Part shown: piece after piece, positions 1 through 13,657 of the stretch
Numbering within the stretch: position 1 is the first letter of the stretch
How the letters are laid out: every line of letters begins with the position of its first letter
UHGV virus genome: UHGV-0069434
Origin: a virus
Length of the DNA stretch: 13,657 bases
Reading direction: 5' to 3' (one strand)
Notes under the pieces: model-generated
The model's database searches: none
The model's input: only the letters and a program-made list of their open reading frames with translations
Told to the model about the DNA's origin: nothing
Program-made: the position numbers and the translations under genes

Positions 1-126
1 TTTTAGTTTAGTGGGGTCTTTGCGTGTTGCCTGTAGGCGGCCTGTTCGTATCCAGTTGGTAGCGGTAGGTCTGGATATCTTGAGAAACTGACAGGCCTCA
101 TCGAGTGTGAGGCTGTATGGCTCCAT
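1..126 (-). CDS. Excisionase/AlpA-family HTH DNA-binding protein, partial (start codon in window, 3' end beyond position 1)
   Basis: Reverse-complement translation from ATG at 126..124 gives MEPYSLTLDEACQFLKISRPTATNWIRTGRLQATRKDPTKLK, a typical excisionase-type helix-turn-helix. Start overlaps the stop of the upstream gene (TAATG). Not in the ORF track because it is truncated. Confidence 0.5.
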   Translation of the reverse strand, partial: MEPYSLTLDEACQFLKISRPTATNWIRTGRLQATRKDPTKLK

Positions 127-431
127 TATTTCACCTCTTGCTGTGTCATTGTTGAAAAATGGATACCAGCTCGTTGCTGCCAGACGATCCAACCGAGAGT
201 CATATCCCATGCCATGTATTCGTTATCGCCGTTTTTTGCTCTCCGACGATCTACTAAGTCACCGAAACGCTTTTCCATGAATAATTCATAGGCTTCGCGT
301 TCATCTGGCTCTACTTCCAGAGATACGAGTGCGATTTCATAAGCACGGCGCTCAATATCGTCTCGAACCTCTAGGCTGCTGATTCGTTCTTTGATTTCTT
401 TAATCAGTTCTTTATTGGTAAATGTGGTCAT
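126..431 (-). CDS. yfdT: Hypothetical phage early protein, 101 aa (YfdT-like by size and position)
   Basis: ORF track; ATG start overlaps the stop of the upstream gene by 1 nt (TAATG). No recognisable motif; symbol assigned only from the match of length and gene order to the CPS-53 yfdPQRST cluster, recalled from memory. Confidence 0.55.
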   Translation of the reverse strand: MTTFTNKELIKEIKERISSLEVRDDIERRAYEIALVSLEVEPDEREAYELFMEKRFGDLVDRRRAKNGDNEYMAWDMTLGWIVWQQRAGIHFSTMTQQEVK

Positions 432-793
432 TATGCTCCAGCCTCCGGTGCTTTTGGCATTACTGCCCAGTGAGTGATATTGACGTTTTCAAGGTCCCCG
501 ACCTGAAATGTCCACTGCCATTCTCCGGTTTCTTTTTGTCCCCAGGTGTACCAGAGAGAACGCCAGCCAATCAGCCAGCCTTCTCCATTAGCATCAAATA
601 ACAGAACACTTTCATTTGCTGGTGGCAGTTCAGCTGACACTGGTATTATTTTGTTTTCCAGTGCCGCACATTTAGCTTCAAGCGCGTCGAATTTACGTAC
701 CAGGTACTCAGCATTTGTTTCGTTCACTTTCAGATCTCGCGGTACACATTTCCCGCGAAGAAACCCTTCCATTTCGAAAACATTCATGCGCAT
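431..793 (-). CDS. yfdS: DUF551-like phage protein, 120 aa (YfdS-like)
   Basis: ORF track; C-terminus ITHWAVMPKAPE resembles the THW-x-PLP-x-PP signature I recall for DUF551. An alternative start at the second Met (787) would give an ATGA overlap with the upstream gene stop. Length and order match CPS-53 yfdS. Confidence 0.55.
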   Translation of the reverse strand: MRMNVFEMEGFLRGKCVPRDLKVNETNAEYLVRKFDALEAKCAALENKIIPVSAELPPANESVLLFDANGEGWLIGWRSLWYTWGQKETGEWQWTFQVGDLENVNITHWAVMPKAPEAGA

Positions 794-1320
794 TTGCGTA
801 ACTCCGATAAATCGTTAAAACGTTCCATAAACATCCCGTAGGCATGACCCGGTGCCAGTGGAATCACGTTGAACATCTCTGTTGCCGGGATGCCTTCCAG
901 TACAGGCCAGAAAGAGCCATCATCAAGCCCGAGATCGCGGCGTTCGGTTGCCAGCATGATGAGATCGGCATATTTCACGGGTGTACTCATAACTGGGGGT
1001 AACCCGTATTTCTCACGGATTACGGCGTCTATTTTTTCTTCCATCCGTTTATAGTCAGGAAGAAGGCGTTTCAGTGGTGCGGGAATGTCCTGGCAATACG
1101 CTTCTGTTGCATCATGCATTAACGCTTCAAAAGCAAATTCCTGCGGCACCAGCTGGCTGCAAAGAACCGCATGTTGGGCGACGCTGTAGAAGTGCGAAAG
1201 ATGACCGGCAAAGCGACAGATATTTGAAAGGGAAACCGCGATATCGTTAATATCGATGTCGTCTTTATTTATCTTGTCATAATAAAAATGCTTCCCGGAA
1301 AAAGTTTTAATAAATGACAT
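784..1320 (-). CDS. yfdR: HD-domain phosphohydrolase, 178 aa (YfdR-like 5'-deoxynucleotidase family)
   Basis: HD-domain motifs in translation: SVAQHAVL (His), ALMHDATEAY (His-Asp), KYADLIMLATERRDL (Asp). Track ORF starts at GTG 1347; I prefer ATG at 1320 (MSFIKTF...), preceded by GGAG about 7 nt upstream, giving 178 aa, the length I recall for E. coli YfdR. Confidence 0.7.
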   Translation of the reverse strand: MSFIKTFSGKHFYYDKINKDDIDINDIAVSLSNICRFAGHLSHFYSVAQHAVLCSQLVPQEFAFEALMHDATEAYCQDIPAPLKRLLPDYKRMEEKIDAVIREKYGLPPVMSTPVKYADLIMLATERRDLGLDDGSFWPVLEGIPATEMFNVIPLAPGHAYGMFMERFNDLSELRKCA

Positions 1321-1413
1321 TTTGTTCTCCACGTATATGCACTGCACCGCGCTGAATTCTGGTAAAAGGAAGCCCTCACCATCCGGTGATTATTGAGTTA
1401 ATTACGTTTCCAT

Positions 1414-1435
1414 AAATGCCCCCGCAGGGGCATTT
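1414..1435. terminator. Perfect 9-bp-stem hairpin (AAATGCCCC-cgca-GGGGCATTT) between yfdQ-like stop and yfdR-like start; possible intra-operon terminator/attenuator
   Basis: Palindrome read directly from sequence. GC-rich core with a short A/T flank and no long U-tract, so terminator strength is uncertain. Confidence 0.3.
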
Positions 1436-1447
1436 GCAGTAATGAAA

Positions 1448-2272
1448 TCAGGCGGTGAAAGTACCAATAAAGGTTTCTACTTTGCTGTCTTTGAATTTCT
1501 CAACAAGCAGATCACGAAATTCGTTAGCCATTTCTTCCTGCACCGCTTCCAGCTGAATAATGCGCAGAACCAGTACAGGACGATCGCCAGTGATAATGCT
1601 GAGGCGTAATTTAAACGGACGTTCTTTCAGACCTTCAAACGGAACGCATTTAAATTCAAATGTCACTGGCATAATGTCTTTGGTCTTCGCTTCGACAGAC
1701 TCCATCAGGGAGCGTTTGCCGCTGAAGTCATTATCTTCAAAATCAGCGGTCTGGTTCGCTTCAATTGTGATTTTACGGATCGCCGCAGCCGCTTTGGTTG
1801 CCTGAATGGCGTCACCATTAGCATCAAAGCCCACAAGATAGTCGGCCCAGTCTTCAATCCATTCTGCCAGTGACTTCTGGGAGTTACGCTCGCCGTTAAC
1901 AGACAACAGGGCAGAGAACGGTGCTGTCTTTTTCAGTTTGAGAGTGGCGGTGTTATCTGCGTGACCTGGTTCATCAATAGTACCCAGGTTAAGCACACTG
2001 ACGGCTCGCATATTATCGGCATCGATAAAGCAGCGGGTGCCTTCATCTGCAAGATCTTTAGAATAACGGGTAAAGTCATCGATGCTGGCAGTGGAAAGCG
2101 CACCACGGAAACGGAAGCGATTTAAATTAAATTTTTCCAGATCATGAATGCGGAAATTCTCAGGCAATGCCACAGCATCGGCACCAATCTTACTGATAAT
2201 TTCATTAACACCCTGAGCAGAAATAAGGGCATGGATTTGATTAATTGCGGTTGCGTCTAAGTTCTGAGACAT
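1448..2272 (-). CDS. yfdQ: DUF2303-like phage protein, 274 aa (YfdQ-like)
   Basis: ORF track; ATG at 2272 preceded by GAGGA about 6 nt upstream. Length and position match CPS-53 YfdQ (274 aa, from memory). No catalytic motif recognised. Confidence 0.65.
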
Positions 2273-2337
2273 AATAAGTCCTCACTATATAAAGATATTC
2301 AGTGATGAGATAAATAATCAGTTTATTAAGAACGATA

Positions 2338-2700
2338 TTAATGACCTGCTGCGCGTAGTTTTCCGTCAGGTTCACCGGCAAGAGTCAGTAATTGTCCCTG
2401 GTCTTCCTGCAGAATAGTCAGGCGACCACCGCGATTGACATACATCGGCGTTTCGGTGGTGTCTTCTTCGGAAATTTTCCCGCGGTTAGTTGGGCGAACA
2501 TATGAGAGTTTGTGTTTGATTTTCACACGGTTCTCATCAAACGGTTCGATTTCCAGGTTGAGCGAGACCTTACCTTTGGTTTTCGTGTTCATCACACCGG
2601 AAGCGACTTCACTGAGAACTGCGCCGAGTTTGGTTTCAAATACGCCGCCGTCCAGCTCCCCGATAAATGCCTGCACATCAGTACTGCGTTCGCTAGCCAT
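2338..2700 (-). CDS. yfdP: Hypothetical phage early protein, 120 aa (YfdP-like); first gene of the leftward early operon
   Basis: Track ORF 2338..2931 (197 aa) has a long N-terminal extension. Internal ATG at 2700 (MASERSTDVQ...) is preceded by AGGAG 7-8 nt upstream and gives exactly 120 aa, matching CPS-53 YfdP length from memory. The upstream extension runs through a structured inverted-repeat region. Confidence 0.55.
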   Translation of the reverse strand: MASERSTDVQAFIGELDGGVFETKLGAVLSEVASGVMNTKTKGKVSLNLEIEPFDENRVKIKHKLSYVRPTNRGKISEEDTTETPMYVNRGGRLTILQEDQGQLLTLAGEPDGKLRAAGH

Positions 2701-2748
2701 TTTGCTGCTCCTCATCATATCGACCCTGCAAGGTCGGTTGGTTTCTCC

Positions 2749-2837
2749 ACAAAACAGAGAAGAACACCTGCGGTGACTGCCGCCCGGATGGATTGGGTTA
2801 TGAGCCCGTCGTCCGGTGATTCTCTTCTCTGTTTTGT
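2749..2837. repeat. Perfect 15-bp inverted repeat (ACAAAACAGAGAAGA at 2749..2763; TCTTCTCTGTTTTGT at 2823..2837) separated by 59 bp, in the leader upstream of the yfdP-like gene
   Basis: Read directly from the sequence; the arms are exact reverse complements. The spacer contains further short inverted repeats (CCGG-rich). Confidence 0.6.
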
Positions 2838-3308
2838 AAAAAGAGCGGTACCAGCCGGAAGCAAGGGTACAAACTGGTACCGCCAAAGCAGTGGCTGTTG
2901 TGGTGGGGTTGTCACTCAGGCGTATGGTCAACCTGACAATCCGGTGCCCTCAACGGGGAAAGAGTAACCCCGCCATACTTACCGCCGCGCCATTTCGCGG
3001 ATTACCACAACGCTGAGAGCACTTAGCCAGTTACGGCACCACACTTTGTCGCGGCTCCATAAATGCCCTCATCGTTGCACCCTGGTCTCTTCCCAGGCGT
3101 CAAACCGAATCGCCACGCTGGTTAGGCGTCTTATCAGCATCATCATTGACTTGCACATTCCGGCTACCTGGTTTGTTTGCCCGAGCAAGGAGTGGATTGT
3201 CCCCTTTAACGTCCCCAGACCGCTAACGACGCATGTGCCATACGCCGTGTTACAACCAAATTTTGTTAGTACCTTGTTTGTTTGTCTGGAAAGAAAGATA
3301 AAATGAAG

Positions 3309-3323
3309 TTGCGCATTATGCAA
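3309..3323. promoter_or_regulatory. Operator site OL-a: TTGCgcattatGCAA (TTGC-N7-GCAA palindrome)
   Basis: 15-bp site with palindromic ends read directly; the same architecture recurs at 3333..3347 and 4092..4106, flanking the repressor gene on both sides. Confidence 0.5.
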
Positions 3324-3332
3324 GTGTTTTTG

Positions 3333-3347
3333 TTGCGAGATATGCAA
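3333..3347. promoter_or_regulatory. Operator site OL-b: TTGCgagatatGCAA
   Basis: Second copy of the TTGC-N7-GCAA motif, 9 bp from OL-a. Confidence 0.5.
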
Positions 3348-3361
3348 TTTAAAGGGTAATG

Positions 3362-3383
3362 AAAAGCCACCTTTGGGTGGCTA
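3362..3383 (-). terminator. Intrinsic terminator downstream of the cI-like repressor gene
   Basis: Minus-strand transcript: AGCCACC-caaa-GGTGGCT hairpin (7-bp GC-rich stem) followed by TTTTCATT, about 20 nt after the repressor stop codon (3403..3405). Confidence 0.5.
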
Positions 3384-3402
3384 ATTGATGAGGAGGTAAG
3401 GG

Positions 3403-4071
3403 TTAATTGTGTCGCTTAAGGGTTTGTGACCGTCTGATTAAGACCTTTCCAAAGACCATAAACCGGTGTTCATTTTCGCTGGTAATTCCCCATTCACGGT
3501 AAATCTGGTTATCAGAAATCACCAGTAGTTTGTCAGGTATCATTTGCAGTCGTTTGACATAAATTTTATCATCAAAACCAAATACATAGATACCATCTCC
3601 ATCAAACTGATTGATACTGACATCAACGAAGATGAGATCTCCTGGCTCAATGGTTGGACACATACTGTCCCCACGAACGTTGATAACTTTAATGTGATTG
3701 GCTGGCCGTCCGCCAAACATCGATACAGCATTATCAGTTCTGTATTCAATGGCATGAATCACATCAATGACATCACCGCCCTGGATAAGGCCATTTCCCG
3801 CACTGGCACTGACATCCAGCATTTCAATACGGAATACATCCTTCACCTGCGCAACATCCTCACTAATACTGTTTTTACATACAGTATTACTTTTGACGTC
3901 TGAGGTAAAGAGATCAGCAATATCAACACCTAAGCTCCTGGCAATATTACTCAGGGCTTGTTCAGTGAATTGTTTCTGCTTACCTGTTTCCAGTCCTATT
4001 GCTTCAGCGAGATCGGCGATTTTCATGTTCTTCGCCTGGCGAAGTTGTCTGACTCGGTTTCCTATGTTCAT
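3403..4071 (-). CDS. cI-like prophage repressor, 222 aa: N-terminal XRE-type HTH plus C-terminal S24 (LexA-like) autopeptidase domain
   Basis: N-terminus NRVRQLRQAKNMKIADLAEAIGLETG is a typical HTH; C-terminus has the S24 motif VRGDSMCPTIEPGDLIFVD and a candidate Ala-Gly cleavage site (SASAGNG). Divergent from a cro-like gene, with operators on both sides. Confidence 0.85.
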   Translation of the reverse strand: MNIGNRVRQLRQAKNMKIADLAEAIGLETGKQKQFTEQALSNIARSLGVDIADLFTSDVKSNTVCKNSISEDVAQVKDVFRIEMLDVSASAGNGLIQGGDVIDVIHAIEYRTDNAVSMFGGRPANHIKVINVRGDSMCPTIEPGDLIFVDVSINQFDGDGIYVFGFDDKIYVKRLQMIPDKLLVISDNQIYREWGITSENEHRFMVFGKVLIRRSQTLKRHN

Positions 4072-4168
4072 GCGTTTATTACATTTCTTTATTGCGCGTT
4101 AAGCAAATCAACTTGCGCAAAATATTTGCGTGAAATAATATGCTCATCACGCAATATGTGGAGGTCAT
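4072..4168. promoter_or_regulatory. OR region with divergent promoters (pR-like rightward for cro; pRM-like leftward for the repressor)
   Basis: Perfect operator TTGCgcgttaaGCAA at 4092..4106; palindromic TTGCGCAA at 4113..4120; weaker ATGCtcatcacGCAA at 4140..4154. Rightward: -35 TTGCGC (4113..4118), 17 nt, -10 TAATAT (4136..4141), then GGAGG before cro ATG 4169. Leftward: -35 TTGCTT (rc of 4101..4106), 17 nt, -10 TGTAAT (rc of 4078..4083), which places the start at or next to the repressor ATG (leaderless, as for lambda pRM). Confidence 0.5.
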
Positions 4169-4429
4169 ATGCAATCACCATTACGGAATATGCGTAAGGC
4201 GCACGGATTTACTTTGCAGCATGTTGCTGCTGGCGTTCAGGTCAATCCAGCGACGCTGAGTCGTATTGAAAGACTGGAACAAATTCCATCTATCGATCTT
4301 GCAGAACGTCTGGCCAATTTTTTTAAGGGTGAAATCAGCGAAATGCAGATTCTTTATCCGGCACGTTTTCAATCTAGCCAAAACCAGAATGGGTTTAAAC
4401 CACAGGAACAGGAGGTAAGCCGTGGGTAA
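4169..4429 (+). CDS. Cro-like HTH (XRE family) regulator, 86 aa
   Basis: ORF track; HTH signature GFTLQHVAAGVQVNPATLSRIERLEQIPS; divergent from the repressor; GGAGG 4 nt upstream of ATG. Confidence 0.75.
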   Translation: MQSPLRNMRKAHGFTLQHVAAGVQVNPATLSRIERLEQIPSIDLAERLANFFKGEISEMQILYPARFQSSQNQNGFKPQEQEVSRG

Positions 4430-4973
4430 TCATCACTGGAAAGTGGAAAAACAGCCTGAGTGGTACGTGAAAGCTGTCAGAAAAACTATCGCGGCGTTGC
4501 CGGGGGGTTACGCTGAAGCTGCTGAGTGGCTGGATGTAACAGAGAACGCATTATTTAACCGCCTTCGTGCCGATGGCGATCAGATTTTCCCGCTGGGATG
4601 GGCAATGATTTTACAACGTGCTGGTGGCACTCACTTCATTGCCGACGCTGTGGCGCAGTCTGCAAATGGCGTCTTTGTGTCTCTTCCTGACGTCGAGGAT
4701 GTGGACAACGCCGATATTAACCAGCGCCTGCTGGAAGTCATTGAACAGATTGGCAGTTATTCCAGACAGATTCGTTCGGCAATCGAAGACGGTGTGGTGG
4801 AACCGCATGAGAAGACAGCAATTAACGACGAGCTGTATCTCTCAATTTCGAAGCTGCAGGAGCATGCAGCACTGGTCTACAAAATCTTCTGCGCTCCAGA
4901 AAAGAGTAACGCCCGCGAGTGTGCAGCTCCGGGCGCCGTGGCGTGTCGTGACTGTGGAGAAACTAACGCATGA
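4422..4973 (+). CDS. CII-like early regulatory protein, 183 aa
   Basis: GTG start with GGAGG about 7 nt upstream; overlaps cro stop. Region [36 protein letters not shown] resembles the HTH and following helix of lambda CII as I recall it; position immediately after cro fits. Confidence 0.55.
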
Positions 4974-5308
4974 ACAGTTTAACAACACACTACCGTCGCT
5001 CGCAACTGATTGCGCTTCCTGTACCGGGTGGAAAAGCGAAGGTGGAGTATTGCTATGCAGTAAATGTACCAGGTGACAGGGAAATTGTAACCCACAGCTT
5101 TGCTGAGTGGGCTGTGGGAGATTTCAACCGGCAGAAGGAGACAGTCCTTTGCGACAAGTTAACCGCTGGTTCAAAGATCACTACGGAGTGCCCGTCAGAG
5201 TCATTCGTTGGGAGCCGGAAACACAACGAGTTATCTACCTCCGCGAAGGCTATGAGCATGAGTGCTTCAGCCCGCTCGAACAGTTTCGTCGTAAATTCAG
5301 GGAAATAG
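4970..5308 (+). CDS. Hypothetical protein, 112 aa in track; the N-terminal roughly 60 aa look protein-like, the C-terminal half is Ser-rich low complexity
   Basis: ATG overlaps the preceding stop (ATGA). The compositional change after about residue 60 coincides with the start of a better-looking ORF in another frame (5149..5328). Confidence 0.4.
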
Positions 5309-5328
5309 AGGTCGGTCATGAGCACTAA
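5149..5328 (+). CDS. Small protein, about 59 aa, alternative frame ([58 protein letters not shown])
   Basis: TTG at 5149 is preceded by AAGGAG (5135..5140) at 8-nt spacing. The translation has balanced, protein-like composition. Track lists the frame from GTG 5107, which lacks an SD. Stop overlaps the replication gene start by 11 nt. Confidence 0.4.
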
Positions 5329-6175
5329 ATTAACCGGCTATGTATGGGATGGTTGCGCTGCGTCAGGCATGAAATTATCCAGCGTGGCAATTATGGCCCG
5401 CCTGGCTGATTTCAGTAATGACGAAGGTGTGTGCTGGCCATCAATTGAAACTATTGCCCGTCAGATTGGCGCGGGGATGAGTACCGTCAGAACGGCTATC
5501 GCACGGCTGGAAGCAGAAGGCTGGTTAACGCGTAAGGCGCGTCGCCAGGGTAACCGCAATGCGTCGAATGTTTATCAGCTTAACGTTGCGAAGCTTCAGG
5601 CAGCGGCATTTTCTCAACTGTCAGATTCTGACCCGTCAAAATCTGACGCATCAAAATCTGACACGTCAAAATTTGATGTGTCGAAATCTGGCAAAAAAGC
5701 GGGTTTTCACCCGTCAGAATCTGGCGGGGATCCGTCAGTAAAATCAAAACAAGATCCACAAGTAACTTCAAAACCCTCTTGTCCGGTTGCGGCGCAACCC
5801 GACCCTGAAGTTGTGATTACCGACCAGGCAATTTTGGTTCTGACCCATTTGAACCAGATCAGCGGATCCCGGTATCAGAAATCAAAAACATCCCTGGAGA
5901 ACATCCGCGCCCGACTGCGTGAGGGATACAGCGTTGCAGACCTGCAACTCGTTATCGACCTGAAGCATGAGCACTGGCACGAGAACGACGAGCAGTACCA
6001 GTACATGCGGCCGGAAACGCTGTTTGGCCCGAAGAAATTCGAGAGCTATCTGCAAAGCGCTACCCGCTGGGATCAGAAGGGACGGCCTAAACGCGCTGAC
6101 TGGGGTGCGAAAAAGCGCGATGTGATGGCTTTTGGTCCGGTTGATACAACGATTCCAGAGGGGTTCAGAGGATGA
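5318..6175 (+). CDS. Phage replication initiator / replisome organiser (lambda O-like role), 285 aa
   Basis: N-terminal HTH-like region (VAIMARLADFSNDEGVCWPSIETIARQIGAGMSTVRTAIARLEAEGWL). C-terminal region (LTHLNQISGSRYQKSKTSLENIRARLREGY...HEHWHENDEQYQYMRPETLFGPKKFESYLQSA) resembles the conserved phage replication-protein C-terminal domain. Tandem iterons lie inside the gene. Confidence 0.7.
   Translation: MSTKLTGYVWDGCAASGMKLSSVAIMARLADFSNDEGVCWPSIETIARQIGAGMSTVRTAIARLEAEGWLTRKARRQGNRNASNVYQLNVAKLQAAAFSQLSDSDPSKSDASKSDTSKFDVSKSGKKAGFHPSESGGDPSVKSKQDPQVTSKPSCPVAAQPDPEVVITDQAILVLTHLNQISGSRYQKSKTSLENIRARLREGYSVADLQLVIDLKHEHWHENDEQYQYMRPETLFGPKKFESYLQSATRWDQKGRPKRADWGAKKRDVMAFGPVDTTIPEGFRG
5621..5726. 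repeat. Tandem 15-bp iteron-like direct repeats (core GTCAAAATCTGAC), putative phage origin of replication inside the initiator gene
   Basis: Read directly: CCGTCAAAATCTGAC (5633..5647), GCATCAAAATCTGAC (5648..5662), ACGTCAAAATTTGAT (5663..5677), GTGTCGAAATCTGGC (5678..5692), plus partial copies at 5621..5632 and 5711..5725. Each core has internal dyad symmetry (GTCA...TGAC). The repeats encode SKSD-type peptide repeats and generate the repetitive ORF artefacts at 5559..5771. Confidence 0.55.
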
Positions 6176-7071
6176 CGTTAAACAAATATTGCCAGGCGCT
6201 GGCGGCACTACGTAGCAAACCAGCCCACCAACTGAAAGAAGTTGGCGATCAGTGGCGGACGCCGGATCTGCTTTTTTGGGGGATCAACGCGCTATTTGGT
6301 CCATTAGTTTTGGACTTGTTTGCAGACGACGACAACGCGAAATGCCCGGTATGGTACACCGCCGAAGATAACGCGCTGGTGCAGGATTGGGCGGAAATGT
6401 TGGATTCAATCGGCGGGGCCGCATTCGGTAATCCACCCTATAGCCGCTCTCAGTACCACGAGAAACAGGCGATCACCGGCATGACCCACATCATGGATCA
6501 CACAATGGAGATGCGTGAAAAGGGTGGGCGTTATGTGTTCCTCATTAAAGCGGCGACAAGTGAAACATGGTGGCCGGAAGACGCCGATCACATCATGTTT
6601 ATTCGCGGTCGCATTGGTTTCGATCTCCCTGTGTGGTTTGTTCCTGCCGACGATAAGCAGAAACCCACAGGTGCTTTCTTTGCTGGTGCAATCGCTTTGT
6701 TCGACAAGACCTGGCGCGGCGAGCGTTTCAGCTACATCAGCCGTACCGATCTGGAGGAAAAAGGGAAGGCGTTTATGTCACTGGTCGAATTTGCCGCGGG
6801 AAAGGTTCAGCCACCAGCCACCATGGTGCCAGAGCAAGAAGAACCCATTGTAGCGCCAGCAGTATTACCTGATGTGGATTCGCGTATCTGGCCGCTTGAG
6901 GTTGGTCTGGTGTTCAACCAGGTTGAGGGGGCGGATTCTCTGGACGCATCGCAGCAGAACAAGCTGAAAGCGAACATTAACCAGCTGTGGCTTGAGCGTA
7001 TGCCAACCAGCGAAATCATTACTACTGCTGGTGGACTGGTCAGCAGCATGCAGGGGGCCATCAATGCGTGA
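6172..7071 (+). CDS. Phage-type N6-adenine DNA methyltransferase (phage Dam family), 299 aa
   Basis: LDLFADDDNAKCPVWYTAEDNALVQDWAEM...FGNPPYSRS matches the phage N6A-methyltransferase family signature including the NPPY catalytic motif. ATGA overlap with the replication gene stop. About 100 aa of C-terminal extension beyond the usual domain size. Corresponds in position to the yfdM fragment of CPS-53. Confidence 0.8.
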   Translation: MTLNKYCQALAALRSKPAHQLKEVGDQWRTPDLLFWGINALFGPLVLDLFADDDNAKCPVWYTAEDNALVQDWAEMLDSIGGAAFGNPPYSRSQYHEKQAITGMTHIMDHTMEMREKGGRYVFLIKAATSETWWPEDADHIMFIRGRIGFDLPVWFVPADDKQKPTGAFFAGAIALFDKTWRGERFSYISRTDLEEKGKAFMSLVEFAAGKVQPPATMVPEQEEPIVAPAVLPDVDSRIWPLEVGLVFNQVEGADSLDASQQNKLKANINQLWLERMPTSEIITTAGGLVSSMQGAINA

Positions 7072-9061
7072 GATTATCGTTGATAACTTTGCTGGTGGCG
7101 GTGGCGCATCAACGGGTATTGAACTGGCGATCGGGCGCAGCGTGGATATTGCGATCAACCACGACGAAAACGCCATTGCGATGCACAAGACGAACCACCC
7201 GGACACACTGCATTACTGCGAATCCGTGTTTGACGTGGATCCGGTAGCCGCCACTGGCGGTAATCCTGTCGGCCTGGCATGGTTTAGCCCGGACTGCCGA
7301 CATTTCTCGAAGGCCAAAGGCGCAAAGCCTGTGAAAAAAGAGATACGCGGTCTTGCCTGGATTGTTCTGCGTTGGGCACTGGCGAAGCGACCGCGCGTGA
7401 TGATGCTGGAGAACGTGGAAGAGTTCAAAACGTGGGGACCGTTAATTGACATCCCGCCTAAACCTGATTTGCCGGAAGCCCTTATGGCGGATTTTATTGG
7501 CCCGGTTTACCCTGGAAATAGTCGCCCAGACCCTGCCCGCACTGGAGAAACATTCAATGCATTTGTCGGCATGCTGTCCACTGGCATTCCTGCTGATCAC
7601 CCGGCACTGTCAGAGGTTTGTGAGTTTCTGTCTATTGAAAGAGGTAGCGAGCAGGCGCAACAGTTGGTGGATGGGCTTGGATATGATGTCGATTATCGCG
7701 AACTGCGCGCGTGTGATTACGGCGCGCCGACGATCCGCAAACGCTTCTTCATGGTCATGCGCTGCGATGGTTGTCCAATCCAGTGGCCTGCTGTTACCCA
7801 TGGGGATCCTAAGTCTCTGGAGGTGCAGAGCGGCAGGCTGATGCCATGGCGTACCGCTGCGGAATGTATCGACTGGAATGTTCCGGCCCTGTCCATCTTC
7901 GACCGCAAAAAACCGCTGGCGGAGAACACTCTGAAGCGGATCGCGCGCGGCATACAGCGCTTTGTTATCGAAAGTGCGTCGCCGTTTATCGTGAAGTGTA
8001 ACCACACAAGCTCAAAAAATTCGTATGACGCTTTTCGCGGGCAGTCGCTGAATGAGCCATTACAGACCATTACTAAAAAACTCGGCTACGCGTTAGCCGT
8101 TCCACACCTGACAAAATTCCGCACTGGCGCAACCGGGCAGCCCGTTACCGAACCAGTCCCGACGGTAACCGCTGGCACATCAAAACGTCCAGGTGGGAAT
8201 GGGCATGCACTCGGGATTGTTGAGGCTGCACTGACGCCATTCCTGGCGGGTAATGGCGGGAGTGAATACCAGGCTAAACCGCGCCCGCTGGATAAACCTG
8301 CTCATACCATTCTGAAGCAATCCCGCGCCTGTCTTGTTGCGCCAGTGATAGCCCGCCAGTTTGGGGCCAGCGTAGGCCATCGGGCAGACGAACCGAGCGC
8401 AACCATCACCGCTGGCGGTGGCGGTAAATCTCAACTGGTAACGCCTACGCTGATCCAGATGGGTTATGGCGAACGACCTGGACAAGAACCGCGTGTGCTG
8501 CGGCTGGATAACCCGCTGGGGACCGTTACTGCAGGTGGAAATAAATTCGCGACGGTGAGCGCGTTTCTGGCGAAACACTACGGCGGTAACTACACGGGAC
8601 CGGGTGTCAGTATGGATGAACCCGCGCACTCAGTGACCACTGTCGACCATCATGCAGTAGTTGCCTCTCATCTGGTGAAACTGCGTGGAACATGCCGCGA
8701 CGGGCAGCGCCTTGATGTACCTATGCCAACCATCACCGCTGGAGGCCAGCACGTGGGTGAGGTGCGCACATTTCTCGAGACATATTGCGGGGAAAGTGAC
8801 GATGAATGGCTGGTAACGATCAATGGGGTTAAATACCAGATCGTTGATATCGGAATGCGCATGTTGCAGCCGCATGAACTCTACAAAGCGCAGGGCTTCC
8901 CGGATGGATACGTTATTGATCAGGACTACCGTGGAAATCGCTATGCAAAAGATAAGCAGGTAGCCCGCTGCGGTAATGCGGTACCACCACCATTCGCCAG
9001 GGCGCTGGTGGAGGCAAATCTTCCGGAACTTTGTGCAGTGCAACAACAGGAGGTGGCATGA
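7064..9061 (+). CDS. DNA cytosine-5 methyltransferase, 665 aa, with expanded repeat-containing variable region
   Basis: Motif I DNFAGGGGAS; Cys motif WFSPDCRHFS (PCQ-like variant); motif VI MMLENV; later QGFPDGY and CGNAVPP (motif X-like). I take ATG at 7064 (MREIIV..., G-rich SD, 8-nt overlap with upstream stop) rather than the track's upstream extension from 6992. Confidence 0.8.
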   Translation: MREIIVDNFAGGGGASTGIELAIGRSVDIAINHDENAIAMHKTNHPDTLHYCESVFDVDPVAATGGNPVGLAWFSPDCRHFSKAKGAKPVKKEIRGLAWIVLRWALAKRPRVMMLENVEEFKTWGPLIDIPPKPDLPEALMADFIGPVYPGNSRPDPARTGETFNAFVGMLSTGIPADHPALSEVCEFLSIERGSEQAQQLVDGLGYDVDYRELRACDYGAPTIRKRFFMVMRCDGCPIQWPAVTHGDPKSLEVQSGRLMPWRTAAECIDWNVPALSIFDRKKPLAENTLKRIARGIQRFVIESASPFIVKCNHTSSKNSYDAFRGQSLNEPLQTITKKLGYALAVPHLTKFRTGATGQPVTEPVPTVTAGTSKRPGGNGHALGIVEAALTPFLAGNGGSEYQAKPRPLDKPAHTILKQSRACLVAPVIARQFGASVGHRADEPSATITAGGGGKSQLVTPTLIQMGYGERPGQEPRVLRLDNPLGTVTAGGNKFATVSAFLAKHYGGNYTGPGVSMDEPAHSVTTVDHHAVVASHLVKLRGTCRDGQRLDVPMPTITAGGQHVGEVRTFLETYCGESDDEWLVTINGVKYQIVDIGMRMLQPHELYKAQGFPDGYVIDQDYRGNRYAKDKQVARCGNAVPPPFARALVEANLPELCAVQQQEVA

Positions 9062-9444
9062 AACTTGTGCTCCCGTTCCCTCCGAGCGTGAACACTTACT
9101 GGCGCGCCCCTAACAAGGGGCCGCTGGCCGGTCGTCACCTCATTAGCGCTGATGGCCGTAAATACCAGAGCGCTGCCTGCGTGGCGATCATTGAGCAATT
9201 ACGACGTCTCCCGAAGCCATCGACTGAACTGGCAGCGGTAGAAATCACTCTGTACCCGCCGGATGCGCGCCGCCGGGATATCGATAATTACAACAAAGCC
9301 CTGTTTGACGCGCTGACACATGCGGGTGTCTGGGAAGACGACAGCCAGATTAAGCGCATGCTGGTGGAATGGGGACCCGTTGTGCCGAAAGGTCGGGTAG
9401 AGATAACGATCAGCAGATATGAACCGGCGGGTGCAGCCGCCTGA
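9058..9444 (+). CDS. rusA: Crossover junction endodeoxyribonuclease RusA (Holliday junction resolvase), 128 aa
   Basis: MKLVLPFPPSVNTYWR...DARRRDIDNYNKALFDALTHAGVWEDDSQI matches the RusA family (PPS-N-xYW N-terminus, catalytic Asp cluster). ATG at 9058 with GGAGG upstream and ATGA overlap with the methyltransferase stop; the track's upstream extension is rejected. Confidence 0.85.
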   Translation: MKLVLPFPPSVNTYWRAPNKGPLAGRHLISADGRKYQSAACVAIIEQLRRLPKPSTELAAVEITLYPPDARRRDIDNYNKALFDALTHAGVWEDDSQIKRMLVEWGPVVPKGRVEITISRYEPAGAAA

Positions 9445-9457
9445 TATGGAGAAAAGT

Positions 9458-10144
9458 ATGAGCCAGTTAATCGTGAATGGTGTTGTAACAATGTCCAGCC
9501 GTGATATTGCGGATCTGGTTCAGAGTAAACACAGTGACGTGAAACGCTCGGCTGAGCGTCTTGTTGCTGCGGGAATTTTAACCGCGCCGTTGGCGCAGTT
9601 CGATTTTGAGCATAACGGTAATGTTTACCAGGAGTATCGTTTTAACAAACGCGACTCTCTGGTGATTGTTGCCAGACTGTCACCTGAATTTACCGCCGCG
9701 GTTGTCGATCGCTGGCAGGAACTGGAAGAAGGGCAGAGTGTCAGTGTTCCCCGCTCATTGCCGGAAGCGCTTCGCCTGGCTGCTGATTTAGCCGAGCAGA
9801 AAGAGCAACTGACCATCCAGCTGGCAGCTGCGGCGCCAAAAGTGGAGTTTGTTGATCGTTATTGCTCTGCAAAAGGCTCCATGTCATTCCGGCAGGTAGC
9901 CAAATTGCTCAACGCAAAAGAAACTGAGTTCCGCCTGTTCCTTATTGAACGCAATATCCTGTATCGCCTCGGCGGCACACTTACCCCTATGGCGCAGCAC
10001 ATTTCCGCGGGAAGATTTGAAGTTAAGACGGGAACATCGAGCACATCCAATCACGCATTTAGCCAGACGCGTTTCACTGCCAAGGGAGTACGCTGGATTG
10101 GTGGTTTGTGGGCTGAACATATTGCAGGGGGACAGGCGGCGTGA
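9458..10144 (+). CDS. Phage antirepressor, 228 aa: Rha-type N-terminal domain plus KilA-C/ANT C-terminal domain
   Basis: N-terminus VTMSSRDIADLVQSKHSDVKRSAERL...YRFNKRDSLVIVARLSPEF is typical of Rha; C-terminus FRQVAKLLNAKETEFRLFLIERNILYRLGG is KilA-C-like. Start at ATG 9458 (GGAG 6 nt upstream) preferred over track start 9419. Confidence 0.75.
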   Translation: MSQLIVNGVVTMSSRDIADLVQSKHSDVKRSAERLVAAGILTAPLAQFDFEHNGNVYQEYRFNKRDSLVIVARLSPEFTAAVVDRWQELEEGQSVSVPRSLPEALRLAADLAEQKEQLTIQLAAAAPKVEFVDRYCSAKGSMSFRQVAKLLNAKETEFRLFLIERNILYRLGGTLTPMAQHISAGRFEVKTGTSSTSNHAFSQTRFTAKGVRWIGGLWAEHIAGGQAA

Positions 10145-11136
10145 GGGCTTTGTTAACTCCTGAAGTCGCCCATCGTATGGGGATTGTGTTGTTTCGTCCC
10201 GGCGCGGAACTGATGCACCTCTTCATGCGTGGTCGCGTTCTGCTCGAGCCTGAACCAGAAGAAATGGCGTCATTCAGTACAGGGGCTGTTCCCGCCGCCA
10301 TTCAGACGCTGGCTGATGATCCGGTAATGCGGCAGGTCTTCGGGAATGAGCGGGTTATTCAGCGTGCCGGTGGGCTTCCTTCCCTTGAGCAGTGGCTGAG
10401 TTCTCGGTTTGAATGCCAGTGGCCACATTCATCGTGGCACGACAAGAATTTCACAACAATGCGGCACCCACCAGGAAGTATTCGCCTGTGCTGGCATTGC
10501 GATCACACTTTGTCGGGGCAGCATACCGAACAGCTTGCAGGTATAGCGGCAGGAAACCTGGTATCCTGGATTCTGGAAGTCATTCGGCGTGATTCTGGTT
10601 TTCCCGAGTCGCATATCCTGACGCTTCCGGAACTGTGCTGGTGGATGGTCAGAAACGACCTGGCTGATGTTATTCCGGAAAGCGTTGCGCACAAGGGGTT
10701 ACGCCTTCCGGATGAGAAGATCCGCTCGGTCATGAGGGAAAGCGACATTGTGCCTTCCGCTTCTGCAACCAGCCTAGTGCAGGAGAAGGCGAAGAAGATC
10801 CTCACGCTCTCTGTTGATCCGGAGTCTCCAGAATCTTTCATGCTCAGGCCAAAGCGACGCCGCTGGATAAATGAGACTTACACCCGCTGGGTTAAAACAC
10901 AACCCTGTGAGTGTTGCCGACGGCCAGCCGATGATCCGCACCATATCGTAGGGCACGGTATGGGGGGGACAGCAACAAAAGCCCATGATCTCTTCGTGAT
11001 CCCTCTGTGCAGAGAGTGCCACGACGAGTTACACGCCGATGTACCGGCATTCGAGCAGAAGCATGGTACGCAGCTTGAGCTGCTACTGCGTTTTATGGAT
11101 CGGGCGCTGGCGATCGGCGTAATTGCGAAAGCTTAA
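10141..11136 (+). CDS. Phage protein with C-terminal Cys/His-rich HNH-like nuclease motif (DUF968-like), 331 aa
   Basis: GTG start overlapping the previous stop (GTGA). C-terminus CECCRRPADDPHHIVGHGMGG...LCRECHDELH is a zinc-binding HNH-like signature. Sits where nin-region nucleases are found in lambdoid phages. Confidence 0.6.
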   Translation: MRALLTPEVAHRMGIVLFRPGAELMHLFMRGRVLLEPEPEEMASFSTGAVPAAIQTLADDPVMRQVFGNERVIQRAGGLPSLEQWLSSRFECQWPHSSWHDKNFTTMRHPPGSIRLCWHCDHTLSGQHTEQLAGIAAGNLVSWILEVIRRDSGFPESHILTLPELCWWMVRNDLADVIPESVAHKGLRLPDEKIRSVMRESDIVPSASATSLVQEKAKKILTLSVDPESPESFMLRPKRRRWINETYTRWVKTQPCECCRRPADDPHHIVGHGMGGTATKAHDLFVIPLCRECHDELHADVPAFEQKHGTQLELLLRFMDRALAIGVIAKA

Positions 11137-11847
11137 GTGTATGGAGCGCAAAGAAGCATGAATCAACAAGATCTGAATTTTGTAAGAATAGAATTGCGCC
11201 ACGCGCTACCTGACCTCTCTGGGGGAACAAAAGGGCAGCTTGAGGCTTTCAGTGAACACCCACCAGCAGACAAAAATGCCACCCCGCGCCGTGGAATTCA
11301 TCTCGTCGAACTCGAAGGAGAGAAGGGGCCACGCTTTGTTAACTCGCTTTCCGCGCCACTGTATGTGATGGAAACACGCAGCCGCCGCAGGCCAATGCCG
11401 CCGATAAAAGATGCGGAATTTGAGTCAGCGCCGTGGCGTAGGGCAGTGTCCGCGCTTAGTGGATACCAGCAGGCCTGGTTGCGGTACTGCTACGGTTTTG
11501 ACCTTAGCTATAAGCACCAGGTGATGATGTGTGAATACGTCTGGAAAACTTATCAGAAATGCCTGGGTGATAACTCGCTTCAGGAGCGCGTAGTAAAGAA
11601 ACTGATAGGCCTGGTATGGCTGGCAGGGCAGGAAATTGCCGCAACCAGAAATAATGAAACCTATAAAGACTATGCTGGTGCAGCGTTGGCCCGCATGGTT
11701 AGCGTTGACCGTTCGACATGGTTGCGTGTCTATTCAGGCCACTGGGCTGGGTTAAAGACCGCTTTTACGCAGCTTGATGAATCTGCGTTGACCATGGCTC
11801 TTGAATACTATGAGGAAGAAGAAGCCCTCAAAGTGGCAGAAATGTGA
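11137..11847 (+). CDS. Putative late-gene antiterminator (Q-like by position), 236 aa
   Basis: Last gene of the rightward early operon, immediately followed by a promoter-like region and a strong intrinsic terminator, which is the Q / PR' / tR' arrangement. No sequence motif recognised with confidence; an alternative ATG start lies at 11158. Confidence 0.45.
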   Translation: MYGAQRSMNQQDLNFVRIELRHALPDLSGGTKGQLEAFSEHPPADKNATPRRGIHLVELEGEKGPRFVNSLSAPLYVMETRSRRRPMPPIKDAEFESAPWRRAVSALSGYQQAWLRYCYGFDLSYKHQVMMCEYVWKTYQKCLGDNSLQERVVKKLIGLVWLAGQEIAATRNNETYKDYAGAALARMVSVDRSTWLRVYSGHWAGLKTAFTQLDESALTMALEYYEEEEALKVAEM

Positions 11848-11869
11848 AGTAAATTTCACTATCTCCTTC

Positions 11870-11930
11870 AAACGCGCTTGCAAAATGCAACAAAATAAGC
11901 CATATTTAAAGCATATTTGATATGTTGCCA
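11870..11930 (+). promoter_or_regulatory. Candidate late promoter (PR'-like), possibly with a Q-utilisation site
   Basis: -35-like TTGCAA at 11878..11883 with A/T-rich -10 candidates downstream (CATATT, TATTTA, TATTTG); exact hexamers are ambiguous. Positional inference. Confidence 0.3.
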
Positions 11931-11939
11931 ATGGTTTAT

Positions 11940-11966
11940 AAACCCGCCGATGAGCGGGTTTTTTTA
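11940..11966 (+). terminator. Rho-independent terminator (tR'-like): AAACCCGC-cgatga-GCGGGTTT followed by a T-run
   Basis: Read directly: GC-rich stem 11942..11947 / 11954..11959 with 6-nt loop, then TTTTTTT to about 11965. Confidence 0.7.
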
Positions 11967-12087
11967 TGGCAAATCAGCCATGCACGGCGCATAAAGGCGC
12001 TGGCGGTCGCAGAATGGAATTCTTCTCTTGCTGGTATCACCAACCAGAGTTATCTGTATGTCACGCAACTAATTTTAGGTAAAAGAC

Positions 12088-12279
12088 ATGCTAAATCAGG
12101 AAGATATGACAGAAACGGCAAAGGCTGTTTTCAATGAATTAAGCGATAAACCAGCAACGGCCGGGGAGATTGCACTGAATACCCACCTCAGCCGCGAACG
12201 TTGCCAGCTCATACTTACGCAGCTGGTGATGGCGGGTTTATCTGATTACCAGTTTGGGTGTTATAAACGCCTCCAGTAA
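12088..12279 (+). CDS. Small hypothetical protein, 63 aa (57 aa from the alternative ATG at 12106), possibly DNA-binding
   Basis: ORF track. AGGT 7 nt before ATG 12088, and AGGAAG 4-5 nt before the second ATG at 12106. Helix-rich sequence AGEIALNTHLSRERCQLILTQLVMAGL. No homology check possible. Confidence 0.4.
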   Translation: MLNQEDMTETAKAVFNELSDKPATAGEIALNTHLSRERCQLILTQLVMAGLSDYQFGCYKRLQ

Positions 12280-12306
12280 TGGGGGCTTTCTGCTGTGGAA
12301 ATGGGC

Positions 12307-12337
12307 GGCTGGTGGGTGTTAGCGCACCCGGCCAGCC
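12307..12337 (+). other. Stable GC-rich stem-loop (about 12-bp stem with one bulge, 6-nt loop) in the 5' leader of the methyltransferase gene
   Basis: GGCTGGTGGGTG-ttagcg-CACCCGGCCAGCC read directly; no following U-tract on either strand. Confidence 0.4.
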
Positions 12338-12429
12338 ATCAGCTCATGCTTTCAGGTCACAAGCTAACCAAGGCCCACTGCTTTAGCGCAAAAGCAACGT
12401 GAGCCTATCAGAGTTACGCTTACTGATCT

Positions 12430-13482
12430 ATGAAAAATACTGTAAAAATAAACAGTGTTGAGTTAATCAACGCTGATAGCCTGCATTACGTCGCCACCCT
12501 CCCGGATAACTCTATTGATCTGATAGTTACGGATCCTCCGTACTTCAAAGTGAAGCCCAACGGCTGGGACAACCAATGGAAGGGGGACGAGGACTACTTA
12601 CGCTGGCTTGATAGCTGCCTGGCTGAGTATGCTCGCGTTCTTAAACCTGCTGGCAGCATCTACCTGTTTTGCGGTCATCGACTGGCCTCAGACATAGAGA
12701 TTATGATGCGTGCCCGGTTCAACATTTTGAATCACATCATCTGGGCAAAGCCATCGGGCCGCTGGAATGGTTGTAACAAAGAAAGCCTGCGCGCGTATTT
12801 TCCATCAACGGAACGGATTTTGTTTGCTGAGCACTATCTTGGGCCGTACACAGGTAAAGAGGATGTTTACGAAAGGAAAAGCACAGAGCTAAAGCAGCAT
12901 CTTATGACGCCACTGATTGACTACTTCCGTAATGCCCGTGAATCACTGGGTGTCAGCTCGAAAGAAATAGCTGAGGCAACCGGAAAGAAAAACATGGCGT
13001 CACACTGGTTTGGTGCAAGCCAATGGCAACTACCAAATGAAGTGGACTATAGAAAATTGCAGGAACTGTTCACGAGGATCGCTATCGATAAGCACATTCA
13101 GCAGAAGCTTGAACATCCTCACCACCAGCTGGTAGCCACCTATCAGTCATTAAACCGCAAGTATTCAGAATTGCTGGAGGAATACAAAACCCTCCGGCGC
13201 TGCTTCTCTGTTTCCGTTCTTGTTCCGTATACCGACGTATGGACGCATAAGCCTGTTCAGTTTTATCCAGGCAAACATCCATGCGAAAAACCTGCCGACA
13301 TGCTGAAGCAGATCATTAGCGCCAGCAGCAGACCGGGGGATATCGTTGCCGATTTCTTTATGGGCTCTGGTTCAACTGTGAAAGCTGCAATAGAACTTGG
13401 TCGTCGGGCGATCGGCGTAGAACTGGAAACCGACAGGTTTATTCAAACCACCGAAGAGGTGGAAAAACTCAACAAAACATAA
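12430..13482 (+). CDS. Beta-class amino-methyltransferase, probably N6-adenine (motif IV before motif I), 350 aa
   Basis: N-terminal SIDLIVTDPPYF (DPPY motif IV) and C-terminal DIVADFFMGSGSTVKAA (FxGxG AdoMet motif I), with a roughly 200-aa intervening target-recognition region. Weak SD at the ATG. Confidence 0.8.
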   Translation: MKNTVKINSVELINADSLHYVATLPDNSIDLIVTDPPYFKVKPNGWDNQWKGDEDYLRWLDSCLAEYARVLKPAGSIYLFCGHRLASDIEIMMRARFNILNHIIWAKPSGRWNGCNKESLRAYFPSTERILFAEHYLGPYTGKEDVYERKSTELKQHLMTPLIDYFRNARESLGVSSKEIAEATGKKNMASHWFGASQWQLPNEVDYRKLQELFTRIAIDKHIQQKLEHPHHQLVATYQSLNRKYSELLEEYKTLRRCFSVSVLVPYTDVWTHKPVQFYPGKHPCEKPADMLKQIISASSRPGDIVADFFMGSGSTVKAAIELGRRAIGVELETDRFIQTTEEVEKLNKT

Positions 13483-13625
13483 CGATCATCACGCTCCCTG
13501 TTGCTGTGGTGATCACCATTTTCAGGCACCGGGAATCATCCTTACTTTTAATTGAACAAAAGAGCCCGGTTGCCTGATCCCCTCCAATCACACACAGCGC
13601 CATCCGAAAAATCGGAGGTGAGGCT

Positions 13626-13657
13626 ATGACCAGAATGAGCACCATTTACAGCAGACT
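13626..13657 (+). CDS. Start of next gene (partial, MTRMSTIYSR...), function unknown
   Basis: ATG at 13626 preceded by GGAGGTGAGG. Only 10 codons are in the window. Confidence 0.3.
   Translation, partial: MTRMSTIYSR

Follow-up and report, generated by a model that had tools for sequence, protein, structure and literature searches.

What is encoded in the 590 bases between the early-left promoter pL and yfdP in a common type of Escherichia coli prophage? The DNA analyzed here, called the window, is a stretch of 13,657 nucleotides from the virus genome UHGV-0069434 and is a CPS-53/KpLE1-type lambdoid prophage. A preliminary description had regarded the interval as one regulatory leader and proposed that it may encode a put-like antitermination RNA, a regulatory RNA, or a structured 5' untranslated region (UTR) of the early-left genes. 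On the minus strand, these 590 bases are a modular array of five conserved folded RNAs. The order from pL is the core, H6, module C, a terminator-ended small RNA, and module E. The earlier view stands in that the interval is non-coding, structured, and a source of regulatory RNA, but the single leader gives way to five separately conserved modules. The half that bears both of the hairpins originally pointed out is homologous to the dicF locus of K-12. The preferred reading, held to be moderately probable, is a non-coding RNA array like the Qin dicF region with an extra, uncatalogued RNA at its 5' end. Among prophage small RNAs, DicF is a classic one, and the RNA that surrounds it has hitherto been regarded as mere precursor. 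In a common type of E. coli prophage, the early-left leader is a mosaic of independently conserved RNA modules.

Setting and coding content of the interval

The minus strand of the window carries yfdT to yfdP, the pL-yfdP interval, and an S24/HTH CI-like repressor gene (3403-4071). The plus strand carries cro-like, CII-like, and replication genes, methylases, RusA, an antirepressor, and the Q antiterminator. Between yfdP and the repressor gene, RefSeq has no annotation. The promoter called pL is putative, recognized by its sequence, and scores 8/12, which is under the threshold of the consensus scanner. Its elements are as follows.

3295-3347, minus strand: putative pL region with operators; the direct repeats are present in the sequence
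3323 to 3318, minus strand: putative -35 element, TTGCAT, with a 17-nt spacer to the -10 element
3300 to 3295, minus strand: putative -10 element, TATCTT, with the start near 3288
3308-3323 and 3332-3347: two 16-nt operator repeats, direct, overlapping the putative pL

Three reading frames are present in the interval. These are a 92-aa open reading frame (ORF; 3069-3347, minus strand), a 66-aa ORF (2715-2915, minus strand), and the yfdP frame, which is open up to 2931. Small proteins could be encoded by either ORF or as an N-terminal extension of YfdP. Every interval ORF, however, is broken by stops or frameshifts in homologues of ~85% identity, and no ORF of the interval is conserved. Indels of 3 nt and 4 nt set the core region apart from its phage relatives, and substitutions track base pairing rather than codon patterns. 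The ORF starts fall within the operators or have no Shine-Dalgarno sequence. Small proteins are an extremely improbable product of the interval. Judged by its homologues, coding in the interval is excluded, which agrees with its earlier designation as non-coding. The reported lack of an Arg-rich N-like protein also holds, as no gene for one is found in the window in the ORF list or among Pfam matches.

Inverted repeats and folding

The interval contains a perfect 15-bp inverted repeat (2749-2763/2823-2837) with a spacer of 59 nt. This repeat, already noted in the preliminary description, is beyond chance. In dinucleotide-preserving shuffles of 2701-3290 (200 in all), the longest perfect repeat had a mean of 7.7 bp and a maximum of 11, and 0/200 reached 15 bp. 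The second hairpin is a perfect 10-bp repeat (2845-2854/2874-2883) and contains the GGTACCAG/CTGGTACC pairing noted at the same time. The CCGG-rich dyads seen in the loop of the long repeat proved to be true helices, CCGGA/UCCGG and GCGG/CCGC, with compensatory changes among homologues. Folded as minus-strand RNA, 2701-3290 has a minimum free energy of -222 kcal/mol versus -198.5 +/- 7.8 kcal/mol for shuffles (z = -3.0), and 0/100 shuffles fold as well, so the interval was rightly called highly structured. Covariation across homologues had been named as a check. Base-pair covariation is observed in the core, H6, and modules C and E, and a regulatory RNA in the interval is supported.

The DicF-like half of the array

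In the Qin prophage of K-12, DicF is cut from a polycistronic transcript of a pL-like promoter. A 190-nt form has an RNase III-dependent 5' end (PMC10448788), and RNase E generates the 53-nt DicF. A 72-nt form results from an RNase III cut at the 3' side, downstream of the terminator. Transcripts that read through the DicF terminator have also been reported for Qin. Hfq binding and the processing of DicF by RNase III as well as RNase E are known for K-12 only.

The window from 3005 to 2838 aligns with positions 2755-2945 of the K-12 Qin locus (L156), covering the 3' strand of H6, module C, and DicF. By this alignment, H6, module C, and the small RNA together are homologous to the Qin region that yields the 190-nt and 53-nt forms of DicF. 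The synteny of a dicF locus is found as well, with an upstream module and an RNase III-type hairpin 5' of a small RNA in a prophage early-left operon. The elements of this half are as follows.

3008-3077, minus strand: H6, a long irregular hairpin, CAAC-GAU-GAGGGCAUUU ... AAGUGCUCUC-AG-CGUUG, with a covarying helix
2905-3000, minus strand: module C, ~96 nt, matching the upstream part of the DicF precursor by near-identity to K-12, with compensatory changes
2838-2904, minus strand: terminator-ended small RNA in the DicF position, with the perfect 10-bp repeat and the K-12 alignment
2883 to 2838, minus strand: terminator of the small RNA, composed of GCGGUACCAG (2883 to 2874), a 19-nt loop, CUGGUACCGC (2854 to 2845), and UCUUUUU (2844 to 2838)

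H6 is a helix that survives complete sequence replacement, e.g., GGGAGUUCCCCU/AGGGGAACUUCC and GAGCGCACU/AGUGCGCUC. Its K-12 counterpart is found at L156 2678-2758. The hairpin is closed by CAAC/GUUG, in favor of which the closing helix AGCG/CGUU drawn by RNAalifold was rejected. A boxA-like run, UGCUCUC, sits within the H6 helix. A boxA/boxC reading of GUGCUCUYNNCGUUGUGG was dropped, since the bases of this run pair within H6 and covary. For a lambda-type N/nut system, no Arg-rich N-like ORF or Pfam match is found after pL.

Module C is nearly identical to L156 2762-2860, immediately 5' of dicF, and ~75% identical to the P1 ban leader beside an annotated "dicF-like region". It includes the hairpin CCGCG-AAAUGG-CGCGG, a GGGG/CCCC hairpin, and the helices GGAUUGUCA/UGACAACCC and GUAUGG/CCAUAC, and compensatory changes are seen within it. 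The last two helices possibly form a pseudoknot. A reading of 3011 to 2897 as a degenerate tRNA was replaced by the homology to the DicF precursor.

The small RNA ends, as DicF does, in a 10-bp G+C-rich stem followed by a U tract. A simple terminator scanner did not call this terminator, owing to its 19-nt loop. The run UUUGGCGGUAYCAGUUU and the position are held in common with K-12 DicF. The Rfam DicF model (RF00039; gathering threshold of 48 bits) has no match in the window even at E <= 10, and the K-12 positive control scores 76.7 bits. In a crude test of pairing with the ftsZ leader (RNAduplex), the window small RNA reaches -26.8 kcal/mol versus -29.7 +/- 4.2 kcal/mol for shuffles. K-12 DicF reaches -38.5 kcal/mol versus -31.4 +/- 3.9 kcal/mol. 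With predicted pairing no better than that of shuffles, ftsZ is unsupported as a target of the window small RNA. By its sequence, this RNA is placed outside the DicF family, and "DicF-like" covers position and partial sequence only. Its single-stranded regions differ from those of DicF, and its targets are therefore probably different. Such differences imply a family of small RNAs that use the DicF scaffold with varied targets.

The window and Qin are alike in several respects. Both loci are early-left operons of lambdoid prophages under a CI-type repressor, and both have the order of a hairpin, a ~100-nt module, and a terminator-ended small RNA, with module C nearly identical. UUUGGCGGUAYCAGUUU is present in both small RNAs, and a long inverted repeat lies between the terminator and the next gene in both. 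Unlike in Qin, the array of the window begins ~38 nt after pL without the ydfABC genes and is preceded by the core RNA, of which the covariance model finds no copy in K-12 Qin. The 5' part and loop of the window small RNA are unlike DicF, in keeping with the failed Rfam and ftsZ-pairing tests. The stem that follows the terminator holds a different insert, module E. Judged by length, the RNase III ends of K-12 would map to the H6-like stem (2740-2758) and to the 13-bp repeat after DicF (2946-2958).

The core RNA

The core is the first module after pL and is a 173-nt RNA. A 161-position covariance model, R1, scores it at 138.3 bits (E = 8e-39) in the window. Its architecture comprises five helices and a pseudoknot, for which covariation provides strong support, and the following elements are placed on the window.

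3078-3250, minus strand: core RNA, 173 nt, recognized by covariance model R1, without an Rfam match
3247 to 3227, minus strand: helix H1
minus strand: helix H2, a variable stem with a YCCUUG loop
3168 to 3150, minus strand: near-invariant run GGUAGCCGGAAUGUGCAAG, which served as the scan pattern; variants at its 5' end exist
3129 to 3115, minus strand: helix H4
3123 to 3120 with 3106 to 3103, minus strand: pseudoknot, AACC with GGUU
3097 to 3081, minus strand: helix H5, with a GGAAGAGA loop

The covariation set is made up of 39 sequences that are <90% identical. Across H1, H2, H4, the pseudoknot, and H5, 96.9% of cells pair in this set, and double changes occur at 12 pairs (77 cells). No shuffle matches this (0/500), and the pairing in slid controls is 28-51%. 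The pseudoknot is formed by the H4 loop (CACC) and a downstream GGUG, which in five sequences are AACC and GGUU. Its variable pair is C-G in 34 sequences and A-U in 5, with 0 exceptions. A long hairpin, UCACCAUCGU/ACGGUGUGA, that would replace H4 and the pseudoknot was rejected, as covariation is seen at the H4 partners only.

Outside the scan pattern, the near-invariant runs of the core are UAUGGCACAUG, AGCGG(U/C)C, GGCGRU, and the GGAAGAG loop. The near-invariant runs are located in junctions and loops between variable stems. The run CCGGAAUGUGCAAG belonged to the scan pattern, and its invariance is partly due to selection.

Rfam 15 has no match over 3078-3250, either at the gathering score or at E <= 10. 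Descriptions of the core or of module E are found neither in Rfam nor in the searchable literature, and older papers may cover the modules that flank dicF. The core is a predicted pseudoknotted RNA that matches no curated RNA family.

HK022 put is among the closest known comparisons for a structured RNA in this position. Put RNA mediates protein-independent antitermination that depends on the zinc-binding domain of the RNA polymerase beta' subunit. One copy is located downstream of pL and a second downstream of pR. The core resembles put in being a structured non-coding RNA right after pL in an N-less lambdoid phage with terminators downstream. It differs in architecture, having 173 nt, five helices, and a pseudoknot, whereas put is ~70 nt with two stem-loops. 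The core is also present only once in the window, with none after pR, and occurs in P1 and in Uetakevirus morons. The covariance model finds no second copy anywhere in the window, the pR operon included. A blastn search (word size 7) against the HK022 immunity region, with putL and putR, gives no match, and model R1 scores 3.7 bits on HK022 (E = 3.6), which is not significant. The put idea fails in every test of sequence and architecture, and the core is placed outside the put family.

Distribution of the core

BLAST searches against phage genomes show that a ~245-nt segment holding the core recurs in unrelated contexts. In phages P1, P7, and D6, it is located after trnI and before ban. In Uetakevirus (phiV10, SPN1S, typing phage 9, and Klebsiella phages), it is part of a moron between the terminase and portal genes, with its own promoter and followed by tRNA-Arg(UCU). 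Other lambdoid phages have it just downstream of the repressor gene, and the CI-like repressors concerned are of differing immunity and come from several genera. The orientation of the core is always the direction of transcription.

Among complete E. coli genomes, 1833/5426 (34%) contain the core; 554 of the places are on plasmids, and the core is annotated in none. A pattern scan of contigs, with one genome per species, identified 24 loci. Named isolates with the core include Kosakonia, Citrobacter, Klebsiella, Enterobacter, Buttiauxella, Erwinia, Phytobacter, Kluyvera, and relatives. Scans of viral contigs added ~200 loci, which brings the total to 182 unique sequences. Bacillota or Oscillospiraceae labels are attached to two of the 24 loci (L017 and L029). 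The Oscillospiraceae locus is a chance match to the 19-mer inside a coding sequence. The 1.7-kb "Bacillota MAG" contig holds a genuine copy and is probably enterobacterial contamination. Present in one third of the complete E. coli genomes and in phage P1, with clear covariation and a pseudoknot, the core is an easily testable candidate for a new functional RNA, either an antiterminator or a binder of a host factor.

The neighbors of the core are H6-type hairpins, either on a single side or on both, or else tRNAs. Of 152 unique copies, 124 have the motif of the H6 3' strand after the core, and in 33 it stands before the core as well. What comes after the core varies and can be H6, a tRNA after H6, a small ORF, a terminator, or the ban leader.

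This variation bears on a riboswitch reading, in which the core is an aptamer that senses a small molecule and controls early-left expression. The pseudoknotted fold, near-invariant junction nucleotides, variable peripheral stems, and 5'-leader position are what an aptamer would have. A shared expression platform overlapping the 3' side of the aptamer is absent, however, and in P1 the core is found in the middle of an operon. Rfam riboswitch models have no match, and a riboswitch is very unlikely.

Several arrangements around the core are of separate note. In mEp390-type loci (L007 1590-1760; L097, L120, L173, and L194), the core is followed by another conserved module, without H6. This module is composed of a CGCUAAGCAUC...GUGCUUAGCG hairpin and then GGGACUGGAAGAGUUACCACUUGGAGACGGUCC. 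In some lambdoid loci (L092 at ~5400-5600, minus strand; L160; L175), a Shine-Dalgarno sequence and an ORF of ~55-62 aa lie within ~30 nt of the core, and the small ORF replaces H6 and the DicF-type module. The Uetakevirus moron (L002 2224-2931; L006; L008; L154) occupies the gap between the large terminase and portal genes and is transcribed antisense to the late genes. Its order is promoter (TTGACA...TACCTT), H6-like hairpin, core, H6, tRNA-Arg(UCU), two strong terminators, and a small ORF.

The P1 ban operon and exchange of modules

The P1 ban operon (L005 640-3300) is composed of Pban, module C with a dicF-like terminator, trnA, trnT, tciABC, trnI, the core, and ban. A strong terminator is found only ~180 nt after the promoter. 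This operon and the window are alike in that a repressor controls the promoter of module C, with its dicF-like terminator, and of the core. The order is reversed, however, with module C and the core 2 kb apart, and the P1 core comes directly after trnI, without H6. In the P1 record, an annotation is given for the dicF-like region and none for the core.

A further module, GUGGUGAAUGCG(G/C)...GCGC, is located after DicF in K-12 (L156 2958-2990) and directly after H6 at many loci of other prophages (e.g., L165 and L214). Its occurrence in both positions indicates that the leaders are shuffled mosaics of small RNA modules. The modules recombine among lambdoid, P1, and epsilon15-like phages.

Module E and the yfdP leader

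Module E is a three-way junction. Its stem begins right after the terminator U tract, which is the position of the repeat after DicF in K-12. In K-12, the analogous stem is a 13-bp repeat immediately downstream of DicF, in which the RNase III cut that gives the 72-nt form would fall. Module E and the leader that follows it have these elements.

2749-2837, minus strand: module E, a three-way junction folded with RNAalifold on 17 diverged homologues
2837 to 2815 (5' strand) with 2768 to 2749 (3' strand), minus strand: closing stem of ~20 bp, which includes the 15-bp perfect repeat
2807 to 2795, minus strand: tip of branch 1, GGG-CUCAUAA-CCC, above the helix CCGGA/UCCGG; a copy of the initiator tRNA anticodon stem-loop
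minus strand: branch 2, GCGG/CCGC
2698-2748, minus strand: proximal leader of yfdP, with a covarying hairpin and the RefSeq yfdP annotation
2736 to 2721, minus strand: leader hairpin CGACC-UUGCAG-GGUCG
2712 to 2707, minus strand: yfdP Shine-Dalgarno sequence, GAGGAG
2700 to 2698, minus strand: yfdP ATG

RNAalifold draws 37 pairs on the 17 diverged homologues, 10 of them with compensatory changes, and the junction is kept in ~20 diverged loci. The hairpin of the yfdP leader also covaries (GGCGG-UUGCA-GCCGCC in other loci), and its loop is conserved.

The tip of branch 1 shares a 14-nt identity, CGGGCTCATAACCC, with E. coli metZ, made up of GGG-CUCAUAA-CCC and the preceding C. All 17 homologues have the CAU unchanged, and the three G-C pairs are each present in 15 to 17 of them. 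The copy is limited to the anticodon arm of the initiator tRNA, and neither ARAGORN nor the Rfam tRNA model finds a tRNA or tmRNA in the window. This anticodon stem-loop, GGGCUCAUAACCC (window 2795-2807, minus strand; L233 1388-1464), is that of the E. coli initiator tRNA. Module E also has AUCCGG in common with the tRNA T-arm and so may derive from a tRNA-fMet gene.

Mimics of tRNA anticodon arms exist in mRNAs or leaders, e.g., the thrS operator. The module E hairpin is like such a mimic in having the initiator tRNA anticodon loop and three G-C pairs beside a translation start. It differs in that no synthetase or initiation-factor gene is near, and it may be what is left of a tRNA gene. The copy of an initiator-tRNA anticodon arm beside a start codon provides a concrete hypothesis, either translation control or defense evasion.

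Module E and the hairpin before the Shine-Dalgarno sequence may be a structured 5' UTR that controls the translation or stability of yfdP. Possible partners of its initiator-tRNA-like anticodon arm are the 30S P site with IF3, MetRS, and an anticodon nuclease. Module E abuts the Shine-Dalgarno sequence and ATG and, in diverged loci, mostly precedes yfdP-like starts, yet at L164, L227, and L138 it stands before unrelated genes. The structure is conserved with covariation, but the analogous K-12 stem holds a different insert. The 14 nt in common with the metZ anticodon stem-loop and the CAU kept in 17/17 fit an anticodon-arm function, although this likeness could also stem from a degraded tRNA gene without present function. 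A yfdP UTR is a tentative possibility and is compatible with the dicF-like array as the best explanation.

Proposed processing of the pL transcript and possible function of the core

The dicF-like array suggests a scheme for the pL transcript. Homology to dicF is observed, as are the structures with their covariation and the occurrence of every module elsewhere, and each cleavage event is inferred by analogy with K-12. When the repressor is lost, pL would fire, and RNA polymerase would make the core (173 nt), H6, module C, and the DicF-position small RNA in that order. Many transcripts would terminate at the intrinsic terminator of the small RNA. Cleavage by RNase III within H6 would free the core and a DicF-precursor-like RNA of ~175 nt, and RNase E would trim this precursor to a short terminator-ended small RNA. 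Readthrough transcripts would form the ~20-bp stem of module E, where RNase III would probably cut and separate the RNAs from the yfdP mRNA.

In the leading reading, the core would be cut out to give a separate, stable RNA whose partner would be a conserved component of the enterobacterial host. Another role would be that of a cis-acting processive antiterminator or anti-Rho RNA, put-like in action and outside the put family. Folded on the nascent pL transcript, the core would bind its own RNA polymerase, which would then traverse the DicF-type terminator and the long untranslated leader and reach yfdP, yfdQ, and int/xis. The core lies ~38 nt after the putative pL start and is the first element whatever follows (H6, a small ORF, or a terminator), in a phage with Q and without an N-like protein. 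Against this stand its lack of sequence or structural likeness to put and the presence of one core per phage, with the pR operon lacking any. On the sense strand, the region 200-500 nt downstream is enriched in strong intrinsic terminators (within 600 nt at 51/97 loci), sense ORFs dominate past the terminators (86/117 loci), and the Uetakevirus moron is closed by tandem strong terminators. The P1 core, in contrast, is 2.3 kb downstream of Pban and beyond the dicF-like terminator, in a unit that is non-essential by CRISPRi; in this literature, P1 trnI, ban, and dbn are all non-essential. Qin is without the core, yet has the reported readthrough of the DicF terminator. The near-invariant single-stranded runs outside the scan pattern suggest contact with a conserved machine, but processing hairpins or tRNAs bracket the core as if for excision. 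The position after pL, the downstream terminators, and the sense ORFs are no less consistent with a cis-acting than with a trans-acting role. Taken with the points against it, antitermination by the core is unlikely, though a serious candidate.

A wider reading joins both ends of the array and is distinctly speculative. The core would be a new RNA class that captures a conserved host machine, and module E would be a functional mimic of the initiator-tRNA anticodon arm. The target of the core could be transcribing RNA polymerase, as a put-unrelated antiterminator of lambdoid, P1, and epsilon15-like phages, or could be a different one bound by the excised RNA. Module E could serve in the control of translation initiation or as a decoy for toxins that cleave tRNA-fMet.

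Other elements of the window

An intrinsic terminator is located directly after the repressor gene (3365-3382, minus strand). The OR region (4100-4165) contains operator-like TTGCG...GCAA repeats, similar to the two OL repeats at 3308-3347. Inside the replication-initiator gene (5318-6175), positions 5606-5728 hold six tandem 15-nt iterons (TCAAAATCTGAC-like), which probably mark the phage origin.

Follow-up and report, generated by a model that had tools for sequence, protein, structure and literature searches.

The 13,657-bp stretch of viral DNA analyzed here (the window) likely carries the immunity module of an SfV/ST64B-like lambdoid prophage of the mEp460/SfII group, in a form whose operators are intact and whose repressor appears to have been disabled by a 24-bp deletion. 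As we picture the module, a CI-type repressor and a divergently encoded Cro would share 15-bp WTGC-N7-GCAW operators at 4092, 4113, and 4140 in OR and at 3309 and 3333 in OL, and the repressor mRNA would start leaderless at its ATG and end at a terminator before OL. The region corresponds to the cI–OR–cro/OL module of the mEp460/SfII/ST64B group, which more than 1,000 complete E. coli genomes carry and which is annotated as cI/cro in mEp460, PhiR63_1, SfII, and Stx2a phages. The same repressor, cro, and operators as in the window are found in mEp460, SfII, PhiR63_1, and Stx2a_1447 at 90 to 96% DNA identity and in ST64B at 79%; mEp460 and PhiR63_1 are 95 to 96% identical to the window DNA and have identical operators. 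The original prediction, which was made from the window alone, had missed the presence of the module in named phages (mEp460, SfII, and ST64B-like).

Arrangement of operators, promoters, and genes

The features that make up the module are as follows; the promoters are read from the sequence.

3295 to 3323, minus strand: predicted PL (-35 TTGCAT at 3323..3318, 17-bp spacer, -10 TATCTT at 3300..3295)
3309 to 3323: OL operator nearest the promoter, TTGCGCATTATGCAA, an exact match to the motif
3333 to 3347: second OL operator, TTGCGAGATATGCAA, an exact match, its center 24 bp from the center of the first
3355 to 3382, minus strand: intrinsic terminator after the repressor gene, a hairpin (3382..3365) followed by a T-rich tail
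3403 to 4071, minus strand: repressor gene, 222 amino acids (aa), with an N-terminal helix-turn-helix (HTH) that bears the deletion and a C-terminal S24 autopeptidase domain
4078 to 4106, minus strand: predicted PRM (-35 TTGCTT at 4106..4101, 17 bp, -10 TGTAAT at 4083..4078, 6 nucleotides [nt] to the ATG)
4092 to 4106: OR site A (OR3-like), TTGCGCGTTAAGCAA, spanning the -35 and spacer of predicted PRM
4113 to 4127: OR site B (OR2-like), TTGCGCAAAATATTT, overlapping the -35 of predicted PR
4113 to 4141, plus strand: predicted PR (-35 TTGCGC at 4113-4118, 17-bp spacer, -10 TAATAT at 4136-4141)
4140 to 4154: OR site C (OR1-like), ATGCTCATCACGCAA, one mismatch to the strict motif
4169 to 4429, plus strand: cro-like gene, 86 aa, HTH_3, with the Shine-Dalgarno sequence GGAGG at 4160-4164
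4422 to 4973, plus strand: CII-like regulator (Phage_CP76, YmfL; Pfam)

Sites A, B, and C all fall in the 97 bp that separate the divergently oriented repressor and cro genes. Beyond the repressor gene, a second operator cluster, two exact sites overlapping predicted PL, lies in a conserved arrangement. The -35 hexamers of predicted PR, PRM, and PL are all built on the TTGC half-site of the operators (for PL it is the right half of 3309..3323, read on the minus strand as TTGCAT at 3323..3318), so bound repressor would block all three. Sites B and C would serve to block PR, and the OL pair to block PL; at high repressor occupancy, site A would also shut off the repressor's own promoter, PRM. 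The original prediction had placed the operators over the -35 and -10 elements of divergent promoters, and sites A to C do cover elements of predicted PRM and PR.

All relatives with this OR layout (27 of 30 loci) have site A, its center varying from one to another. Site B combines a left half, TTGCGCA(A), that hardly varies in the family with a degenerate right half, leaving a half-site in this phage; full sites with one mismatch occupy this position in Kp4874, Flotzy, and two further relatives (L014 and L019). Site B is predicted to be weak and to rely on cooperative binding. Site C spans the last part of the PR -10 together with the predicted point of transcription start, and the A at its first position is conserved in all relatives because it belongs to the PR -10; both PR hexamers are conserved among relatives. 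On the other side of the repressor gene, the OL sites are spaced 22 to 24 bp at the same position in E. coli, Shigella, Salmonella, Klebsiella, and Citrobacter relatives, and the relatives' OL regions repeat TTGCnn-17-TATCTT, TATCAT, or TAATTT. The hairpin and T-run after the repressor gene lie at the same place in nearly all relatives and are annotated as a terminator in SfII. Shine-Dalgarno pairing at cro is -10.2 kcal/mol. A search for known RNAs gave no Rfam match in the window at gathering thresholds.

A conserved LexA box within the repressor reading frame

The C-terminal half of the repressor matches Peptidase_S24 (Pfam PF00717, E=6e-19) and has its Ala-Gly site at Ala91-Gly92 (3801..3796), both as originally predicted. 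Ser136 (in GDSM, 3666..3664) and Lys173 (3555..3553) complete the set of residues that, with A91-G92, are invariant across the repressor family. The original prediction drew a link to SOS from the Ala-Gly site; besides RecA-stimulated autocleavage, that link may run through a conserved LexA box inside the gene, which the first reading overlooked.

3867 to 3886: LexA (SOS) box, TACTGTTTTTACATACAGTA, within codons of the repressor inter-domain linker
3881 to 3909, minus strand: candidate LexA-controlled promoter (-35 TTTACC at 3909..3904, 17 bp, -10 TACTGT at 3886..3881)
3403 to 3846, minus strand: candidate nested in-frame open reading frame (ORF), 147 aa (GTG at 3846..3844, Shine-Dalgarno sequence GAGGA at 3861..3857)

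The box has 17 of 20 matches to the TACTGT-N8-ACAGTA consensus, with both the CTGT and the ACAG core. About 28 of 33 family members share it, codon position and phase included; the outgroups compared lack it. Down to ~46% identity it is the island of maximum conservation in a variable linker, with its ACT and AGT codons fixed, and its sequence in SfII and three other relatives (L011, L013, and L017) is exactly that of the K-12 umuDC operator. The candidate promoter, with a predicted start near 3874, has the layout of the umuD promoter (TTGATC-17-TACTGT); across loci, the internal sense promoter scored a mean of 6.6 with a heuristic position weight matrix and at least 4 in 24 of 25 loci, against a background 99th percentile of 4.5. 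The nested GTG lies 12 to 15 residues before the Ala-Gly site in the repressor family. The predicted product would have a UmuD-like layout, its tail of 15 residues being followed by the Ala-Gly site and the S24 domain. Shine-Dalgarno pairing at this GTG is -6.8 kcal/mol, versus -0.6 at the full-length ATG. The GTG is found in 23 of 27 box-bearing relatives (background, 11.5%) and is missing from the three box-less relatives, and the Arg codons beside it are AGA or AGG in 12 of 13 cases versus 97 of 351 elsewhere. In the window, the candidate nested unit is intact whereas the DNA-binding domain is destroyed.

That the box, the Shine-Dalgarno sequence, and the GTG are kept together and lost together suggests that the C-terminal domain alone may be encoded by a nested gene inducible by SOS. 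We propose tentatively, with confidence just short of even, that the repressor frame holds a second, SOS-controlled gene with a LexA-repressed promoter in the linker whose -10 is formed by the left arm of the umuDC-type SOS box, a Shine-Dalgarno sequence made of rare purine-rich codons, and a GTG start. DNA damage would then yield a lone C-terminal oligomerization and autopeptidase domain, a UmuD-like protein, that could form mixed, non-binding dimers with the full-length repressor and so act as a built-in antirepressor; alternatively, it could modulate RecA-dependent cleavage of the repressor.

It is also possible, if somewhat doubtful, that there is no nested gene and that the box is a relic of the fusion of an HTH to a umuD-like gene together with its operator, or a roadblock, or the control element of an antisense promoter. 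Sequence searches of the PDB place the C-terminal domain closest to UmuD, and the match of the box to the umuDC operator fits a relic, but a relic would not be expected to stand out as the best-conserved part of a linker that varies down to ~46% identity, and the Shine-Dalgarno sequence and the GTG come and go with the box. Two box-bearing relatives without the GTG (L025 and L040) speak for the absence of a nested gene. A possible antisense -10 scored a mean of 3.5 and at least 4 in 11 of 25 loci; we set aside an antisense LexA-controlled promoter, since these scores are lower and less consistent than those of the sense promoter.

Several candidate parallels to the proposed nested gene were considered and dropped. 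Hex of phage 434 is a separate downstream ORF and not an in-frame C-terminal product; the svsR small RNA of prophage NC-SV, at the 3' end of a cI gene, has no link to this locus; and the free-standing C-terminal-domain genes among the relatives are uninformative, being a decayed pseudogene (L039) and a rearranged copy (L042). The literature searched contained no arrangement in which a LexA box lies within a repressor reading frame as part of a same-frame module.

A 24-bp deletion in the recognition helix

Comparison with intact relatives located the deletion, which the first reading had not noticed, at a single junction.

3993 to 3994, minus strand: junction of the 24-bp in-frame deletion in the repressor gene

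Eight residues are lost, VDAANISR, which correspond to the HTH turn and the first six residues of the recognition helix, including the part that contacts bases; by alignment to the 434-type domain the deletion maps to helix 3. Four of these residues (D28, N31, S33, and R34) are invariant in the family, and the Pfam HTH_3 score of the window repressor is 19.5, under the cutoff of 23. Unlike the window, mEp460, SfII, PhiR63_1, Stx2a_1447, and ST64B have an intact 230/231-aa repressor. Judged by homology alignment, the deleted repressor is very probably unable to bind its operators: these are intact, and a repressor without its recognition helix would almost certainly be non-binding. Since that helix is lost, the switch is probably dead in this copy, and the SOS-inducible switch of the original prediction is not supported for it, as no working switch would be left to induce. 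The window copy can probably not confer immunity by itself, owing to the deletion, and probably represents a loss-of-immunity allele, whether of a clear-plaque-type phage, of a prophage maintained in trans by another copy, or of a decaying one.

The deletion was found in none of 1,040 complete E. coli genomes, in none of 80 IMG/VR contigs (the matches of that scan are all 99 to 100% identical copies), and in none of ~30 species-level relatives. The gene call of the contig starts at Met16 and gives a 207-aa form rather than the 222-aa ORF; in that form, the deleted allele occurs on no other contig of the collection. The contig is a 13.7-kb metagenome assembly with a k-mer coverage of ~2.9x, and with so few reads behind it the deletion could be an error or a minority variant. 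We nevertheless regard it as unlikely that the deletion is an assembly or sequencing artifact or a minority variant and that the real phage has a 230-aa repressor and a working switch. The low coverage and the lack of a second example favor such an artifact; a clean in-frame loss of 24 bp without a flanking repeat is atypical of short-read or de Bruijn graph error, and the same gene has two further unique nonsynonymous changes (SQ to RR, at 3431 and 3433) in an otherwise invariant motif, with no synonymous ones. The latter pattern fits a gene that is no longer under selection.

A predicted leaderless repressor transcript

A gap of 6 nt separates the repressor ATG at 4071 from ATTACA at 4078-4083, which reads TGTAAT on the opposite strand; no Shine-Dalgarno sequence precedes this ATG. 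The geometry TTGCnn-17-TnnAAT-6/7-ATG with weak Shine-Dalgarno pairing recurs in 27 of 30 loci, and the 3 loci without it have strong Shine-Dalgarno sequences in its place. The e14 ymfK promoter, TTGTAC-17-TTTAAT-6-ATG, has the same geometry as predicted PRM, and leaderless repressor mRNAs have precedents in lambda cI, e14 ymfK, racR, and dicA, that of ymfK being leaderless by differential RNA-seq (dRNA-seq) (PMC4681348). The conserved geometry, the missing Shine-Dalgarno sequence, and the ymfK layout give good backing to the leaderless transcript of the original prediction, and transcription of the repressor gene most likely begins with the A of the start codon.

An mRNA with a leader, made from a promoter farther upstream (such as TCCACA-16-TATTAT or a CII-dependent one to the right), or a true start at Met16, seems improbable to us. 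The TGTAAT -10 lacks the usual A at position 2 and was missed by a consensus promoter scanner, whose minus-strand call was instead TCCACA-16-TATTAT (4162..4135); in addition, both the metagenome gene caller and the annotators of mEp460 picked downstream starts. Yet TnnAAT is fixed at 6 to 7 nt from the ATG in the 27 loci, and the e14 promoter, likewise without A2, is experimentally leaderless. The first 15 residues show conservation at the protein level, and several relatives have Ile or Leu at position 16, which argues for the ATG at 4071 and not Met16 as the repressor start. One variant of the leadered arrangement would have the ATG used without a Shine-Dalgarno sequence. Besides the leaderless transcript that we favor, an establishment transcript with a leader could coexist, as lambda has a leadered establishment transcript alongside its leaderless repressor transcript.

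The proposed operator sequence is conserved beside the repressor gene

The motif coordinates and sequences given in the original prediction were all exact: strict copies at 3309, 3333, and 4092, ATGC-N7-GCAA at 4140, and TTGCGCAA at 4113. The raw motif count is mildly unusual, with three exact copies of TTGC-N7-GCAA in the whole window versus 0.70 expected and 11 of 200 shuffles reaching three. The weight of the evidence lies in placement around the repressor rather than in number, as all four matches to WTGC-N7-GCAW in the 13,657 bp fall inside ~210 bp flanking the repressor gene, where ~0.07 would be expected at the relatives' background rate (0.32 per kb). A search of other genomes, which had been suggested with the prediction, found the motif enriched beside the repressor across 30 related loci that span repressor identity down to ~46%: its density reaches 14.4 per kb in OR and 5.95 per kb in OL against 0.32 per kb in the rest, an enrichment of ~45-fold and 19-fold, respectively. 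Operator positions are kept among these relatives and the central bases differ. In a branch at ~50% identity, the recognition helix reads VGNLSRLERG, versus AANISRLETG, and the outer base of the site is changed (ATGCG-N5-CGCAT). Helix 3 of the Cro-like protein, PATLSRIERLEQ, resembles that of the intact repressor, AANISRLETGKQ.

From these patterns we infer that the TTGC-N7-GCAA and WTGC-N7-GCAW sites are operators shared by the CI-type repressor and Cro. The original view of a lambda-like immunity region that has an operator sequence of its own is supported. It is highly improbable that the repeats are chance palindromes or host-factor sites, for although their count across the whole window is weakly significant, they cluster, are conserved across genera despite varying centers, track the repressor gene across differing genomic contexts, and match promoter hexamers.

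Implications for immunity groups and prophage induction

Taken alone, the operators and the leaderless promoter would make one more lambda-type switch. About one in five complete E. coli genomes carry this immunity group, which includes Stx2a, Stx2k, and Shigella serotype-converting phages. We found no description of the operators of the mEp460/SfII/ST64B group in the published literature; start sites and the LexA box are likewise missing from the annotations and papers examined for mEp460, SfII, PhiR63_1, Stx2a_1447, and ST64B. A description of operators and promoters is useful because the group is so widespread and its operator specificity is absent from that literature, and the WTGC-N7-GCAW motif lets immunity groups and cross-immunity be predicted from sequence. 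The deletion teaches that reading a regulatory module from sequence requires checking the regulator as well as the sites. If functional, the umuDC-type box, Shine-Dalgarno sequence, and GTG would be a new wiring of prophage induction to the host SOS response, with an antirepressor-like product encoded inside the repressor gene.

Comparison with known switches

The lambda switch consists of cI, OR1-3, OL1-3, PRM, PR, PL, cro, and cII, with 17-bp operators. The window resembles it in its divergent repressor and cro genes; in three OR sites, two over PR and one over PRM; in an operator cluster at PL; in an HTH and S24 repressor with Ala-Gly, Ser, and Lys; in a CII-type gene after cro; and in the 6-nt distance between the -10 hexamer and the ATG, a spacing also seen at lambda's leaderless PRM. 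It differs in that its sites are 15 bp and of unrelated sequence, its OL has two sites, rexAB is missing and the repressor gene forms a monocistronic unit closed by a separate terminator, its CII belongs to the CP76/YmfL type, OR site B amounts to a half-site, and the repressor gene contains a LexA box.

HK022 (X16093) has annotated 15-bp palindromic potential repressor sites, three in OR and two in OL, with overlapping promoter hexamers, and the C-terminal domain of its repressor is ~51% identical to that of the window. Its sites are instead TGAAC-N5-GTTCA, the protein match is confined to residues 73-220 and leaves out the N-terminal domain, and its linker has neither a LexA box nor an internal Shine-Dalgarno sequence and start.

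In e14 of E. coli K-12, the adjacent genes ymfL and ymfM match the window at 94% identity beginning at ~4394, and the ymfK promoter shares the -35/17/TnnAAT/6/ATG layout with an operator over its -35. The ymfL annotation suggested e14 immunity, which we rejected: to the left of ~4394 there is no DNA similarity, and the repressor and Cro proteins give no meaningful alignment. The e14 pair (ymfK/ymfT, or cohE/croE) are other proteins with other operators, and since repressor, Cro, and operators all differ, the window and e14 belong to different immunity groups; e14 served here solely to calibrate the promoter geometry.

With umuDC the window module shares the 20-bp box, identical in several relatives, as well as the -35/17/TACTGT layout and a similar distance from box to start. 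The Tum protein of phage 186 and the antirepressors of N15 and Gifsy are controlled by LexA, and the logic of the nested gene would resemble such an SOS-induced antirepressor. In contrast to umuDC and to the LexA-controlled antirepressors of phages (PMC3121763), the module described here lies inside the repressor's own reading frame and is read in the same frame.

Gene content and relatives of the region

The window spans the whole of metagenome contig ENA ERZ773225 NODE_3602 (13,657 bp, k-mer coverage 2.9), on which an SfV/ST64B-like lambdoid prophage is represented by its early region. Its gene order from left to right is yfdQ homologue, yfdP homologue, repressor, cro, CII(CP76)/YmfL protein, YmfM-like ORF, replication protein, three DNA methyltransferases, RusA, Rha/ANT protein, DUF968 protein and Q. 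Segment 3000-4700 shares 95-96% identity with phages mEp460 and PhiR63_1 and ~90% with Shigella phage SfII, in all of which the matching genes are annotated cI and cro. Among 5,426 complete E. coli genomes, 1,037 carry a copy spanning at least 80% of this segment. The e14 immunity region was rejected as a counterpart because e14 similarity begins only at ~4394 (ymfL), where a mosaic junction marks the end of cro, and its repressor and Cro are unrelated to those of the window.

The YmfM-like ORF spans 4970-5308, and the K-12 record describes YmfM as a cell division inhibitor. The Rha/KilAC (ANT) antirepressor-type gene lies far downstream (9419-10144), and this single early region holds Dam-type, C5-cytosine and N6_N4 DNA methyltransferase genes (6172-9061 and 12430-13482). 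An interval of ~590 bp without called genes (2701-3290) separates predicted PL from yfdP (2338-2700), the nearest leftward gene; the matching stretch of mEp460 has small annotated plus-strand ORFs, and an Rfam search of the window at gathering thresholds returned no match. This interval could house a leader, terminator or antitermination element.

Proposed operators and predicted promoters

The original prediction placed TTGC-N7-GCAA operators on both sides of the repressor gene. Every one of its operator coordinates was correct on re-reading the sequence, and the observation is confirmed. The predicted switch is arranged as follows, with promoters named after their λ counterparts.

3309-3323 and 3333-3347, OL pair, beyond the 3' end of the repressor gene
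3323..3295, minus strand, predicted PL: -35 TTGCAT (3323..3318), 17-nt spacer, -10 TATCTT (3300..3295)
4071, minus strand, repressor ATG; rightward of it 6 nt, ATTACA (reverse complement TGTAAT) and 8 nt, then site A
4106..4078, minus strand, predicted PRM: -35 TTGCTT (4106..4101), 17-nt spacer, -10 TGTAAT (4083..4078)
4092-4106, site A of OR; 6 nt separate it from site B
4113-4127, site B of OR; left half TTGCGCA(A) almost invariant in the family, right half degenerate
4113-4141, plus strand, predicted PR: -35 TTGCGC (4113), 17-nt spacer, -10 TAATAT (4136-4141)
4140-4154, site C of OR; followed by GGAGG and the cro ATG (4169)

The TTGC half-site doubles as the -35 element in all three predicted promoters, and the PL hexamers are kept among relatives. 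Because operators and promoters overlap in this way, sites B and C would be expected to shut PR, the OL pair to shut PL, and site A to shut PRM, which is the logic of OR1/OR2 against OR3 in λ. A conserved intrinsic terminator closes the repressor gene ahead of OL. Helix 3 is alike in Cro (ATLSRIE) and the intact repressor (ANISRLE), a likeness that fits operators shared by both proteins.

Across the window, TTGC-N7-GCAA occurs three times against 0.70 expected, and at least three copies arose in 11 of 200 shuffles. This count is only mildly unusual. The position of the sites is decisive: the relaxed pattern WTGC-N7-GCAW has four matches in the contig, all of them sites named in the original prediction and all inside ~210 bp flanking the repressor gene. 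Relatives of the repressor were drawn from phage records plus one genome per species, with protein identities from 97% to ~46% (Salmonella ST64B, Klebsiella, Citrobacter, Kluyvera, Pantoea, Erwinia, Proteus, Yersinia and others). The sites are enriched at OR and OL, with their positions kept.

Density of WTGC-N7-GCAW in 30 related loci
OR (125 bp upstream of the repressor): 14.4 matches per kb
OL (140 bp downstream of the repressor): 5.95 matches per kb
Remainder of the loci: 0.32 matches per kb

Site positions are constant while the central bases vary, and in relatives whose recognition helix reads VGNLSRLERG, as opposed to AANISRLETG, the sites turn into ATGCG-N5-CGCA(A/T). Such behavior is expected of real operators. 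A fourth operator-like sequence, ATGCGTAAGGCGCAC, lies at 4190-4204 in cro codons 8-12; at the corresponding position ST64B, Klebsiella phage Kp4874-4 and phage Flotzy have an exact WTGC-N7-GCAW match. The sole OR/cro difference between the window and E. coli 120899 is the first base of this sequence (A4190; G in the relative). Coding constraint alone could explain conservation here.

The repressor start codon and a predicted leaderless transcript

Judged from the sequence, ATG 4071 is the true repressor start. The protein sequence of residues 1-15 is conserved, I3, G4, R6, R8, L10, R11 and K14 being invariant; several relatives have Ile or Leu at residue 16, and an in-frame TAA lies nine codons upstream of the ATG. 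Records place the start differently: the protein has 207 aa in the metagenome gene call (start at 4026), 215 aa in mEp460, and 230 aa in both SfII and RefSeq. The lack of a Shine-Dalgarno sequence at the true ATG is the probable reason. Predicted anti-Shine-Dalgarno pairing is -0.6 kcal/mol before ATG 4071 versus -10.2 for cro.

The arrangement TTGCnn-17-TnnAAT-6/7-ATG is retained in 27 of 30 family loci; the other three have strong Shine-Dalgarno sequences in its place. The e14 ymfK promoter (TTGTAC-17-TTTAAT-6-ATG) has the same geometry as predicted PRM, and the ymfK, racR and dicA mRNAs are leaderless by differential RNA-seq (PMC4681348). Taken together, the retained geometry, the weak pairing and the ymfK precedent support well the predicted leaderless repressor transcript, which is ordinary among prophage repressors, with the caveat that the PRM -10 is without the usual A at its second position and was not called by a consensus scanner.

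Probable loss of the recognition helix in the window copy

The repressor is 229-231 aa long in all relatives versus 222 aa in the window, because 24 bp are absent between 3993 and 3994. Four of the lost residues (VDAANISR) are invariant in the family: D28, N31, S33 and R34. In the 434 repressor, base contacts are carried by helix 3. When aligned by HMMER with a 434-repressor-type domain (PDB 1sq8), VDAANISR falls opposite VDQQAIEQ, which covers the turn and the first part of helix 3; read in this way, the in-frame deletion takes out the HTH recognition helix.

The deletion was found in none of 1,040 complete E. coli genomes carrying the repressor gene, whose best matches are identical save for the 24-bp gap, nor in any of 80 IMG/VR contigs, any species-level relative or any other contig of the gene-position collection. 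Apart from the gap, the gene departs from the nearest E. coli copy only by two neighboring non-synonymous changes (3431 and 3433), both unique, which convert SQ to RR in the family-invariant C-terminal LISQSQ motif (LIRRSQ); there are no synonymous differences. The operators are unchanged. If the contig is correct, the repressor would be unable to read them and the switch would not work in cis. The low coverage of the contig leaves some chance that the deletion is an artefact or a minority variant, which we consider improbable without being far-fetched. The interpretation as a λ-like switch holds for the phage family but not for the window copy.

A LexA box and a candidate nested gene inside the repressor gene

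A scan scored against the 20-bp LexA consensus identified TACTGTTTTTACATACAGTA (3867-3886; 17 of 20 positions) within the linker codons between the two repressor domains. In about 28 of 33 family members the box has an identical codon position and phase, and it forms an island of maximum conservation amid a variable linker, with Thr always ACT and Ser always AGT. The umuDC operator of E. coli K-12, as read from the genome, is matched at all 20 positions by the box of SfII and of three other relatives. The repressor sense strand carries a candidate promoter, TTTACC-17-TACTGT (3881-3909), compared with TTGATC-17-TACTGT at the K-12 umuD promoter; a simple promoter score at the candidate reaches 4 or more in 24 of 25 loci (background 99th percentile, 4.5). 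PDB sequence searches match the C-terminal domain to UmuD, not to LexA or λ CI.

An in-frame GTG lies 20-32 nt past the box and 12-15 residues ahead of the Ala-Gly site, preceded by a Shine-Dalgarno-like sequence (pairing -6 to -12 kcal/mol). This combination is present in 23 of 27 box-bearing loci versus 11.5% of other in-frame NTG codons. The Shine-Dalgarno sequence is made up of variable Gly, Arg, Glu and Asp residues, and Arg is encoded by AGA/AGG in 12 of 13 adjoining codons versus 97 of 351 elsewhere in the gene. The Shine-Dalgarno sequence and GTG are likewise missing from the three box-free family members (Yersinia phage 30.14 and two Dryocola prophages), and none of the three elements was found in the outgroup S24 repressors examined (HK022, P22-type C2 and others from Providencia, Mannheimia, Xenorhabdus, Gilliamella, Kingella and Acinetobacter). 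Across the family, the box, Shine-Dalgarno sequence and GTG are conserved together and lost together. The simplest reading of these sequences is a putative nested, LexA-repressed gene for the C-terminal domain alone, which in the window would be

3861-3844, candidate nested ORF start: Shine-Dalgarno GAGGA (3861..3857), GTG 3846, encoding 147 aa

Our preferred guess is that the nested protein would poison repressor dimers, serving as an antirepressor built into the gene; modulation of RecA-dependent cleavage is an alternative role. It is also possible that the LexA box is a relic, acts as a roadblock or controls an antisense promoter.

Loci from Rouxiella, Pseudescherichia and Buttiauxella (L023, L024 and L025) have a different upstream region with a strong Shine-Dalgarno sequence and no TnnAAT-6-ATG, and few or no WTGC-N7-GCAW sites, yet retain the intragenic LexA box. 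They are a natural contrast group for the leaderless/operator and LexA-box hypotheses. A second good LexA box, TACTGTAAAAATAAACAGTG (12438-12457; 16 of 20), begins 9 nt inside the N6_N4 DNA methyltransferase ORF (ATG 12430), downstream of Q, and could indicate either an accessory ("moron") gene under SOS control or a wrongly called start codon.

Relationship to known switches

The literature searched contained no description of a LexA box and nested start inside a repressor gene; 434 Hex, the nearest match, was rejected as a precedent because it is a separate downstream ORF. HK022 has the closest studied architecture, its record listing 15-bp sites with three at OR and two at OL, whereas its site sequence differs (TGAAC-N5-GTTCA). 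The immunity group is common but apparently uncharacterised. As a λ-type switch, the region belongs to a known type; the embedded SOS module, if functional, would set it apart from known λ-type switches.

Follow-up and report, generated by a model that had tools for sequence, protein, structure and literature searches.

Two reading frames that overlap on one strand of a prophage may be two genes, one gene decoded by a programmed frameshift, one gene split by a mutation or a sequencing error, or a single gene accompanied by a fortuitous open frame. This question is raised by a locus in the viral genome UHGV-0069434, of which a stretch of 13,657 nt was analysed (the window). It corresponds to the part of an e14/SfII-type lambdoid prophage of Escherichia coli or Shigella that governs immunity and replication. 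Its early-right operon has the gene order cro, ymfL/cII-like, ymfM, DUF4222 gene, and O, and within it a frame of 112 codons (frame A) is overlapped by a second frame of 59 codons (frame B). The coordinates of the features discussed are given in Table 1.

The stretch shows 95–98% identity to phages SfII and SfIV and to several E. coli phages. Of 5,426 complete E. coli genomes, about half carry it, and approximately 2,000 hold at least 80% of the 501-nt query. Its annotation is inconsistent. In K-12 MG1655 only ymfM, corresponding to frame A, is annotated and the DUF4222 gene, corresponding to frame B, is absent. In other E. coli genomes, PGAP recognises the DUF4222 gene alone (e.g., WP_001250269.1 in NZ_CP104516) and does not call the 112-aa ORF; among the listed E. 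coli entries covering the locus, all 22 have the DUF4222 CDS without ymfM. As shown below, this is a true annotation conflict in which each annotation misses one gene. In the literature searched, which covered the ymfM paper in its preprint version, the overlap of ymfM with the DUF4222 gene is not discussed.

Table 1. Features of the ymfM/DUF4222 locus and its surroundings (positions in the window).
Feature	Position	Strand	Basis or remark
cI-like repressor	3403-4071	-	
cro-like gene	4169-4429		
ymfL-like (CII/CP76 family) gene	4422-4973	+	Pfam Phage_CP76 (4.9e-14); NCBIfam phage_reg_YmfL (7e-50); homologous E. coli loci annotated ymfL
Frame A, ymfM ortholog, 112 aa, PHROG 1170	4970-5308	+	97% identity to K-12 b1148; phrog_1170 (3.8e-70); length and stop position kept in ~45 species
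Conserved N-terminal domain of YmfM (~55-59 aa), amino-acid purifying selection	4970-5146	+	19 synonymous/7 non-synonymous; standalone homologs; phrog_20047; AF2 pLDDT 55-73
Possible small hairpin GAAGGA (5134-5139)/UCCUUU (5145-5150) masking Shine-Dalgarno sequence and start of frame B	5134-5150	+	Low confidence
Shine-Dalgarno sequence AAGGAG for frame B	5135-5140	+	8-nt spacer to TTG 5149
Frame B, DUF4222 small protein gene, 59 aa, TTG start, PHROG 1343	5149-5328	+	PF13973 (8.6e-19); PGAP; tblastn; allele counts; AF2
Dual-coding overlap, 160 nt, frame A tail (residues 60-112) in +1 register of frame B	5149-5308	+	
Stop codon TAG of frame A (5306-5308), abutting/overlapping the Shine-Dalgarno sequence GAGG of O (5308-5311)	5306-5311	+	
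O-like replication initiator gene (HTH_36 and Phg_2220_C)	5318-6175	+	Pfam

Frame A starts with an ATG at 4970, which overlaps the TGA of the YmfL/CII-like gene (ATGA, 4970-4973), and ends with a TAG at 5306-5308. Its product is 97.3% identical over 112 aa to YmfM of K-12 (b1148, NC_000913.3), which is annotated as a cell division inhibitor and has the same neighbours, ymfL and an O-like gene. With this full-length similarity and its location between ymfL and the replication gene, frame A is an ortholog of ymfM. No match of frame A was obtained in Pfam or NCBIfam; residues 1–59 on their own match PHROG 20047 (phrog_20047). In deeper homologs, the alignment is good only across the first 52–60 residues, and the Ser/Thr-rich part of the protein begins where frame B begins. 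The AF2 model of frame A had an overall pLDDT of 52, too poor for a fold search, and values below 40 for residues 68–112, the tail thus being predicted to be disordered.

Frame B extends from the TTG at 5149 to a TAA at 5326-5328 and is the -1 frame relative to frame A. It belongs to the Pfam family DUF4222 (PF13973), which it matched with E=8.6e-19 and 67.3 bits (cut-off 27 bits) over profile positions 3–52 of 53. By tblastn, it was found in 111 phage records with identities down to 33%, and the AF2 model (pLDDT 83) is a small beta-barrel. That frame A is ymfM of K-12 and that frame B is a member of a Pfam family had not been recognised in the preliminary description of this DNA, which was made from the letters alone. 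Its coordinates and lengths for both frames (4970-5308, 112 aa; 5149-5328, 59 aa) agree with the sequence, and the AAGGAG motif and TTG codon that it pointed out at the start of frame B are indeed present, separated by 8 nt.

These start signals are conserved. In 52 of 52 homologous loci, a purine-rich Shine-Dalgarno sequence is located 8–12 nt upstream of an ATG, GTG, or TTG at the frame B start, i.e., the internal gene has start signals of its own throughout. The start codon is ATG in most lineages and GTG in some, and TTG occurs only in the e14/SfII type. In the window, frame B is open further back to a GTG at 5107, which would give 73 aa. Most alleles carry a T at 5119, creating a TGA at 5119-5121 in frame B, and therefore TTG 5149 is the conserved start. 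GTG 5107 was rejected as a start on account of this stop codon and of the polymorphisms within 5107-5148, which follow frame A. The region 5100-5200 folds with a z-score of -1.87, and hairpins containing the Shine-Dalgarno sequence, similar to the one at the frame B start, are found in several lineages and are not universal. An Rfam search of the region gave no match apart from a single spurious one (mir-5880, on the iterons at 5619-5693), and a scan of the region for promoters and terminators revealed none beyond the expectation from shuffled sequences.

The N-terminal part of YmfM (YmfM-N) and the DUF4222 protein are also found apart from each other. An exhaustive search with residues 1–59 of frame A uncovered a small family whose lengths cluster at 59–68 and 111–118 aa, and the shorter, standalone proteins of 59–68 aa are encoded by Providencia, Hafnia, and Citrobacter phages and in metagenomes. 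In Providencia phage PSTRCR_117lys, a YmfM-N protein of 63 aa is followed directly by O. In Hafnia phage yong2 and Citrobacter phage phiNP, YmfM-N (59 or 65 aa) comes directly after the cII-like gene and the DUF4222 gene is located 750–850 nt further on, and in Yersinia phage YeP2 the YmfM-N protein ends at the ATG of the DUF4222 gene. In SfV-type phages, the register of frame A fuses to the next gene.

This distribution bears on the suggestion, made in the preliminary description, that a programmed frameshift joins the two frames. In this case, a -1 shift near 5130-5150 would fuse the N-terminal domain of YmfM to DUF4222 in a protein of about 118 aa. Frame B is indeed the -1 frame of frame A, a few fused proteins of 102–119 aa are present in public assemblies, and the AAGGAG motif resembles the Shine-Dalgarno-like element located just upstream of the dnaX frameshift site. 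However, no heptamer of the type X XXY YYZ, strict or relaxed, occurs in frame A between 5050 and 5200. In most e14-type alleles, frame B is open for only 27 nt ahead of its start, up to the TGA at 5119-5121, and ST64B, mEp390, and Stx2_KH16-043 have a frame B stop codon immediately before the start of B. Furthermore, frame B has its own Shine-Dalgarno sequence and start codon in all lineages, the four fusions of YmfM-N to DUF4222 have four different junctions, which points to sporadic indels or assembly errors, and phiNP, yong2, and PSTRCR_117lys carry the modules as unlinked genes. We therefore regard a programmed frameshift as very improbable.

A second suggestion, that one ancestral gene was split by a frameshift mutation or a sequencing error, is next to impossible. 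All that speaks for it is that, at first sight, frame A seems to decay at the point where frame B starts. However, 64 E. coli alleles, K-12 MG1655, phages SfII and SfIV, and the representatives of about 45 other species all share an identical layout, and each half is a member of a different family with its own distribution.

We then compared 64 distinct, near-identical E. coli alleles, whose sources were prophage contigs in IMG/VR, K-12, and strain E4. Upstream of the overlap (4970-5148), where frame B is not applicable, 19 synonymous and 7 non-synonymous polymorphisms were counted for frame A. Within the overlap (5149-5308), the polymorphisms were 2 synonymous and 19 non-synonymous with respect to frame A, and 15 synonymous and 6 non-synonymous with respect to frame B; all common ones were located at third codon positions of frame B. 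These data indicate that selection on the amino acid sequence moves from frame A to frame B at about position 5149, and the ratio for frame A within the overlap implies that the A tail is free of amino acid constraint, which could be taken as a sign that it is no functional protein segment. Truncated forms of A were found in a singleton E. coli allele (G5228T) and in a cluster of 88-aa proteins (P0027), which indicates that truncation is tolerated at least occasionally.

More divergent sequences were collected from 46 species-representative genomes and eight phages, giving 49 unique sequences with DUF4222 identities of 67–98% at the amino acid level and up to 46% nucleotide divergence. In all 49 sequences, the register of frame A contained no stop codon over B codons 1–52; the +2 register had 3.7 stops on average. 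When each B protein was recoded synonymously with the codon usage of the flanking genes, the A register was open with a mean probability of 0.09 per sequence. Specific sites account for this avoidance. At positions 4, 18, and 28 of B, a codon for Val, Leu, or Ile precedes a codon starting with A or G, so that with NTG or NTA a TGA or TAA would arise in frame A. Except for one Gly replacement at position 28, only codons ending with T or C were found at these sites: GTT (16), CTT (23), CTC (7), ATT (1), and ATC (2) at position 4; GTC (26), GTT (22), and ATT (1) at position 18; and GTT (47) and GTC (1) at position 28. Since the homologs are related by descent, changes were also counted on a neighbour-joining tree, which is the only correction for kinship applied here: 18 changes between T and C were inferred at the three positions and none to A or G.

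Other positions of B serve as internal controls. At position 14, where the next codon is for Pro, GTG was used in 10 of 17 Val codons, and at position 31, where the next codon begins with C, CTG accounted for 26 of 47 Leu codons. Arg32, following Leu31, is always encoded by CGN, and Arg51 mostly by AGR. Elsewhere in the overlap, high variability (1.1–1.9 bits) was measured at the four-fold degenerate sites of B, each of which coincides with a second codon position of A, so that the amino acid sequence of the A tail is unconstrained also in this data set. Over the shared nucleotides, selection is seen in both frames: on the amino acids of B and on the avoidance of stop codons in A. Based on these comparisons, both frames are very probably translated and selected, and the selection on the A tail appears, as shown by its freely drifting sequence, to be solely for staying open and ending at a fixed point. 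The first suggestion of the preliminary description, two short overlapping genes, is thus borne out by comparative evidence. It had also raised the question of which frame is conserved, to which the answer is both: frame B and the N-terminal domain of A are selected for their amino acids, and the A tail is kept open. Its view that frame A degrades into a Ser-rich tail was accurate for the composition, which is Ser/Thr-rich from the start of B onwards, but not for the degradation, as the tail is actively kept open in 49 of 49 sequences.

An open frame might also be a by-product of composition, and in this case only a short YmfM of about 60 aa and DUF4222 would matter, the long ORF being a mere annotation conflict. 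The missing amino acid constraint on the A tail and the fact that PGAP leaves the 112-aa ORF uncalled are in agreement with this explanation. Moreover, the in-phase antisense frame is open in 35 of 49 homologs, showing that open frames are possible without selection; an antisense ORF of 90 aa at 5053-5325 was accordingly rejected as a by-product of this frame. However, chance does not account for an A register open in 49 of 49 homologs when 9% are expected, for the site-specific avoidance of synonymous codons that create stops, with its internal controls, or for a stop position of A that is kept through exchanges of Ile, Leu, and Val (see below). In addition, the +1 register is closed in DUF4222 genes that are not preceded by ymfM, with 7 stops in 100 codons in rgdR, 6 in 56 in phiNP, and 3 in 63 in EKP1. 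The open +1 register of DUF4222 is specific to the ymfM context, and the by-product explanation is improbable.

The end of frame A is as conserved as its openness. In 44 of the 49 homologs, codon 53 of B has the form NTA and is followed by G or A, giving TAG or TAA in frame A. Although Ile, Leu, and Val replace each other at this position, ATA was used in 31 of 32 Ile codons and TTA in 10 of 11 Leu codons; in the flanking genes, ATA makes up 9% of the Ile codons. The ATG of the O-like gene, which in related phages is annotated as replication protein O or primosomal protein, is located 10 nt past the stop codon of A and 8 nt ahead of that of B. The distance of 10 nt between the A stop and the ATG of the next gene is found in most of about 50 unique loci, with distances of 4–12 nt in a few more, and the stop of B varies in position from 8 to 91 nt beyond this ATG. 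As the conserved TA of codon 53 adjoins the Shine-Dalgarno sequence of O, part of its conservation could serve initiation of O rather than termination of A. No significant RNA structure calling for opening was predicted around the O start (z = +0.59), a point against the coupling role discussed below. The geometry expected for translational coupling, with an upstream stop codon overlapping or lying within a few nucleotides of a downstream start, is present twice, at the ATGA of ymfL/ymfM and between the stop of A and the ATG of O.

The position of the stop is also informative with respect to the possibility that the A tail is a functional, disordered Ser/Thr-rich extension of YmfM, of which only the presence and composition matter, e.g., for stability, partner binding, or inhibition of the FtsZ ring. 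The avoidance of stop codons would be equally compatible with such a function and with coupling, the tail is predicted to be disordered and remains rich in Ser, Thr, and Ala also in divergent homologs, and the construct that caused filamentation (see below) held the full 112-aa ORF. Nevertheless, YmfM-N occurs alone with 59–68 aa in other phages, indicating that a long tail is dispensable for the domain, and the four-fold sites of B, at second codon positions of A, are free to vary. Furthermore, the A stop keeps its distance of 10 nt from the next ATG even when the end of B shifts, which argues for positioning rather than for a product, and in phages of the SfV type this register is simply continuous with the following gene. 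Because of the fixed stop and the tail-less homologs, we favour a role of the tail as a conduit for ribosomes over a function as a disordered segment, which we consider rather unlikely.

In the mechanism that we propose for this conduit, ribosomes on ymfM would probably be coupled to the termination of ymfL at the ATGA. Gene A encodes the N-terminal domain of about 55 aa, and reading would then continue for 52 codons through gene B and terminate on the Shine-Dalgarno sequence of O, 10 nt ahead of its ATG. Gene B would be translated independently from its own Shine-Dalgarno sequence and TTG. The A tail might be kept open since ribosomes have to reach the start of O in frame A, resulting in a coupling chain from ymfL via ymfM to O. 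As the predicted fold weakly suggests, ribosomes on A might possibly also unmask the start of B by opening the hairpin over its Shine-Dalgarno sequence and TTG. Taken as a whole, a genuine out-of-frame overlap in which A is read through B up to the Shine-Dalgarno sequence of O is very probably the correct explanation. That translational coupling to O is the role of the tail is suggested by the geometry only and is a serious possibility that we would not yet call probable.

Translational coupling in polycistronic operons relies on overlapping or closely spaced stop and start codons, normally of adjacent ORFs. The locus described here is similar with respect to the ATGA of ymfL/ymfM, the stop of A on the Shine-Dalgarno sequence of O, and the stop of B shortly after the O start. 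It differs in that translation of the upstream ORF would have to continue across the full length of an embedded gene before arriving at the next start. Overlapping or embedded phage genes in different frames are themselves well known, for example Rz/Rz1 of lambda and the overprinted genes of phiX174, and the overlap of ymfM with the DUF4222 gene is a further case of this arrangement: two proteins are encoded by one compact DNA stretch in different frames with their own starts, and the layout is conserved across relatives. What is unusual is the selection signature. Both products of Rz/Rz1 are functional and under amino acid constraint, whereas here frame B bears all detectable amino acid constraint in the overlap and the A tail has only to be open and to stop at a fixed point. 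The locus is a clear case from nature of selection holding an ORF open and fixing its end point, with the amino acid sequence left to drift, a constraint that is missed by standard dN/dS or homology tests.

For the DUF4222 family, the only characterised protein is RgdR (ECs1581) of EHEC O157:H7, a prophage regulator that activates LEE/T3SS (LEE1) and represses motility; it binds DNA non-specifically, and an RGD motif was reported to be functionally important (Flockhart et al., 2012; PMC3378721). Both RgdR and the frame B protein match PF13973, sharing the DUF4222 core with 41% identity over 49 aa, and both genes are located directly upstream of the replication gene of their element, which is O-like here and encodes a primase in Sp7/CP-933C. 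RgdR has 99 aa with N- and C-terminal extensions, whereas the frame B protein has 59 aa and lacks them. The RGD motif is absent from frame B, which has M-R-Q-V-N where RgdR has M-R-G-D-I, and stop codons abound in the +1 register of rgdR, so that this gene is without an overlapping partner. Activation of LEE/T3SS as by RgdR cannot be assumed for the frame B protein. The location of DUF4222 genes directly upstream of replication genes in lambdoid and P4-like elements is a lead to the function of the family.

The overlap also has consequences for the K-12 reference annotation and for the reading of the work on ymfM. The gene ymfM (b1148) of e14 was reported to be the SOS-inducible division inhibitor SfiC, and expression of the K-12 ymfM "open reading frame", cloned in pBAD24, led to filamentation and inhibited Z-ring formation; a ymfM deletion was studied as well (Ansari et al., bioRxiv 10.1101/2020.11.19.390815). 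Frame A is the counterpart of this gene in sequence and in its place between ymfL and the O-like gene. In that paper, as in the K-12 annotation, the locus is treated as a single gene, whereas two frames are present here. The ymfM clone described there would also carry the Shine-Dalgarno sequence, TTG, and codons 1–53 of the 59 codons of B, including the whole Pfam domain, and the deletion would remove both genes. As both constructs would affect both frames, it is too early to attribute the ymfM/SfiC phenotypes to either protein. Conceivably, though we consider it unlikely, SfiC, which was assigned to YmfM in 2020-21, might be, or might require, the 59-aa DUF4222 beta-barrel protein. The tail of YmfM would in that case merely conduct ribosomes to the replication gene, whatever its sequence. 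Work on the mechanism of ymfM thus needs frame-specific mutants first.

In Yersinia phage YeP2, the TGA of a 53-aa protein of the YmfM-N type (the conserved N-terminal domain of YmfM) overlaps the ATG of the DUF4222 gene, and this arrangement is an "unextended" version of the ymfM/DUF4222 gene pair. In predicted proteins from public assemblies (P0030, P0052, P0059, and P0065), the YmfM N-domain is joined in frame to DUF4222, with a fusion junction that differs in each of them. P0065 represents 14 sequences and could reflect a genuine deletion of 1 nt. For YmfM residues 19-50 (window 5024-5119), an exhaustive protein search returned weak repeated matches to large proteins with the Listeria-Bacteroides repeat (Flg_new), hinting at a small beta-rich fold.

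Position 5119 was compared in the window and 64 near-identical E. coli alleles. A T is present in 53 of these 65 sequences and gives a TGA in the DUF4222 frame. The window carries an A; in it and in just a few of the alleles, this frame extends back without a stop to a GTG at 5107, corresponding to 73 aa.

In phages SfV and ST64B, in Hafnia yong2, and in the comparison locus L216, DUF4222 codon 53 is accompanied by a TGT that leaves the ymfM-register ORF without a stop at this place, and a Phage_ASH/Rha-type Pfam domain starts directly after the DUF4222 stop codon. The ymfM register continues into the Phage_ASH/Rha-type gene. The long proteins annotated in these phages therefore share DNA with DUF4222 in a different frame, and DUF4222 has no annotation of its own there. 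In Hafnia yong2, both starts lie a few nucleotides apart with one SD in front.

On the opposite strand, the in-phase antisense frame of DUF4222 is free of stops in 35 of the 49 homologs, because the DUF4222 gene lacks TTA, CTA, and TCA codons. The antisense ORF carries a CDS annotation in Klebsiella phage ST101-KPC2phi6.3, but this is probably a miscalled gene.

Features of the window and of comparison loci from other phages or genomes (L-numbers)
Feature	Location	Strand	Description
SfV orf37	L172:1052-1888		ymfM-register ORF continuing into Phage_ASH/Rha-type gene
ST64B sb41	L171:1058-2215		as SfV orf37
Hafnia yong2 "Ash"	L166:2796-3479		as SfV orf37
ORF of L216			as SfV orf37
YeP2 YmfM-N-type protein and DUF4222	L222:807-986 and 968-1168		
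Antisense ORF	window 5053-5325	minus	90 aa, opposite DUF4222
Tandem 15-bp repeats	window 5627-5690		~4 copies (TCTGACACGTCAAAA), within O-like replication gene
299-aa ORF	window 6172-7071		3' of O-like gene
RgdR (DUF4222)	L220:3720-4019		E. coli O157 Sakai, prophage Sp7

The 15-bp repeats sit between the HTH and C-terminal domains of the O-like gene. The lambda O gene contains origin iterons, and by analogy the repeats are probably origin iterons as well. They were also the source of an Rfam match to mir-5880, which was rejected as spurious. The locus of strain E4 is near-identical to the window apart from the stretch downstream of the O-like gene, where the corresponding place (L001:2857-3501) harbors genes for a PerC-family regulator and, after it, an N-6-adenine methyltransferase. 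This difference marks a mosaic junction directly after the replication gene.

In prophage Sp7, the start of a P4-type primase gene shares 4 nt with RgdR. In lambdoid as well as P4-like elements, DUF4222 genes are therefore located immediately 5' of the replication gene.

Follow-up and report, generated by a model that had tools for sequence, protein, structure and literature searches.

Why does one short piece of phage DNA encode three DNA methyltransferases (MTases) of different classes, do these enzymes have restriction partners, and when would each of them be made? The window (the whole stretch of DNA analysed here, 13,657 nt) was originally predicted to carry a Dam-family, a C5 and a beta-class enzyme, and the three ORFs were found intact at 6172-7071, 7064-9061 and 12430-13482 (genes 1, 2 and 3; Table 1). 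Judged at the sequence level, the E-values and the conserved catalytic motifs of the MTases are far beyond chance. The overlaps that had been described for the Dam gene, with the replication initiator gene and with the C5 gene, were read directly (ATGA at 6172-6175 and ATGCGTGA at 7064-7071), and a further ATGA (9058-9061) joins the C5 and RusA genes. As had been supposed, no restriction endonuclease accompanies the MTases: PADLOC, Pfam and PHROGs gave none among the proteins tested, nor any other defence partner. No endonuclease gene was found adjoining the MTase genes, whose neighbours encode the replication initiator, RusA, a winged-helix protein and a holin. The three MTases are orphan, stand-alone enzymes. 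At a probability of roughly 70%, we read the window as the segment from the immunity to the lysis genes of a lambdoid prophage, a relative of CPS-53, ST64B and phiNP, with the three enzymes split over two transcription units.

Table 1. Coordinates of genes, motifs and other elements in the window
Feature	Nucleotides	Residues	Strand	Remarks
Replication initiator (HTH_36 + Phg_2220_C)	5318..6175		+	Pfam; stop overlaps Dam start
Long-form phage Dam-family N6-adenine MTase (gene 1)	6172..7071	299 aa	+	PF05869, TIGR01712
Dam motif NPPY	6430-6441	87-90		
Dam conserved C-terminal module, ~55 aa	6880..7068	237-299	+	SRIWPLEVGLVFNQV.G.D.L...QNKLKANINQLWLER..TSEII
C5-cytosine MTase (gene 2)	7064..9061	665 aa	+	PF00145, E 4e-20; ATG at 7064
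C5 motif I, FAGGGG	7088-7105	9-14	+	Invariant in 126 homologues
C5 motif IV, S-P-D-C	7286-7297	75-78	+	
C5 motif VI, ENV		116-118		
C5 motif VIII, T-I-R-K-R		223-227		
C5 modular variable region	8021..8821	~320-586	+	Seven tandem modules A-G, between motifs VIII and IX
C5 motif IX	8858-8902	599-613	+	
C5 motif X, GNAVPPP	8972-8992	637-643	+	
RusA resolvase	9058..9444		+	Start overlaps C5 stop; directly 3' of the Dam gene in ST64B
Antiterminator Q	11137..11847		+	PF06323; last early-right operon gene; gene callers' start, 11158
Terminator-like hairpin	11940..11961		+	8-bp G+C-rich stem, then T7; 93 nt past Q
Winged-helix ORF	12088..12279	63 aa	+	phrog_331; weak DprA_WH/TrmB matches
Beta-class N6-adenine MTase, M.EcoGII family (gene 3)	12430..13482	350 aa	+	PF01555, E 1e-43
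Gene 3 motif DPPY	12532-12543	35-38		
Gene 3 motif FMGSG	13357-13371	310-314		
Class II holin gene start (MTRMSTIYSR...)	13627..13657		+	Cut by window end

The early-right operon runs from cro and cII through the replication initiator gene to Q, with overlaps of 4-8 nt between adjacent genes, and the Dam and C5 genes lie within this tightly overlapping cro-to-Q operon. From the usual organisation of lambdoid genomes, the strong hairpin that follows Q is a candidate tR'-type terminator, which Q would read through. Gene 3 is located downstream of both Q and the hairpin and adjoins the lysis genes; its position is therefore that of a late operon gene and not of a gene expressed early with replication. 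Early expression together with replication, originally proposed for all three MTases, is thus possible only for the Dam and C5 enzymes. A consensus scan did not find a late promoter; by eye, an 8/12 match was seen. By position, a small ORF also precedes the M.EcoGII-type MTase gene in phiNP, an E. coli prophage, phiP27 and Stx2a_1447. Note that the DUF968/HNH gene located 5' of Q is a standard lambdoid gene, which is also found where the C5 MTase is absent.

The product of gene 1 matches PF05869 over aa 19-199 (E 3e-44, 151 bits; cutoff, 28.1) and TIGR01712 (205.6 bits; cutoff, 97), and the full-length protein matches PDLC03332 of PADLOC and phrog_111. Characterised Dams of the PF05869/TIGR01712 type include those of phages T1, HP1 and VT2-Sa/933W, which are all GATC-specific, and by analogy GATC is the expected target of this enzyme. 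Because the Pfam match ends at aa 199, the extra C-terminal stretch noticed earlier, about 100 aa long, is real. It had been regarded as unexplained, and could be resolved into two parts: the catalytic domain (aa 1-~205) is followed by a variable linker rich in Pro, Ala and Glu (aa ~206-235) and then by a near-invariant module, with 34 invariant columns across 11 diverse copies. The module occurs throughout a large long-form subfamily, in proteins of 292-299 aa and of 439-444 aa, and constitutes a PHROG family of its own (phrog_16025). Searches with it matched no Pfam family, and in the PDB gave nothing but chance matches to CylK repeats. It does not strictly co-occur with the C5 enzyme, since ST64B has the module and lacks the C5 gene. 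The Dam of the Stx2 phage Stx2a_1447, which is likewise placed past the replication genes, shares 73% identity with the catalytic domain, whereas the 217-aa Dam forms of Stx phages and E. coli lack the extension of ~95 aa (linker plus module) seen here; identity to the Dams of T1-like phages is 26-28% only. Some long Dams (ST64B sb44 and Eeyore CDS0032) carry the label "phosphoadenosine phosphosulfate reductase". These proteins match PF05869 only, and we rejected the label, which seems to be derived from a PHROG family of PAPS-reductase-Dam fusions. M.EcoGIX, considered as a prophage Dam-family enzyme, was also rejected, as it is plasmid-borne.

[quoted passage not shown] M.EcoGII, from a prophage of E. 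coli O104:H4 C227-11, belongs to a family that includes M.EcoGI, the 1720a-02 MTase and the "DNA methylase" of Stx2 phages. It has been published as a non-specific, prophage-borne adenine MTase that is silent in the lysogen, that impaired cell health in attempts to express it constitutively, and that blocks many restriction enzymes; a review places it with the protective-methylation strategy of phages. By its position past Q and the hairpin, gene 3 would likewise be silent in the lysogen, and by analogy with M.EcoGII, from which 25% of the residues differ, its product would probably methylate adenine independently of sequence context. In Stx2a_1447, a related MTase gene also lies past Q with a small ORF before it, and is followed by tRNAs and stx2, whereas a holin gene follows here.

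The presence of three MTases is as such ordinary; enterobacterial phages commonly have this arrangement. Citrobacter phage phiNP and Escherichia phage Eeyore share the three-MTase layout, and the unannotated record of Phi06_2987 S holds homologues of all three. Genes 1 and 3 are present in Stx2 phages, in Stx2a_1447 at matching positions, and E. coli relatives have the short Dam only. ST64B lacks exactly positions 7058-9048 of the window, and the flanks are 91% and 85% identical; thus the C5 gene is a discrete 2-kb cassette. A Dam-C5 deletion fusion from Salmonella, which lacks C5 motifs I-VIII, is a decayed copy elsewhere. The sole unusual part, absent from the original prediction, is that the C5 MTase has seven tandem TRD-like modules.

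The residues of the C5 enzyme that are invariant among 126 diverse homologues are C78, E116-N117-V118, R225, R227, R599 and G637-N638-x-V640-x-P642. C78 lies within S-P-D-C-(R/K)-H-F-S, not the canonical P-C-Q; since S-P-D-C stands in place of P-C-Q in motif IV, the activity of the enzyme is assumed. In relatives that bear an intein, the Cys of motif IV occupies extein position +1, as would fit an essential site. In PDB chain alignments, motifs IX and X align to DNMT1. AlphaFold2 with the 126 diverse homologues predicted most of the catalytic domain at pLDDT >=85 (with 40 close homologues, the mean for the whole protein was 46), and Foldseek with this predicted domain gave 3g7u, DNMT1/MET1, M.HaeIII and M.HhaI, each at probability 1.00. 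The best match among solved structures, in sequence and in fold, is 3g7u, a putative DNA modification MTase of E. coli prophage CP-933R. Its motif VIII likewise has the form A-P-T-I-R-x-R, but 3g7u differs in its length (376 aa), its short variable region and its canonical P-C-Q motif IV. At least 2537 clusters (50% identity), from Proteobacteria to Firmicutes, match the C5 MTase at E<1e-30, and distant family members are also found in prophage replication modules, without nucleases. The literature searched gave no description of this family.

The variable region of the enzyme is built of modules of 32-48 aa (about 35), each with a core P-x-x-[TS]-[IV]-[TL] (at aa 332, 364, 412, 444, 484, 520 and 553 for modules A to G). 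Close homologues have 5-8 copies, and the copy number tracks protein length. Among 120 homologues (>=75% identity) there are 14 module architectures, which differ by loss, insertion or duplication of single modules and include ABCDEFG, ABCDFG, ABDEFG, ABCDEFxG and ABCDEFFG. Among the matches listed, 93 of 150 representatives were parseable and had 2-9 copies of the strict motif; the commonest spacing in the listed representatives was 30-39 aa. At the DNA level the repeats are merely 64-71% alike, so that the duplications are old. Among the closest known counterparts are the multispecific C5 enzymes that temperate phages of Bacillus encode (M.SPRI, M.Rho11sI, M.H2I, M.SPBetaI; also M.BceSV), which are likewise phage-borne orphans. 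Between motifs VIII and IX, the SPR, rho11s and H2 enzymes carry similar short tandem modules with T-[LIV]-T cores, a likeness that is architectural only. Gain, loss and duplication of cassettes is the pattern of the Bacillus multispecific enzymes, and among the relatives of the enzyme studied here the modules vary as cassettes in the same way. The number of modules differs (seven in this enzyme and as many as nine or more among its family, versus about three to five in the Bacillus enzymes), as do the catalytic lineage (S-P-D-C and T-I-R-K-R) and the hosts, which are Gram-negative here. Our literature search for multispecific C5 MTases returned Bacillus examples and no enterobacterial one.

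By analogy with these enzymes, the seven-module enzyme would most likely methylate several cytosine motifs or have relaxed specificity, a reading to which we give just under even odds. We suggest tentatively, with somewhat less than an even chance, that the variable region of the family is a true array of interchangeable TRDs, through which one polypeptide would recognise many motifs and specificities would be reshuffled by cassettes. The sequence link from the modules to known TRDs is weak. Module F resembles a TRD that the SPR, rho11s, H2 and SPbeta enzymes have in common, DEPAFTVNTIDRHG (z 4.8-6.4; 0-1 of 500 shuffles reached the score). If the array reading is true, module F would presumably be specific for GGCC-type sites, a prediction that we take from the literature on Bacillus TRDs. 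Module F is the one module of seven with significant likeness to a known TRD, and the enzyme may quite possibly, if again at odds short of even, be an ordinary single-motif MTase, in which the repeats of ~35 aa serve as a flexible spacer or as a scaffold, either structural or for non-specific DNA binding, and specificity comes from one module or from elsewhere. This would agree with the retention of modules A, F and G family-wide, as expected for a structural core, and with the wider family, most members of which have an extra module (PLHTVTTKDRFGLVTV) directly before motif IX that resembles the usual single TRD core and is absent here. Nor do searches recognise the modules as TRDs: Pfam had no match to the isolated variable region or to single modules, and a module profile had none among PDB sequences; a pooled module HMM scored the real Bacillus multispecific enzymes no better than shuffles, and in one canonical MTase picked out a 10-aa core only (DKPSPTITTQ); the last module with the C-terminus aligned to PDB sequences at motifs IX-X only. 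With the 126 diverse homologues, AlphaFold2 gave the module region pLDDT 30-45 and no defined fold, and thus the TRD reading has no support from any fold. However, a mere scaffold fits poorly with conserved module types that come and go as discrete units in proteins otherwise 75-98% identical, with the match of module size, position and T-[IVL] core to the Bacillus enzymes, and with the similarity of module F to a real TRD.

As to function, we propose that after induction the Dam and C5 enzymes would methylate the replicating phage DNA, and that late, just before packaging, the non-specific adenine MTase would methylate it broadly. The latter would be made from a Q-dependent late operon that starts with the winged-helix ORF and the M.EcoGII-type MTase gene, directly 5' of the genes for holin, lysozyme and Rz. 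Progeny DNA would then reach the next host already protected against many Type I-III restriction systems. All three MTase genes should be silent in the lysogen, and the toxicity reported for M.EcoGII would thereby be avoided. The anti-restriction role suggested originally, as a form of self-protection, fits what has been published about M.EcoGII and about the orphan MTases of phages. We consider it unlikely that the MTases serve the biology of the phage itself (replication control, packaging, gene regulation or lysogen epigenetics) and not to evade restriction. The Dam and C5 genes do lie between the replication initiator and RusA genes, as distant relatives lie in replication modules, and a review states that P1 depends on Dam-methylated pac sites for packaging and that, for many orphan MTases, a role in regulating the viral replication cycle is possible. 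On the other hand, close relatives such as ST64B can do without the C5 cassette, E. coli relatives have a short Dam only, a non-specific adenine MTase could not convey site-specific regulatory information, and M.EcoGII is reported silent in lysogens. That one MTase, especially the third, is half of an R-M system with its nuclease just outside the window is highly improbable. The window stops 31 nt into the next gene, so that a partner would not be visible within it, and the original prediction had allowed for a cognate endonuclease there. However, in contig L004 (a metagenome contig with identical gene content), the ORF that begins at 13627 in the window encodes a 92-aa class II holin and is followed by lysozyme and Rz-like genes, with no cognate endonuclease, and we reject the reading of the third MTase as an R-M component. 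The order is alike in phiNP and the E. coli prophage, Stx2a_1447 has tRNAs and stx2 at this place, PADLOC returned MTase models only within the window, and the HNH gene belongs to the standard lambdoid set.

Stacked orphan MTases are a recognised means by which temperate phages pre-protect their DNA, and the exact layout is already annotated in sequenced phages; the three-MTase finding as originally given matters little. Within it, gene 3 encodes a new and fairly divergent relative (75% identical) of the research-tool enzyme M.EcoGII, and its position behind Q could explain, in a concrete and testable way, why the M.EcoGII family is reported silent in lysogens. Through the C5 enzyme, a huge and unstudied family comes into view, whose modules stand in tandem and resemble cassettes. 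If the modules are TRDs, the family would serve as a natural library in which TRD sequences could be related to the DNA motifs recognised, and as a source of broad-spectrum 5mC that would affect restriction barriers, modification-dependent nucleases and horizontal transfer in Enterobacterales. The multispecific principle, so far drawn from no more than a few Bacillus phages, would then hold as a strategy of phages in general, with a much larger set of TRDs to draw on.

All three MTase ORFs of the original prediction were intact with their catalytic motifs (NPPY at aa 87 of Dam; DPPY at aa 35 and FMGSG at aa 310 of the third MTase; C5 motifs in the C5 MTase), and their matches to PF05869/TIGR01712 (Dam), PF00145 (C5) and PF01555 (third MTase) were all far over the curated cutoffs. 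The overlaps at both ends of the Dam gene, ATGA (6172-6175) and ATGCGTGA (7064-7071), were real as well. C5 and RusA also share an ATGA, and cro/cII and Ant/DUF968 overlap; the tight coupling is thus a property of the entire early-right operon, not peculiar to the MTases. The window (13,657 nt) corresponds to one complete metagenome contig (ENA ERZ773225 NODE_3602), and its gene order was that of a lambdoid prophage. The left 5.8 kb (1-5803) matched, at 97% identity, an E. coli prophage that adjoins a tRNA-Thr gene downstream of proA and has CPS-53-type yfdT, yfdR, yfdQ and yfdP. This identity falls steeply right of about 5800, which places a mosaic joint within the replication initiator gene. 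The left arm contains yfdT, a DUF551 protein, the YfdR HD-domain 5'-deoxynucleotidase, YfdQ/DUF2303, YfdP, the cI-like S24 repressor, cro and cII.

Features of the window, listed from left to right
Feature	Position	Strand or direction	Remark
yfdT, yfdR, yfdQ, yfdP	left part	leftward
cI-like S24 repressor	3403-4071	minus
cro, cII (CP76), unknown ORF		rightward	in this order before the replication initiator
Replication initiator	5318-6175	rightward
Dam	6172-7071	rightward	299 aa
C5 cassette	7058-9048		indel versus ST64B
C5 MTase	7064-9061	rightward	665 aa
C5 motif IV	7286-7297
RusA, Ant/KilAC antirepressor, DUF968/HNH, Q	to 11847 (Q)	rightward	in this order after the C5 MTase
Weak promoter-like pair	from 11878	+	about 30 nt past Q
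Terminator-like hairpin	11940-11961	+	strong, then T7 run; together with the promoter-like pair, resembles the lambda pR'-tR' short-transcript arrangement
Small winged-helix (wHTH) ORF	12088-12279	+	downstream of Q
Second terminator-like site	12269-12286		weaker; at the end of the wHTH ORF
Third MTase	12430-13482		downstream of Q; 350 aa
First 10 codons of another gene	13627		downstream of Q

The three MTases are orphans without an R-M system. The gene after the third MTase, left in doubt when no restriction endonuclease was evident, was inspected in a metagenome contig (L004) that shares the gene content of the window, has a C5 protein identical to that of the window and extends longer downstream; there, the ORF starting MTRMSTIYSR, like the one at 13627 of the window, is a 92-aa class II holin, followed by a lysozyme and an Rz-like gene. 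A holin also follows the M.EcoGII-type MTase in the Citrobacter phage phiNP and in an E. coli relative, and tRNAs and stx2 follow the M.EcoGII-like MTase in the Stx2 phage Stx2a_1447. The PADLOC search of the tested window proteins returned MTase models only. As for the DUF968/HNH gene before Q, this is a standard lambdoid gene, present also in ST64B and in Stx2 phages, neither of which has the C5 MTase.

The third MTase was 75% identical to M.EcoGII (262/348, two gaps; M.EcoGII sequence as given in PMC11551740, Supplementary Table S1). It showed 75% identity as well to the phage 1720a-02 MTase, named a close relative of M.EcoGII in PMC5778455. M.EcoGII methylates adenine regardless of sequence context, with many restriction enzymes blocked; it is prophage-encoded with no expression in the lysogen, and attempted constitutive expression damaged cell health (PMC5778455). 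[quoted passage not shown]

The gene order in this part is Q, the hairpin, the small wHTH ORF, the third MTase and then directly the lysis genes. From the analogy to the well-established pR'-tR' arrangement of lambda, we infer that the third MTase would be part of a Q-dependent late transcript. Expression early with replication, as originally proposed for all three, does not fit the third MTase, since it lies downstream of Q and the hairpin and adjoins the lysis genes; the MTase genes would then form two temporal classes, not one. A consensus scan between Q and the hairpin detected no promoter. The weak promoter-like pair past Q (TTGCAA, 17 nt, CATATT; 8/12 match) was recognized by eye only. 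The wHTH ORF directly upstream of the third MTase encodes 63 aa (phrog_331; weak matches to TrmB and DprA_WH). Small ORFs occupy the equivalent position in phiNP, an E. coli prophage, phiP27 (annotated as 'TrmB family transcriptional regulator') and Stx2a_1447, a likeness of position. The wHTH ORF might control the toxic MTase, like the C-protein in R-M systems.

The Dam catalytic domain (aa 1 to about 205) shared 73% identity with the Dam of Stx2a_1447 (217 aa), 94% with Sb44 of ST64B, and only 26-28% with the Dam of T1-like phages. Characterized members of the phage Dam family (T1, HP1, VT2-Sa/933W) methylate GATC. The C-terminal extension, which had been called unexplained, is present and can be divided into a variable Pro/Ala/Glu-rich linker and a module of about 55 aa (SRIWPLEVGLVFNQV.G.D.L...QNKLKANINQLWLER..TSEII) with 34 invariant columns among 11 diverse copies. 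Long forms (292-299 aa) occur commonly in Citrobacter, Salmonella, Enterobacter and E. coli, and forms of 439-444 aa have an extra insert of about 145 aa between linker and module. Both PADLOC and PHROGs hold full-length models of the long Dam, the module alone being phrog_16025; neither Pfam nor the PDB gave a match to the module. Since it occurs with the C5 gene (phiNP, Escherichia phage Eeyore) and without it (ST64B), the module is not simply a C5 adaptor, and its strong conservation invites the speculation that it has a real function, e.g. oligomerization, or partner or DNA binding. Note that the label 'phosphoadenosine phosphosulfate reductase' given to the long Dam in RefSeq and phage records (ST64B, L006 2907-3800; Eeyore, L007 3361-4695) is an annotation artefact, as PF05869 was the only match; the name seems to derive from phrog_33262, a PHROG family of PAPS-reductase-Dam fusions.

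The start of the C5 MTase was assigned to the ATG at 7064, not to the upstream TTG at 6992; the MREIIVDNFAGGGG start agrees with all homologues. The catalytic residues were invariant in 126 homologues (40-98% identity), motif IV in the whole family was S-P-D-C-(R/K)-H-F-S versus the canonical G-x-P-C-Q-x-F-S, and motif VIII had the family-specific form P-T-I-R-K-R. In motif IV, the Pro is separated from the catalytic Cys by an Asp, and the Gln is absent. AlphaFold2 with a diverse alignment gave a confident catalytic domain (aa 1-310 and 590-660), and Foldseek with the predicted structure retrieved C5 MTases (top match, 3g7u of prophage CP-933R). The gene is a clean cassette, a 1991-bp indel against ST64B (L006 3788-3789) with flanks of 91% and 85% identity. 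The indel is delimited by the stop/start overlaps of the genes on either side, and a LexA-family gene takes the place of the C5 gene in E. coli and Stx2 relatives. Long family members (931-1113 aa) contain an intein (Hint; in most cases a LAGLIDADG homing endonuclease domain is present as well); these relatives (P0250, P0285, P0325, P0323, P0384, P0316, P0349 and P0406) are all outside the window. At readable junctions, the intein separates W-F-S-P-D precisely from C-(K/R)-H-F-S, which makes the catalytic Cys of motif IV the C-extein +1 residue.

The distance from motif VIII (aa ~227) to motif IX (aa 599) was about 370 aa, several-fold the usual length. Seven modules lie in tandem in this region; their core is [DEN]-x-P-x-x-[TS]-[IV]-[TL], often with AGG after it, at aa 332, 364, 412, 444, 484, 520 and 553. 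The repeats are only 64-71% alike in DNA, indicating old duplications. In 120 homologues with at least 75% identity, the modules were of conserved types (A-G), and the proteins differed by whole modules (ABCDEFG, 43; ABCDFG, 38; ABDEFG, 9; ABCDEFxG, 9; ABCDEFFG, 6; and others). In close homologues, protein length (580-714 aa) followed module number (5-8). There is evidence, from these comparisons, that the modules would behave as units. This is a very large family: E<1e-3 is reached by 8344 representative clusters and E<1e-30 by 2537. Among the 150 best matches, lengths were 478-1113 aa, and the 93 that could be parsed carried 2-9 strict copies of the motif, most often spaced by 30-39 aa. Of the distant members, two were examined (Paenibacillus, Bordetella), and both likewise lie in prophage replication modules that have no nucleases.

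Whether the modules are TRDs was considered by comparison with the multispecific C5 MTases of Bacillus phages, in which several TRDs are arrayed in a single polypeptide (review). The modules resemble these TRDs in size and position, in having a T-[IVL] core and in behaving as cassettes. Tandem cores (e.g. SPTITT, SHTLSA, ATTLTS, SPTLTT, PAFTVNT) are visible in the SPR, rho11s and H2 enzymes. When the variable region was locally aligned with SPR, rho11s, H2 and SPbeta, module F (DEPAHSVTTVDHHAVVASHLVKLR) always paired with their shared last TRD (DEPAFTVNTIDRHGVAIGEYPKYR), with z of 4.8-6.4 and a score reached by 0-1 of 500 shuffles. This last TRD is presumably the GGCC TRD; M.HaeIII has NEPAFTV. 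A pooled module profile scored no higher on the Bacillus enzymes than on shuffles, Pfam and PDB searches gave no recognition of the modules, and AlphaFold2 gave a pLDDT of 30-45 for the module region. An extra module (PLHTVTTKDRFGLVTV), which directly precedes motif IX in most of the wider family and is absent from the subfamily of the window, could be the one functional TRD core. A multispecific or relaxed specificity of the C5 enzyme is a tentative reading, to which we give a probability of roughly 0.4-0.45.

The long Dam, the C5 MTase and the M.EcoGII-like gene are found in the same order in phiNP, where all three are annotated as methylases, and in Eeyore; phages Phi06_2987 S (unannotated record) and Flotzy also have homologues of all three. 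At the corresponding two positions, many E. coli prophages as well as Stx2 phages have a short Dam and an M.EcoGII-like gene. In a Salmonella enterica protein (P0205; 499 aa, 21 contigs), the long Dam, C-terminal module included, is fused directly to the C5 sequence from module D onward; C5 motifs I-VIII are missing, and the Dam-C5 pair has decayed in this copy. The finding is thus real and ordinary in kind, with three members of phage MTase families already known, in a layout that recurs, and its reading as a protective arsenal is reasonable and fits the literature. No description of this C5 MTase family was found in the searchable literature, and the feature worth pursuing is the seven-module C5 MTase alone.

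Follow-up and report, generated by a model that had tools for sequence, protein, structure and literature searches.

The virus DNA analysed here (UHGV virus genome UHGV-0069434, a stretch of 13,657 nucleotides, referred to as the window) carries a replication initiator gene whose two protein domains are joined by a low-complexity linker, and this linker is encoded by a block of tandem repeats. The locus raises the question of whether the block is maintained for the peptide or for the DNA itself. In phage lambda, the origin consists of four iterons within gene O together with a 40-bp A+T-rich region, and is used through the O-P-DnaB pathway; an origin inside the initiator gene has been a textbook principle since then. 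The original prediction for this locus was an origin of this kind, with an iteron array at 5621–5726 inside an O-like gene.

The initiator gene and its neighbours

The initiator gene lies in the rightward early operon, 3' of cro and cII, as in lambda. The coding features are as follows.

4970–5308, plus strand: small ORF of 112 aa, directly 5' of the initiator gene (phrog_1170, 3.8e-70)
5318–6175, plus strand: initiator gene, 285 aa (ORF list, Pfam, PHROG)
5318–5611, plus strand: region coding for the N-terminal DNA-binding domain, aa 1–98 (alignment), the presumed reader of the iterons
5837–6055, plus strand: region coding for the Phg_2220_C domain (Pfam and TIGR02220 matches)
6172–7071, plus strand: gene for a Dam-family N6-adenine methyltransferase (PF05869, 3.1e-44)

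Pfam identified the N-terminus of the initiator as an HTH_36 winged helix (PF13730, 1.3e-11, aa 23–70 matched) and its C-terminus as Phg_2220_C (PF09524, 1.3e-23, aa 174–246), which is presumed to recruit the host replication machinery. The protein matched phrog_428, 'replication initiation protein' (1.3e-70), and phrog_391, 'replication initiation O-like' (1.4e-54), and the Phg_2220_C region gave a weak PHROG match to 'DnaD-like helicase loader' (1.2e-8). NCBI names such proteins 'GntR family transcriptional regulator' or 'conserved phage C-terminal domain-containing protein'. The term O-like does not hold in the sense of the lambda-O family, since the N-terminus is HTH_36 and not Phage_rep_O: the window protein matched neither PF04492 nor TIGR01610, whereas lambda O, used as a control, matched both (5.7e-36 and 5.4e-39). 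A sequence search of solved structures returned only weak matches to winged helices of the MarR type (E about 0.006), and the structure model of the initiator was of too poor a quality to support any DNA-binding geometry.

Directly 3' of the initiator gene, at the place of lambda P, lies the methyltransferase gene. The same gene order was found in phiNP, LLS and KpF5, and in other phages a small ORF intervenes. Pfam and PHROG profile searches revealed no P-type or DnaC-type loader gene adjoining the initiator. Viable phages exist in which this initiator gene is the sole annotated replication gene, among them LLS, a siphovirus of the cos type that was isolated on E. coli K-12; the carefully curated LLS record contains no origin annotation. 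The type of ORF found at 4970–5308 is located directly 5' of the initiator in many relatives too, and RefSeq names the upstream neighbour 'DUF4222 domain-containing protein'. This ORF gave no match in Pfam scans; it may be part of the replication module.

Of 5,426 complete E. coli genomes, 2,029 contain a match to the N-terminal domain together with its iterons, and laboratory strains carry truncated copies; the module also occurs in prophages of about 70 Enterobacterales species. A small plasmid replicon relying on the initiator gene was considered and rejected: the 15-kb matches were the excised e14 circle, which carries a truncated copy, and a prophage fragment, and the other matches in plasmid collections were megaplasmids or mislabelled chromosomes.

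The iteron array and its flanking segments

The conserved DNA block extends over about 190 bp (about 5612–5800), so that the coordinates of the original prediction cover the array but just part of the block. It contains the following elements.

5618–5692, plus strand: five contiguous 15-bp iterons (repeat searches, core scan, homolog conservation)
5693–5713, plus strand: spacer AAAAAAGCGGGTTTTCACCCG (A6 ... T4), which places the sixth core 33 bp after the fifth
5714–5724, plus strand: sixth, displaced iteron core TCAGAATCTGG (core scan; same relative position in most homologs)
5729–5775, plus strand: A-rich segment of low stability with two GATC-headed 22-nt direct repeats, GATCCGTCAGTAAAATCAAAAC and GATCCACAAGTAACTTCAAAAC
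5781–5803, no strand assigned: G+C-rich inverted repeat GTCCGGTTGCG / CGCAACCCGAC (repeat search, codon conservation)

The predicted four to six tandem 15-bp repeats were recovered by Tandem Repeats Finder (15-bp period at 5627–5676, 3.3 copies, 85% matches; 30-bp period at 5627–5690), by a repeat search (six in-register copies, spacings 15, 15, 15, 15 and 33 bp) and by a core scan. With at most one mismatch, the 11-nt core TCARAWTYTGA has five matches in the window, all within 5621–5724, compared with a chance expectation of 1.15 for the whole window; four of the five are exact and in 15-bp register. The contiguous cores occupy 5621–5631, 5636–5646, 5651–5661, 5666–5676 and 5681–5691, the last of these being degenerate (TCGAAATCTGG). 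An 18-bp A6...T4 segment, with the A6 run at 5693–5698, precedes the sixth core at 5714. The TTTTCAC part of the spacer at 5693–5713 resembles a degenerate half-site. A terminator-like hairpin on the minus strand (5713–5700) was rejected as a feature because it is absent as a conserved trait in homologs.

A 13-mer, GTCAAAATCTGAC, had been quoted as the core of the repeats; it is present at 5635–5647, but in a single exact copy, and the other units differ from it at 1–3 positions. The dyad symmetry was confirmed, with arms at 5620–5632 and 5635–5647 that are 92% complementary. The 5-bp half-sites alternate without interruption, their centres 6 and 9 bp apart, with a period of 15 bp or roughly 1.4 helical turns, and successive sites thereby face almost opposite sides of the helix. 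As a result of this unbroken alternation, core centres and spacers are equivalent as centres of symmetry of the array. Each 15-bp unit consists of one variable spacer codon and four core codons, and the units read in frame as LSDSD (CTG TCA GAT TCT GAC, 5618), PSKSD (5633), ASKSD (5648), TSKFD (5663) and VSKSG (5678). The location inside ORF 5318–6175 and the SKSD-type peptide repeats had thus both been described correctly.

To the right of the array, the first of the 22-nt repeats starts with an iteron-like half-site, CCGTCAG. The DNA of 5729–5775 is near-invariant in 77 homologs, with Asp138 always encoded by GAT and the GATC at 5729 conserved, and we regard this segment as a candidate unwinding region. 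A stretch of 40 bp within it (5734–5773) is 70% A+T and ranks at the 97.8th percentile of the window for duplex instability; several intergenic sites there are less stable still, and the corresponding lambda segment is 80% A+T. The A-rich stretch of the original prediction is therefore real, as seen in the A6 run and at 5734–5773, but it is modest and weaker than that of lambda. The four GATC sites in 140 bp are unexceptional for the window, and we claim no enrichment. The inverted repeat at 5781–5803 forms the right edge of the conserved block; codons 152–162 are conserved at the codon level, and relatives with different types of C-terminal domain have this repeat in common. No DnaA box with at most one mismatch was detected in or beside the block, the nearest being at 4700 and 4953. 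Because there is neither a loader gene nor a DnaA box, the helicase-loading step finds no support in the sequence.

Selection on the DNA and inheritance with the N-terminal domain

Codon conservation was measured in 77 distinct homologous sequences, ranging from Escherichia/Shigella to Yersinia, Rahnella, Pantoea, Providencia and Proteus, as the chance that two sequences which both have the majority amino acid use one and the same codon for it. This codon identity was 0.42 in the N-terminal domain (82 columns), 0.86 in codons 99–160 (49 columns) and 0.59 in codons 161–185, with Mann-Whitney values of 7e-18 (block versus N-terminal domain) and 3e-5 for the contrasts. Amino-acid conservation was reversed, at 0.84 in the N-terminal domain versus 0.64–0.76 in the block. 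A pairwise comparison of the window with LLS gave the same picture: the same codon was used at 26 of 81 conserved residues in the N-terminal domain and at 27 of 31 in the block (Fisher 1.3e-7). Serine is encoded by TCA or TCT in the block and mostly by AGC in the N-terminal domain, and the ratio of the lysine codons AAA and AAG is 474:8 in the former versus 250:162 in the latter.

The third codon of the unit is AAA, GAA, GAT or AAT (RAW, encoding K, E, D or N), and AAG, GAG, AAC and GAC never occur there in the homolog units. Charge-reversing substitutions are thus tolerated, and silent ones are not. The information content of the units lies in 11 contiguous nucleotides flanked by a variable spacer of 4 nt, with no period-3 pattern in any frame, and the spacer triplets vary freely. 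Copy number ranges from 3 to 9 among the 77 homologs, always in exact 15-bp steps. Codon conservation, free spacers and the exchange of K, E, N and D as RAW therefore indicate selection on DNA, and they show that the block of about 190 bp is under purifying selection as DNA rather than as peptide. A peptide repeat kept while its nucleotide periodicity was lost had been named as the pattern that speaks against an origin; the homologs show the opposite, in that the peptide drifts and the nucleotides stay. Neither the window nor the complete LLS genome contains a second cluster of the motif. In LLS, three exact core matches and one with a single mismatch all fall in the homologous gene 44, and the remaining matches are scattered singletons at about chance level.

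The gene is a mosaic, with the following joint.

5757–5770, no strand assigned: mosaic joint (megablast of the gene, alignment)

As a megablast query, nucleotides 1–440 and 453–858 of the gene match different phage groups. The part upstream of the joint shares 98–99% identity with genes of the SfIV/SfII type, and the part downstream about 91% with the gene of Salmonella phage 118970_sal3. In the SfIV/SfII type, this N-terminal domain and array are fused to a true lambda-O C-terminal domain (SfIV BLASTP 1e-25), and no P gene adjoins the SfIV initiator. Phage 118970_sal3 has a different N-terminus and, in the same place, an array of its own with four 23-bp repeats. The N-terminal domain and the array are hence inherited together, and different C-terminal domains are swapped in at a joint just rightward of the array.

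The repeat type changes with the N-terminal domain of the initiator, and those of Min27, SI5, RothC and 118970_sal3 all differ. At the place of the array, the Min27 initiator, whose N-terminal domain is homologous to that of the window, has GGGGTGGGGCAGGAGCTGCCC three times, and that of RothC has four TATGCCATCTGATGGCA-type units. The helix STVRTAI (aa 55–61) and the wing RRxGNRNASNVY (aa 75–86) are almost invariant in 62 homologs with the same core and differ in groups with different cores. Within the family, covariation with the core (R58I, S83T and the TCTGT variant of Providencia) is only suggestive.

The origin reading, related systems and alternatives

Several features of the locus agree with lambda. 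The array occupies a position within the initiator gene that separates the DNA-binding N-terminal domain from a partner-binding C-terminal domain, and its first core begins 303 nt from the gene's first base, compared with 348 nt in lambda O; the units are dyad-symmetric, and the A-rich segment of low stability follows directly rightward. As in lambda, the N-terminal domain and iterons form one specificity module with an exchangeable C-terminal domain, which in the relative SfIV is a genuine lambda-O domain. In contrast to lambda, cores of 11–13 bp recur at 15-bp spacing, whereas lambda iterons measure 18–19 bp and recur at 20–24 bp (20-nt units with spacings of 20, 24 and 23 bp when the same tool was applied to lambda). 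The units number five or six instead of four, the C-terminal domain is Phg_2220_C, and a Dam methyltransferase takes the place of P. A lambda-type origin had been predicted; the DNA-level element, its placement between the domains and its co-inheritance with the N-terminal domain bear this out, but family, loader, iteron geometry and A+T strength do not. The arrangement is lambda-style, with a different initiator family.

Phages with homologous HTH_36 N-terminal domains (43–45% identity over aa 25–94), namely the Min27/phi24B-type 'O', Salmonella SI5 and Klebsiella RothC, likewise carry a repeat array directly after this domain, inside the gene. Their repeats are unrelated in sequence, 19–24 bp long and 21–24 bp apart, and unlike in the window, their initiator is followed by a primase-helicase or P-type gene. 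Iteron plasmids such as pSC101, P1, F, R6K and RK2, and lactococcal theta plasmids of the Rep_3 + Phg_2220_C kind, have no helicase loader of their own. The locus resembles them in its single, replicon-specific winged-helix initiator, in its tandem repeats beside an A+T-rich segment and, presumably, in relying on host helicase loading. Their repeats, however, are direct and helically phased (about 22 bp) and lie outside rep, accompanied by DnaA boxes, whereas the window has inverted half-sites with a 15-bp period that are intragenic and have no DnaA box nearby. Phg_2220_C is also fused to Rep_3 iteron initiators in some lactococcal theta plasmids (PMC4490491).

The Shiga-toxin phages 933W and P27 are lambdoid and, as here, have more than four iterons inside the initiator gene. 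Their origins contain six lambda-type iterons, the initiator is longer by the amino acids that the additional iterons encode, and silent iteron mutations abolished plasmid establishment (Kozlowska et al. 2020, PMC7466680). They differ from the window in their lambda-type iterons (ATCCCTCAAAACGAGGGA) and O proteins, and in having a P protein. The gene here is of the phiP27 type, and the 'P27' phage of that study was rejected as a counterpart because its iterons are lambda-type (PMC7466680).

Because the array is conserved as DNA, not as protein, in dozens of enterobacterial species, its most likely role is that of the phage replication origin. We thus consider 5612–5800 to be probably the cis-acting origin of a lambdoid prophage, situated where its own initiator gene encodes the linker; this assignment is based on sequence analysis. 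The HTH_36 domain would bind all six iterons, the five contiguous 15-bp units as well as the displaced one, reading the TCARAWTYTGA core as two inverted 5-bp half-sites. By analogy with lambda, the resulting nucleoprotein complex, aided by rightward transcription that passes through the site from the cro-side promoter, would destabilise 5729–5775 (PMC5043065), and Phg_2220_C would then bring in the host helicase machinery directly. Direct recruitment is proposed because the phage has no P-, DnaC- or DnaB-type protein. A literature search found no experiment on this initiator family or its origin, and no paper containing the iteron sequence.

Given the out-of-phase 15-bp spacing, a wrapped complex of the lambda type may not apply. 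A more specific proposal, which we put forward as doubtful, is a distinct class of origin with three properties jointly. The initiator would coat the DNA as a continuous helical filament, instead of forming a wrapped lambda-type complex; Phg_2220_C would load host DnaB without a loader that is phage-encoded or depends on DnaA boxes; and firing would be linked to the Dam methyltransferase, whose gene follows immediately downstream, through the invariant GATC that heads the A-rich segment.

It is unlikely that the initiator-bound repeats are regulatory, acting in autorepression, as a roadblock, in titration or in the pairing of copies, with the duplex opening elsewhere in the phage. Iteron arrays of plasmids do serve copy control as well (PMC5043065), the adjoining A+T-rich segment is only moderate in a window that has less stable sites, and the spacing is atypical of origins. 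However, the conserved DNA continues for about 75 bp past the last iteron, through the A-rich segment and the inverted repeat, as a complete origin would; position and order agree with lambda ori; and the motif is clustered nowhere else in the window or in LLS.

That the sites are read by another protein, be it a host factor, the product of ORF 4970–5308 or a phage regulator, appears quite improbable. Such an ORF does lie directly 5' of the initiator in many relatives, but the type of repeat goes with the initiator's N-terminal domain, including in Min27, SI5 and RothC, whose upstream genes differ, and a host factor would leave subfamily-specific repeats unexplained.

Slightly less probable again is an action of the element as RNA or single-stranded DNA, in which hairpins of the units would affect translation, mRNA stability or priming. 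The 211-nt transcript of 5600–5810 is predicted to fold at -68.2 kcal/mol versus -46.7 kcal/mol for shuffled sequences (z = -4.9; none of 200 shuffles as stable), and core positions 4 and 8 are weakly associated (odds ratio 3.6, p = 2e-4). Palindromic arrays, however, fold well by construction, and the folding energy of the block is therefore uninformative. At the two positions where pairing would be required, an A-C mismatch is present in 208 of the 394 units, among them the most frequent one, TCAAAATCTGA (110 of 394); it is sequence identity that is conserved, not pairing, and the repeat type shifts with the subfamily of the DNA-binding domain.

The peptide-only reading, in which slippage made a mere Ser/Lys/Asp linker and nucleotide likeness reflects recent duplication, transfer or an overlapping ORF, is largely refuted and highly improbable: copy number does change in 15-bp (5-aa) steps as expected from slippage, the region is predicted with low confidence to have no secondary structure, and alternative frames are open (median 57–77 codons), but the DNA is more conserved than the peptide, silent changes are almost absent where K/E/N/D and S/F exchanges are common, the pattern spans about 70 species with heavily diverged silent sites in the N-terminal domain, an 11-nt block with a free spacer leaves a period-3 signature in no frame, and the alternative ORFs shrink to 3–25 codons in some homologs. 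Overlapping ORFs in other frames were accordingly rejected as features, being short and not maintained in homologs.

The reading of the block as an origin overturns nothing; the principle of an origin within the initiator gene was already known from lambda. Once recognised, the block can serve as a marker of both the origin and the type of replication specificity in these prophages, and it accounts for the odd low-complexity stretch in the initiator protein. It also offers a tractable system for two questions: by what route the host helicase is recruited in a lambdoid phage that has one initiator gene but no loader, and whether DNA can be opened by iterons that are packed closely and out of phase.

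The iteron array and its gene neighbourhood

The window, a metagenome contig of 13,657 bp, represents the early region of a lambdoid prophage, and the exact protein sequence of its initiator (285 aa, with an N-terminal HTH_36 and a C-terminal Phg_2220_C domain) is recorded solely from the ENA contig. The genes are as follows.

Genes of the window
Left of the cI-type repressor: yfdQ-like (DUF2303) and yfdR-like (YfbR-like 5'-deoxynucleotidase) genes
3403-4071, minus strand: cI-type repressor
4169-4429, rightward: cro-type gene
4422-4973, rightward: cII-like gene
4970-5308: small ORF, 112 aa (phrog_1170; RefSeq neighbours named DUF4222)
5318-6175, rightward: initiator gene
6172-7071: Dam-family methyltransferase (PF05869)
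about 7064-9061: C5 methyltransferase, 665-aa product (PF00145)
9031-9444: RusA
9419-10144: antirepressor
10141-11136: DUF968/HNH protein
11137-11847: antiterminator Q
12430-13482: third methyltransferase, N6_N4 (PF01555)

Three DNA methyltransferase genes (Dam-family, C5 and N6_N4) are present in 13.6 kb, and the C5 gene matches PF00145 in three separate stretches, which suggests large insertions. The cI-type repressor gene contains a 9-bp tandem repeat, TCAATGACA, at 3746-3775 (3.3 copies, 76% matches). The 112-aa ORF at 4970-5308 lies directly 5' of the initiator in the window, in the phages SfIV, LLS and KpF5 and in many genomes; Pfam scans of it gave no match, and the ORF possibly belongs to the replication module.

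Tandem 15-bp repeats had been proposed inside the initiator gene, and our searches bore this out. Tandem Repeats Finder detected periods of 15 bp (5627-5676) and 30 bp (5627-5690), a repeat search returned six in-register copies, and the core TCARAWTYTGA, with at most one mismatch, matched five times in the window, always at 5621-5724, against 1.15 matches expected window-wide. Five units follow in frame, encoding LSDSD, PSKSD, ASKSD, TSKFD and VSKSG in that order, and 3' of them lies an A6...T4 segment and then a sixth core at 5714. Each 11-nt core consists of two inverted 5-bp half-sites, and since abutting units give an unbroken alternation of half-sites, the array is symmetric about both core centres and spacers. 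On the minus strand, a terminator-like hairpin, CGGGTGAAAACCCG, and after it a T run were found at 5700-5713, between iterons 5 and 6; the hairpin was not conserved in the phages KpF5 or phiNP.

Conservation of the block among homologs

Relatives of the initiator gene were taken from phage records and from one genome per species, giving 77 distinct sequences from about 70 Enterobacterales species. All 77 carried 3-9 in-frame units, with exact 15-bp spacing and at the same gene position. A test set beforehand asked whether homologs keep the peptide repeat and lose the nucleotide periodicity, and the codon alignment of the 77 homologs came out for an element at the DNA level.

Conservation along the codon alignment
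N-terminal domain, codons 1-98: majority amino-acid frequency 0.84; codon-sharing probability 0.42
Repeat block, codons 99-160: majority amino-acid frequency 0.64-0.76; codon-sharing probability 0.86
Codons 161-185: majority amino-acid frequency 0.65; codon-sharing probability 0.59

Across the 77 homologs, conservation was opposed in the two regions, with amino acids more conserved in the N-terminal domain and codons more conserved in the block (Mann-Whitney on codon sharing, 7e-18 for N-terminal domain versus block and 3e-5 for block versus following codons). Between the window and LLS, 26/81 codons were identical in the N-terminal domain as against 27/31 in the block (p = 1.3e-7). Serine was encoded by TCA or TCT in the block and mostly by AGC in the N-terminal domain, and the AAA:AAG ratio for lysine was 474:8 and 250:162, respectively. 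The third codon of the unit was AAA, GAA, GAT or AAT, and never AAG, GAG, AAC or GAC; Lys, Glu, Asp and Asn interchange freely there because the DNA motif is R-A-W. None of the three spacer-codon positions was fixed (P, A, T, G, V, L). Information content was concentrated in 11 contiguous nt, with 4 variable spacer nt beside them, and lacked a period-3 pattern, which argues against an overlapping ORF; alternative frames at the array are short and not maintained in homologs. Merely recent transfer is excluded by the divergence pattern, the block having diverged only at motif-permitted positions.

The original prediction confined the array to 5621-5726. The array does lie there, but constrained DNA extends from ~5612 well past 5726, to ~5800, and includes the following elements.

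Right of the sixth core
5729-5750 and 5753-5774: two GATC-headed 22-nt direct repeats
5781-5803: G+C-rich inverted repeat, right of the direct repeats

The two 22-nt repeats make up the 40 bp of lowest stability in the neighbourhood (70% A+T, the window's 97.8th percentile, versus 80% in the A+T-rich segment of lambda), and the first starts with an iteron-like half-site, CCGTCAG. The motif GGGGATCCGTCAGTAAA was almost invariant from Escherichia to Morganella. In all 77 homologs Asp138 is GAT and is followed by Pro, hence the GATC at 5729 is invariant; that at 5753 is nearly so. GATC density at the block was not exceptional relative to the rest of the window. A Dam methyltransferase gene lies directly 3' of the initiator in the window, phiNP, LLS and KpF5, and one small ORF separates the two genes in 118970_sal3, YeP1 and ST101-KPC2phi6.3. 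A link between methylation and origin firing is speculation.

Modularity, rival readings and comparison with lambda ori

The initiator gene is a mosaic. Its nt 1-440 are 98-99% identical to 'replication protein' genes of the Shigella phages SfIV/SfII and several E. coli phages, nt 453-858 share about 91% identity with a Salmonella phage 118970_sal3 gene, and the recombination joint lies at 5757-5770, within the A-rich segment. The joint flanks, TCTTGTCCGG...GCAACCCGAC, are common to relatives with differing C-terminal domains and could therefore act as a homology patch for module exchange. In SfIV, the same N-terminal domain and array are fused to a lambda O-homologous C-terminal domain (BLASTP 1e-25), and 118970_sal3 combines the same Phg_2220_C C-terminus with a different N-terminus and, in the corresponding position, four 23-bp repeats of its own. 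In HTH_36 initiators that are more distant (43-45% identity), the N-terminal domain is immediately followed by repeats of yet another kind, spaced 21-24 bp apart; Min27 and SI5 carry GGGGTGGGGCAGGAGCTGCCC-type units and RothC TATGCCATCTGATGGCA-type units. This pairing of N-terminal domain and repeats, with a swappable C-terminal domain, is as expected if the N-terminal domain reads the repeats. Among the closer homologs, both the presumed recognition helix (STVRTAI) and the wing (RRxGNRNASNVY) were nearly invariant wherever the core was the same, and small groups with differing cores showed helix/wing changes (R58I, S83T; G53K/S55N/R58T); this covariation of helix and wing with the core is suggestive only.

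The annotated 437-aa gene of 118970_sal3 (L003, 2434-3747) runs ~110 residues beyond the ...IPEGFRG end found also in the window protein, which could reflect a fusion, read-through or a sequencing issue. A second repeat family there, about three 12-bp copies at 2956-2998, lies just 5' of the shared part.

From these comparisons, the block is probably an origin of iterons inside the initiator gene. It is possible that the array is regulatory and the origin lies elsewhere, but the conserved extension with A-rich segment and inverted repeat would then be left unexplained. A role as RNA or as a single strand would be compatible with the predicted folding energy (z = -4.9) but is unlikely: the commonest unit has an A-C mismatch where pairing would be needed, and what is conserved is sequence, not pairing. 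The repeats may instead be bound by another protein, for example the one encoded by the conserved upstream ORF, a reading that does not explain why they are subfamily-specific. That they are a pure peptide linker is essentially refuted.

As in lambda, the array lies inside the initiator gene between its two domains and has an A+T-rich segment on its right; it begins 303 nt downstream of the first base of the gene, as compared with 348 nt in lambda. In contrast to lambda, the N-terminal domain is HTH_36 rather than the Phage_rep_O of lambda O (run as positive control), units of 11-13 bp recur every 15 bp rather than units of about 19 bp every 20-24 bp, the C-terminal domain is Phg_2220_C, and there is no P gene. 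The original prediction of a lambda-type phage origin in an O-like gene was thus supported in substance, as a probable iteron origin inside the initiator gene, and its assignment to the lambda-O family failed on each of these points. The element would probably work like lambda ori, yet outside the lambda ori family. Its 15-bp period is ~1.4 helical turns and places neighbouring sites on nearly opposite helix faces, therefore a wrapped lambda-type complex may not form at the array; according to a review (PMC5043065), iterons of plasmids are as a rule helically phased, and those of lambda bind dimers of O and bend the DNA. In SfIV the C-terminal domain of the initiator is of lambda-O type, yet the gene after it (L001, 3939-4433) encodes a PerC-like protein instead of P, and in YeP1 an unassigned 156-aa ORF (L006, 3514-3984) follows the initiator; the lambda-O C-terminal domain thus also occurs without an adjacent P partner.

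Helicase loading, distribution and naming

Helicase loading is the weakest step of the origin reading. Among the window genes there was no helicase, primase, DnaC-type or P-type gene. A 284-aa homolog of the same architecture is the sole annotated replication gene of the cos siphovirus LLS (isolation host, E. coli K-12), so a single-initiator arrangement suffices in a viable phage. The LLS iteron motif is confined to this homolog, other matches being scattered singletons at about chance level. Phg_2220_C matched 'DnaD-like helicase loader' weakly in PHROG, and lactococcal Rep_3 iteron-plasmid initiators carry it as a fusion as well (PMC4490491). The C-terminal domain would recruit the host machinery directly. 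A search for DnaA boxes with one mismatch or fewer found none in or beside the block, and the nearest fall within the cII-like gene (4700 and 4953, minus strand). Window-wide, 57 9-mers differed from the DnaA box TTATCCACA at no more than two positions, against 34.9 expected, and 0/200 shuffles reached 57.

The module of N-terminal domain and array occurred in 2,029 of 5,426 complete E. coli genomes. Laboratory strains of E. coli carry truncated gene copies (E. coli genome matches H99-H102), of which one (nt 1-234) is fused beside a terminase gene and a second (nt 231-440) adjoins yfdR. A 15.2-kb circle with mcrA, an invertase and an icd fragment (L096, OR902851.1), deposited as 'plasmid', would be e14 in its excised form. 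In K-12, the truncated copies of e14 and CPS-53 are listed as lambda-O-homolog pseudogenes. Enterobacterales-type copies in assemblies labelled Vagococcus, Chryseobacterium and Martelella (L023, L047, L052; 82-89% amino-acid identity) and in 'Elizabethkingia phage EKP1' (OM284015.1; 61%) are probably contamination or mislabelled hosts.

Phage databases label the initiator protein 'replication initiation O-like', and NCBI names it a GntR regulator or 'conserved phage C-terminal domain' protein; the literature searched held no description of these repeats or origin. An origin inside the initiator gene is of a well-known kind, and what is new is a variant with an HTH_36 initiator and 15-bp iterons. 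Collectively, our results point to a probable origin that is widespread and unannotated, with an unusual iteron geometry, tight and out of phase, and without a loader gene.

What the first reader, a model, noticed from the sequence alone, without database searches (positions are those of the whole stretch)
7064..9061. Cytosine-5 methyltransferase with about seven tandem TRD-like repeats: candidate multispecific enzyme
Seen in sequence: the 665-aa protein has C5-MTase motifs (FAGGGG, SPDC-x2-FS, ENV, QGFPDGY, CGNAVPP) but is far longer than ordinary monospecific enzymes. The extra length is a variable region (roughly nt 8050..8760) with about seven repeats of 37-40 aa, each centred on P-x(2,3)-T-[IV]-T: LQTITKK, PTVTAGT, HTILKQ, ATITAGG, GTVTAGG, HSVTTVD, PTITAGG. 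Established knowledge: target-recognition domains of C5-MTases carry a conserved T-[LIV] dipeptide, and multispecific MTases of Bacillus phages (SPR, phi3T, rho11s, SPbeta) carry several tandem TRDs of about 40 aa, each giving one specificity. Inference: this enzyme may methylate several distinct target sequences, which would protect against many restriction systems at once. I do not know of this architecture being characterised in enterobacterial prophages.
Basis: partly seen in the sequence, partly recalled or inferred. Interest (0 to 1): 0.75.

Follow-up and report, generated by a model that had tools for sequence, protein, structure and literature searches.

The report
Seven-module phage cytosine methyltransferase
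A prophage gene encodes a DNA cytosine-5 methyltransferase whose DNA-recognition region is a chain of seven short repeated modules, and tested relatives protect DNA from many different restriction enzymes, so it probably shields phage DNA at several target sequences at once.

Summary
ORF 7064-9061 encodes a 665-aa C5-cytosine methyltransferase with all core motifs. Its variable region holds seven real repeats of 32-48 aa, each with a [DE]-x-P-x-x-T-[IV]-T core, plus the remnant of an eighth.

The protein belongs to a very large phage and prophage family (2,537 clusters at 50% identity, E<1e-30) with 1-11 such modules per protein. Near-identical enterobacterial proteins differ by clean loss, gain or swap of single modules, about 40 aa each. 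All seven modules are under strong purifying selection (dN/dS 0.03).

The modules sit where target-recognition domains (TRDs) sit. Their motif spacing matches the Bacillus-phage multispecific enzymes. Their profile aligns to the TRD core of HaeIII-like enzymes, but only weakly (P=3.6e-4).

The Paracoccus prophage enzymes JCM7686_0772 and JCM7686_2655 partially protect against 16 of 28 restriction enzymes. ARM81mr_p29 from an Aeromonas phage is 45% identical to the window protein. The authors called both 'relaxed specificity'.

So multi-site methylation is likely. The idea that one module gives one specificity is untested, and AlphaFold gave no usable model of the modules. Verdict: a new member of a known but poorly understood family, of moderate interest.

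The parts
7064..9061 (+). Complete gene for the 665-aa orphan C5-cytosine DNA methyltransferase, including the stop codon
   Evidence: Translation. Pfam PF00145 at E=3.7e-20. More than 8,000 homologs.
7064..7999 (+). N-terminal catalytic part, residues 1-312. It holds motif I FAGGGG, motif IV SPDC (catalytic Cys78), motif VI ENV and motif VIII TIRKR, then the conserved start of the variable region.
   Evidence: Motifs read and invariant across homologs. AlphaFold is confident over about residues 1-275. The fold matches 3g7u, M.HaeIII, DNMT1 and M.HhaI.
7445..7522 (+). Polymorphic insertion of about 24-26 aa in the catalytic domain (residues about 128-153, IDIPPKPDLPEALMADFIGPVYPGNS)
   Evidence: Present or absent among near-identical homologs (97-98% in aligned columns). 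AlphaFold confidence is low at 133-150.
8000..8101 (+). Module 1 (residues 313-346, core EPLQTITK). This type is always the first module in the enterobacterial clade.
   Evidence: Module HMM E=6e-9. Architectures.
8102..8242 (+). Module 2 (residues 347-393, core EPVPTVTAG)
   Evidence: Module HMM E=2e-9. Cleanly absent in Salmonella protein P0100.
8243..8341 (+). Module 3 (residues 394-426, core DKPAHTILK)
   Evidence: Module HMM E=6e-7. Cleanly absent in P0061.
8342..8437 (+). Module 4 (residues 427-458, core DEPSATITAGGGG)
   Evidence: Module HMM E=6e-10. 100% conserved against phage Phi06_2987.
8438..8554 (+). Module 5 (residues 459-497, core DNPLGTVTAGG)
   Evidence: Module HMM E=4e-9. Absent in P0004, P0043, P0061 and P0019. 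The same type is at least 65% identical in 68 Pseudomonas proteins, where it sits at a different position.
8555..8665 (+). Module 6 (residues 498-534, core DEPAHSVTTVDHHAV)
   Evidence: Module HMM E=5e-11. Aligns to the core DEPAFTVNTIDRHGV of the TRD that I assign from memory to GGCC in M.SPRI, M.Rho11sI, M.H2I and M.Phi3TI, z=5.8-7.3.
8666..8770 (+). Module 7 (residues 535-569, core VPMPTITAGG). This is the last full module in the enterobacterial clade.
   Evidence: Module HMM E=2e-12. Architectures.
8771..8839 (+). Remnant of an eighth module (residues 570-592, FLETYCGESDDEWLVTINGVKYQ) that lacks the motif loop
   Evidence: Aligns to the complete module FLLKYYGTNIGHPADEPLQTVTTKHRFGLVTVHGEDY of ARM81mr_p29, with the loop missing in the window protein.
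8840..9058 (+). C-terminal catalytic part (residues 593-665) with motif IX RMLQPHELYKAQGFPDGY and motif X CGNAVPP
   Evidence: Pfam positions 267-321. Matches the DNMT1 C-terminus in the PDB.
6172..7071 (+). Upstream phage Dam-type N6-adenine methyltransferase gene. Its end overlaps the C5-MTase start by 8 nt, so the two are probably co-expressed.
   Evidence: Pfam PF05869 at E=3e-44. Coordinates.

Best explanation
The gene encodes an active, orphan, phage-borne C5-cytosine DNA methyltransferase. It has one catalytic core. Its variable region, between motifs VIII and IX, is a tandem array of seven independently evolving modules of about 37 aa.

Each module resembles the conserved core of a target-recognition domain: a Gly-rich loop, then [DE]-x-P-x-x-T-[IV]-T-A-G-G, then a hydrophobic strand. 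The enzyme is expressed from the early-right (replication/nin) operon during lytic growth, together with the overlapping Dam-type methyltransferase. It methylates phage DNA at several different short target sequences and so blocks many Type II restriction enzymes at once.

The most likely mechanism is the one shown for the Bacillus-phage multispecific enzymes. Different modules supply different specificities to the same catalytic centre, and phages change their repertoire by gaining, losing or swapping modules.

Shown here: the C5-MTase core, the real tandem modules, cassette-like variation, purifying selection, and membership of a family whose tested members protect many unrelated sites.

Inferred: activity of this allele, multi-site methylation by it, and the mapping of one module to one specificity.
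For: Core and context
- The core is intact and the fold matches C5-MTases.
- There is no restriction gene next to it. It lies in a lambdoid prophage in the order cI-cro-cII-replication-Dam-C5 MTase-RusA-Ant-DUF968-Q.
- Homologs in phages F116 and ARM81mr sit in the same kind of early or replication module. The F116 copy is flanked by two adenine MTases.

Modules
- There are seven significant modules.
- Near-identical proteins (97-98% in aligned columns; 88-93% over the whole BLASTP alignment) differ by clean single-module indels, and by two alternative module types at one site.
- In the enterobacterial clade, length = 382 + 40 x number of modules, r=0.88. The family range is 1-11 modules.
- There are 12 enterobacterial and 45 Pseudomonas architectures, and the same module type occupies different positions in different clades.
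- dN/dS is 0.03 for the modules and 0.056 for the core, and no module looks decayed.

Comparison with known TRDs
- The sequence count of T-[LIV] motifs in the variable region rises from 1 in M.HaeIII to 2 in M.Phi3TI, 3 in M.SPRI and 4 in M.Rho11sI/M.H2I, in step with the TRD numbers I recall for them. Spacing there is 30-48 aa; here there are 7 at 32-48 aa.
- The module profile's best match in every reference enzyme is the EPAFTV TRD core. Against a profile of eight monospecific enzymes it gives P=3.6e-4.
- Module 6 against the Bacillus-phage EPAFTV TRD core gives z of about 6-7.

Experiments on homologs
- The Paracoccus enzymes JCM7686_0772 and JCM7686_2655 partially protect AGCT, GGCC, CCNGG, CCWGG, CCSGG, CCGG, GCGC, GCGCGC, ACGT, CTCGAG, CAGCTG, RGGNCCY, GCCN5GGC, GCN7GC and CAGN3CTG.
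- They do not protect CGCG, GATC, CTAG, CATG, GANTC, CCATGG, CCWWGG, GGNNCC, ACGCGT, TCGCGA or CCGCTC.
- Their homolog Pyei1_p05, reported as about 69% identical to them, is 40% identical to the window protein over its full length and has 8 modules.
- ARM81mr_p29, reported as relaxed-specificity, is 45% identical over its full length and shares the module 6 and module 7 types.
Against: - There is no methylation data for this protein or for any close (over 50% identical) relative.
- One homolog, Phi2LM21_p23, was inactive in E. coli.
- Similarity of the modules to established TRDs is weak. There is no C5-MTase hit in the PDB with the module profile. HH probability is 2-6% against single sequences and 37% against a profile. 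Only one module resembles the M.HhaI TRD, at z=3.3.
- AlphaFold gave pLDDT below 50 for residues 285-596 and 39 for a three-module fragment. It is therefore unknown whether the modules are separate units or one composite domain.
- The first and last module types are fixed within a clade, which could mean they have a structural role.
- Motif IV is SPDC rather than the usual PPCQ.
Confidence: 0.58

Rival explanations
1. The enzyme has truly relaxed specificity. The seven modules fold together into one large composite recognition domain that tolerates many sequence contexts, for example a very short or degenerate motif such as CC or GC. Module number tunes affinity or processivity, not the list of targets.
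For: The authors of the only experiments describe relaxed specificity and partial protection at every affected site. The end of one module runs straight into the start of the next, for example ...ALVTA-HLVKL..., as in a continuous beta-repeat. Terminal module types are fixed within a clade. AlphaFold cannot separate the modules.
Against: Protection in the homologs is selective. ACGT and CTCGAG are protected but CGCG, ACGCGT and TCGCGA are not. CCNGG and CCGG are protected but CCATGG, CCWWGG and CCGCTC are not. One short degenerate motif does not explain this easily. At least seven unrelated 4-5 bp motifs are needed (my inference), close to the 8 modules in Pyei1_p05. Internal modules come and go singly between near-identical proteins, which a single tightly packed domain would tolerate poorly.
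Confidence: 0.25
2. Only one or a few modules are working TRDs, for example the one next to motif IX. The others are structural spacers or inactive pseudo-domains of the kind reported for some Bacillus-phage enzymes, so the enzyme has one to three specificities.
For: From my own knowledge, pseudo-domains exist in the Bacillus-phage enzymes. M.Rho11sI and M.H2I carry four T-[LIV] motifs but, as I recall, fewer known specificities. The window protein itself carries a decayed eighth module.
Against: All seven modules are under purifying selection at least as strong as the catalytic core: dN/dS is 0.006-0.11 per module where dS could be estimated (module 4 has dN=0) and 0.03 overall. The P and T of the motif are kept in at least 90% of 134 module types. 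Homologs protect many unrelated sites.
Confidence: 0.12
3. The protein is inactive, or it transfers a group other than methyl, or it acts on another substrate such as single-stranded DNA or RNA. In that case the repeats have nothing to do with double-stranded DNA target choice.
For: One homolog was inactive when expressed in E. coli. Motif IV is atypical (SPDC). A C5-carboxymethyltransferase with the same fold appears among the structural matches (8yf3).
Against: All catalytic motifs are invariant across the family and selection is strong. Homologs demonstrably block m5C-sensitive restriction enzymes. The protein has no special similarity to 8yf3 (E=0.044 over residues 5-82).
Confidence: 0.05

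Closest known systems
'Relaxed-specificity' phage m5C methyltransferases of about 560-700 aa studied by Dziewit, Radlinska and co-workers: JCM7686_0772 and JCM7686_2655 (Paracoccus aminophilus prophages), ARM81mr_p29 and ARM81ld_p31 (Aeromonas phages), Pyei1_p05, Phi2LM21_p23
   Same: They are full-length homologs. The window protein is 45% identical to ARM81mr_p29 and 40% to Pyei1_p05. They share the SPDC/ENV/GNAV core, the tandem modules (5 and 8 detected), orphan status, and a location in or near the prophage replication module. This is the family the window protein belongs to.
   Different: They carry a different set and number of modules, and only the module 6 and module 7 types are shared with ARM81mr_p29. 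No enterobacterial member has been tested. In the papers I could read, the repeats are not described and the behaviour is called relaxed specificity, not multispecificity. The 2016 J Gen Virol paper on the ARM81 phages is not held, so I could not check it.
Multispecific C5-methyltransferases of temperate Bacillus phages (M.SPRI, M.Phi3TI, M.Rho11sI, M.H2I, the SPbeta enzyme) and M.BssHII
   Same: The design is the same: one catalytic core with several tandem TRDs between motifs VIII and IX. Each TRD has a [SP]-x-T-[LIV]-[TS] core at 30-48 aa spacing. They are phage-borne orphans used against restriction. Module 6 resembles their EPAFTV (GGCC, from memory) TRD core.
   Different: The cores are not specifically related: motif IV is PCQ there and PDC here, and the similarity is only the generic PF00145 level. 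Those enzymes have 2-4 TRDs, against 7 here and up to 11 in the family. Module-to-TRD similarity is statistically weak. The one-TRD-one-specificity rule was shown experimentally only for the Bacillus enzymes.
Monospecific C5-methyltransferases M.HaeIII (GGCC) and M.HhaI (GCGC)
   Same: The catalytic fold and motifs are the same. The module profile aligns to the single TRD core of HaeIII-like enzymes, residues 220-247...RVRQWNEPAFTVQASGRQ....
   Different: They have one TRD core, against seven here. Their variable region is 117 aa, against 369 aa here. There is no significant match to the M.HhaI TRD except a weak one for module 5.
M.EcoGII, the non-specific adenine methyltransferase of an E. 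coli prophage, and phage Mu Mom
   Same: They have the same biological role: a phage or prophage enzyme, silent in the lysogen, that modifies DNA broadly to escape many restriction systems (review text).
   Different: The chemistry differs (N6-adenine or acetamido-adenine) and so does the fold. They have no tandem recognition modules.

Membership tests
C5-cytosine DNA methyltransferases (Pfam PF00145) | Score above the curated Pfam threshold | tested here: met
   73 bits against a cut-off of 22, E=3.7e-20, in three stretches. The NCBIfam TIGR00675 'dcm' model is below its own cut-off, 52.9 against 100.65, so the protein is not a Dcm equivalog.
C5-cytosine DNA methyltransferases (Pfam PF00145) | Conserved motifs in canonical order: I (FxGxG), IV (Pro-Cys with catalytic Cys), VI (ENV), VIII (RxR), IX, X (GN[AS]V) | tested here: met
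   FAGGGG 9-14, SPDC 75-78, ENV 116-118, TIRKR 223-227, RMLQPHELYKAQGFP 599-613 and GNAV 637-640. All are invariant in homologs. Motif IV is the variant P-D-C, not P-C-Q.
C5-cytosine DNA methyltransferases (Pfam PF00145) | Class I Rossmann-type catalytic fold like solved C5-MTases | tested here: met
   The confident part of the AlphaFold model matches 3g7u (E=1.8e-8), M.HaeIII (7.4e-8), DNMT1 and M.HhaI by Foldseek.
Relaxed-specificity phage m5C MTases (JCM7686_0772 / ARM81mr_p29 group) | Full-length sequence homology to tested members | tested here: met
   ARM81mr_p29: 44.7% identity over 3-665, E=0. Pyei1_p05, reported as about 69% identical to the tested Paracoccus enzymes: 40.2% over 4-665, E=3e-161. 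I could not obtain the JCM7686 sequences themselves.
Relaxed-specificity phage m5C MTases (JCM7686_0772 / ARM81mr_p29 group) | Orphan enzyme (no partner endonuclease) in a prophage early or replication module | tested here: met
   The neighbours are a replication protein, a Dam-type MTase, RusA and an antirepressor. No nuclease partner is present. The ARM81mr context is the same.
Relaxed-specificity phage m5C MTases (JCM7686_0772 / ARM81mr_p29 group) | Protection of DNA against many m5C-sensitive restriction enzymes | not testable with these tools
   Shown only for the Paracoccus enzymes and reported for the ARM81 enzymes.
Multispecific C5-MTases with tandem TRDs (Bacillus phage SPR type) | Several TRD-sized units in tandem between motifs VIII and IX, each with a T-[LIV] core | tested here: met
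   Seven units at 32-48 aa spacing, against 2-4 units at 30-48 aa in M.Phi3TI, M.SPRI, M.Rho11sI and M.H2I.
Multispecific C5-MTases with tandem TRDs (Bacillus phage SPR type) | Units are homologous to established TRDs | tested here: inconclusive
   The best profile match always falls on the EPAFTV TRD core, at P=0.006-0.02 against single sequences and P=3.6e-4 with 37% probability against a profile. Module 6 against the Bacillus-phage EPAFTV TRD gives z of 6-7. There are no PDB hits, and the M.HhaI result is negative except for module 5 at z=3.3.
Multispecific C5-MTases with tandem TRDs (Bacillus phage SPR type) | Units are separable: removing one leaves a working enzyme that lacks one specificity | not testable with these tools
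   Natural single-module deletion and insertion variants exist and are conserved, for example P0100, P0004, P0061, P0025 and P0093. This fits separability but does not demonstrate it.
Multispecific C5-MTases with tandem TRDs (Bacillus phage SPR type) | Close relationship of the catalytic core to the SPR, phi3T and rho11s enzymes | tested here: not met
   No Bacillus-phage MTase appears in the rows and organism counts shown for the window protein's phage search. The cores share only the general motifs and motif IV differs. The resemblance is one of design, not of family.

The most novel reading that the evidence does not exclude
The 'relaxed specificity' of this very large phage family may in fact be the sum of discrete specificities. 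Each would be carried by an autonomous mini-TRD of about 37 aa, with up to 11 per enzyme. Phages would shuffle these as cassettes, giving a combinatorial and rapidly re-programmable anti-restriction repertoire on one catalytic core. It would be much larger and far more widespread than the Bacillus-phage paradigm, and natural one-module variants would allow a module-to-motif code to be read directly.
Probability: 0.45. Interest if true: 0.72.

Novelty: new member of a known kind. Interest (0 to 1): 0.5.

Why it matters
If the modules are independent TRDs, this family becomes a general anti-restriction device of temperate phages across Proteobacteria and Actinobacteria, not a Bacillus curiosity. 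I found 2,537 clusters at 50% identity with E<1e-30.

It would explain the published 'relaxed specificity' in mechanistic terms.

It would also offer a natural deletion and insertion series for working out how one catalytic centre uses many recognition units. No structure of a multispecific C5-MTase appeared among the PDB matches here.

Practically, such enzymes could pre-methylate DNA to get past restriction barriers during transformation. They would also make phage or plasmid DNA a target for McrBC-type methylation-dependent nucleases.

They matter for reading 5mC methylomes of Salmonella, Citrobacter, Klebsiella and Enterobacter after prophage induction.

Tried and rejected
1. AlphaFold2 on the full protein with a 44-sequence alignment. 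The core was confident, but residues 285-596 had pLDDT below 50, so there is no information on the modules.

2. AlphaFold2 on modules 5-7 with an alignment of three-module fragments meant to add depth from paralogous modules. MAFFT aligned the fragments by orthology, and the model had pLDDT 39.

3. Single modules against Pfam gave no hits.

4. The module profile against all PDB sequences gave only chance hits to the herpesvirus protein UL34.

5. The module HMM against the Bacillus-phage enzymes and M.HhaI scored near zero bits. Self-BLAST of the protein found nothing off the diagonal. The repeats are old and diverged and are visible only with motif, Smith-Waterman and HMM statistics.

6. Repeats at the DNA level are weak, 64-71% over 28 nt. 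Recent slippage is therefore not the source, and no long repeats are present that would drive recombination within the gene.

7. A comparison of module identity with core identity across clades, as a test for module transfer, was noisy. Redone, it shows that the modules are more diverged than the core, except for the module 5 type.

8. An attempt to fetch the tested Paracoccus aminophilus genes from the genome collection returned other Rhodobacteraceae but not that strain.

9. The key Aeromonas ARM81 paper and the 1996 paper on TRD sizes are not held.

10. Literature searches for multispecific enzymes or tandem TRDs outside Bacillus found nothing.

11. The idea that the enzyme is a Dcm equivalog was rejected because it scores below the TIGR00675 cut-off.


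Full report
**The gene and its core**

ORF 7064-9061 (+) encodes 665 aa. Homologs begin at the same MREII, so the ATG at 7064 is the start. The protein has every C5-cytosine methyltransferase motif in canonical order:
- motif I, FAGGGG 9-14
- motif IV, SPDC 75-78
- motif VI, ENV 116-118
- motif VIII, TIRKR 223-227
- motif IX, RMLQPHELYKAQGFP 599-613
- motif X, GNAV 637-640

Pfam PF00145 scores 73 bits against a cut-off of 22. The Dcm equivalog model TIGR00675 is below its cut-off. By sequence, the N- and C-terminal parts match solved C5-MTases (3g7u, DNMT1, M.HaeIII, M.HhaI). The confident part of an AlphaFold model matches the same structures by Foldseek. The core identification is secure.

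**The repeats are real**

The motif P-x(2,3)-T-[IV]-[TL] occurs six times against 0.10 expected, and none of 20,000 shuffles reach that count. The seven segments are mutually similar, with a sum-of-pairs Smith-Waterman z of 17. They fall into a 'TITAGG' subclass (modules 1, 2, 4, 5, 7) and a 'PAH' subclass (modules 3, 6).

I seeded an HMM on the seven segments and iterated it over 511 family proteins. It finds exactly seven modules in the window protein (E from 6e-7 to 2e-12) and none in a shuffled database. Spacing is 32-48 aa. At the DNA level the repeats are barely detectable, so the duplications are old. Residues 570-592 are the remnant of an eighth module that has lost its motif loop.

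**The family**

The protein is not an oddity.
- A search of 1.84 billion cluster representatives gives 8,344 clusters at E<1e-3 and 2,537 at E<1e-30. Among the 150 best matches listed, lengths run from 403 to 1,113 aa.
- tblastn finds homologs in 349 phage records. Hosts include Aeromonas, Vibrio, Pseudomonas (F116), Myxococcus (Mx4), Caulobacter, Gordonia, Mycobacterium and Arthrobacter.
- The exact protein is on a 13,657-bp metagenome contig. Its 90% cluster has 1,124 members, mostly Salmonella enterica and Citrobacter freundii.
- In complete E. coli genomes the gene is rare at the DNA level, with 13 of 5,426 genomes matching and all of them only partially. The flanking prophage backbone is common.

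**Cassette behaviour**

Enterobacterial proteins that are 97-98% identical in aligned columns differ by clean indels that coincide with single modules:
- module 2 is absent in P0100;
- module 3 is absent in P0061;
- module 5 is absent in P0004, P0043, P0061 and P0019;
- an extra module follows module 6 in P0025, P0040 and P0107, and a different extra module sits at the same site in P0093 and P0115.

In this clade, length = 382 + 40 x number of modules, r=0.88. Across the family there are 1-11 modules, median 6. There are 12 architectures among 120 enterobacterial proteins and 45 among 120 Pseudomonas proteins. The same module type sits at different positions in different clades; for example, the module 5 type is fifth in Enterobacteriaceae and second in Pseudomonas. 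Overall the modules are more diverged than the core, with best-match identity of 31-47% against 66% for the core. That is what is expected of a specificity region.

Within a lineage the modules are strongly constrained. Against Escherichia phage Phi06_2987, dN/dS is 0.03 for the modules and 0.056 for the N-terminal core. No module looks decayed (this is one pair, and synonymous sites are near saturation).

**Are the modules TRDs?**

Position says yes. They fill the segment between motifs VIII and IX, where all C5-MTase TRDs lie.

Design also says yes. I retrieved M.SPRI, M.Rho11sI, M.H2I and M.Phi3TI and counted T-[LIV]-[TSNQ]-[TSA] motifs in their variable regions. The counts are 3, 4, 4 and 2, at 30-48 aa spacing. 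M.HaeIII has 1. These counts track the numbers of TRDs reported for those enzymes, which I am quoting from memory. The window protein has 7 at 32-48 aa.

Direct sequence similarity is only weakly supportive.
- The module profile finds no C5-MTase in the PDB.
- Pairwise HH comparison places its best match on the EPAFTV TRD core in all five reference enzymes (I recall this TRD as the GGCC one), but at P=0.006-0.02.
- Against a profile of eight HaeIII-like monospecific enzymes the match is to residues 220-247, at P=3.6e-4 and 37% probability.
- Module 6 (DEPAHSVTTVDHHAV) aligns to DEPAFTVNTIDRHGV of the Bacillus-phage EPAFTV TRD, z=5.8-7.3.
- Only module 5 resembles the M.HhaI TRD, at z=3.3.

Structure prediction did not help. 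Residues 285-596 have pLDDT below 50, and a three-module fragment scored 39.

**Published experiments on relatives**

The 2025 EcoSal review cites only the Bacillus temperate phages for multiple TRDs in one polypeptide. My searches found no paper describing tandem TRDs elsewhere. A Warsaw group has, however, tested homologs.

Dziewit et al. 2014 (PMC3925955) expressed two Paracoccus aminophilus prophage m5C MTases, JCM7686_0772 and JCM7686_2655, in E. coli. They found 'relaxed substrate specificity'. Their Table S6 shows:
- partial protection against 16 enzymes: AluI AGCT, BsuRI GGCC, Bme1390I CCNGG, EcoRII CCWGG, NciI CCSGG, HpaII and MspI CCGG, Hin6I GCGC, PauI GCGCGC, TaiI ACGT, XhoI CTCGAG, PvuII CAGCTG, EcoO109I RGGNCCY, BglI, HpyF10VI and CaiI;
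- full cleavage by 12 others, whose sites are CGCG, TCGCGA, GATC, GGNNCC, CCWWGG, CTAG, CATG, GANTC, CCGCTC, ACGCGT and CCATGG (two enzymes).

Later papers say that such phage proteins of about 700 aa are widespread, including in Gammaproteobacteria. They also report that ARM81mr_p29 and ARM81ld_p31 of Aeromonas phages have relaxed specificity, and that one homolog (Phi2LM21_p23) was inactive in E. coli. Pyei1_p05 is about 69% identical to the Paracoccus enzymes.

I tied these to the window protein. Pyei1_p05 (673 aa) is 40% identical over its full length (E=3e-161) and has eight modules. ARM81mr_p29 (565 aa) is 45% identical over its full length, has five detected modules, and shares the module 6 and module 7 types.

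The selective protection pattern needs at least seven unrelated short motifs: AGCT, GGCC, CCNGG, CCGG, GCGC, ACGT and TCGA/CTCGAG. That count is my inference. It is close to the eight modules in Pyei1_p05 and is hard to reconcile with one degenerate motif.

**Context**

The window is the early-right region of a lambdoid prophage. The gene order is:
- cI-like repressor (3403-4071, minus strand)
- cro
- cII-like gene
- replication protein (5318-6175)
- Dam-type N6-adenine MTase (6172-7071), which overlaps the C5-MTase start by 8 nt
- the C5-MTase
- RusA
- antirepressor
- DUF968
- Q

There is no restriction gene, so the enzyme is an orphan. A third MTase (PF01555) lies after a terminator-like site downstream of Q. 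The F116 homolog is flanked by two adenine MTases, and the ARM81mr homolog sits just upstream of replication gene O. This placement fits expression during lytic growth and protection of progeny DNA.

**Verdict**

The best explanation is a phage anti-restriction C5-MTase that methylates several distinct targets through a tandem array of TRD-like modules (confidence about 0.58).

The main rival is one composite domain with truly relaxed specificity (about 0.25). Less likely is that only a few modules are active (about 0.12).

The gene is a new member of a family whose broad protection is already published, so the function is not new. The modular, cassette-like basis and the size of the family do not seem to have been described in the literature I could search, and the available natural variants make them directly testable.

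Noticed in passing
window 6172-7071, 7064-9061 and 12430-13482: One 13.7-kb prophage segment carries three DNA methyltransferase genes of three different classes: a Dam-type N6-adenine MTase (PF05869), the C5-cytosine MTase (PF00145), and a beta-class N6/N4 MTase (PF01555). Phage F116 likewise has its C5-MTase homolog flanked by two adenine MTases.
   Followed up: partly
window 7064-7071: The C5-MTase start codon lies 8 nt inside the end of the upstream Dam-type MTase gene. This suggests that the two methyltransferases are translationally coupled.
   Followed up: no
window 8771-8839 (residues 570-592): The segment FLETYCGESDDEWLVTINGVKYQ is a degenerate eighth module. It aligns to a complete module of ARM81mr_p29 but lacks the part of the loop that carries the P-x-x-T-V-T motif. 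Some close relatives carry a 17-aa insertion (TLAVDEYDEYRAQQTLE) just before it.
   Followed up: partly
window 7445-7522 (residues about 128-153): A Pro-rich insertion of 24-26 aa in the catalytic domain, between motif VI and motif VIII, is present or absent among near-identical homologs. At least three sequence variants exist. AlphaFold confidence there is low. Its function is unknown.
   Followed up: no
window 7286-7297 (residues 75-78): Motif IV is S-P-D-C, invariant across the family, instead of the usual P-P-C-Q of C5-MTases. I did not examine what this means for catalysis.
   Followed up: no
window 11940-11961: A strong terminator-like hairpin (AAACCCGC...GCGGGTTT followed by a T-run) lies about 90 bp downstream of the antiterminator Q gene. 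This is the expected place for a late terminator read through by Q. The third MTase gene follows at 12430, which would put it in the late transcript. No tRNA genes are present.
   Followed up: partly
window 10141-11136: A 331-aa DUF968 protein with a weak HNH-nuclease-like match (PF16784, E=1.6e-4, below the curated cut-off) lies between the antirepressor and Q. It is not adjacent to the MTase, so I did not treat it as a restriction partner.
   Followed up: no
window 1-13657: The prophage backbone (yfdQ/DUF2303, DUF968, HTH genes) matches thousands of E. coli genomes at 90-99% identity. No E. coli genome covers more than 52% of the window, and the C5-MTase itself matches only 13 genomes, all partially. 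The MTase region is therefore a mosaic insert, most similar to Salmonella and Citrobacter alleles.
   Followed up: partly

Follow-up and report, generated by a model that had tools for sequence, protein, structure and literature searches.

Introduction

M.EcoGII, an adenine methyltransferase that acts irrespective of sequence context, is a widely used tool for the mapping of chromatin and RNA. M.EcoGII and M.EcoGI are borne by prophages of E. coli O104:H4 C227-11 (Murray et al. 2018, PMC5778455), and the sections of that paper used here describe M.EcoGII as silent in the lysogen and deleterious if expressed, interpret it as an anti-restriction function, and report that M.EcoGI is also silent in uninduced cells as judged from SMRT methylomes. 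For homologs of M.EcoGII in O111 STEC, no methylation motif was detectable without induction (PMC6602927). Biochemical work found no sequence motif for M.EcoGII, Anc291 and SUPREM, and the six reconstructed ancestors that were tested all had DNA as well as RNA methylation activity (PMC11551740). The portions of the M.EcoGII literature considered here contain no description of the control of the natural gene, nor do they describe an upstream leader or a small winged-helix gene.

The locus discussed in this paper belongs to the virus genome UHGV-0069434, and the whole stretch of DNA that was analysed, 13,657 nucleotides in length, is referred to as the window. Its right-hand part is probably where the Q-dependent late operon of a lambdoid prophage begins, and in it a leader would gate the translation of an M.EcoGII-type methyltransferase (MTase) gene.

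Organization of the late region

The gene order, read 5' to 3', is a Q82-family antiterminator, a strong intrinsic terminator, an ORF for a 63-aa winged-helix (wH) protein, a spacer of 150 nt, the MTase and a holin (Table 1). All elements listed in the original prediction for this region are present where it had placed them, whereas its interpretation of them stands only in part.

Table 1 Features of the late region, with positions in the window
Feature	Position	Strand	Basis or description
Q antiterminator gene, phage-82 Q family	11137..11847	+	PF06323, PHROG 304, phage 82 Q homology
Candidate late promoter PR'	11878..11906	+	-35 TTGCAA 11878-83, 17-nt spacer, -10 CATATT 11901-06
Intrinsic terminator (tR'-like)	11940..11968	+	Terminator scan; AAACCCGCCGATGAGCGGGTTT followed by T run
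63-aa wH protein gene (phrog_331, function unknown)	12088..12279	+	276 homologs, PHROG, AF2 model
Hairpin H0, wH stop codon in loop, then U-rich tract	12269..12296	+	Terminator scan
Conserved structured leader	12293..12429	+	Conservation, compensatory changes, fixed ATG distance
Leader segment A	12301-06		
Leader segment P1	12307-37		
Chi octamer in leader P1	12308-12315		
Leader segment B	12338-47		
Leader segment C	12355-67		
Leader segment P3	12372-12405		
Leader segment D	12418-28		
Beta-class N6-adenine DNA methyltransferase gene, M.EcoGII ortholog	12430..13482	+	PF01555; identity to M.EcoGII, Anc291, SUPREM
Small hairpin within MTase codons 4-9	12439..12456	+	ACTGT-N8-ACAGT; 49-relative alignment, first 96 nt of CDS
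Holin gene start	13626..13657	+	Cut by window end; inferred from contig L004

The identification of the first gene as an antiterminator gene is borne out by matches of its product to Pfam PF06323 (E=1.2e-36, 126.9 bits, with a curated cut-off of 25) and to PHROG 304, 'anti-termination protein Q-like' (E=1e-71), as well as by homology to Q of phage 82 (tblastn, 31.6% identity over 90% of the length, E=1e-29); a PDB sequence search gave no solved structure related to it. The strong terminator that had been predicted downstream of this gene is equally clear, as it consists of an 8-bp stem (5 G-C) at 11940-11961 and then a T7 run, and the same hairpin occurs downstream of Q in SfV, the record of which annotates a rho-independent terminator there. 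The promoter-like region that had been noted after Q fares less well: TTGCAA-17-CATATT is present, and its conservation extends to phiNP, whose Q is of the same type, and not to SfV, whose Q is of a different type, but it is the weakest element of the locus, scoring 8/12, which is below the threshold of the consensus scan, so that the scan missed it. From its sequence and position it may be the late promoter PR'. A 71-aa ORF that extends across the terminator (11922-12137) has no family match and is probably spurious.

Transcription from the PR'-like promoter would halt at the tR'-like terminator unless a phage-82-family Q modified the RNA polymerase. After induction, read-through would lead in turn into the wH gene, the hairpin that holds its stop codon, the leader of about 135 nt, the MTase and the lysis genes. 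A scan limited to sigma-70 consensus sites found no sigma-70-like promoter between 11967 and 12429. This anatomy, with no promoter and with a second hairpin, together with the inactivity of the published homologs in uninduced cells, would fit Q-dependent late expression of the MTase.

What had looked like the next late gene is a holin gene, to judge from synteny with contig L004, in which an identical MTase occurs in the same gene order and is followed by genes for a holin (PF16080/PF04971), a lysozyme and Rz. The suggested insertion slot also exists, since the locus occupies the variable interval between Q/tR' and the lysis genes; in phiES15, which has a Q82-type Q, this slot holds a kinase/phosphatase pair. 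No tRNA genes of the kind present in Stx phages were found. The proposal that the slot is the position occupied by stx does not agree with the related phages, because the phiP27 module is located upstream of tRNAs and stx2e, and in Stx2c phages, too, the MTase is present with the spacer in front of it. The module of small ORF, spacer and MTase co-occurs with stx and does not replace it.

The methyltransferase

The protein is a beta-class MTase, as had been proposed, with a match to PF01555 (N6_N4_Mtase, E=1.4e-43) and with the motif order of that class, DPPY at residues 35-38 (motif IV) preceding FFMGSGS near residue 310 (motif I). When compared with the M.EcoGII-family sequences of PMC11551740 (Suppl. 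Table S1), it is 75% identical to M.EcoGII over 348 aligned residues with 2 gaps, which covers the full length including the central target-recognition region, 83% identical to the active ancestor Anc291 and 70% identical to SUPREM/Anc284. Bracketed in this way by enzymes with 70-83% identity, the MTase is predicted to act without sequence specificity. It is an orphan enzyme in a prophage context: its neighbours are the wH gene and the holin gene, and there is no adjacent REase gene. Most likely the enzyme would methylate adenines of replicating phage DNA without sequence preference, and the methylated progeny genomes would resist many host restriction systems.

Since such an enzyme damages the cell, the lysogen has to keep it off, and three layers of silencing would act at this locus, namely two serial terminators, the lack of an own promoter and a start site without a Shine-Dalgarno (SD) sequence. 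The sequence before the ATG, ...CTTACTGATCTATG, is indeed devoid of a purine-rich SD. Synonymous sites in MTase codons 1-9 are frozen among 49 relatives, in which the small hairpin within codons 4-9 is conserved. The same leader and wH gene are found upstream of an E. albertii gene (L145) that is 95% identical to that of M.EcoGII.

Conservation of the leader

The leader is more conserved than the MTase coding sequence in 222 of 228 loci, and among 45 unique upstream sequences it hardly varies, in contrast with the divergent coding DNA. It is kept where the wH gene is missing or displaced. Copies were recovered by nhmmer and by pattern scans, and the distance to the MTase ATG is fixed at 53-56 nt in all 118 independently sampled copies found by pattern (118/118); among copies with sufficient sequence downstream, only one departs from this, and it is the remnant of a deletion. 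Among 5426 complete E. coli genomes, 2637 (about half) contain the leader, which in E. coli Nissle 1917 is identical to the one described here, and a reduced form, with P1 plus flanks only, occurs in Xenorhabdus and Photorhabdus. The original prediction treated this most conserved part of the locus as a spacer with a stem-loop and overlooked its conservation.

No family in Rfam 15 matches the leader at gathering scores, and at E<=10 the only matches are terminator-driven ones at 11873-11973 and a spurious minus-strand miRNA match. Literature searches for the exact leader sequence, or for an sRNA or the leader of a methylase in the late regions of lambdoid phages, gave nothing relevant.

Two other readings of the spacer were rejected. 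An ORF of 33 codons (MGGWWV..., from the ATG at 12301) is interrupted by 1-nt indels in phiP27, phiNP, L042 and L058, has no SD, and has its AUG changed to GUG or missing in Serratia and Xenorhabdus. Such a spacer ORF is annotated in phage Eeyore, probably as an artefact. The sequence GGCGGCTGGTGG resembles an RfaH ops element at 7 of 10 specified positions when compared by eye, and this resemblance is lost in other genera.

Structure and possible function of the leader

The stable stem-loop that had been pointed out in the spacer (P1) withstands comparative analysis, with compensatory changes on both sides in 9 of its 12 pairs among 49 non-redundant relatives. In P3, 5 pairs changed on both sides, and the P2 pair at columns 52:76 is C-G in 26 sequences, A-U in 13, U-G in 6 and U-A in 3, with none unpaired. 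In a further helix, C:D, pairing reaches 94% and two pairs have changed on both sides; this helix shares columns 72-75 with P2. No pair in A:B changed on both sides, and P0 has one compensatory change only. In the controls, none of 500 shuffles reached the observed values in any model, and slid alignments gave 26-41% pairing versus the 88-94% observed. Directly 5' of the MTase ORF there is a structure supported by covariation, as is characteristic of riboswitch-like leaders.

The alignment accommodates, about equally well, at least three fold models that partly exclude one another. A static three-way junction with a pseudoknot is no worse a fit than a switch between the mutually exclusive helices C:D and P2. 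In many representatives two folds are near-isoenergetic (median difference -1.9 kcal/mol). From one lineage to another the OFF/ON energy balance takes values between -10 and +17 kcal/mol, a spread that is unexpected for a finely tuned switch. In Serratia the AUG itself lies inside segment D.

On the sense RNA the leader would be a cis-acting element. Segment C (GGUCACAAGC) would pair with segment D (GCUUACUGAUC), which immediately precedes the AUG, and would hide the initiation region, whereas formation of the alternative helix B:C (P2) would free it, by which translation would be gated. We tentatively propose that the block of about 135 nt before M.EcoGII-family genes could be an undescribed regulatory RNA family, acting either as a sense leader gate or as a sense/antisense pair. 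In the sense form, it is possible that a three-way junction with a pseudoknot, or a switch, gates translation of a toxic, non-specific MTase, and the trigger might be SAM or SAH, the adjacent wH protein, or altered RNA folding under a Q-modified polymerase. The sense strand is a provisional assignment, and of all parts of the model the translational gating is the most conditional.

The strand deserves attention, since the element could also be, or additionally encode, a cis-antisense RNA on the minus strand, which would begin close to the start codon of the MTase, traverse P3, P2 and P1 in that order and pair with leaky MTase mRNA in the lysogen, leading to a translation block or cleavage, as in type I toxin-antitoxin systems and P22 sar. 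We regard this as unlikely, although several properties of the alignment point to it. Read as the minus strand, the upper part of P2 is 100% paired; the plus-strand reading gives 43%, with A.C and C.A combinations in 84 cells that correspond to G.U on the minus strand. The lower part of P2 and P3 pair slightly better on the minus strand as well. The RNAalifold consensus energy is also lower for that strand (-31.7 versus -24.6 kcal/mol), and the minus strand is the more stable one in 33 of 49 single sequences. The frozen synonymous sites at the start of the MTase gene would suit an antisense RNA, as would the toxicity of the gene product described in the cited sections of PMC5778455. The sense strand, however, is favoured by G.U pairs in 51 cells of A:B and 44 cells of GGUCA:UGAUC, which become C.A mismatches on the minus strand. 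A weak promoter-like sequence on the minus strand, TCAACA-16-TATTTT, with its -10 element ending about 5 nt into the coding sequence, occurs in 33 of 49 relatives, but its score is 8/12 only, it falls within Lys/Asn codons rich in A/T, and the Rahnella and Yersinia types, in which the structure is kept, lack it. Moreover, the scans gave no minus-strand promoter or terminator at this site, and H0 read on the minus strand has no U tract in most E. coli-type loci.

The winged-helix protein and hairpin H0

The conservation of the small ORF, on which the original prediction depended, is well established: there are 276 homologs at E<=1e-3, of which the best 120 are at least 78% identical, and the protein matches phrog_331 with E=3e-31. 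Columns M1 and M7 are invariant, and the Met at codon 7 has the better SD. The only Pfam matches are sub-threshold ones to DprA_WH/TrmB, with no match to HTH_3. An AF2 model with a pLDDT of 91.5 has the topology H-H-H-beta-beta, which is that of a minimal winged helix. A fold search with this model returned only generic winged-helix matches (E about 1e-3), including the SECIS-RNA-binding wH domain of SelB, so that no functional assignment is possible.

The hairpin H0, in which the gene ends, is a weak terminator here and a canonical terminator in other genera, and its stem co-varies between loci. By eye, a GC-rich hairpin is present at this position in most of 49 relatives, including loci without the wH gene, with at least L015, L136 and L125 as exceptions; an automated count of U tracts at H0 across the relatives was unreliable.

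It has been suggested that the small protein is a controller-like regulator of the MTase. In a broader form of this idea, the wH protein would set the timing or level of MTase expression by binding either DNA or the leader RNA. The linkage of the two genes is strong and old, with the wH gene directly upstream in 109 of 112 sampled viral loci and in 57 of 80 species-level loci, including those of Xenorhabdus and Photorhabdus (42-49% identity). Furthermore, the stop codon lies in the H0 loop in the E. coli and Photorhabdus types, by which translation of the wH gene could open H0, and the winged-helix fold is predicted with confidence and has the RNA-binding wH domain of SelB among its matches. 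Nevertheless, we consider regulation by this protein improbable. The leader and MTase are kept without the wH gene in 20 of the 80 species-level loci and in about 11 of 80 viral loci, and in L006-L008 another ORF is interposed between the wH gene and the leader and MTase. A controller function in particular is not in agreement with a winged helix in place of an Xre-type HTH, with the lack of C-box-like inverted repeats upstream of the gene (none in 11960-12100), or with the lack of a restriction enzyme gene nearby, and the fold matches, at E values of only 1e-3, are generic, with no annotation going beyond a sub-threshold 'TrmB/DprA-like wH'. The wH protein is a frequent but dispensable companion of the MTase.

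Other explanations for the conserved block

Conservation of the block could in principle be due to its function as DNA, for example as a Chi-containing recombination or module-boundary sequence at which upstream cargo is exchanged while the MTase is kept. The 5' arm of P1 matches Chi at all eight positions, the window contains 11 Chi sites versus 0.52 expected, and similarity between loci with different upstream cargo starts exactly at the 5' edge of the block. In addition, L154 has a partial second copy (terminator, A and a P1-like element) before another cargo ORF, as if it were a recombination remnant. This explanation is very unlikely in view of the compensatory changes on both sides that maintain pairing in P1, P2 and P3, and of the many variants in which the hairpin is kept but Chi is lost (GGCTGGAGG, GGTTGGTGG and the Rahnella and Yersinia arms). 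A boundary sequence also needs no fixed distance to a start codon.

Least probable of all, to the point of being barely credible, is that the MTase, together with the small ORF, is a true moron that is expressed from its own promoter in the prophage, independently of Q, and alters the host methylome (lysogenic conversion): the Q-to-lysis interval is a known and variably filled moron site and atypical promoters would be invisible to a sigma-70 scan, but that scan shows nothing promoter-like from tR' to the MTase, two terminators stand in series, the start site lacks an SD and is inside conserved pairing, M.EcoGI, M.EcoGII and the O111 homologs are silent by SMRT in uninduced cells (PMC6602927 and the cited sections of PMC5778455), and the latter describe constitutive expression as deleterious. 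[quoted passage not shown]

Implications

The conserved leader with its SD-less start, and the usual wH companion with a stop codon in a terminator-like hairpin, provide a testable handle on the control of M.EcoGII-type genes. The leader is a very abundant candidate RNA motif, with thousands of copies in E. coli alone, and current annotation ignores it or mis-calls it as an ORF of 30 aa. If the interpretation as a regulatory RNA is true, it would explain why the enzyme is completely silent before lysis in the prophages of about half of the complete E. coli genomes. The locus itself is a standard late-operon module, and neither stx-like cargo nor a system controlled by a C protein.

Comparison with known systems

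Like M.EcoGII, the MTase described here is prophage-borne, and it is of near-equal length (350 versus 349 aa) with the same order of DPPY, central TRD and FxGxG. The two enzymes differ in 25% of their residues, and the activity of the protein described here is a prediction from this similarity. At the level of gene organization the closest relatives are SfV (orf47-orf48), phiP27 (L23-L24) and phiNP (phiNP_036-dam), which carry the same module with a DNA identity of 75-79%: Q, a terminator, a small wH ORF, a spacer of 149-150 nt and an MTase of about 350 aa. In SfV and phiNP the MTase is followed by lysis genes, as it is here. The Q of SfV is unrelated to the Q of this locus, whereas phiP27 differs in having a short Q plus a GIY-YIG gene, and in the insertion of tRNAs and stx2e between the MTase and the lysis genes.

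In restriction-modification systems the restriction gene is controlled by C proteins, which are dimers with an Xre-type HTH and recognise C-boxes. The wH protein resembles them as a small protein of a DNA-binding type whose gene directly precedes a methylase-related one, the expression of which it could in principle delay, but it differs in that it is a winged helix, that there is no repeat and no REase, and that the protein is dispensable. For the leader, possible functional parallels are the lambda cIII and hok mRNAs, of which translation is set by alternative leader structures. The likeness would lie in helices that cannot form together, one of them masking the initiation region of a gene whose product has to be kept within tight limits; there is no sequence or Rfam relationship, and the switch at the present locus is a proposal. 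Finally, as with lambda 6S RNA and StxS (PMC7547250), a PR'-tR' arrangement just after Q, in which a terminator stands close behind a constitutive late promoter, should here yield an RNA of about 55 nt (11913-11968). Such an RNA would cover these first 55 nt or so only, whereas the conserved leader is outside it, at a distance of 330 nt in the downstream direction.

Structured leader of the methyltransferase gene

The stretch between the gene of a small winged-helix protein (wH) and that of an M.EcoGII-type methyltransferase makes a strong candidate for a regulatory RNA element that is undescribed, very abundant and tied exclusively to genes of the M.EcoGII family. When the 200 nt 5' of the methyltransferase start were aligned for 45 unique loci, similarity was found to begin abruptly at CTGTGGAAATGGGCGG (about 12293), irrespective of what precedes it, and the sequence is nearly unchanged up to the ATG. 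This leader block is more conserved than the methyltransferase coding sequence in 222 of 228 loci, with median identities in the most distant class of 84% for the block, 76% for the wH gene and 73% for the methyltransferase. A pattern scan of viral contigs, in which the methyltransferase was not a criterion, gave 121 copies, of which 118 had a methyltransferase start 53–56 nt past the pattern; two others lie at contig ends, and the third carries a deletion. The latter is a decayed copy (L185, 2146–2460), with the leader, past GAGCCTATC, fused to the C-terminal third of the methyltransferase (EKPAEMLQQIISASS...).

By blastn, 2637 of the 5426 complete E. coli genomes carry the block, which occupies 3792 places in all, with a maximum of 8 per genome; E. 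coli Nissle 1917 has it at 100% identity. An annotated DNA methyltransferase always adjoins it, and the block itself is never annotated. Diverged leaders occur in Rahnella, Yersinia, Ewingella, Hafnia, Serratia, Lonsdalea, Symbiopectobacterium, Mixta and Plesiomonas. Photorhabdus and Xenorhabdus possess a reduced form: in the approximately 150 nt 5' of the methyltransferase (loci L092–L129) helices P2 and P3 are absent, the wH gene is kept, and the P1 hairpin with its flanks is retained in the sequences read. This natural minimal version could guide mutagenesis. Rfam 15 gave no match to the leader, either at gathering scores or with the cut-off relaxed to E ≤ 10, and full-text literature searches yielded neither its sequence nor a description.

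Table Features of the window and of the leader; pair changes were counted in 49 non-redundant sequences (alignment A3)
Feature	Position	Remarks
Dam-like N6-adenine methyltransferase	6172–7071	PF05869
C5-cytosine methyltransferase, 665–689 aa	6992–9061	PF00145
DUF968/HNH-like protein	10141–11136	directly 5' of Q
Q antiterminator, phage-82 family	11137–11847	PF06323, E = 1.2e-36; phrog_304, E = 1e-71
Promoter-like TTGCAA-17-CATATT	11878–11906	3' of Q; scores only 8/12
Intrinsic terminator, clear	11940–11961	followed by T7 run
wH gene, 63 aa	12088–12279	
GC-rich hairpin H0	12269–12286	wH stop codon in loop
Segment A (AUGGGC)	12301–12306	
P1	12307–12337	9/12 pairs changed on both sides
P2 (segment B with segment C)	12338–12347, 12355–12367	5/9 pairs changed on both sides
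P3	12372–12405	5 pairs changed on both sides
Segment D	12418–12428	
M.EcoGII-type methyltransferase, 350 aa	12430–13482	150-nt spacer after wH gene
Hairpin ACUGU-N8-ACAGU	12439–12456	methyltransferase codons 4–9; synonymous sites frozen
Next gene, start	13626	
Chi sites	618, 4620, 6811(-), 7027, 7091, 9004, 9360, 10637, 11260(-), 12308, 13122(-)	

The helices are marked by covariation, as illustrated by one P2 pair that is C-G in 26 sequences, A-U in 13, U-G in 6 and U-A in 3, and unpaired in none. The observed values were attained in 0 of 500 column shuffles for every fold model, and sliding the partners by 1–3 columns reduced pairing from 88–94% to 26–41%. Segment C also has an alternative partner in segment D, which ends 2 nt short of the AUG and in Serratia contains it; this helix is 94% paired, with two pairs changed on both sides. 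Segment A is 99% paired with B, with one-sided changes only, and 100% paired with GCCCA at the base of P3, with one compensatory change. The latter pairing would close a three-way junction, and the P2 loop could then contribute GGUC to a pseudoknot with the GAUC preceding the start. In many sequences the energies of the two main folds are nearly equal (median difference −1.9 kcal/mol), and their balance ranges between lineages from −10 to +17 kcal/mol. The methyltransferase start lacks a Shine–Dalgarno sequence (SD) and adjoins or falls within conserved pairing. In the small hairpin just inside the gene, the Thr and Ser codons hardly vary at their third positions from genus to genus, so this segment is constrained by more than coding.

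An upstream open reading frame in the leader was rejected, as indels occur, an SD is lacking and the AUG is lost in some genera. The 30-aa 'hypothetical protein' that GenBank places within the leader of Escherichia phage Eeyore (PP925821.1; L289, 5502–5594), in a non-conserved MGG... frame, is probably an annotation artefact. A partial second copy, consisting of terminator, GCTGTGAAGATGGGC and a degenerate P1, is found in Trabulsiella odontotermitis (L154, 1490–1581), ahead of another cargo ORF and some 850 nt 5' of the full leader, an arrangement that resembles an insertion of cargo by recombination within the leader.

Strand and expression

Because the evidence is split between the strands, a cis-antisense RNA transcribed from the minus strand is kept as the main rival to a leader on the sense strand. 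In the E. coli type the plus strand has A.C at the upper P2 pairs, and these are 100% paired on the minus strand versus 43% on the plus strand; RNAalifold gives −31.7 versus −24.6 kcal/mol. In 33 of 49 sequences the minus strand also has a weak promoter-like site whose −10 ends just within the coding sequence; the Rahnella and Yersinia types lack this site, and a search for a minus-strand terminator was negative. The sense strand is favoured by the constant distance from leader to methyltransferase start, by the direction in which U tracts follow H0, and by G.U pairs (51 cells in A:B, 44 in GGUCA:UGAUC).

The identity and order of the genes, the conservation and the covariation are shown, and we infer that methyltransferase expression depends on Q and is gated by the leader, with Q-dependent read-through followed by leader-limited translation as the most likely course. 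In the lysogen, transcription from PR' would stop at 11940–11968; upon induction, Q-modified polymerase would pass this terminator and then H0, and continue into the leader, the methyltransferase and the lysis genes, while the leader would probably limit or time translation of a cell-toxic methyltransferase. H0 is weak in the window, and is a canonical hairpin with a U6–7 tract in Rahnella, Yersinia and Lonsdalea; a conserved detail is that, in loci of the E. coli type, its loop holds the wH stop (CAG UAA UGG), and the equivalent loop of a Photorhabdus locus, L106, has UGA (CCC UGA UGG).

The product of the Q gene shares 31.6% identity with phage 82 Q across 90% of its length. A consensus promoter scan detected no promoter-like site between terminator and methyltransferase, and did not report the TTGCAA-17-CATATT stretch either. 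This stretch is kept in Citrobacter phage phiNP, whose Q is of the same type, and not in SfV, where Q is unrelated; such conservation along with Q type is the pattern expected of a Q/qut pair. The DUF968/HNH-like gene also directly precedes Q in SfV, annotated as 'HNH endonuclease', and in phiNP, mis-annotated there as a second Q. A 71-aa ORF (11922–12137) crossing the terminator into the wH gene in another frame has no family match and is probably not a gene.

Proteins of the module and Chi sites

The methyltransferase carries an N6_N4_Mtase domain (PF01555, E = 1.4e-43) with DPPY preceding FxGxG, the beta-class order, and is 75% identical over its full length to M.EcoGII (sequence from OCR text of Supplementary Table S1 of PMC11551740, in which a few residues may be wrong), 83% to the reconstructed ancestor Anc291 and 70% to SUPREM/Anc284. 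By homology and phylogenetic bracketing it thus appears to be an ordinary member of a known family. Methylation of DNA and RNA is reported for every ancestor tested, and no sequence motif for M.EcoGII, Anc291 or SUPREM (PMC11551740), which suggests non-specific activity of the window enzyme as well. According to Murray et al. (PMC5778455), M.EcoGII belongs to a very large prophage family and is unexpressed in the lysogen, deleterious once expressed and probably serves to overcome host restriction. For two M.EcoGI/GII homologs in O111 STEC, a methylation motif could not be detected during uninduced growth (PMC6602927). The window encodes three DNA methyltransferases, and the same trio occurs in unchanged order in phiNP.

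A search with the wH protein gave 276 homologs at E ≤ 1e-3, and identity is 78% or more among the best 120 listed. Most homologs carry the name 'TrmB family' or 'DprA-like winged helix', for which Pfam matches were below threshold. NCBIfam and PADLOC gave no match, and the protein falls in phrog_331, a PHROG of unknown function. AlphaFold2 predicts a confident minimal winged helix (pLDDT 91.5), for which Foldseek returned generic winged-helix domains only (E ~1e-3), such as O-methyltransferase N-terminal domains, the RNA-binding winged helix of SelB, IclR and MarR. The suggestion that it acts as a controller does not hold: it is not a C protein, as it has no Xre-type HTH, no inverted repeat upstream of its gene and no accompanying restriction gene. 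Its association with the methyltransferase is frequent and not obligatory. The wH gene is immediately 5' of leader and methyltransferase in 109 of 112 pattern-sampled viral loci, and is present in 57 of 80 species-level loci, including Xenorhabdus and Photorhabdus (42–49% identity); it is absent from 20 species-level and about 11 viral loci that retain leader and methyltransferase, their upstream neighbours being other cargo genes or Q itself. Two Met codons of the ORF are invariant, M1 (12088) and M7 (12106), and since the better SD precedes M7 (AGGAAGAT-ATG) the real product may be 57 aa rather than 63.

The window has 11 copies of the Chi octamer GCTGGTGG in its 13.6 kb, 8 of them on the plus strand, compared to an expectation of 0.52 by shuffling (at most 4 in any of 200 shuffles), and one copy forms the 5' arm of P1. 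This excess suggests selection for protection from RecBCD in the prophage concerned.

Comparison with other lambdoid phages

The window, from a metagenome contig (ENA ERZ773225 NODE_3602), covers the early-right/late junction of a lambdoid prophage. All elements that the original prediction had observed (Q gene, terminator, 63-aa ORF, spacer stem-loop, methyltransferase, late gene at 13626) were confirmed, and its stem-loop is P1; the locus as described there is an ordinary, largely known module. Its interpretation failed on the controller and on the stx position, and the spacer with its stem-loop emerged as the regulatory RNA candidate. In a contig with identical methyltransferase and gene order (L004), the gene matching that at 13626 is a holin, followed by lysozyme and Rz; in two other contigs (L006, L007) the identical methyltransferase protein is accompanied by additional genes and a Q of another family (PF06530). 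What lies between Q and the lysis genes does vary, and in phiES15, with a Q82-type Q, this slot holds a Ser/Thr kinase and a PP2C phosphatase instead. SfV has, as the window, Q, terminator, small ORF, spacer and methyltransferase (orf47/orf48) and then holin, and the module of small ORF, spacer and methyltransferase also occurs in phiNP and phiP27 (L23/L24), with a spacer of 149–150 nt in all three. In phiP27, tRNA genes and stx2e are inserted behind the methyltransferase, and Stx2c phages carry the methyltransferase together with its upstream spacer; therefore the module does not occupy the position of stx.
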